From Isurus oxyrinchus (lineage: Eukaryota), in contig JANJGN010000071.1 of assembly GCA_026770705.1 (NCBI GenBank), positions 868,001-932,000 on the forward strand: a DNA stretch of 64,000 bases, given 5' to 3'. Each line of letters opens with the position of its first letter. Position 1 is the stretch's first letter. The notes below the pieces were generated by a model, which made no database searches, had not been told where the DNA came from, and saw only the letters and a list, made by a program, of their open reading frames with translations. Below, piece after piece: positions 1 to 64,000 of the stretch. The position numbers and the translations under genes were made by a program.

Positions 1-210
1 CAGGCTTGGCCTGACAAGTGGCAAGTAACATTCATGCCACACAAGTGCCAGGCAATGACCATTTCCAACCAGAGAGAATATATCCATCTCCCCTTAATGT
101 CCAATAGCATCACCATTGCTGAATCCCACACTATCAACACTCTGGGGGTTACCAATGACTAGAAACTGAACTGGACTAGCCATATAAACACTGTGACTAT
201 AAGAGCAGGC
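1..210 (+). mobile_element. CR1-type LINE reverse transcriptase fragment
   Basis: Matches 45228-45437, which encodes QAWADKWQVTF...KCQAM (CR1 RT C-terminal region). Confidence 0.8.
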
Positions 211-644
211 GAGAAGCAATTAAAATGCCCTGACATTTCTGTACATTTTTATCAAATTAAATACCTACTCTAGTGAATAATTCCATTCTCCAAGGCACCA
301 CTTCCTGTTGTCACATGTCCTTCTGATTATTTAAATTCCTGTGTCATTGGTAATGGAACATTCCCATGTAAACATGTCACACTGTAATTACAGCCTCCTA
401 CCAGTGGTGGTGCTTTAGTGTCCTAGTTTTGCTTCTCAGAGACTGGAGGAGCTGGAAACGTTGTGTTTACAATATAAGTAACACTCAGGAGTGACCAGGG
501 GGATTCTTTTGGCCAAGTTTACGATGTTGCTAAGATACAATGGCCCCGTGGGATTTTTCCTACTGCGTTTACAAGGTTGAATTGAAGAGATTTTTGAAGT
601 GTCTGGCACAGTTTTATTAAGATCCCCTCACAACCAATCTGGTG

Positions 645-1160
645 TCACTGATTTCAGTTCTGGGTCCAGCAGCTTAGGAAGGATATATTGTCCTTGGAGG
701 GGCTGCTGTGCAGAGTCACCAGAACGATCCCGGGGCTGAAAGGGTTAAATCCCGAGGACAGGTTGCACAGACCAGGCTTGTGTTCCCTCGAGTCTCGAAG
801 ATTAAGGGGTGATCTAATCGAGGGGTTTAAGATGATTAAAGGCTTTGTTACGGGCAATAGAGAGAAACTATTTCCTCTGATGGGGTTGAGGTGAGGAGGG
901 TTCAGAACAAGGGGGCAGAACATTAACATTGGAGCCAGGCCGTTCAGGGGGTGATGTCAGGAAGCACTTCTTCACACAAAGCGGGGGTGGAAATCTGGAA
1001 CTCACTCCCCCAGAAAAAGCTGTCGAGACTGGGAGGGGTCAATTGTAAATTTCAAAACTGAGATTGGGAGATGTTTGTTGGGTCGGGGGGTTAAGGGTTA
1101 CAGAACCGAGGCGGGTGGATGGGGTTAAGATACAGATCGGACGTGATCCAATCAAATGTT
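645..1160 (+). mobile_element. CR1-like LINE 3' end (ORF2 C-terminus and 3' tail)
   Basis: ORF 688-894 RTIPGLKGL...RLHRPGLCSLESRRLRGDLIEGFKMIKG is the typical CR1 ORF2 C-terminal motif. Confidence 0.8.
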
Positions 1161-2229
1161 AGGACGGTGAGTCTCAGGGAGGCTGGCCCAACCCCAGACG
1201 CAGCCGTCTCTGTGACCTGCTTCAACCCTGTGAGTCAGCAATGACAACATGAGTTGATGTTAGCCTGATATGTAGTGCATGGAGGGATATTACTCTCCAG
1301 GGTGTGTGTGCATCACAGTGCTCATTCACATGTGTTCCATGTGCACCTACATCAGCTGTGTAGACATACAAGCCTCAATGCTGCATCCGGGGAATGTGCC
1401 ATGTCTCACACCTTAGCTGCAGCACGACCCTTCCCTTGGAGCTCTGTGTGCTCGAGACATATTTTGTTATTTTTTCCTGCCGTCTCTGTGTCCCCCGACC
1501 CGGGAGTGAAAATCCGGCCTTAACTTCCACTTTCTAGTGTCTGAGACAAGAGGCAATGAGTGAGTGGGCTGACGGTCAGGATTAATGCTGTTAATCTGTG
1601 TTTGAGGGGCTGTGAATTCTCGGGGGACTAGTTACTCTCTGAGCTGCAGCTTCCAAATCCTTATTTGATGCCGTGCATGTGGGGTTGGAAGATTTTTTTT
1701 AAAACCACAGGCAGTTCACAGAAACCCACAGGAAACCCACAGAGAGACAGTCACTGGGATACACACTCACTCCTTGTGGTTTCACCTTTTAACCACATCC
1801 TGTCTGTGTGGCTTAAATGTTAAACACAGTGGCCAGACTCAAGGAGGTTTCACTCTGTNNNNNNNNNNNNNNNNNNNNNNNNNNNNNNNNNNNNNNNNNN
1901 NNNNNNNNNNNNNNNNNNNNNNNNNNNNNNNNNNNNNNNNNNNNNNNNNNNNNNNNNNNNNNNNNNNNNNNNNNNNNNNNNNNNNNNNNNNNNNNNNNNN
2001 NNNNNNNNNNNNNNNNNNNNNNNNNNNNNNNNNNNNNNNNNNNNNNNNNNNNNNNNNNNNNNNNNNNNNNNNNNNNNNNNNNNNNNNNNNNNNNNNNNNN
2101 NNNNNNNNNNCAGACAGACACAAACACACACATTCACACACACACACACATTCACTCACACACACACATTCACTCACACACTCACTCACACAAACACACA
2201 CACACACAAAGACAATATCCCAATGACAA

Positions 2230-2990
2230 CAAACTGCGATTAAGAGCTTCCTACAACTTAACTAAGAGACCAAAGACATATTGAACTGTCTAAAAGCGAC
2301 CTGTTTTTCAAAGAAATACAAGATTGTACACAGATCAAAAATGGCTGACACAAGTCACCTGATTGCTGATACTGTGAAGTTGATCACTTCTCTGGAAAGG
2401 TTCAAATGAATTGCACTGCAGACCTGTTGCATGGAAGTTCACGCCTGGGGTGTGTCAGGGTCCACTTCAAATAGAGACACTCTTAAAAGGAAGGCATTAC
2501 AATGTAAAGTGCTGGACTTTGATCAGCTGTAGTTCAATCAAAACATTGGGAACTGCTCACCAAGCGGATAATCATCAACCATTCAAAACCCCCTGTGGAG
2601 GATACAATACCCCCGTCTCCTGTTGACTTATATCTTGAAATGCATCAAAGGTTTCAGAGATGCAAAGATAAAAAAATGGGAATACTTGGTCTATAACAAT
2701 GAATGCAAAACATGCTGATCGAATTGACTTCAGGGATATACAGACAGGAGTTTAACAAATGGTTCTGCCAAGCAGATATAAGAGAAAGGAGGGGAAAAAG
2801 AAATATGGCAGTCTTCCACAAACACTGCTGGAAAAGAGCAGAAATGATTTCTCCCTCTCTCTCTCTCTGTCTGAAGCTAACAGAATGTCTTCAACAATGT
2901 GCAAGTCTGAGCCAGATAAAATACAGGAATCTACAGAAAACCAACTAATTTAAAACAGCTTCAAACTTCACAGCCTACGCTGTAGTTCAA
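2230..2990. repeat. ~750-bp unclassified interspersed repeat; other copies at ~47755-48550 and ~50533-51170
   Basis: Direct similarity by eye (e.g. aaaatggctgacacaagtcacctgattgctgatactg; gcaaaacatgctgatcgaatt). Confidence 0.7.
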
Positions 2991-3185
2991 GCAAACAACT
3001 CTTTTAATTTTTTATTGGACTCTATAATTATNNNNNNNNNNNNNNNNNNNNNNNNNNNNNNNNNNNNNNNNNNNNNNNNNNNNNNNNNNNNNNNNNNNNN
3101 NNNNNNNNNNNNNNNNNNNNNNNNNNNNNNNNNNNNNNNNNNNNNNNNNNNNNNNNNNNNNNNNNNNNNNNNNNNNNNNNNNNNN

Positions 3186-3430
3186 CAGCATTCCCTCAGT
3201 GCCCACCCTCTGACAGTGCAGCACTCCCTGAGCATTGACCCTTTGAGAGTGCAGCACTCCTTCAGTATTGACCCTCTGGGAGTGCAGCACTCCCTCAGTA
3301 CCGACCCTCTGGAAGTGCAGCACTCCCTCAGTGCTAACCCTCCAACAGTGCAGCACTCTCTCAGTACTGACCCTCTGACAGTGCAGCACTCCCTCAGTAC
3401 TGACCCTCCAACAGTGCAGCACTCCCTCAC
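3186..3430. repeat. 33-bp SINE-derived minisatellite (cagtactgaccctccgacagtgcagcactccct)
   Basis: Tandem 33-bp units visible. Same unit at ~5492-5605, 15590-15840, 17848-18270, 20920-21205, 33120-33415, 42655-43240, 51775-51930 and 54035-54120. Confidence 0.9.
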
Positions 3431-3496
3431 TGGGAAGAGTCCGTCCGCATTTTAAGCTGAAACCTTGAGACGGTCTCAAAATCCCAACCTTCCATC

Positions 3497-4205
3497 TCAG
3501 AGAGAGAGAGTGCGTTTATGTGAGAGAGAGAGAAAATGTATGTGTGAGAGACTGAGAGTGTGTATGTGTGAGAGAGCAAAAGAGAGGTAGAGTTTGTGTG
3601 TGTGAGAGAGAGAGTGTGTGTGAGAGAAAGAGAACGTCTGTGAGAGTGAGAGAGAATTTATGTGTGAGAGAGAAAGATAGAGAGAATGTGCGTGTGAGAT
3701 AGTGTGTGTGCAAAAGAGAGTGTGTGTCTGTGAGAGAGTGTTTGTGTATGTGAGAGTGTGTGTGTGAGATCGTGTGTGTGTGTGTGTTTGAGAAAGAGGG
3801 TGTGTGTGTTTGAGAGAGGGAGTGTGCGAGAAAGAGATGGTGTGAGTGTTTGAGGGAGGGGGAGATTGTGTGTTTGAGACAGGGAGTGAGAGAGAACATG
3901 TGTGTGAGAGAGAGAGTGTGTGTGTATGTGTGTGTGTGAAAGAGAAAGTATTTGTGCAAAACAGTGTGTGTTTGAGAGTATGTGCGCATGTGTGAGTGTG
4001 TGTGTGTGTGTGTGCTAATGTTTGTGTCTGTGTGTGTGTGAGGGTTTGTGTGTGAGTGAGTTTGTGCATTGTGTGCGTGTGTGTGTGTGCATGTGTGTGC
4101 GTGAAAGAGTGTTTGTGCAAAAGAGTGTGTGTTTGAGAGTATGTGTGCATGTGTGAGTGTGTGTGTGTGCTAGTGTTTGTGTGTGCGTGTGTGTGTGCTT
4201 GTCTG
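3497..4205. repeat. Compound (GA)n/(GT)n microsatellite
   Basis: Low-complexity dinucleotide tract. Confidence 0.95.
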
Positions 4206-4862
4206 NNNNNNNNNNNNNNNNNNNNNNNNNNNNNNNNNNNNNNNNNNNNNNNNNNNNNNNNNNNNNNNNNNNNNNNNNNNNNNNNNNNNNNNNNNNNNNN
4301 NNNNNNNNNNNNNNNNNNNNNNNNNNNNNNNNNNNNNNNNNNNNNNNNNNNNNNNNACAGTTACACACGTTGCTAGGGACCACTTTTCCGCCTCTCTGTC
4401 AGACTGTGTGTATCTGACAGCAGGTCAGGCAGAAATAGTCCAGAATGTGCTGTGGTTTTGTAGCATTGAAACAACGACAGGAACTAAATGAGTGCTGCAC
4501 CAAATAAAGACATGGAGTTACCACACCAAAAAACCACGTGACTTCCCCAGTTTCACATCTCCCTCAAACACAGAAAAACTGGGTTAACACTGACCCTCCT
4601 CCCAGAGCCAGTTCACCTCGTGTCCGATGCAGTCAGGAGAGGAAGATCATCTCTCCTCCGATCCTGGTAAACTGAACATTTCCAGAATTAGATCAGCTCC
4701 CTGAAGTGTCTCCAGTTAGACATTCATCTGACAGGATTGACTCTACAACCCTGGGGACTCATTCTCCTGTAAGTAAAACACTTGCTGCTCCTGTCAAATC
4801 TCTTCTGTACAGCATGGTCTCTGGATGTCCCAGAACACTTTACAAGTGAGTTCACCCTTTTT

Positions 4863-5088
4863 TCGAAGTGTGGTTACTGTCGTAATGTAGGAAACGCAGC
4901 AGCCAATTAGCGCACAGCAAGCTCCCACAAACAGCAATGTGATCACCTGTTTTTGGTGATGTTGGTTGAGGGATAAATATTGGTCCCAGGACACCGGGGA
5001 GATCTCCCCCCTGCTCTTCCTCCAAATAGTGGCTGTGGGATCTTTCACACCCGCCCGAGAGGGCAGACGGGGGACTCGGTTTAGTGTC
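4863..5088 (-). mobile_element. Deu-domain SINE (SacSINE1/AmnSINE1-like); duplicate at ~53044-53269
   Basis: Reverse complement of the Deu central domain seen at 15850-16150 (aaagatcccacagccactatttggaggaagagcagggg...ccggtgtcctgggaccaatatttatccctc). Confidence 0.75.
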
Positions 5089-5664
5089 TAATATTGGACT
5101 AATCTCCAGGCGAGGTTGGCTGGATGGATTATTGACAAGGTCCATTCACCCTGTAAAGAGTTTCTCTGGTTTGAAATACCCGATCAAACATCGAGTTCTG
5201 TGTCTAAACCTTGTGTTGAAAAGACACCTTTCCAGCTCTTCACCTGCCATTAGCTTGTTGAGTCTTCACACGCTCCGTCTGTCTGTGACCAACCCCTCTT
5301 AGCTCATCCTTTCCTTGTCGTACATCGAGCTGTTCATCCTGACGGGTTCCCTCCTTCCCAGTAACACTCCATCTCCGACATCAAACTAACTCCCAACACG
5401 TTGATGAATTGTATGGATTCCAGCGTCAGTTGGTTCTGTCTGAGGCTGTTTCTCTGATCGGGGACCGAGCTGTTCTGAATGGACATTGTGTTCAGTACTG
5501 ATCCTCCGACAGTGCAGCACTCCCTCAGTACTTACCCTCTGACAGTGCAGCACGCCCTCAGTACTGATCCTCTGACAGTGCAGCACTCCCTCACCACTCC
5601 CTCACTGGGGAGAATCTACCTGGGTTTTGAGCTGAAATCATGAGCAGGTCTTAAAACATTCTGT

Positions 5665-6800
5665 ATCAGAGAGAGAGAGAGTGTCTGAGAGAGAGAGAGA
5701 GACAGAGAGACTATGTGAGAGAGAAAAAGAGATAGAGAGTGTGCATGTGTGAGGGAGAGTGTTTGTATATGAGAGAGAGAGTGTGCATGTGAGAATGTGT
5801 GAGAGAGAGTGTGTGGGAGAGAGAGTGTGTTTGTGACAGAGAGTGTGTGTGTGTGTGCGAGGGAGAGAAAGAGAGAGACAGCAGAAGATCGAGATGAAGA
5901 GAAATGTTAAATGTTTGAGAGAGAGAGAATGTGTGTGTCTGAGAGAGAGAGTGTGTGTGTGTGAGAGAGAGTGTGTGCTTGACAGAAAGAGAGATTGTGT
6001 TAGTTTTAGGGAAAGTGTGTGAGTGTGTGAGAGAGTGTTTGTGTCTGAGAGAGAGAATGTATTTGAGGGAGGGAGACAGAGAGAATGTGTGTGTGAGAGA
6101 GAGAGAGATAGAGCAGAAGAGTGTGATAGAGAGAGATTGTGAGTGTTAGAGAGAGAATGTGTGTGAGAGAGAGAGAGAGAGATAGAGCAGAAGAGTGTGA
6201 TAGAGAGAGATTGTGAGTGTTAGAGAGAGAATGTGTGTTTGTGAGAGAGAGAGATAGAGCAGAAGAGTGCGATAGAGAGAGATTGTGTTTGTTAGAGAGA
6301 GAATGTGTGTGTGTGAGAGAGAGATAGAGCAGAAGAGTGCGATAGAGAGAGATTGTGAATGTTAGAGAGAGAATGTGTGTGTGTGAGACAGAGAGAGATA
6401 GAGCAGAAAGAAGAGTGTGATAGAGAGAGATTGTGTTTGTTAGAGAGAGAATGTGTGTGTGTGAGAGAGAGAGAGATAGAGCAGAGGAGTGTGATAGAGA
6501 GAGATTGTGAGTGTTAGAGAGAGAATGTATGTTTGTGAGAGAGAGAGAGATAGAGCAGTAGAGTGTGATAGAGAGAGATTGTGAGTGTTAGAGAGAGAAT
6601 GTGTGTGTGTGAGAGAGAGAGAGAGAGCAGAAGAGTGTGATAGATAGAGATTGTGAGTGTTAGAGAGAGAATGTGTGTGTGTGAGAGAGAGATAGAGCAG
6701 AAGAGTGCGATAGAGAGAGATTGTGAGTGTTGGAGAGAGAATGTGTGTGAGAGAGAGAGAGAGATAGAGCAGAAGAGTGCGATAGATAGATATTGTGAGG
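5665..6800. repeat. GA/GT microsatellite with a higher-order ~65-72-bp repeat from ~6080
   Basis: Recurring gagatagagcagaagagtgtgatagagagagattgtgagtgttagagagagaatgtgtg unit. Confidence 0.9.
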
Positions 6801-7066
6801 ACTAAACTCACTGAGAGAAAAATCTGGACACCCAGCACAGGGAGTGAGGGAACAATGAATTTTTGCCGTGTTTGGTGAATCGGTTTGCGATGTCCCTTCT
6901 CAATCTCTCCTTCCTTGTCTTGACATTAGTTTATTCCCTGGGGCTGTTTAACTCACTGAAAGGTGCCATTTAACCACAAGTTGTTGTTGTTTGAGGAAGA
7001 AACGCTGGGGACAATTTATGAAAAAGTCTCTGTCTTTATCATTTCCATTTAGATGAGGAACTGAAG

Positions 7067-7112
7067 ATGGGAGAGGTCGGTCTGATATTGATCTTCATCA
7101 GCTTGCTGCAAG
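7067..7112 (+). pseudogene. Signal-peptide exon of a divergent Siglec-like gene (MGEVGLILIFISLLQ/G)
   Basis: Acceptor AG at 7051-7052, ATG 7067, hydrophobic run, phase-1 donor GT at 7113; ends SLLQ like the gene A leader. Confidence 0.75.
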
Positions 7113-7244
7113 GTACAAATTCATTACTGATCGGAACTCAGGGAATTGGATTCTTTCCTGGAGTGAGGAAGTGAACATTTAATTTTAGAGAACAGGGTTA
7201 GTGATCACACAGAGAGTGAGTGATTAGCGAGTCAGAGAATATAG

Positions 7245-7345
7245 CAAAAGCAAAAGCCTCATACGGACTCGAAACACCAACTCTGTTTCTCTCTCCACAG
7301 ATGCTGTCAGACCTGCTGAGTTTTTCCAGCATTTTCTGTTTGTGC
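7245..7345 (+). mobile_element. HE1/HER1-like SINE/LINE 3' tail (reverse copy at ~31697-31830)
   Basis: aactctgtttctctctccacagatgctgtcagacctgctgagtttttccagcattttctgttt, recognised as the shark HE1/HER1-type tail. Confidence 0.65.
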
Positions 7346-7429
7346 ATCAGAGAGCTTGTTTCAATAGGAATGACAGTGCATTTATATAGCACCTTTAATG
7401 CAGTAAAACATCCTTATTGCTTCACAGGA

Positions 7430-7900
7430 TTCCCCCACAAGGGGTAACATCCCCTCAGCATCGACCCTGTCAAACCCCCCACCACCTCAGAATCTTATAT
7501 GTTTCAATAAGATCACCTCTCATTCTTCTAAACTCCAATGGATACAGGGCCCAACCTGCTCAACATTTCCTCATAAGACAAACCCCCTTCATCCCAGGAA
7601 TCAGCCCAGTGATCCTCCTCTGAGCTGCCTCCAATGCAGAGTCTATCCCTCCCTAAGTAAGGAGACCAGAACTCTACACACTGCTCCTGATACAATCTCA
7701 CCAACGCCCTGTACAGTTGTAGCAAGATTCCCCTCCTTTTATACTCCATCCCTTTGCAATAAAGGCCAACATTCCACTTGCCTTCCTCATTCCGTGCTGT
7801 TCCTGAATGCTGACTTTCTGTGATTCATGTACAAGGACACCCAGATCCCTCTGTACCGCATTCTGCTGCCTCTCTCCATTGAAGTAATATTCTGCTTTTT
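7430..7900 (-). mobile_element. CR1-like LINE 3' fragment
   Basis: Minus ORF 7528-7749 EYKRRGILLQLYRALVR...EFWSPYL...LSYEEMLSRLG. Confidence 0.8.
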
Positions 7901-7932
7901 GATGTCCTGTCTCTTCCCTTGTTGCCTTTCAG

Positions 7933-8223
7933 GAGTGACGTCAGAGGGATGGTCTATGAAGGCGCTGCCTCGGAGGGCCATCAGCAGCTCTTGTGTGGTT
8001 ATTCCGTGTAGCTTTGACTTTCCTTCCCACTCTTACACAGCACTGCACGGAGCTTGGTATAAATATTGGTATAGATGGAAATATACCATCACATACACCA
8101 AAGATCCCAATTATGGGATGGCCACATTCGTGGGACGTGCTAAAATAATCAGTGACTTGGAAGGGAAGAATTGTTCAGTGAGGATTGACAGTCTCAGAGC
8201 TGAAGACAGTGACGTGTATTACA
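7933..8223 (+). pseudogene. Truncated Siglec V-set exon (divergent subfamily)
   Basis: Acceptor tttcAG at 7931-7932, phase 1. Encodes GVTSEGW...CVVIPCSFDFP...HGAWY...GRAKIISDLEGKNCSVRIDSLRAEDSDVYY, then runs into TE sequence and TAA at 8232-8234; no F-strand Arg, G strand or donor. Confidence 0.85.
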
Positions 8224-8621
8224 CCCAATTCTAAATCTTTTCACCAATTAGTCGTCCTCATGAAGATGTGTTTTCAGCTGATGCCGTGGGTAATAATGCA
8301 CAGGTTTAAGTTTAACTCCAGAGTAAGGGCCCCGGGAGAGTCCATCGCAACCTATACAGTGAAGTGGAAGCAGGTGACTGAGCACTGGGACCTCGGAGAC
8401 ACACTCAATGACATGTTGCGGGGCCGATTGGTTTGTGTCGTTCACCCCAACGCCATTCAGAGCCGTTTACTCGCAGAAGCCGACATCGATTTGAAGCGCA
8501 CCATGGAAATAGCGCCAGGCATGGAAAGTGCTGGGAGAGACTGGCGGGATTTACAGGATGTACAACATGGCACCAGTCCTCAGCTGGGACAGGAACCAAC
8601 CACCGGGCGTGAGGCTCAGAC

Positions 8622-8654
<33 letters not shown>

Positions 8655-9300
8655 CCGCCAAGCGAGAGACAGTCTCTGCCGCTCCAGAAACTAAAAGGCT
8701 TCGTGGGAGTATTTCAGCAGCAACTCCGAAGTTGGCCTGTTCTCGATGTGGGGGGCATTGAGCTCGTACCGGACACCTGCAGGTTCAAGGGAGCAGAATG
8801 CCATCACTGCCACAAGAAAGGGGCGGGTAATAAAGCAATGCAGGGTGAAATCGAGACAGCCCATCAGACAGTGCACCAACATGATGGAAGTGAATAATAT
8901 CACAGAGCCTGAAGCTGCTGATACCGATGTCTATTCCCTGTCCAATGTCACAGTGGTAAAAACTGAACCTATAACCATCACAACCCAAGTGAATGGGCAG
9001 CCACTAGTAATGGGGCAGATACGGGAGCCTCAGACACAGTGGTGGAAGAGCCCACATTTAAACAGCTAAATGAAGGAACCCAGACGCTGAATTTAGAGCC
9101 AACAATGGATCAGCTGAAGACACACACTGGAGAATCCATACAGGGAAAGGACCTCATCCCAGTACCTGTGTCCTACAGGCAGCAGACAGCCCAGCTTCCA
9201 GTGATCATAGCGACAGGTGAGGGCCCTAGTCTTCTGGGCCGAGACTGGTTCCAGAAAACCAAGCTCAGCTGCTCTGAAATGTTTCACTGGAGGAGTTGCT
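8224..9300 (+). mobile_element. Degenerate Gypsy-type LTR retrotransposon gag/protease relic
   Basis: RFKFNSRVRAPGESIATY...LNDMLRGRLVC...IQSRLLAE (gag); CSRCGGH and CHHCHKKG zinc knuckles; VNGQPLVM..DTGASDTVV aspartic protease; GPSLLGRDW; frameshifted. Confidence 0.85.
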
Positions 9301-9589
9301 GAGTTGCTGGGGGAATATGAGAGTGTATCTCGGAATGAGTTTGAAGAATTGAAGCATCCTCACAGGCTGCAAGTGTCCCTCAGGTCAGAGTTGGTTCCAC
9401 TGGAAAATCCTGAAGAGAAAGAAAGCGAATTCTGTGCCGCTCTGAGCAAACTGAAGAAACAGTTGGCAGGGAAGACCCAACCATGTCCAATGTTCCAGGA
9501 GGAAGGCAAGAGATACAAGGAAGAGACTGAAGAGCTGAAGATTCAGCTGAATGAAACCAAAGAGGCAGTTACAGTATCACAACAATTTT

Positions 9590-9922
9590 ACAGAGCAGAA
9601 GGAGGCCATTCAGCCCGTCGAGCCTGTTACACAGGAACAGGAAGAGGCCCATTCAGCCCCCTCAAGACTGTTACACAGGAACAGGAGCAAGCCCATTCAG
9701 CCACTGATGTCTGTTACACAGGAACAGGAGGAGGCCCATTTAGCTCCTCAAGCCTGTTACACAGGAACTGGAGGAGGCCCATTCAGCCCCCTCGAGCCTG
9801 TTACACAGGAACTGGAGGAGGCCCATTCAGCCCCATTGAGCCTGTTACACAGAAAAAGGACGAGGCCCATTCAGCCACTGATGCCCGTTACACAGGAACA
9901 GGAGGAGGCCATTCAGCCCCTT
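9590..9922. repeat. ~43-bp minisatellite resembling a CR1 3' tail segment; shorter copy at ~54220-54360
   Basis: Tandem acacaggaacaggaggaggcccattcagcccctcgagcctgtt units; related to the LINE tail at ~60030-60065. Confidence 0.85.
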
Positions 9923-11149
9923 GTAGGGTGTGGTGGTGTGTGTCAGCTTCACCTGCGACTTCTGAGCCGTCTGAATCGCTCCCACTCCCTGGGTTCTAGA
10001 CCTTGGACTTATTCGGGGCTTGTCACAAAGTGCAGCAGACAACTGGTTTTGGTGCAAGACAAAAACTGAGTTTATTGAAGTCACAAATGAACTTCTAACA
10101 TTAGGATGACACTGAGATTATACAGACTTACAAAGTACACTGAGTTAAGAATAGGGAACACATGGCATAACGAGGGAGAATCACGCTACTAATGCCCTTA
10201 CCCTTGTCCCACCCCCCATCCCTAACTAAATTGCACTAGGAGAGGTCAGGGGTCACGCTCACCAACCCAGGGTTCCTCGACAGTTGGAAATCCAGCCAGG
10301 TAAGCCGGTTGCAGTTTTGGGGGACGCTCTTAGTGTCCTCTGGGGCCTGTCATCCCCACGTGGTCCTGGTCTGTGGAATCTGTGAAGGGTCTTCAGTTGG
10401 GTGGAGGGCGCGGTTGTGGGTGGTCGATCTTCATGGAGGGCAGCGGTTGTGGCCTTGTTGTCTTCGGTTGAGCCTGCCACCCCGTGCCCCTCACCGTGAT
10501 GTTGCCTGTGGGCCTGCAAACCTCCAGATCTCCTTGCTTAAACTCTGCTTCAGCCGCTCCCAACTGCTCACTGCCCTGTGTCAGCTTTCAACACTGCAAC
10601 CCTTCTGCTGGCTGGTTTCTCTCCCAACTGACTGCCCAGTTATACTGCCTTTCGAGTTTCTTATCGCAATCCAAATCAAGGTTCGTTCTTTGTATGTCTT
10701 TGGTGGGCTTCCCCAGGTGATTGATGTCTCGTTGTTGTTAATGGGCTCGCATGATGTTTATCATTGTCTTCCTGCCCAGTAACTAGTTTTGAACTGAAAG
10801 CCATTGTATGTGTGGAGTATTGATGGGTTCGCATAATTAAATTGCCGGCCTCAGAAGTTAGGAGCGATTATTGATGCAAGATTTAGATGGGCTTCAGTTG
10901 CGTGTGAAGTGAAGTCTTTCTCTGGGTTGATTGTATTAAAGGGAAGAATGCATATTCTGTCTCCTCTCGTTGTCTGGTTTCAGGCCAAACATTCCACACT
11001 GCTCTCAATAAGCCCGGACATGTGCAGCCCCAGGCCTTCATGGGCCCAGCCTCCTGTCTGCAGGGTTTTCCACTTAACTCAGCAGTTTAAAGGTGCAAAA
11101 GTGATATCCTTGTTGATGATATGGAAAATGTGGGAATTTTGAGAACCCT

Positions 11150-11475
11150 TCAAGGGATAGGGAGGGTTACAGGGGCTGGAGGAGGTTACAGGTATAGGGA
11201 GGGGTGTAGGGGTTGAAGGTGGTTACAGAGATGGGGAGGGTTGTGGGGGTTGGAGGTGGTTACAGATATAGGGAGGGTTGTGGGGGTTGGAGGAGGTTAC
11301 AGAGATGGGGAGGGTTGTGGGGGTTGGAGGTGGTTACAGATATAGGGAGGGGTGTAGGGGTTGAAGGTGGTTACAGAGATGGGGAGGATTGTAGAGGCAG
11401 GTGGAGGCTGCCTTAGGGAGGGTTGTAGGGGCTGGAGGAAAGGGAGAGAGAGAGGAGGTTACAGAAATAGGGAGG
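11150..11475. repeat. 37-bp minisatellite (reverse orientation of the 14110-15530 array)
   Basis: gggagggttgtgggggttggaggaggttacagagat units. Confidence 0.85.
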
Positions 11476-12559
11476 GAGACAGTCAGAGAGAGAGCCTCCA
11501 GGAGATAGAGAGCGATAGAGAGATTGAGAGACAGACAGAGACTGAGAGAGGGAGAAGAGAGAAGGAGAGTGAGAGAGAGAGAGAACAAGTGTGAAAGATG
11601 GTGGAAGGGAAGAGTGGGGAGGTGTTGGCCTGATGGTATTTCCACTGGACCAGTAATCCAGAGACCCAGTGTAATGCTCCTGGGACCCTGGTTAGAATCC
11701 CACCACAGCAGTTGGTGGAATTTGAACTCAATAAAAACCTGGAATTAAAAGTCCGATGATGACCAGGAAACCATTGCCGATTCTTGTATTTGGGTCACAA
11801 ATGCCCTTTAGGGAGGGAAATCTGCTGTCCTTACCTGGTCTGGCCTACATGTGACTCCAGACCCACAGCAATGTGGTTCACTTTTAAAAAGTGGCCTCTG
11901 AACAAGGGCAATTAGGGTTGGGCAATAAATGCTGGCCTAGGCAGTGATGTCCACATCACATGAAAGAATGAAATAAAAGGACAGAGAGGGACAGACAGAG
12001 TCGAGAGACACCCAGAATGAAAAAAACACAGTAAACACTGGAAAATAAACATTCTGGTCTGATCTGGTCTTGTATACCTTCAAATGGAACACCAGTAAAA
12101 CAGGGAAATAAGAGTACTGGGCCAAACTGTTAGAGAGGGGCACATTTAGAGAGAGAGAGAGAGAGAAAGAGGGAGACACTGAAAGAGATAAGGACAAGGA
12201 AAGAAAGAGTGAGAGAGAGAGACAGACAGAGACACACAAAGAAGTAGAAAGAAAGTGATAGAGATGAAGCAGGAGAGAATGAGGAGAAAGATAGATAGAT
12301 AGAGAGAGAGGATGGTAGAGAAAGAGAACGAGAGGAAAAAAGACAAAGGCAGAATGTGATGGAACACTGAATCCTTGTCTATGCGTTTTGAAATCCAGCC
12401 CAGAACTATCATTGGAAGATTCAGCGAGTGTCCAGTACAGGGGACCCAGCCCAACCTTCTCATCCTGACCTTCCCAGTGGGGCTGAAGAGGGCAGAGAGG
12501 AAACCTTCCTCTGTTATTCTGTTGTCGAATAAACACAACAATTCTGGAACTCTGCCCTT

Positions 12560-13155
12560 TCTATCTCACGGATTAGAATATAAGGGGGCAGAGGTCATGC
12601 TTCAGTCTACATAAAGCCCTGGCTAGACCACACCTGGAGTCACTGTGAGACATTCTGGGCCCCACACCTTAGGAAGGATATATTGACCTCGGAGGGAGAG
12701 CAGTGTCAGTTTACCAGAATGAGACCGGGACTCCAAGGGTTAAATCACAAGGAGAGATTAAACACAAACTCGGCTTGTATTCCCTGGAAGTTAGAATGTT
12801 AAGCAGGAGATTTGATGAAAGTTCGCATGATATTAAGGGGAACAGATCGGGGGCGATAAAGAGAAACCATTTCCCCTGGTTGGGGGGAGTCTGGGACTCG
12901 GGGTCAGAGCCTAAAAAGGAATTAAATTAGGAAGTACAAAGGGTGGGAGAAATTTGGAACTCTCTTCCCCAAACAGGAACTGATGCACGATCAAGTTGTT
13001 CATTTTAAACCTGTGAGACTGATAGATTTTTGTTATCCAAAGGTATTAAAGGAGATGGGACAAAGGAATATGGGGCTAGTTTGCAGATCAGCCATGAACT
13101 CTTTGAATGGTGGAGCAGGCTCGAGGGGCCAAATGGCCTCCTCCTACCCTCATGT
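12560..13155 (+). mobile_element. CR1-like LINE 3' end
   Basis: GLEYKGAEVMLQ, ctagaccacacctggag, LGLYSLE-type motifs and tail ggagcaggctcgaggggccaaatggcct. Confidence 0.75.
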
Positions 13156-13544
13156 AATAGAAACTTACCTGTCAGAAGCCAGTTTATGTTGATGTGAGTC
13201 TGAGTCGATGACTGAACCCAGTTGGTGACTTGTTCCATACAAAGCAAGAACGTTCATGCCCTTCAATGTTCCTGGATAAACCATTAACAAAGCTGGTGAC
13301 AGACAGTCTCCACATGGTAAACACTGACCGATCAACACATGACATGGCTGTTAACCCCTAAACCTCAGCGTAAATCAGTTCCCCCTCGAGGCCCCTTGTC
13401 CGAAATAAAAGCAACGCACACAATTTGTAAAATAGTAAGTGTCTGGCAGGAAGGAGGAGCAATGAGAGGAGTAAGGGGTTAGGGGGCATGCGCTTCACCT
13501 GATTTGCCGACATAAGAACCAGCCTCTATGTTTTTGCTATGTTG

Positions 13545-13760
13545 TGTTGCATCAATATGAACACATATTTGCACAAGGTGAAGGGCGTTGCGGAGGGACT
13601 GATAGTTCTCGGCGCCAGACAGTCAATGTCCCAGTGACCTTACTGCTGGTCCCAGGCCAGTGGGACAGGGAACATCGACACTGCAATATCCAGAAATGGG
13701 TGTGATACCACACAGCTACCCACCCGCGGCTGTCCCCTTCAAGTGTTTCAGGTATAAGAG
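13545..13760 (+). promoter_or_regulatory. Putative promoter of the prepropeptide pseudogene
   Basis: C/EBP-like TTGCATCAA (~13547) and TTTGCACAA (13568-13576), GGCGCC+AGAC (13611-13620, Smad/BMP-RE-like), TATAAG (13753-13758) about 75 bp before the ATG. Confidence 0.4.
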
Positions 13761-14109
13761 CAGGAAGCTCCTCTAGTTACAAACCAAAGCATCAAAGCAG
13801 AGCCAGAAGATCAGAAGAGACAGGCAGAGATGGGAAGCTCCCAGATGAAATGGCGACTTGTCTTGTTCACTCTGACTTTGCTGCTCTCCCTGCAGCTGAG
13901 TCACTTCTTCTCCTTGTCGAGGTTAAGCTAAGAGATGTCCCTCTGGGTGAGGTGTTTCTTGCACATGACTCTACGTCTACCACCCAGATAGACTGGTCTC
14001 TTCCGCAGTTTGATAAAATTATGCTCGTGCCTTTAATATTGTCGCCCTCTATGAATTTAACATCATTTCCTTCTGTCATTTCCCCTGAAATTCTCATTCT
14101 TGTTTTCAA

Positions 14110-15530
14110 TCCCTCCTCAGCGACTCCCTATCTCTGTAACCTCCTCCAGCCCGTACAACCCTCCCTATCTCTGTAAACTCCTCCAGCCCCTACAACCCTC
14201 CCTATCTCTGTAACCTCCACCAGGCCTTACAACCCTCCCTATCTCTGTAACCTCCTCTAGCCCCTACACCCCTCCCTATCTCTGTAACCTCCTCCAGCCC
14301 CTACAACCCTCCCTATCTCTGTAACTTCCTCCAGCCCCTACAACCCTCCCTATCTCTGTAACTTCCTCCAGCCCCTACAACCCTCCCTATCTCTGTAACC
14401 TCCTCCAGCCCGTACAACCTCCCTATCTCTATAACCTCCTCCAGCCCCTACAACCCTCCCTATCTCTGTAACCTCCTCCAGCCCCTACAACCCTCCCTAT
14501 CTCTGTAACCTCCTCCAACCCCTACAACCCTCCCTATCTCTGTAACATCCTACAGTCTCTACAACCCACCCTATCTCTGTAACCTCCTCCCGTCCCTATA
14601 ACCCTCCCTATCTCTGTAACCTCCTCCAGACCCGACAACCCTCCCTATCTATGTAACCTCCTACAGTCCCCACAACACTCCCTATCTCTGTAACCTCCCC
14701 CAGGCCCCACAACCCTCACGATCACTGTAACCTCCTCCAGACCCTACAACCCTCCCTATCTCTGTAACCTGCTCCAGACCCTACAACCCTCCCTATCTCT
14801 GTAACCTGCTCCAGACCCTACAACCCTCCCTATCTCTGTAACCTGCTCCAGACCCTACAACCCTCCCTATCTCTGTAAAATCCTCCAGGCCCCACAACCC
14901 TCACAATCACTGTAACCTCCTCCAGCCCCTACAATCCTCCTGAACTCTATAACCTCCTCTCCAAACTATAACTCTCCCTATCTCTGTAACCTACTGTGGC
15001 CCCTACAGCAGTGTCTATTTTGGTAACCTCCTCCAGCCTCTACAACCCTCCCTACATCTGTAACCTCCTCCAGCCCCCACAACCCCCCCATCTCTTTAAT
15101 CTCCTACAGCCCCTACTCACCTCCCTATCTCTGTAACCTCCTCCAGCCCCCACAACCCCCCCATCTCTTTAACCTCCTACAGCCCCTACACACCTCCCTA
15201 CCTCTGTAACCTCCTCCAGCCCCCACAACTCCCCCATCTCTGTAACCTCCTACAGCCTCTACAACCCTCCCTATCTCTGTAACTTCCTACAGCCCTTACA
15301 ACCCTCCCTATCTCTGTAACCTCCTACAGCCTCTACAGCCCTCCCTATTTCTGTAACCTCCTCCAGCCCCTGCAACCCTCCCTATCTCTGTAACCTCCTA
15401 CAGCCTCTACAACCCTCCCTATCTCTGTAACTTCCTACAGCCCTTACAACCCTCCCTTTCTCTGTAACCTCCTACAGCCTCTACAGCCCTCCCTATCTCT
15501 GTAACCTCCTCCAGCCCCCACAACCCTACC
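14110..15530. repeat. 37-bp minisatellite (cctcctccagcccctacaaccctccctatctctgtaa), about 38 units, L2-derived
   Basis: 37-bp period measured between tgtaa anchors; the same unit is expanded inside the L2 copy at ~58800-59100. Confidence 0.95.
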
Positions 15531-15534
15531 TAAA

Positions 15535-16150
15535 TCACTGGTCTGAGTCTCACTCCAGGGAATTCAGTCCCATAATGTAGATCAACGCTCCGTGCTGAGG
15601 GAGTGCTGCACTCTCAGAGGGTCAGTAGTGTGGAAGTGTTGCACTATTGGAGGTACAGTACTGAGGGAGTGCTATACTGTCGGAGGTCAGTACTGAGGGA
15701 GTGCTGCTGTGTCGAAGGGTTAGTACTGAAATAGAGCTGCACTGACGGAGGGACAGTACTGAGGGAGCGCAGCACTATCGAAGGGTTAGTACTGAGGGAG
15801 TGCTGCAGTGTCAAAGGGTTAGTACTGAGGGAGCACAACAATGTTGAATGAGACATTAAACCGAGTCCCCCGTCTGCCCTCTCGGGCGGGTGTGAAAGAT
15901 CCCACAGCCACTATTTGGAGGAAGAGCAGGGGGTGTTCTCCCCGGTGTCCTGGGACCAATATTTATCCCTCACCCAACATCACCAAAAACAGATGATCTA
16001 GGCCATGATCACATTGCTATTTGTGGGATCTTGCTGTGCACAAATCAGCTGCCACATTTCCTACAGTGTGAGTGCACTTCAAAAACATCCTTCAGTGGCT
16101 GTGAAATGCTTTGGGATGTGGTGAAAGGCGTTAGAGAAATGCAAGTCTGT
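15535..16150 (+). mobile_element. Deu-domain SINE with an internally amplified 33-mer
   Basis: 5' part carries the 33-bp units, followed by the Deu central domain and the tail gtgaaaggcgttagagaaatgcaagtct. Confidence 0.75.
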
Positions 16151-18411
16151 CTTCCTCCCTCTCTCTCTCCTGTACCTCTCTCTCTCTCTCTCCCTCTCCC
16201 TCAATCCTCCTCTCACTTTCTCCCTGATAAATTCTTTCTTTTTGCAGGTTGACACTGCTTTAGGTTCTTCGACGATTGAGAAATCTGTGGATTCCCCGGA
16301 CACGGTAGGTGGAAATTCATTCCTTATTTTAAGGTTCCTCCCTGCTCGTTTCTTCCACAGAAAGTTTTCTGATTTCAAGCTGATTTCAGTGGCAGTCTGT
16401 CTCGGTTATACTCAGGAGGCATGTTTGAAATCGAGCCCCCCGCCCCCCCCCCGCCCAACTTTTTTTGCAAAGCTGGGAAGAGGCAATTCCAAGGAAGTGA
16501 ACATATCCCCACAGGAATTTTAAATGTAACCCACGCCGGGAATAGTGAGAGGGAGACTGATCCAGCCTGGGAGTGGGTTAAAGAGAGGCTGGGAGTCGAG
16601 AGTCGGAGAGAGGGATGGAATGGGGGAGGGAGGGATTGGAAGAGAGAGACAGAGAGTGGGACGGGGAGGGGTGAAAGGGAAAGAACATAGGTGGGAGAGA
16701 GTGACAGAGGGAGAAATTAAAGAGATGCAGAGTGAGGGAAAGTGAAAAGAGAAGAGAGATTGTCCAAGAGAGAGAAATTAACAGGAAAGGGAGAGTTACA
16801 GAGTCAGCGAAAGGTACAAAAATAGTGTGAGAGAGAGGGAGAGATACAGAGTGGGAGAAGGAGACAGGGGAGAGAGAGGGAGAGAGACAGGAAAAGGGAG
16901 AGAGGAGAGAAAGATTGGGAGAGAGGGCAATTGAGAGGAAGAGTAGGAGAGAGAGAGACAGGGAGAGGAGGAGTGGATGAGAGGAAGAGAGAGAGAGATA
17001 TGGAGCAGGAGAACACCTCCTCCGGTCCCGATGTTCCTCCAAAATCTCTGACATTACTGCATCTCCCGGGTCCCCCTGATTCCCAACGCTCCACCATTGG
17101 TGGCCGTGCCTTCAGCTGCCTGGGGCCCTGAGCTCCGGAATACCCTCCCTTAACCTCTCTGCCTCTCTCTCTCTCTCTCCTTTAAGACGCTCCTTAAAAA
17201 CTGACATCTTTGACCAAGCTTTTGGTCACCTATCCCTAATATCTCCATATGTGACTCAGTGTTAGACTTCTCTCTGATTTACGCTCCGGTAATGTGGGCT
17301 GGGACATTTTGCAATATCAGAGGCGCTGTGTAAATGCAAGTTGTGAGTGTTATGTGGAAGGGAGACCCCAGGCGGCAGTCAGTGCCAGAGACTGGAGTCA
17401 TTGTGTGCAGACCGTATCTAATCTCTCCGAATGCACAATCGGTTTGACTGTCAGCCAAAGCACTTTTGATATTTGATCCTTCTAACTGTTTATAACCAGG
17501 CCTACATCAAACACCGAGAGGCTGGTTAATCAACAGACACCTTAGAGGATCAAGTGAAAGACAAAGAGGACTTGCATTTCTCTAGCGCCTTCCAACACAT
17601 CAGGACGTCCCAAAGTGTTTCGCAGACAATCAAGTGCTTTTTTTCTTTCATGTGAGGTCACTGATGTACTGTGGGAAAAGAATCAGCCATTGGCGCACAG
17701 TAAGATCCCACAGACAGCAGCATGATAATGACCAGCGCGCTCCCAGTACTTGCACTGCAAGTGTCAGTTCAGGATGTGTGCTCGATTCTCTGCAACTCTC
17801 AGCTCTGAGTTAAAAGGACCACCAGGCATAATTGAGAAATTACCGAGCTGTCGGAGGGTCAGTACCGGCGGGGGGGCAGGACAGTCGGAGGGTCAGTACT
17901 GAGGGGGTGCTGCATTGTCAGACGGTCAGTCTTGGAGTGCTGCACTGTCAGAGGGTCAGTACCGGCGGGGGACTGCACAGTCGGAGGGTCAGTACTGAGG
18001 GGGTGCTGCATTGTCAGACGGTCAGTACTGAGGGAGTGCTGCACTGTCAGAGGGTCAGGGCTAAGGGAGTGCTGCACTGATGGAGGGTCAGTACTGAGTG
18101 AGTGCTGCACTGTCAGAGGGTCAGTGCTAAGGGAGTGCTGCACTGTTGGAGGGTCAGTGCTAAGGAAGTGCTGCACTGTACAGAGGGAGTGTGAGACTGA
18201 CAGAGGGTCACTATTGAGGATGTGCTGCACAGTCGGGGGGGTCAGTACTGAGGGAGCACTGCACTGCCATAGGTGGTTTCTTTCAGATGACATGAGAGAG
18301 AGGGTTAAACCCACTGAGACAAGACTGACACTAATGAGGCTGCTCAATAATTTAACCCTATCAGTGCCAGTAAATAATGTGAGGATGTCTTCTGTTTCCA
18401 TTTCTCTGTAG

Positions 18412-18660
18412 GGTAAACAGAACGTGCTGATTACTGAGCCCCGGAACACAACCAGAGACACAACTAGTGAGGGGGAGACCCCAGCTCCCCGGGGTCTCTC
18501 TGAAGGTGCATTGGGAGGCGATGCTGGACATTGGCACATCGACAATCCCAACGGCCTTCTCTATGCCAATCCCCAAGTATTGAGGATGTCCAGTGATGAT
18601 GGGTCTGTCCACAGGGAAGAGGAGACGGAATACGCACAGATCAGGTTCGAGCATAACTGA
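18412..18660 (+). CDS. Orphan Siglec terminal cytoplasmic exon copy 1 (LLYANP + TEYAQI)
   Basis: Acceptor tgtAG 18410-18411, open 249 nt to TGA, paralogous to 43513-43761. No TM exon found upstream in the window, so it may be a pseudo-exon. Confidence 0.75.
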   Translation, partial: GKQNVLITEPRNTTRDTTSEGETPAPRGLSEGALGGDAGHWHIDNPNGLLYANPQVLRMSSDDGSVHREEETEYAQIRFEHN

Positions 18661-18856
18661 ATGAGAAATGGGGAGTGGGAGTGAGGAGGTGTGAGGGTGG
18701 GGGTAGTGATTGAGATTCCTGGGAACAGGAAACAACCCACTGGGGGAGAGGGGGAGAGAGGGAGGAAGGGATGCGATTGGGCTGCGGTTGCTGTGGTTTG
18801 GAATGAAATGCTTCTCCAGAGAGGACTGGATGCTGAGCCACTGGGATAGAGATTCA

Positions 18857-18899
<43 letters not shown>

Positions 18900-19239
18900 T
18901 CTTTGTCTTTCTTTCTGTGTCTGTCACTCATTCTCTATCTCCAGCTCCTCCTTTAAGATGCCCGTTAATAACTGACTTTGTTGACTCAGCTGTTGGTCTC
19001 CTGTCCCTTATATCTCCTCATGTGCCTCAGAGTCAGGTGAAGATGTGACTAACAATTCCCGGATGAGCCTTGGGACATTTTGCTACATTAAAGGTCCTAT
19101 ATAAATGCAAGTAGTTGCAGTAAGTCTGATCTGCTTCGATTAACAATGGAACCACAAAGGCTCCTTCGACAGGGCGTGTGTGCAGGAGGATCCCAATAAA
19201 TACATTGAGCTGTGAGATTTTTAATTCTTACATCGAATG

Positions 19240-19690
19240 TGGCTGTCACTGGTGATGCCAGCATTAATGCCCATCCCTAATTGCCCTTGAGAAGGTGGTG
19301 GTGATCAGCCTTCTTGACCCGCTGCAGTCCATGTGGTGTAGGTACACCCACAGTGCTGTTAGGGAGGGAGTTCCAGGATTTTGACCCAGTGACAGTGAAG
19401 GAACGATGATATATTTCCAAGTCAGGATGGTGAGTGGCTTGGAGGGGAACTTCCAGGTGGTGGTGTTCCCATGTGTCTGCTGCCCTTGTCCTTCTAGATG
19501 GTAGAGCTCGTGGGTTTGGAAGGTGCTGTTGAAGGAGCCTTGCTGAGTTGCTGCAGTGCATCTTGTAGATGGTACACACACTGCTTCCACTGTGTGTTCG
19601 TTGTGGAGGGAGTGAATGTTTAATGTGGTGGATGGGGTGTAGATCAATCGGGCTGCTTTGTCCTGGATGGTGTCAAGCTTCTTGATTCTG
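19240..19690 (-). mobile_element. CR1-type LINE 3' end
   Basis: Reverse complement of the LINE 3' region at ~45590-45990 (CTIYKMHCSNS.RLL.QHLPNPR). Confidence 0.8.
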
Positions 19691-19818
19691 TGCTTTGTAT
19701 AGAACTGATTTAAAGAGACAGTCCCAGTCGTTGGTCTAAGATTACAGTGGGCTCTGTGTCTGTGCTACACTGACTCTCTGCTATATGATAACCACAGTGT
19801 GATATTTTGTTATTACAG

Positions 19819-19900
19819 GAGAAAGACAGCGATGGAGGAGAGAGTTTCAGGGACCAGTGACATTGTATTGACCCCCAGTCCACTCTCTGTGAAACACCAG
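19819..19900 (+). CDS. Orphan first cytoplasmic exon (RKTAMEERVSGTSDIVLTPSPLSVKHQ)
   Basis: AG/GT bounded, 82 nt, paralogue of 42357-42438; splices in frame to 21349. Confidence 0.75.
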
Positions 19901-20035
19901 GTACAGGAGCTGTTTACACTCACTCCAAAGCTTCTATCTCAGTGTGTAGACAACACATGTCCCAGATTCCCAGCCCAGTTACCCACTGATTTGTACCTGT
20001 GGAGTCAGCAATGGTTCAGTATCATGCTGTCTCTC

Positions 20036-20792
20036 TGTTATGACACAGCAACTGGTAAAGGCTGTTGTTTAAAATCCCAGAGGGAAACTTTAAACAACTG
20101 TCATAACCTATATTTCCCAGTGGAATGTTTGAGATGCAGCTCTAAATTCAGGAATAAGACCATCAGTTCTTGAGATGGGTTTATATCAAACTACATGAGA
20201 CATTTATTAATTTTCACAAGTTAATCATATGCACATGGCTACAAACTAGTATTATCATAACTATTTAACAAATTCCCAAACTAACGTCCTCTAAGACAAC
20301 CCATAGACTTTAAGCAGATTCCAAGCGAAGCATTTTCACCTCAGAAATTCCAAATGAGGTTCCTTTCACTTTGGTTCCTTTGCAGACAGGTGTAGGCTTA
20401 CAGCTGCTTTGATGTTACAAGCCTCTGCTCTGCACACACAAAACTGCTCAAGTTATACCCAGTGCTTCTCTTTGAATGTAAATTCTCATTGTATCATCAG
20501 GACCTTTGATCTCCATCTCTTCTAACTATAAATCCCGTTTCATAGTATCAATTTTATTAGTAATATAAACATTGATTGGTTTAAGAATTCACTCCCAGGC
20601 TTTGAATCCTCCTTTTAAAAATGCAATATGCCTCTTTACCTCTTTGTTTACATCTCAAAACTACTATACATAAAAGTACCCAGACCGGTTGTCTTTAATC
20701 CAATTAAAACACACACACACACACCCACAGACTAAACCTCTGTTTAAAAAGACAATTTCCAATTACAATACATACATTAATAGATTCATAAC
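20036..20792. mobile_element. Solo-LTR-like element (family also at 24407-25232, 44055-44948, ~49196-50532)
   Basis: Starts tgttatgacacagc...ggtaaaggctg...aaatcccagagggaaact, shared with the other copies; absent at the paralogous position after 42438. Confidence 0.6.
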
Positions 20793-21348
20793 GCTCAGTC
20801 TCTGACCCTTCATCTCTCTCTCTCTCTCTCATCCTCTCTCTGATTACAAGATTCATGTTATTGAGCCTCACACCAGGCACCTGAGTGCAGAATCCAAGCC
20901 GACACTCGCCAGAGCCATTACCGAGGGAGTGCAAGACTGACAGAGGGTCAGTACTGAGGGAGTGCTGCACTGTCAGAGGGTCAGTACTGAGGGAGTGCTG
21001 CACTGTCAGAGGGTCAGTACTGAGGAAGACCTGTACTGTCGGAGGGTCAGTACTGAGGGAGTGCTGCACTGCTGGAGGGTCAGTACTGAGGGAGCGCTGC
21101 ACTGTCGGAGGGTCAGTACTGAGGGAGTGCTGCACTGTTGGATGGTCAGCATTGAGGAAGTGCTGCACTATCGAAGGGTCAGTACTGAGGGAGCACTGCA
21201 CTGCCATAGGTGTTTTCTTTCATAAGACATGTGAGAGAGGGTTAAACCCATTGACCCACGACTGACACTAACGAGGCTGCAGAATATTTTAACCCTATCA
21301 GTGCCAGTAAATGATGTGAGGATGCCTTCTGTTTCCATTTCTCTGTAG

Positions 21349-21597
21349 GGTAAACAGAACGTGCTGATTACTGAGCCCCGGAACACAACCAGAGACACAA
21401 CTAGCGAGGGGGAGACCCCAGCTCCCCGGGGTGTCTCTGAATGTGCAGTGGGAGGCGATGCTGGACATGGGAACCCTGACAATCCCGACGAGCTTCTCTA
21501 CGCCAATCCCCAAGTCTTCAGGGTGCCCAGTGGTGATGGGTCTGTCCACAGGGAAGAGCAGACGGAATACGCACAGATCAGATTCAAGAGAAACTGA
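21349..21597 (+). CDS. Orphan Siglec terminal cytoplasmic exon copy 2 (LLYANP + TEYAQI)
   Basis: Acceptor AG 21347-21348, open 249 nt to TGA; AATAAA at ~22205. Confidence 0.75.
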   Translation, partial: GKQNVLITEPRNTTRDTTSEGETPAPRGVSECAVGGDAGHGNPDNPDELLYANPQVFRVPSGDGSVHREEQTEYAQIRFKRN

Positions 21598-22769
21598 GCG
21601 TGAAAAAGGCAGAGGTGGTCAGGAGGTTTGTGGATGGTGGCAGGGATGAAGATTCTTGGGAACATGAGACAACCCACTGGGGGAGAGGGGGAGAGAGGGA
21701 GGAAGGGACTGAATGGGTCTGTGGTTGGTGTGGTTTGGAATGAAATGTTTCCCCAGTGACGACTTGATGCTGAGTCATTGGGGACAGAGATTCAGTNNNN
21801 NNNNNNNNNNNNNNNNNNNNNNNNNNNNNNNNNNNNNNNNNNNNNNNNNNNNNNNNNNNNNNNNNNNNNNNNNNNNNNNNNNNNNNNNNNNNNNNNNNNN
21901 NNNNNNNNNNNNNNNNNNNNNNNNNNNNNNNNNNNNNNNNNNNNNNNNNNNNNNNNNNNNNNNNNNNNNNNNNNNNATTAACTGGCTTTGTGAAATCAGC
22001 TTTTTGTCACCTGTCCCTAATACCTCATTATGTGTCTCTGAGATGGATTTATATGTAGGTAACAATCCCCTGAAGAGATTGGGGACAGTTTGTTACATTA
22101 AGTGTGCCATATAAATGCAAGTTGTTGCAGGAAAGTTGATTTGCCTCGATTCAGAATGGTAATTCGGAGGGTCCATCGACAGGGCGTGTGTGCAACAGCC
22201 TCGCAATAAATGCATTGCACGGCAACAACTAAGCATGTCCTTTGATGCTGATGCATCCCAGTACTGCTGTGTGGACACATCACAACCGAGGGACTGCCTG
22301 ACTGCGTGCAGCCAACATGGCCGAATAGTAATTAGCAGAAATGTGATGTCACTGAACTTTGTTGACATTTCAGAATGTGCTTTCTGAATTCTGCAACTTG
22401 TTTATTCTGTGATAGATTACAAGAAGCCTTTGCATTTTCTATAATATTACATTTATTGTCACAAGGGATTGAAATGCCCAGACACCACCACCTGGAAGTT
22501 CACCTCCAAGACACACATCATCCTGATTTTGAAATATATCGCCATTCCTTCACTGCCACTTGGTCAAAATCTTGGACTTCCTTCTCTAACTGCATTGTGG
22601 GTGTACCTACACCACATGGAGTGCAGAGGTTCAGGAAGGCAGCTCACCACCACCTTCTCAAGGTAATTAGGGATGGGCCATAAATGCTGGCCTAGCCAGT
22701 GATGCCCACTTCCCATGGAAGAATGAATATATAAAATATAAAGTTGGAACAAATGAATGAAGTTATAGC

Positions 22770-47740: not shown

Positions 47741-49195
47741 GACAATATCCTGACAGCAAACTGTGATTTAGAGCTTCCTACAACTTAACTAACTGACCAA
47801 AGATGTATTGAACTGTCTAAAAGTGACCTGTTTTGCAAAGAAATACAAGATTGTACACAGATCAAAAATGGCTGACACAAGTCATCTGATAGCTGATACT
47901 GTGAAGTTGATCACTTCTCTGGAAAAGTTCAAATGAATTGCACTGCAGACCTGTTGCAGGAAGGTCACGCCTGGGGTGTGTCAGGGTTCACTGCAAACAG
48001 GGACACTCTTAAAAGGAAAGCATTAAAATGCAAAGTGCTGGACTTTGAGCAGCTGTAGTTCTATCAAAACAGTGGGAACTGCTCACCAAGCGGATAATCA
48101 TCAGCCATTCAAAACCCCCTGTGGAGGATGCAATACCCCCATCTCCTGTTGATTTATATCTTGAAATGCATCAAATGTTTTGGAGATGCAAAGATAAAAA
48201 ACGTGAATACTTGGCCTTTAACAATGAATGCAAAACATGCTGATTGAATTCCCTTCAGGAATATACAGACAGGAGTTTAACAAATGGTTCTGCCAAGCAG
48301 ATATAAGAGAAAGGAGGAGGAAAAAGAAATGTGGCAGTCATCTAAAAACCCTGCTAGAAAAGAACAGAAATGATTTCTCCCTCTCTCCCTGTCTCTCTCT
48401 CTCTCTCTCTCTCCCCCCTTCTTTCTCTCTGTCTGTTTGAAGCTAACAGAGTGTCTTCAATCATGTGCAAGTCTGAGCCAGATGAAATACAGGATTCTAC
48501 AGCAAACCAACTAATTTAAAACAGCTTCAAACTTCACAAACTATGCTGCAGTATAATAACTCTTTGATTTTTTTTTTAATTGGGCTCCATAATTATTTTA
48601 CCTCTGATATCTGTGTGTGTGTTTGTGTGTCTGTGTGTGTGTGTGTGCGTACCTTCCTGTGTGAGCGTGTGTGTGTGTCTGTGCCTGTCTGTGTGTGGGT
48701 GTCAGTGTGGTGTGTGTCTGTGCTTGTCTGTGTTTGTGTGCGTTTGTGTGTGTATGCGTGTGCACCTGTGTGTCTGTGTGTGTGGGCCTGTGTGTGAGTG
48801 TGTGTATGTGTGCCTGTGTGTGAGCGTGTGTATGTGTGCCTGTGTGTGAGCGTGTGTATGTGTGCCTGTGTGTGAGCGTGTGTATGTGTGCCTGTGTGTG
48901 AGCGTGTGTATGACTTGTTATGGAAATTGCATTTGGGGGAAACTATATTTTAAACCCTTTTTGCAACCAACCATGGGGGTTGAATAGAAAGGGAGCCAGT
49001 TCACTGCCCGTCACCCAGTTGTAACAACATTCACACACACACACACTCTCACACACACACTCTCACACACACACATTCACACACACCCACATCCACTTAC
49101 CCACACACAAACACACACAAACAAAGATAATGTCCCACTGACAGGAAACTGCGACTGAGTGACAGCATGTCAGGAATATATAATAATCTCCATAA

Positions 49196-50532
49196 TGTTA
49201 TTGGAATTTATTGTAAAATAGAGTCCATGTGTCTGTGTCCACATGTGTCTGTGATGTGTTTGTGTGAGACTTATTGGAATTAGAGGAAGCTGGTCTGGGT
49301 GTTTTGATGGAAGAAGAGAAGTTAGGTTTGAACTGTTTATTAGGTAAACATGGGGAAGTTTTAGAATGTGAAGTGTAAAGGGGGCAATTTGCATTTTAAG
49401 TTAAACCAAACGAGATTGTTTTCAAAGAAGGAGAGAAATGTGTCACCGAGCCAGGTGAAGATAAGAAACAGTGTGTTTATTTTTGCCAAAGATTACTGGT
49501 AAAACTTAGGGCTATGAGAGATTTGTATTATTACAAAGATAAAGTCCAAAGACATAGTGAAACAATGGGAATTTGCATTCAAAGGGGAAAATATGTATCA
49601 AGGAGTGAAGACTGTGTGTAAGGGTCGGTGTTTTTAAGATCTTACAATGATGAAAAGCCTTCAGCCTGCATGTTCCAAGCTGCTGCCTCCAGGGACTGAA
49701 GTTAAGAGAATTCACTTTGAACTCAACTGTTCAGCGTATCGTTTACTGTTCCTGGGACATTTAAAATCTCTGTCTTTTACTGTTGCCTTAACAGAGATAA
49801 CAGAGCGTCTTCAACAAAATGCAAATCTGAATCAAATAACCACCAGGATGCCACAGGTAACCAATTAACTTTGAACAGCTGCAAACTTCAGCAATCTACG
49901 CCTCAAAGACAAGCAAAGGTATTAATCATATATTCTTTCAAATTTTTGTCGGACTCTAACTTTTTAATTCTGACGTGTGTAAATGGAAGTTAAATTAATT
50001 AAGGGATTTAGAAGTTATTATAGTAGTAATTTATAGACAGATGTGTATGCTTAAAAATCATTTTTTCTTGTTAATCAATGTTTAATTTAGTTTTATAAAA
50101 TCCTCTTACACTGAAAAAAGGGTGAACTCTATTGTAAAGTGTTCTGGGACATCCAGAGACCATGCTATACAGAAGAGATTTGACAGGAGCAGCAAGTGTT
50201 CTACTTACAGGAGAATGAGTCCCCAGGGTTGTAGAGTCAATCCTGTCAGATGAATGACTAACTGGAGACACTTCAGGGAGCTGATCTAATTCTGGAAATG
50301 TTCAGTTTACCAGGATCGGAAGAGAGATGATCTCCCTCTCCTGACTGTATCAGACAAGTGGTGAACCTGTTGAGGTGAACAGAATTACCTGTTAAACCTC
50401 TTAACCTCATTACTACTGAATTCAAAGCCCACATCTCAAAACATACAAGTTGGAAATTAGTTGTGACAGTTGTTTCAAGTTTCCCTCCAGGATTTGAACA
50501 GCTCAGCATTTACCATCTGTTATGTCATAACA
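49196..50532. mobile_element. Solo-LTR-like element, opposite orientation to the 20036 copy, carrying an inserted segment
   Basis: Ends ...ttaccatctgttatgtcataaca, the reverse complement of the tgttatgaca...ggtaaa.gctg start. Left boundary approximate. Confidence 0.55.
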
Positions 50533-53500
50533 GAGCTTCCTTCAATTTAACCAACAAGCCAAAAATGTATTGAACTGTTTAAAGGAGACCTGTTTTTCAA
50601 AAGTACCAGATTAGGCTCTGATCAAAAATGGCTGTCACGAGTCACCTGATTGCTGATACTGCAAACGTGATCACTTCTCTGGAAAGCTTCAAATGAATTG
50701 CACTACAGACATGTTGCATGAAAGTTCTCACTGAGATGTGTCAGGGTCCACTTGAAACTGGGACTCCCTTAAAAATGCAAAGTGCTGGGCTTTGATCACT
50801 GTAGGTCTATCAAGATAATGGGACCTGCTCACCATGCAGATATTCATCAATCATTCAAAACCCCTTGTGGAGGATGAAATGTCTCCATCTCCTGTTGATT
50901 TATATCTTGAAATGCATCAAATGTTTCAGAAATGCAAAGATCAAAAAATGGGATTACTTGGCCTATAACAATGAATGCAAGACATGCTGATCGAATTTCC
51001 TTTGGGAATATACAGACAGGAGTTTAACAACAGGTTCTGTCAAGCAGATATAAGAGAAAGTAGGAGGAAAAGGAAAGATGGCAGTCACCCAAAAACACTG
51101 CTGGAAAAGAGCAGAAATTCTCTCTCTCTCTCTCTCTTTCTGAAGCTAACAGAGCATCTTCAACAAGTCCAAATCTGAATCAAATCACCACAAGGATGCC
51201 ACAGGAAACCAATCAACTTTGCAAACTTCAACAATCTACACCTCGAAGACAAGCAAAGCTATCAATCATATATTCATTTAAATTTTTATTGGACTCTAAC
51301 TTTTTATTTCTGACATGTGTGTGTGTGTGTGGCTGTCTCTCTGCCTGTCTGTGTGAGCATGTGTCAGTGTGAACATATGTGAGTGTGTGTGTGTGTCTGA
51401 GTGAGNNNNNNNNNNNNNNNNNNNNNNNNNNNNNNNNNNNNNNNNNNNNNNNNNNNNNNNNNNNNNNNNNNNNNNNNNNNNNNNNNNNNNNNNNNNNNNN
51501 NNNNNNNNNNNNNNNNNNNNNNNNNNNNNNNNNNNNNNNNNNNNNNNNNNNNNNNNNNNNNNNNNNNNNNNNNTATTGTTGCATCTTAATTATTAATGTT
51601 ATTTAAAAATAGTGATCACACAAGCCTGGTTTCTAAGGAAATGAAACTGCCAACAATTTACAGTAAAGTGAAACGTACAGGAATAATCTATTTATATTGA
51701 GCTGATGATATATAATTATACATGAGGCATGTTGTTAATTTCAAACTTCATCTGAAATATGGCAGGTCTGACAGAGCAGCTTTCCCTCAGCGCTCACTCT
51801 CCGACAGTGCAGCACTCCCTCAGCACTGACCCTCCGACAGTGCAGCATTGCCTCAGTACTGACCCTTTGATCGAGCAGGGTCTCCCTCAGTACTGACCTC
51901 CTGACAGTGCAGCACTCCCTCAGTACTCCCTCACTGGGGAGAGTCCATCTGGTTTTGATCTGTAACCTTGAGATGGTTTGAAAACCCCAACCTTCTGTCT
52001 TGGAGAGAGAGAGAGAGAGAGAGTGAGTGCGTGTGTGAGAAAGAGAGACAATGTGTGTGTGAGAGAGTGACAGTGCGTATGTGTGCGAGAGAGAAGGATA
52101 GAGAGAAAGAGAAAATGTTTGAGAGAGCAAAAGAGAGGTAGAGTGTGTGTGTGCATGAGAGAGAGAGGTAGCTTAATTGTGGAGAGAGAGAGTGTGTGTG
52201 AGAGAAAGGGAATGTCTGTGTTAGAGAGAGAGCTTATGTGTGAGAGAGAAAGAAAGAGAGAGAATCTGTGGGTGTTAGATAGTGTGTGTGTGAAAGAGAG
52301 AATGTGTGTGTGAGAGCGTGTGCATGAGAGCGTGTGTGTGTGTGTGTGTGTTTGAGAGAGAGGGTGTATGTGTTTGAGAGAGGGAGTGTGCGAGAGAGGG
52401 TGTGCGTGTTTGAGAGGGAGTGTGTGTGTTTAAAAGAATGAACAAGAGAAAATGTGTGTATGTGTGTATGTGTGTGAGTGTGTGTGTGTGTTTGTGTGTG
52501 TGTGTGTATGTGTGTGCATTCTGACTGAGCCGAGTTCACAGTTTCACACGTTGCTAGGGACCACTTTTCCGCCTCTCTGTCAGACTGTGTGTATCTGACA
52601 GCAGGTCAGGCAGAAATAGTCCAGAATGCGCTGTGGTTTTGTAGCATTGAAACAACGACAGGAACTAAATGAGTGCTGCACCAAATAAAGACATGGAGTG
52701 ACCACACCAAAAAACCACGTGACTTCCCCAGTTTCATATCTCCCTCAAACACAGAAAAACTGGGTTAACACTGACCCTCCTCCCAGAGCCAGTTCACCTC
52801 GTGTCCGATGCAGTCAGGAGAGGAAGATCATCTCTCCTCCAATCCTGATAAACTGAACATTTCCAGAATGAGATCAGCTCCCTGAAGTGTCTCCAGTTAG
52901 ACATTCATCTGACAGGATTGACTCTACAACCCTGGGGACTCATTCTCCTGTAAGTAAAACACTTGCTGCTCCTGTCAAATCTCTTCTGTACAGCATGGTC
53001 TCTGGATGTCCCAGAACACTTTACAAGTGAGTTCACCCTTTTTTCGAAGTGTGGTTACTGTTGTAATGTAGGAAACGCAGCAGCCAATTAGCGCACAGCA
53101 AGCTCCCACAAACAGCAATGTGATCATCTGTTTTTGGTGATGTTGGTTGAGGGATAAATATTGGTGCCAGGACACCGGGGAGATCTCCCCCTTGCTCTTC
53201 CTCCAAATAGTGGCTGTGGGATCTTTCACACCCGCCCGAGAGGGCAGACGGGGGACTCGGTTTAGTGTCTAATATTGGACTAATCTCCAGGCGAGGTTGG
53301 CTGGATGGATTATTGACAAGGTCCATTCACCCTGTAAAGAGTTTCTCTGGTTTGAAATACCCGATCAAACATCAAGTTCTGTGTCTAAACTTTGTGTTGA
53401 AAAGACACCTGTCCAGCTCTTCACCTGCCATTAGCTTGTTGAGTCTTCACACGCTCCGTCTGTCCGTGACCAACGCCTCTTAGCTCATCCTTTCCTTGTC

Positions 53501-55027
53501 GTACATCGAGCTGTTCATCCTGACGGGTTCCCTCCTTCCCAGTAACACTCCATCTCCGACATCAAACTAACTCCCAACACGTTGATGAATTGTATGGATT
53601 CCAGCATCAGTTGGTTCTGTCTGAGGCTGTTTCTCTGATCGGGGACCGAGCTGTTCTGAACAGACATTGTGTTCAGCAGTTCTTATTGCAGATCAGGCTG
53701 TTCAACCAATGCTGCTGTTCACTGAGGTGACTCCGATTCTACATTCACACATTAATGATCTCATGTCCAGCAGCAAACATCTGAATGAAGCAAGGTTCAA
53801 GAAAAAACCCAGCTGCTTGATCCGACAGTTATCTGTTCAGGCATGGCCCCTTGTTCCAAATAACAAACATTATTTAAAAATAGTCATCACATGAGCCTGG
53901 TTAACAAGGAAATGAAACCATGAACAATTTGCAGTAAAGTGAAACGTACAGGACAATCTATTTATATAGAGCTGATGATTTATTTTACACGAGACATGTT
54001 GCTAATTTCAAACATCATCCGAACTATGGCAGTTCTGACAGTGCAGCACTTCCTCAGTACTGACCCTTTGACAGTGCAGCACTCCCCCAGTACTGACCCA
54101 CTGACAGTGCAGCACTCCCTTGGGACTGAATCCAGAGATACAAGGAAGAGACTGAAGAGCTGACGATTCAGCTGAATTTAAAAACAGAGGCAGTTACAGA
54201 ATCACAACAAGTTTACAGAGCAGAAGGAGGCCATTCAGCCCCTCGAGCCTGTTACACAGGAACTGGAGCGGCCATTCAGCCCCCTCGAGCCTGTTACACA
54301 GGAACAGGAGGAGGCCCATTCAGCCCCTCGAGACTGTTACACAGGAACAGGAAGAGGCAATTCAACCACATTCTTGACACCAAAGGGGTTACCAGTTTGC
54401 TTACGGTGGAAGACAAAGAGTTGGTTTCTCAAATTCACACAAACCAACTCACATTTTGACTCACAGAGACACATTCACCCTTTCTAATTAAATACACAGA
54501 GGGAGGAGCACAGGAAGAGGTCATTCAGCCCAAGCAGAGCGTGTGGGCAGTTCCTCCCCAGGCGAGCAGTCGGACAGGTCCTGGGTAAGTAACGGAACGA
54601 TTGGAATTCACTTCCACCACCAACACCGTCCTTTGTTGATGTTGTGACTTTATAAAGACAGATTCCAATGATTGATGCCTTTGAAAGATTTCTACTGTTT
54701 ATTGAGATCTGGGTGTGAGACTCAAGTCTGTTGTACAGAACATCTTTCTAGCTCAAGGGATGAGGGAAGAGCAGGGACATGAGCTTTGGGATGTCCTGAG
54801 CAGGTGAAAGGCGATATAGAAATGCAAGTCCTTCATTGTGTTACTTTCTTAAAGCCTTGTAACTCTCTGCAGAGCAACTATCATCCCACAGAGAATGAAA
54901 TTAGTCTGTGAAGACATTGTCTAAAAGTGGTTCTGATCTCTCGAGAGGTGTCGGACAAGAGGTGAGGTCTCATTAACTCCTTTCTCTTTCACAGCTTGAG
55001 AACCAATGAAATACCTGGGAGTGGACA

Positions 55028-55067
55028 ATGATCAGGAAATCTTACTTCCTCCTGTCACTTCTCCAAG
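55028..55067 (+). CDS. Gene B leader exon (MIRKSYFLLSLLQ)
   Basis: Same peptide as gene A; donor AG/GTAATA. Confidence 0.8.
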
Positions 55068-57186
55068 GTAATATCATTGTCAGCTCGGATAGATTTATGG
55101 CTAATCATCTTTGTAAAACATAATTCTTATTGAGTGTGATTGGGAACAGATTCAGCAGTGAGCCAGTGTACAATCTCACACCAAGTCCCATTCACCCATC
55201 ACCCCTGTGCTCACTGATATACACTGACTCCCTGTCTGACAGCAGAATTGGAGGAGAGCAGAGGACTTTGAGGTTTGCATGGTTGGAGGAGAAAGTGATT
55301 GGAGAAGAGGAATGGAGGGAATGGAAATTGAGGATGAGAGTCTTAAACTCGAGGCTCTGCTGGACTGGGAGCCAGTGCAGGTCAGCGAGTGGCAGAGGGT
55401 GTGAGGTGTTGAGTTGAGAAACAGTGATAAATACTGGGGGATGAAGTCTATCCTGATGCTTGGACTCCGATAGCAAAGGAATGAAATTTGTGTCTTTTGC
55501 TGATTTTAATCAGAATTTCCCATGAAGACAACACAGCAGCTCCTAGAATAGACAGGCTGTTCAGTGTCACACTTCCTGCCCATTCTCACCATGCTAGATA
55601 CTTCAATAAGGGAGCAAGATAACTGAAAGAGAGAAGGAAGGTAAAGCTGTCTGTGTGTAAAACTGTCAAATATTCTGAGTTATCATGAGTGTCTCTGACC
55701 TGCTGCAGAGTTTAAATCTCACAGAATCTGAGCACTTTGCAGCTCAGAGAGAGACCATTGACTCACTGCCTGAAAGGCCGGTGGAAGCAGATTCAACAGG
55801 AACTTTCAGAAGGGGAACTGGATAAATACTTGAAGGGAAATTTGCAGGGATGTGTGAAAGGTGCTGGAGAGGAATTGGGAAAGAGCCAGCACATGCACGA
55901 TGGGTCAAATGAGCTCCTCCTGTGTTGTATCATTCAACAATCAGACAATTTAAGACCCTTGTCAGCAAAACTTCAGAATCCTGCTGAATCACAGATGTTT
56001 CAGAAGGACAGGGAACAAGAAGTTTCTGGTAGCAGCGTTTCATGTGGGGCCCAGTTCAGTTTGAACAAATAAACAACACCATCTTTGAAAGTCATGAACC
56101 CAACACAGCGGCACCTCCGACACATGCAGAGCTCAGGCTAGAGGCGCTTTGTTAGTGTGTTTCACAGTGTCTGCTGGAGTAGGGTCAGTGCTGAGCTTGG
56201 GGACAAGTCAGTCTACAATGCTGCATCGGAATCAACAATACAACAATATGGGGTTTGGATCAGAAATAATCCATTAGACAATGAGGATCCAAAGAGATTC
56301 CTTAGACAATGAGGATCCAAAGAGATTTCTTAGACAATGAGGATCCAAAGAGATTCCTCAGACAATGAGGATCCAAAGAGATTCCTTAGACAATGAGGGT
56401 CCAAAGTGATTCCTTAGACAATGAAGATACAAAGTGCACCAATCAGATTGAACCAGATTAGCTAATCAGCTGTGTTGAAGAGCAAACAGGAATGTTAGGC
56501 TAATTAGTGATTCATGACGGTGATAATGGGGGGAGTTCTGAGGGCTCCTAATCCATTGTCCTGTCTTGTAAATCAGCACTGAATGGATCTCAATGGGTGG
56601 GTCTCGTAGACACTGTGTTGGGTGGAAGACTGGCTTCACTAAGGGGAAGCGGCAGTAGAGAGGCATTGTCACTGGGCTAGTATTCCAGAGGCCCAGGGTG
56701 ATGCTCTGGGGCCCTGGGTGTAAATCCCATCACAGCAGATGAATGGGATTAAAAAGCCTGGTTCACTGATCCCCTTCAGGGAAGGAAATCTCCACCCTTA
56801 CCGAGTCTGGCCTACATGTCACTCCAAACCCACAGCAATACAATTGATTCTTAAATGCCTCTGATGGACATGGGATGGGTAATAAATGCTGGGCACATCC
56901 CATGAACGGATAATTTGAAAAACACATGACTTGGAGACACTGTGTTGGGTGGAAGACTGGCTTCACTAAACAGGGTCCTGAGGACCATGAGCCAATGTAG
57001 AATGAACTTGTCCACTCCTGTGTCCAGGATTCTCTTCCATCCATTGTGAAACCTTGGGGAGATCCCTGTGTGTCCTGTAGATGGTCCACACTGCAGCCAC
57101 TGTGCCCCAGTGATGGACGGGGTGGATATCGAGTCTAGTGGATCTACAAACCATCCAGAGTTAAATATTGATATTTCTCTCCCCAG

Positions 57187-57564
57187 TTGGACTGTCACAA
57201 GAGTGGAAAGGTGACAGTCCCCGAGAGGTGACAGCGCAGGAAGGTTCATGTGTACAGATTCCATGTCATTACAGTTACTCATCACATTTGGTAAAGAAAA
57301 CACATGTCGGAATCTGGTATATGAGGAGGTACATACAGAACAAATGGTCTAAATGGTCTATAGCCTTTCACTCCAAGGATCACAGTCACGAGTTACCAGG
57401 GTTCCACCATCGGACACGGCTGTCTGGAGACCTGAAAGATGGCGAATGTTCCCTGATTATAAACAACATCAGACGGGAAGATGAAGGACCTTATTTTTTC
57501 AGAATAGAATTTGACAATGGTCCGAGCCATAACTATTACCCTGAAACCCAGCTTCAGGTTTCTG
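57187..57564 (+). CDS. Gene B V-set domain 1 (intact, distinct BC/CC' loops)
   Basis: 378 nt, phase 1-1; CVQIPC, ECSL and YFFRIE retained. Confidence 0.85.
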
Positions 57565-57829
57565 GTAAGTGCTGTGTTATAATTACTCAACAATTCACAT
57601 CCAACACTCAATGGGAAATAATAGTGTTTGATTTGCTTGTTTTTTGGCCATGTTAACCAGCGTCACTATTTTTAATGATTTGTCTATTTCTGCTCCCAGA
57701 TCCATGAGCTTATTGTGTGTGATTGAATCCACATCATAGCTGTAACATAAACCGAGCTGAGGGGTGATGACACATCCCCCCTGAGTGAAGTGTCTCCTCC
57801 CCACTACACCTTCCACCCCTCACACTGTC

Positions 57830-59465
57830 CGTGTAAACCCCCGTCCCATCTCCAGCCTCTCTTTCCCCTCCAAAGTCCTTGAACGTGTTTCCATCTCCCG
57901 AATCCATCCCCATCTTTCCCGGAACTCCATGTTTGAATCCCTCCAATCAGGTTCCCACCCCAGCCACTGTGCTGAAACAGCTCTTATCAAGGTCACAAAT
58001 GGCATCCTGTGTGACTGTGACAAAGGTCAACTTTCCCTCCTCGTCCTTCTCGATCTGTCTGCAGCCTTTGACACGCTCGACCACACCATCCTCCTCCAAC
58101 ACCTCTCCACTGTCGTCCAGCTGGGTGGGACTGCTCTCCCCTGGCTCCATTCTTATCCATCTCATCGTAGCCAGAGAATCACTTGCAATGGCTTTGCAGC
58201 ATCATCTGAACAGTGTTAGTTTTCACCTGTCCACTGAGGATCCCCAGCTCTACCTCACCACCACCTCTCTCGACTCCTCCACTGCTGCTAAATTATCAGG
58301 CTGCTTATCCGACATCCAGTACTGGATGGGCAGAAATTCCCTCCAATTAAATATTGGAAAGACTGAAGCCATTGTCTTCATTCCCCACTCCAAACTCTGT
58401 TCCCTCGCTACCAACTCCATTCCTCTCCCTGGCAGCTCTCTGAGATTGAAGCCAATCTGTTCACAGCTTTGTTGTCCCATTTGATCCTGAGATGAGCTTC
58501 CGGCCTCATATCTGCGCCCTCACTAACACCGTCTATTTCCACCTCCGTAACATCGCACGACGTCACCCTGTCTCAGCTCATCTGCTGCTGAAACCCTCAT
58601 CCACACCTTCATTACCTCCACACTCGACTGTTCCAACACACGCTCTACACTCCATAAACTTGAGGCCATTCAAAACTGCTGACCACGTCCTTACTCACAC
58701 CAGGTCCCGTTCCCTTATCACCCGCTCTGCTCGATGACCGAGACTGGCTCCTGGTCAAGCAAAGTCTCAATGTCCAAATTTACATCTTTGTTTCCTCACT
58801 ATCCCTGTAATCTCCTCGTCCTCCTCCAGTACCTACAACCATCCCATTCTCTGTAACCTCTTGAAGTATCTAACGCTTCCCTATATCTGTAAATTCATCC
58901 TGCCCAACAAACCTACCAATCTCTGCAACCTCCTCCAGCCACTACAACCCTCCCTATTTCTGTAACTTCCTCCTGCCCCTAAAAGCTTCCCTATCTCTGT
59001 AGCCTGCTCCAGTCCCGACAACTTTCCCTGCCCCTGTAACCTGCCCCAGTCACTACAACCCTCCTTCTCTCTGTAACCTCCTCCAGCCCCTCCAACCCTC
59101 TGAGGTCTCTGTGCTCATCCAATTCCAGCCTCTTGACCATCCCCCGATCCCATCACTCCAACATCGGCGGCCATGCCTTCAGCTGCCTGGGACCCGAGCT
59201 CCGTAATACCCTCCCTCAACCCCTCTCCGTCCCTCTCTCTCACTCTCTCTGTCTCTCTCTCTCTCTCTCTCTATCTCTATCTCTCTCTCTCTCACTATCC
59301 ATTTCATCCCTCTTTGAAGATTCTCCATAACACCGACCTCTTCTGGTCAGCTGTCGCTAATATCTCCACATGTGTCTGGGTGACATACTTTGTTTTATGA
59401 CGCTCCTGTGTAGCACTTTGGGGTGATTTGTCATGTTAAATTTGTTGTGTAAATATAACTTGTTG
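57830..59465 (+). mobile_element. L2-clade LINE RT and 3' end
   Basis: RPISSLSFPSKVLER, QSG...H.AETALIKVTN, LLVLLDLSAAFDTLDHTILL, DPQLYL, LQLNIGKTEAI. Confidence 0.9.
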
Positions 59466-59589
59466 CCCTTTGACCCTCGACCCCAGCTCGAGTCTTATTT
59501 TTGAGGGAATGTACAACCTCCTTAGATTTCTGACCAAAATGTCATTTGATTATTTTTATTGAGCGAATGCCAAGCCCCGATACCGAGCG

Positions 59590-59960
59590 AGAGCCTCCTC
59601 ATTTGCTGAGTTTAGGGTGATGAGTCAGCCCCTTAGTCCGTAGAGGGGATTCTCCTCGGTAATGTGCAGCCTTGTTTGTGTCTCTCCACAAGCGCATGAG
59701 GGGTTTGTACAGAGGCTGCAGCGCTGGAGGGGGTCTGCACAGGGGTCCTGGACTGTCCTGAGCCGGTTTTAGCAAGGACCACTCTGGCCTTGGCAGCTGA
59801 AAGCCAGCCATTGGACAGACGGGGCCTGTCACAAGGAGCCTGTTAGTCACTCCCCCCCGTGTCTCCTGTGCTCGGATCCAGACCATGTTGGCTGGTGGAC
59901 CTGGCTCAGGAAGAGTCCTCCCCATGGGACCCCCAGATGGAAGGTGGGTCGAGCGGGTCA
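59590..59960 (-). mobile_element. Non-LTR retrotransposon ORF2 C-terminal fragment (RTE-X-like)
   Basis: GFQLPRPEWSLL then, after a frameshift, NRLRT...PSCACGETQT..HI zinc-finger-like motif. Confidence 0.5.
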
Positions 59961-60004
59961 GTCACTTGCATGTTTATTCTGCAGCTTTAATATTTTAAGA
60001 AGGT

Positions 60005-60742
60005 AAGAATGTAGGAACATAAGAAATAGGGACAGGAGCAGGCCATTCGGCCCCTCGAGCCTGCTCTCACTGATCTGGTTGTGGCCTTAACTCCATTTTC
60101 CTGCCTGTCCCCCAAACCCTTGACTCCCTTGTTGATCAAAAACCTGCCTCACTCAGCCTTGAGTCTATTCAATGGCCCAGCCTCCACTGCTCTCTGGGGA
60201 AGAGAATTCCACAGGCTAGCGCCCCTCTGAGAGAGGAAATTCCTCCTCATCTCAGTCTTAAATGGGAGAGCCCTCATTCCGAAACTGTGCTCCCTGGTTC
60301 TAGATTCCCCCACGAGGGGGAAACATCCTCCCAGCATCCACCCTGTCAAGCCCCCTCGGAATCGGATATGTTTCAATAAGCTCACCCCTCATTCTTCTAA
60401 ATTCCAATGGATACAGGCCCAACCTGCTCAACATTTCCTCACAGGACAAACCCTTTAATCCCAGGAATCAGCCCAGTGAAGCTTCTCTGAACTGCCTGTA
60501 CACAATGTTCGTGTTACAATCTCACTAACGCCCTGTGCAGCTGTTGCAAGACTTCCCTCCTTTTATACTCCATCCCTTTGCAATAAAGGCCAACATTCCA
60601 CTTGCCTTCCTCATTCCGTGGTGTTCCTGAATGCTGACTTTCTGTGATTCATGTACAAGGACACCCAGATCCCTCTGTACTGCATTCTGCAGCCTGTCTC
60701 CATTTAAATAATATTCTGCTTATCTATTCTTCCTGCCAAAAT
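60005..60742 (-). mobile_element. CR1-like LINE 3' end
   Basis: Minus ORF FPLVGESRTREHS...FKTEMRRNFLSQRGASLWNSLPQRAVEAG. Confidence 0.85.
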
Positions 60743-63700
60743 AATTTGTTGCCATTCTCCTCAGTATTGACCATCCCCCCAATTCAGCCTCATCAGTAAA
60801 TATCGGGTTCAGTGGATCCATAAAACATCCAGAGTTAAATATTGAGATTTCTCTCCCCAGCTGAACCCTCACAAGAGTGGAAAGGTGACACTCCACGAGA
60901 GGTGACAGCGCAGGAAGGTTCGTGTGTACAGATTCCATGTCATTACAGTTATCCATCGTGTCTGGAAAACCAACCACGAGGTGGAGTCTGGTTTAATAAT
61001 GAGGAACGGAGAACATTGTCTATAGCCTTTCACTCCAAGGATCACAGTCACGAGTTACCACGGTTCCACCATTGGACCCGGCTGTCTGGAGACCTGAAAG
61101 ATGGTGACTGTTCCCTGATTATAAACAACATCTGACGGGAAGATGCAGGACTTATTTTTTCAGAATAGAATTTGACAACAGTAATAGTTACAGCTACTAT
61201 CCTGCAACCCAGCTTCACATTTCTGGTAAGTGCTGTGTTATAATTACTCAAGAATTCACATTCAACACTCAAGAGGAAATAACGCAAACTGTGACGTTTA
61301 CATATTAACACAAAACACAGCTTATTATAACACACTGTCTGATTCTCAATAACCTGGTGATAGCTTCCAGTTCAGTCCTAAAGCAACCTCTAATACTTGT
61401 TTAATATCAATGATTAAATGTATTGACTGTGTCCATCAATGTTATCAGGTTATCCACTCGCGTCGATCTCTCTAATCCTGTCTCGAAGTCTGACATATCG
61501 ACAGAAGAAAGATTCACATTTCTATGGAGCCTTTCATCACCTCAATATGTACCACGTCACTTCACAGCCAATGAGCTGATTCCTGAATTGTAGTTACTGT
61601 TGTAATGTGAGAAACACAGCAGCCAATTTGCGCACAGCTAGCTCCCACAAATTGCAAAGTAATAAATGGCCCAGATCGCTGAGGGACTGATGGGGTAGTG
61701 CACTCCAAACTCTGGTCTGCTCCTCCACCCTCACCCACTATTATCAGTTCAAGTGTCTCGGACTGAACGTGTATTAAGCTGAGAGACAGAAACACCAAAG
61801 TCTTAAAGCAGGAAATTCTCTCCTGATCGTTGTAACCTCTCAGTTCTGATATCATCCTTGTAAAAGTGCTTTCTCTTGTGGGACTGTGATTTCTCTTTGA
61901 ACTAATGCTTCACGTTATATTTCTCTAAAAGGATCCATTCTCTGTCTGTTAGAATTCACAGATAAACCCACGATATTCCCTGTGAAATTATTGCAGGAAA
62001 GCGTGTGGATGTAAGCTGCACCTTCAACACAACGTGCAATGGAACAGCAGCACCTGTCTTAACCTGGGACACTCCCACTGACGTACCTGTATCAGTCTCA
62101 AACACTGTAACTCAGCATGGTGTCACTCTGACCTATACTTCTGTTCTGACCCTGATCCCATCACTCAAACACCACGGACACACTCTCAGCTGCAGAGTGA
62201 GATATCCATCTGTTTCATCGGAGCGGACCCTCGTACTAACTGTACAAGGTAAGTTGAGATATCCTTCATTCTACATCAGCACTCCCTCAGCGCTGACCCT
62301 CTGACAGTGCAGCCCGTTCTCAGTGTCCACATTCTCAGACCTCTCAAAGTGCTTCACAGTCCATAGAAGTTAATTGATCTTTATTTGATTGTTGCTGAAT
62401 GAAGAGACAAGCTGTTTAAACTTTAAATCTCACACACATTATTTTCCATGGCAACACATCCACATATCAGAGACCACTTGCCAACCAATCAGCACTCTCT
62501 TCCCTTTAAATATAAATTGTTGTTCACTCTCTGTTGGTAAACATGCGATCTGTCTTGTTGAGTCCTGCCCTGATATCTGAATATCACAATGAACAGAACA
62601 AGTTCCAACAATGAGCTGTGGTTGGTGATTCCTCACGTTAAATCCAGGGACACTGGAGACTATCAGTGTTTGGCAGAGAATGAACATGGAGCAGTGGAGG
62701 GATTCATAACCATCACTGTGGAATGTGAGTGTACACAGATTTCATCATCTGTCTCAGATTGAAACATGACACAAACACACACAAATATACAGACCTAAAT
62801 AGACACCTGCAGATACACAATCCCTCGTATATGAGCACACACAAAGACACAAACAAACACACTAGCACAATACTCCCCAGTGGGTTACCTGACCTCCCTC
62901 AGTGCTGCACTGGAGAGTTGACCTGGATTCTGAGATTTCTGTTCCCTTTCATGTTTATGGAAGAATATGGAAATTGCAAAGTCTATTACAGACACTCAGA
63001 TGCATAGAGACACTCACAGATACTCTCTGTCTCTCCAACTCTCTATCCTCCTTTAAGAAGCTTCCTGAAACCTAACCCTTTGACCAGTCAATTGTCCCAA
63101 CTCTTCCTTACCTGAATCTGTGTGAAATTTTGTTTGAGTATCTGAGAGTAAGAGAGAGGTGGAGAGGTTTAGGAAGGGAATTCCTATTGGTGAAAAGCTT
63201 ACATCATGTTCTCACTTTTCCAGTGCCCGTATTTCACCTGATGTCCAATGTCCTTGTTTATAATAGGGATTGCCTATGTAAACGTCACGCTGTAGTTACA
63301 CTGTACCACCAGTGGTGCACAGTAGAACTTAACCCTTGCATCTCTCAGCTTTTCAAGCAAATCCACTTCCCAGTTTGCCTCACAAGCTGTGAGTTCATCG
63401 GAATTAAATTATTTCTCAAATGGTAGATTTGATGTCATTTTATTGAAAACTTCCTCAGTGCCTCCCTGAAGGGTTTACACTCTCTGGGAAGCAGGAATAG
63501 GCTGGATGTTGGGGAGTTCATCTTTTCCCAGAGAGCAGTGATCCTCGGGAATGTGCTGTCTGTGGGTGTGGTGGTTGCTGTTGCTCTGTTGCCTTCAAGA
63601 GGGATCTGGAGTGGTTACTGACTGGGGGAGAGATCATGGAAGCAGAGAATGATACAGCACAGGAGGAAGTCATTCAGCCCATTGTGCCTGTGCCAGGTCT

Positions 63701-64000
63701 TTCAATGTTCTATCCCATCAGATCCACTAACCACCACTCCACTTTGCCCCCATCTTCCTCCTTCAAGTGTTTATCCAATTTCCCTTTTGAAAGTTCCTAT
63801 TGAATCTGCTTCCACCGCCCTTTCAGGCAGCACCTTCCAGATCACAACAACTCGCTCTGTCAAAACAAATTCTCCTCATCTCCCCCTCCAGTTCGTCAAT
63901 CTGTGTCCCTCTGGTTACCGACCCTCCTGCCCCGTAAATACATCGATACTGTTCACCTCGACCACTCCCTGTGGGAGCGAGTTCCACATTCTCCCCTCTC

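What the first reader, a model, noticed from the sequence alone, without database searches (positions are those of the whole stretch)
13830..16500. Hidden hepcidin-like prepropeptide pseudogene inside the Siglec cluster
Not visible in the ORF track. Three segments join in phase 0 to give MGSSQMKWRLVLFTLTLLLSLQ|VDTALGSSTIEKSVDSPDT|WQSVSVILRRHV*. This is a signal peptide with a plausible A-L-G cleavage site, a short acidic prodomain in a 57-nt exon, an 85-nt intron, and a basic site that becomes RRHVR (furin RxxR) if TGA reverts to CGA. Two single-base lesions explain its death: donor GTGAGT to CTGAGT at 13896 and CGA to TGA at 16426. Known HAMP genes have three phase-0 exons with a ~60-nt middle exon and lie beside MAG/CD22 in mammals. 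Against the identification: only one Cys codon (NFFCK, in another frame past a poly-C run) follows the basic site, and exon 1 ends before the signal cleavage site. It may be a decayed hepcidin paralogue or an undescribed peptide family.
Basis: partly seen in the sequence, partly recalled or inferred. Interest (0 to 1): 0.7.

Follow-up and report, generated by a model that had tools for sequence, protein, structure and literature searches.

The report
Truncated shark hepcidin gene among Siglecs
The first two exons and likely promoter of a shark hepcidin (iron-hormone) gene sit among Siglec gene fragments, with a broken splice site and no exon for the active peptide in this window, so it is likely a dead copy of a known gene rather than a new peptide family.

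Summary
Segments 1 and 2 are exons 1 and 2 of a shark hepcidin (HAMP): 45 of 50 residues match basking shark hepcidin, and five more named shark hepcidins align without gaps. Exon 1 is longer than proposed (13830-13922, 31 codons). The 'dead donor' at 13896 is an ordinary Leu codon. The real defect is at the exon 1 end, which reads AGG|TTAAGC; the adjacent GT gives a frameshift and early stop. The proposed third exon (16390-16428, 'RRHV*') is not homologous to hepcidin exon 3. The 8-cysteine exon is undetectable in the whole 64 kb, although a planted decayed exon was found in 19 of 20 trials at 20% divergence. Within about 2 kb after exon 2, gap-free sequence becomes a Siglec last intron and terminal exon, which points to a rearrangement. 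The window's only GGCGCC (the mammalian BMP-response motif) lies 219 nt upstream of the ATG. Verdict: a 3'-truncated hepcidin pseudogene, a new member of a known kind. Whether the animal keeps an intact copy could not be tested.

The parts
13611..13616 (+). GGCGCC, candidate BMP/SMAD response element of the hepcidin promoter, 219 nt upstream of the ATG (function inferred)
   Evidence: Only GGCGCC in the 64 kb; 49 of 2000 dinucleotide shuffles of the 300 nt upstream contain one; GGCGCC is the motif of human BMP-RE1 and BMP-RE2 (PMC3879105, PMC6127602; passages)
13569..13576 (+). C/EBP-like site (consensus recalled); weak
   Evidence: 23 + 21 such matches on the two strands of the window, so not distinctive
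13753..13758 (+). TATA-like box, 77 nt upstream of the ATG
   Evidence: 10 + 7 matches in the window; 27 of 2000 shuffles at that position, with a pattern chosen after seeing the site
13830..13922 (+). Hepcidin exon 1 coding part, 31 codons: predicted signal peptide plus start of the prodomain
   Evidence: 29 of 31 residues identical to basking shark P0002; all six intact shark hepcidins have K31 at the boundary; a Heptranchias isoform with a different 5' exon joins at the same K|I point
13920..13928 (+). Defective exon 1 donor: AGG|TTAAGC in phase 0. Using the GT at 13922 shifts the frame (stop at codon 36); unspliced reading stops at 13929
   Evidence: no AG between 16150 and 16304 would rescue a phase-2 donor (offsets 0, 1, 0)
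13923..16247 (+). Intron 1, holding a 37-bp minisatellite (14124-15532), a 33-bp array (15595-15833) and a dispersed repeat (15848-16065); ends in a pyrimidine tract and CAG
16248..16304 (+). Hepcidin exon 2, 57 nt, prodomain, phase 0/0, intact AG and GT
   Evidence: 16 of 19 residues identical to P0002; three basking shark isoforms all diverge right after this exon; rank 1 of 428 bins
16305..17847 (+). Start of intron 2, then microsatellite and dispersed repeats; likely holds the rearrangement junction.
   Evidence: Unique and repeat map; no N between 13500 and 21796; no exon 3 hit
17848..18660 (+). 33-bp array and 3' end of a Siglec last intron, then an orphan Siglec terminal exon (18412-18660; 82 open codons; LLYANP and TEYAQI tyrosine motifs; phase-0 acceptor)
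   Evidence: 84-92% identical to the last introns at 20943-21348 and 43394-43512, and 85% to the terminal exon at 43514-43761
7068..8231 (+). Upstream neighbour: Siglec leader exon and a V-set exon that breaks off before its end, at the edge of a retrotransposon-like relic
   Evidence: Pfam V-set E 7e-5 and Ig_CD22 E 0.011; aspartyl protease relic at 8967-9299, E 0.007; the V-set stops before the Y-x-F-R-x-E motif found in 3 of the 5 V-set exons

Best explanation
This is the 5' part of a shark hepcidin gene (exon 1, intron 1, exon 2 and a likely promoter) with no GT at the homologous exon 1 boundary and no mature-peptide exon in the window, and it is likely a dead spare copy produced by rearrangement within the Siglec cluster. 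Shown: the identity of exons 1-2, the defective junction, the absence of exon 3 from the 64 kb, and the switch to Siglec last-intron and terminal-exon sequence within about 2 kb after exon 2. Inferred: unequal recombination between the abundant dispersed repeats (the 33-bp array is one candidate) removed exon 3 and joined hepcidin intron 2 to a Siglec 3' end; the copy then decayed (donor, K31R, L39S, L8W); any transcript would give only a 33-35-residue signal-peptide fragment; an intact paralogue would lie elsewhere in the genome. The intact gene would work like other hepcidins: liver preprohormone, cleavage after R-x-[K/R]-R, 8-Cys peptide acting on ferroportin (established knowledge for mammals, not tested in sharks here), with BMP/SMAD input through GGCGCC.
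For: 45 of 50 residues identical to basking shark hepcidin X2, which carries Pfam Hepcidin at E 1.5e-11, above the cut-off; 20-32 of 50 to five other named shark hepcidins; grouped with the basking shark at 99/100 support. Exon 3 is absent by three methods, while a planted decayed exon 3 was found in 20/20, 20/20, 19/20 and 10/20 trials at 5, 10, 20 and 30% substitution with indels. No N gap between 13500 and 21796. Two of the 11 columns invariant in six intact proteins are changed (K31R, L39S), plus L8W; the tree puts all change on the window's branch (0.12 against 0). The neighbourhood is full of fragments: truncated V-set, two orphan terminal exons, a large duplication of about 1-6 kb at 45-54 kb. 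The catshark has two hepcidin genes on one 165-Mb contig, so duplication has a precedent.
Against: No intact copy from this organism was seen; the 'spare copy' step is untested. No second hepcidin lies in the window, and the duplicated block at 45-54 kb carries none. The assembly is a draft with 9 N gaps and many near-identical repeats, so a mis-join cannot be excluded. The decay signal is small: intact proteins also break 0-5 columns in leave-one-out tests, though over longer branches. The power test is weak for a short remnant (5' half only: 19, 10, 4 and 0 of 20). The promoter motifs look intact. The ancestral donor sequence is inferred from proteins; no orthologous DNA could be fetched.
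Confidence: 0.65

Rival explanations
1. This is the species' only hepcidin locus and it is inactivated, so this shark lineage has lost the iron hormone.
For: No other copy in 64 kb of the cluster; closest to the single basking shark locus found; all inferred change is on this branch; no lamniform other than the basking shark appeared among 9 hits of 316 candidates. One paper reports hepcidin absent from chicken (PMC4453067, passage), though the same sentence wrongly extends this to fish.
Against: Absence from protein sets is weak: nurse shark hepcidin is in plasma yet had no orthologue among whale shark predicted proteins (PMC9207270, passages), and no carpet shark hepcidin was retrieved either. 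Five shark species across four orders keep intact genes. The remnant is flanked on both sides by Siglec fragments, as expected of a displaced duplicate.
Confidence: 0.15
2. The gene is intact in the animal. Exon 3 was lost in a mis-assembly or lies beyond the window behind a very long intron 2, and the donor defect is a base-call error or a rare allele.
For: Draft assembly with 9 N gaps and many repeats; open exons, good acceptor and exon 2 donor, retained GGCGCC and TATA-like box; basking shark isoforms X1 and X3 show exon 2 joined to other downstream exons.
Against: Needs two independent artefacts, plus two changes at invariant residues. Sequence is gap-free for 5.5 kb after exon 2. A >47-kb intron would have to contain same-strand Siglec genes; teleost intron 2 is 118-191 nt (PMC3325200, passage), although shark intron 1 here is already 2.3 kb.
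Confidence: 0.14
3. A functional chimeric gene: the hepcidin promoter and exons 1-2 splice in frame to the Siglec terminal exon at 18412 and give a secreted 132-residue protein with two tyrosine motifs.
For: Exon 2 donor and the 18412 acceptor are both phase 0; the coordinate join has no internal stop; the terminal exon is still open at 85% identity to its paralogue.
Against: The exon 1 donor is defective, so the signal peptide cannot be joined in frame. Cytoplasmic tyrosine motifs have no obvious role outside the cell. No such protein appeared among hits of 10-154 aa.
Confidence: 0.03
4. One reading: three exons with an 85-nt second intron, killed by two point changes, or else a new non-cysteine peptide family.
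For: A plausible acceptor at 16389 in phase 0; CAG|CTGAGT fits a donor consensus apart from +1; S-V-I-L-R loosely resembles the S-V-L-L-R of catshark exon 3 (4/10 identity).
Against: Homologues show 13896-13922 is coding. Against the closest relative the segment has 3/10 identity where exons 1-2 have 90% (binomial P about 1e-5). None of the 8 Cys is recoverable in any frame. Intact homologues all end in a normal hepcidin.
Confidence: 0.02
5. Segment 1 is a Siglec transmembrane exon and segment 2 a Siglec cytoplasmic exon.
For: It lies between a Siglec V-set exon and a Siglec terminal exon; a K-W-x-x-x-L-F-T likeness to the Siglec TM exon at 41772-41868 (tblastn E 7.3); an AG|GT in phase 2, as in that exon.
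Against: No DNA similarity to the window's TM or cytoplasmic exons; 90% identity to hepcidin instead.
Confidence: 0.01

Closest known systems
Basking shark (Cetorhinus maximus, Lamniformes) LOC144671611 isoform X2, an 88-aa hepcidin precursor with Pfam PF06446 (P0002)
   Same: Residues 1-50 are 90% identical; the same exon 1/2 and 2/3 break points; indirect sign of the same Siglec neighbourhood (isoform X1 tail matches the antisense strand of a Siglec intron in this window, 48/56 and 44/56).
   Different: The window lacks residues 51-88 (convertase site and 8-Cys peptide), has no GT at the phase-0 end of exon 1, and has W8, R31, T34, L36 and S39.
Other annotated shark hepcidins: Scyliorhinus canicula hepcidin-2-like (two genes), Mustelus asterias, Heterodontus francisci and Heptranchias perlo hepcidin-1
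   Same: Colinear 50-residue signal and pro region, 41-64% identical, 9 of 11 invariant columns kept.
   Different: All are complete, with R-x-[K/R]-R and 8 Cys.
Vertebrate HAMP (human, teleost)
   Same: Three-exon plan with the mature peptide in exon 3 (PMC3325200, passages); GGCGCC upstream (PMC3879105, PMC6127602, passages); a locus near MAG, USF2 and FFAR in mammals (PMC4453067, passages; CD22 adjacency recalled). The basking shark mature peptide matches PDB hepcidin 1m4f at E 0.028.
   Different: Longer exon 1 (93 nt against 87 in teleosts), shorter exon 2 (57 against 78), a 2.3-kb intron 1; GGCGCC further upstream than human -84/-79; no STAT consensus (recalled pattern) within 1 kb upstream; exon 3 absent.

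Membership tests
Hepcidin (HAMP) gene family, by descent | Signal and prodomain homologous to known hepcidin precursors | tested here: met
   45/50 to P0002, 20-32/50 to five others; tree support 99/100
Hepcidin (HAMP) gene family, by descent | Exon 1 (signal + start of pro) and short exon 2 (pro) joined in phase 0 | tested here: met
   93-nt and 57-nt segments match the protein alignment and isoform break points
Functional hepcidin gene | Mature peptide with 6-8 conserved cysteines (PF06446) in exon 3 | tested here: not met
   No Pfam hit in any frame tried, no Cys pattern in six frames, no tblastn, frameshift-tolerant or nhmmer hit; power control. Applies to this 64-kb window only
Functional hepcidin gene | R-x-[K/R]-R convertase site before the mature peptide | tested here: not met
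   Present in all six intact proteins; the window's RRHV is not homologous
Functional hepcidin gene | Canonical GT-AG introns giving one open frame | tested here: not met
   Exon 1 ends AGG|TTAAGC; the alternative GT gives a stop at codon 36
Hepcidin (HAMP) gene family, by descent | Proximal BMP-responsive GGCGCC and STAT3 site in the promoter | tested here: inconclusive
   GGCGCC present and unique in the window (49/2000 shuffles); no STAT consensus within 1 kb; no functional or cross-species test
Hepcidin (HAMP) gene family, by descent | Synteny with MAG/CD22-type Siglecs, USF2 and LSR | tested here: inconclusive
   V-set exons hit Ig_CD22 below cut-off (7824-8231) and above it (29910-30380); USF2 and LSR were not searched for beyond the ORF list
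Functional hepcidin gene | Liver expression and ferroportin binding | not testable with these tools
   No eukaryotic RNA or genome collection available
Siglec transmembrane or cytoplasmic exons | Similarity to the cluster's TM (41772-41868) and cytoplasmic (42357-42438) exons | tested here: not met
   No blastn match

The most novel reading that the evidence does not exclude
This remnant is the only hepcidin locus of a lamniform-type shark: Siglec-cluster rearrangement deleted the mature-peptide exon and the lineage lives without the master iron hormone, while the surviving GGCGCC shows that BMP/SMAD control of hepcidin predates the shark-bony fish split.
Probability: 0.15. Interest if true: 0.75.

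Novelty: new member of a known kind. Interest (0 to 1): 0.33.

Why it matters
As a dead spare copy it is a modest result. It places HAMP beside CD22/MAG-type Siglecs in a cartilaginous fish, fixes the boundaries of shark hepcidin exons 1 and 2, and offers a testable candidate BMP-response element, which bears on how old BMP/SMAD iron sensing is. Seven searches (listings, plus passages of three of the papers) showed no paper on shark hepcidin gene structure or pseudogenes; the library lacks most subscription journals. If it proved to be the only copy, it would be a natural hepcidin knockout in a large shark and would raise the question of how ferroportin is restrained without it.

Tried and rejected
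Pfam on 7 readings of the candidate segments, one with X at the stop: 0 families. Regex for hepcidin-type Cys patterns in six frames: none. Self-BLAST for a second copy of the promoter or exons in the window: none. Siglec TM-exon reading: rejected. Exon 3 hidden in the N gap at 21797-21976: unlikely, because the gap sits where the paralogous copy has a CT microsatellite, but not excluded. A second look-alike of the exon 3 start at 16333 (4/10 identity, wrong phase, 28-nt intron) is at chance level. An NFFCK likeness to somatostatin-type peptides (recalled) was dropped once homology was found. Rfam on 12000-22000: 0 matches. The bacterial promoter scan was irrelevant and empty. Cluster-member look-up could not be made, so cluster members stayed unchecked. 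The nurse shark supplement (PMC9207270 Table_1) was too large to read; it may hold a nurse shark hepcidin entry. Of 15 hits in the representative search, 2 were already known, 2 were fetched, and 11 unnamed lower-scoring ones were left unused because some may be human. SignalP and splice-site scoring programs were not available. The prokaryotic genome, phage and plasmid collections were not searched as they hold no shark DNA; viral and metagenome contigs stayed unchecked.
Full report
Observation. The window is a repeat-rich draft (9 N gaps) of a Siglec cluster: five V-set exons, C2-type Ig exons, one TM exon at 41772-41868, two short cytoplasmic exons and three terminal exons. The candidate segments have no second copy in the window and no Pfam hit in 7 readings.

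Identity. A search with the ORF that holds segment 1 returned 2 hits among 2 candidates, both basking shark LOC144671611, 91% over 32 residues. Isoform X2 is an 88-residue hepcidin precursor (Pfam PF06446, E 1.5e-11) whose mature part matches PDB hepcidin 1m4f (E 0.028). Further searches gave catshark (two genes; 5 hits of 12 candidates) and Heptranchias, Mustelus and Heterodontus hepcidins (9 hits of 316 candidates). The two window segments tile columns 1-31 and 32-50 without gaps: 45/50 identical to the basking shark, and 29/50, 32/50, 23/50, 26/50 and 20/49 to the others. A tree on these 50 columns joins the window to the basking shark at 99/100, so the source is probably a lamniform or close relative (inference; for the taxonomy). 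The 'undescribed family' option is closed.

Corrected exon 1. Homology continues through L-S-H-F-F-S-L-S to codon 31, so CTGAGT at 13896 is Leu-Ser, not a mutated donor. All six intact proteins have K31, and a Heptranchias isoform with another 5' exon joins at the same point. The window reads AGG|TTAAGC there. It has no GT in phase 0; the GT one base earlier shifts the frame and stops at codon 36; unspliced reading stops at 13929; no nearby acceptor rescues the frame. Either a +1 substitution in the donor or a one-base loss in codon 31 would explain this; orthologous DNA is needed to tell. The signal cleavage site probably lies near the end of exon 1 (inference from the alignment; not computed), not at A-L-G.

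The third exon. Intact proteins continue G-S-x-L-L-R-x-x-R and then 8 Cys; 18 columns are invariant. Nothing like it is in the 64 kb. tblastn's best hits are TG and CA repeats. A frameshift-tolerant alignment ranks exons 1 and 2 first of 428 bins, but the region after exon 2 only 27th at best. DNA HMMs give E 3e-15 and 9e-7 for exons 1 and 2 and 0.55 at best for exon 3, elsewhere in the window. A planted exon 3 was recovered in 20/20, 20/20, 19/20 and 10/20 trials at 5-30% substitution with indels, but a 5' half only in 19, 10, 4 and 0 of 20, so a few residual codons cannot be excluded. It is most likely intron sequence with a chance acceptor; the TGA at 16426 is not a lesion.

Surroundings and mechanism. 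There is no N between 13500 and 21796. After exon 2 come 330 nt of unique sequence, a purine microsatellite and dispersed repeats; from 17848 a 33-bp array and the 3' end of a Siglec last intron (84-92% to two paralogues); then an orphan Siglec terminal exon at 18412-18660. Upstream lies a Siglec leader and a V-set exon cut short by a retrotransposon-like relic. The simplest reading is a rearrangement between 16305 and about 18270 that removed exon 3 and most of a Siglec gene. The breakpoint cannot be pinned, since the two Siglec paralogues also differ left of their arrays. Decay is suggested, not proven: K31R and L39S hit 2 of 11 invariant columns, L8W is radical, and the tree puts 0.12 on the window branch and 0 on the basking shark; yet intact proteins break 0-5 such columns in leave-one-out tests. 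Exon 2 and the Siglec terminal exon are both phase 0 and would join in frame, but the exon 1 defect makes a functional chimera unlikely.

Promoter. The only GGCGCC in the window is at 13611, 219 nt before the ATG, with a TATA-like box at 13753; 49 of 2000 shuffles of the upstream 300 nt contain the hexamer. GGCGCC is the human BMP-RE motif, at -84/-79 for BMP-RE1 (PMC3879105 and PMC6127602; passages). No STAT consensus (recalled pattern) lies within 1 kb. This is a lead, not a tested element.

Synteny. In mammals HAMP lies near USF2, FFAR genes and MAG (PMC4453067; passages; CD22 adjacency is recalled). Basking shark isoform X1 continues after exon 2 into sequence matching the antisense strand of a Siglec intron of this window (48/56 and 44/56 residues, with an AG at the join), indirect evidence that the intact gene neighbours the same Siglec subfamily. 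USF2 and LSR were not searched for.

What stays open. Whether this animal has an intact copy. For a spare copy: two genes in the catshark, Siglec fragments on both sides, and intact genes in five species. For loss: no second copy here and no other lamniform hit. Absence from protein sets is weak evidence: nurse shark hepcidin is in plasma but had no whale shark orthologue among predicted proteins (PMC9207270; passages; its supplement could not be read). A mis-assembly would need two artefacts and is less likely, but is not excluded.

Literature seen. Passages only: PMC6795676, PMC9207270, PMC3832898, PMC4453067, PMC8773737, PMC3879105, PMC6127602, PMC3325200. Ten searches were run; none listed a paper on shark hepcidin gene structure or a hepcidin pseudogene. 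Shark hepcidins are already annotated in NCBI, so the family is known in sharks.

Verdict. A real feature and a good catch from raw sequence: a 3'-truncated hepcidin pseudogene within a shark Siglec cluster. New member of a known kind; interest 0.33. The boldest reading not excluded, lineage loss of hepcidin, has probability about 0.15 and would merit 0.75.

Noticed in passing
P0001, P0005 (basking shark LOC144671611 X3, X1); window 43954-44001 (+), 56967-57134 (-), 29712-29879 (-): Two of three predicted basking shark isoforms lack the mature-peptide exon: exon 2 joins a LINE reverse-transcriptase-like relic (X3) or the antisense strand of a Siglec intron (X1). The gene is named 'uncharacterized' although X2 is a clear hepcidin.
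   Followed up: partly
window 33529-40962: One Siglec gene carries eight tandem, 94-99% identical I-set/C2 Ig exons on a repeat unit of about 1 kb, followed by TM (41772), cytoplasmic (42357) and terminal (43513) exons: a recently elongated Siglec, or an over-expanded assembly. Several N gaps lie in the array.
   Followed up: no
window 18412-18660, 21349-21597, 43513-43761: Three copies of the Siglec terminal exon, all open for 82 codons; TEYAQI is kept in all, the ITIM-like ILYANI becomes LLYANP in the two orphan copies, which have no upstream TM exon.
   Followed up: partly
window 1-6100 against 45228-53676; 25748-30942 against 54444-61873: Segmental duplications of 83-98% identity; the second copy lacks the 6-25 kb stretch that holds the hepcidin remnant.
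   Followed up: partly
window 7068-9400: A divergent Siglec (no DNA match to the other four V-set exons) whose V-set exon is cut before the Y-x-F-R-x-E motif by a retrotransposon-like relic with an aspartyl protease domain.
   Followed up: partly
window 60861-61240, 62572-62730: V-set exon with stops and a frameshift, and a partial Ig exon: another decayed Siglec copy.
   Followed up: no
window 13830-13922, column 26 of alignment A3: The window and the basking shark share F at column 26 where the other five sharks have C, close to the likely signal-cleavage site: a possible lamniform change.
   Followed up: no
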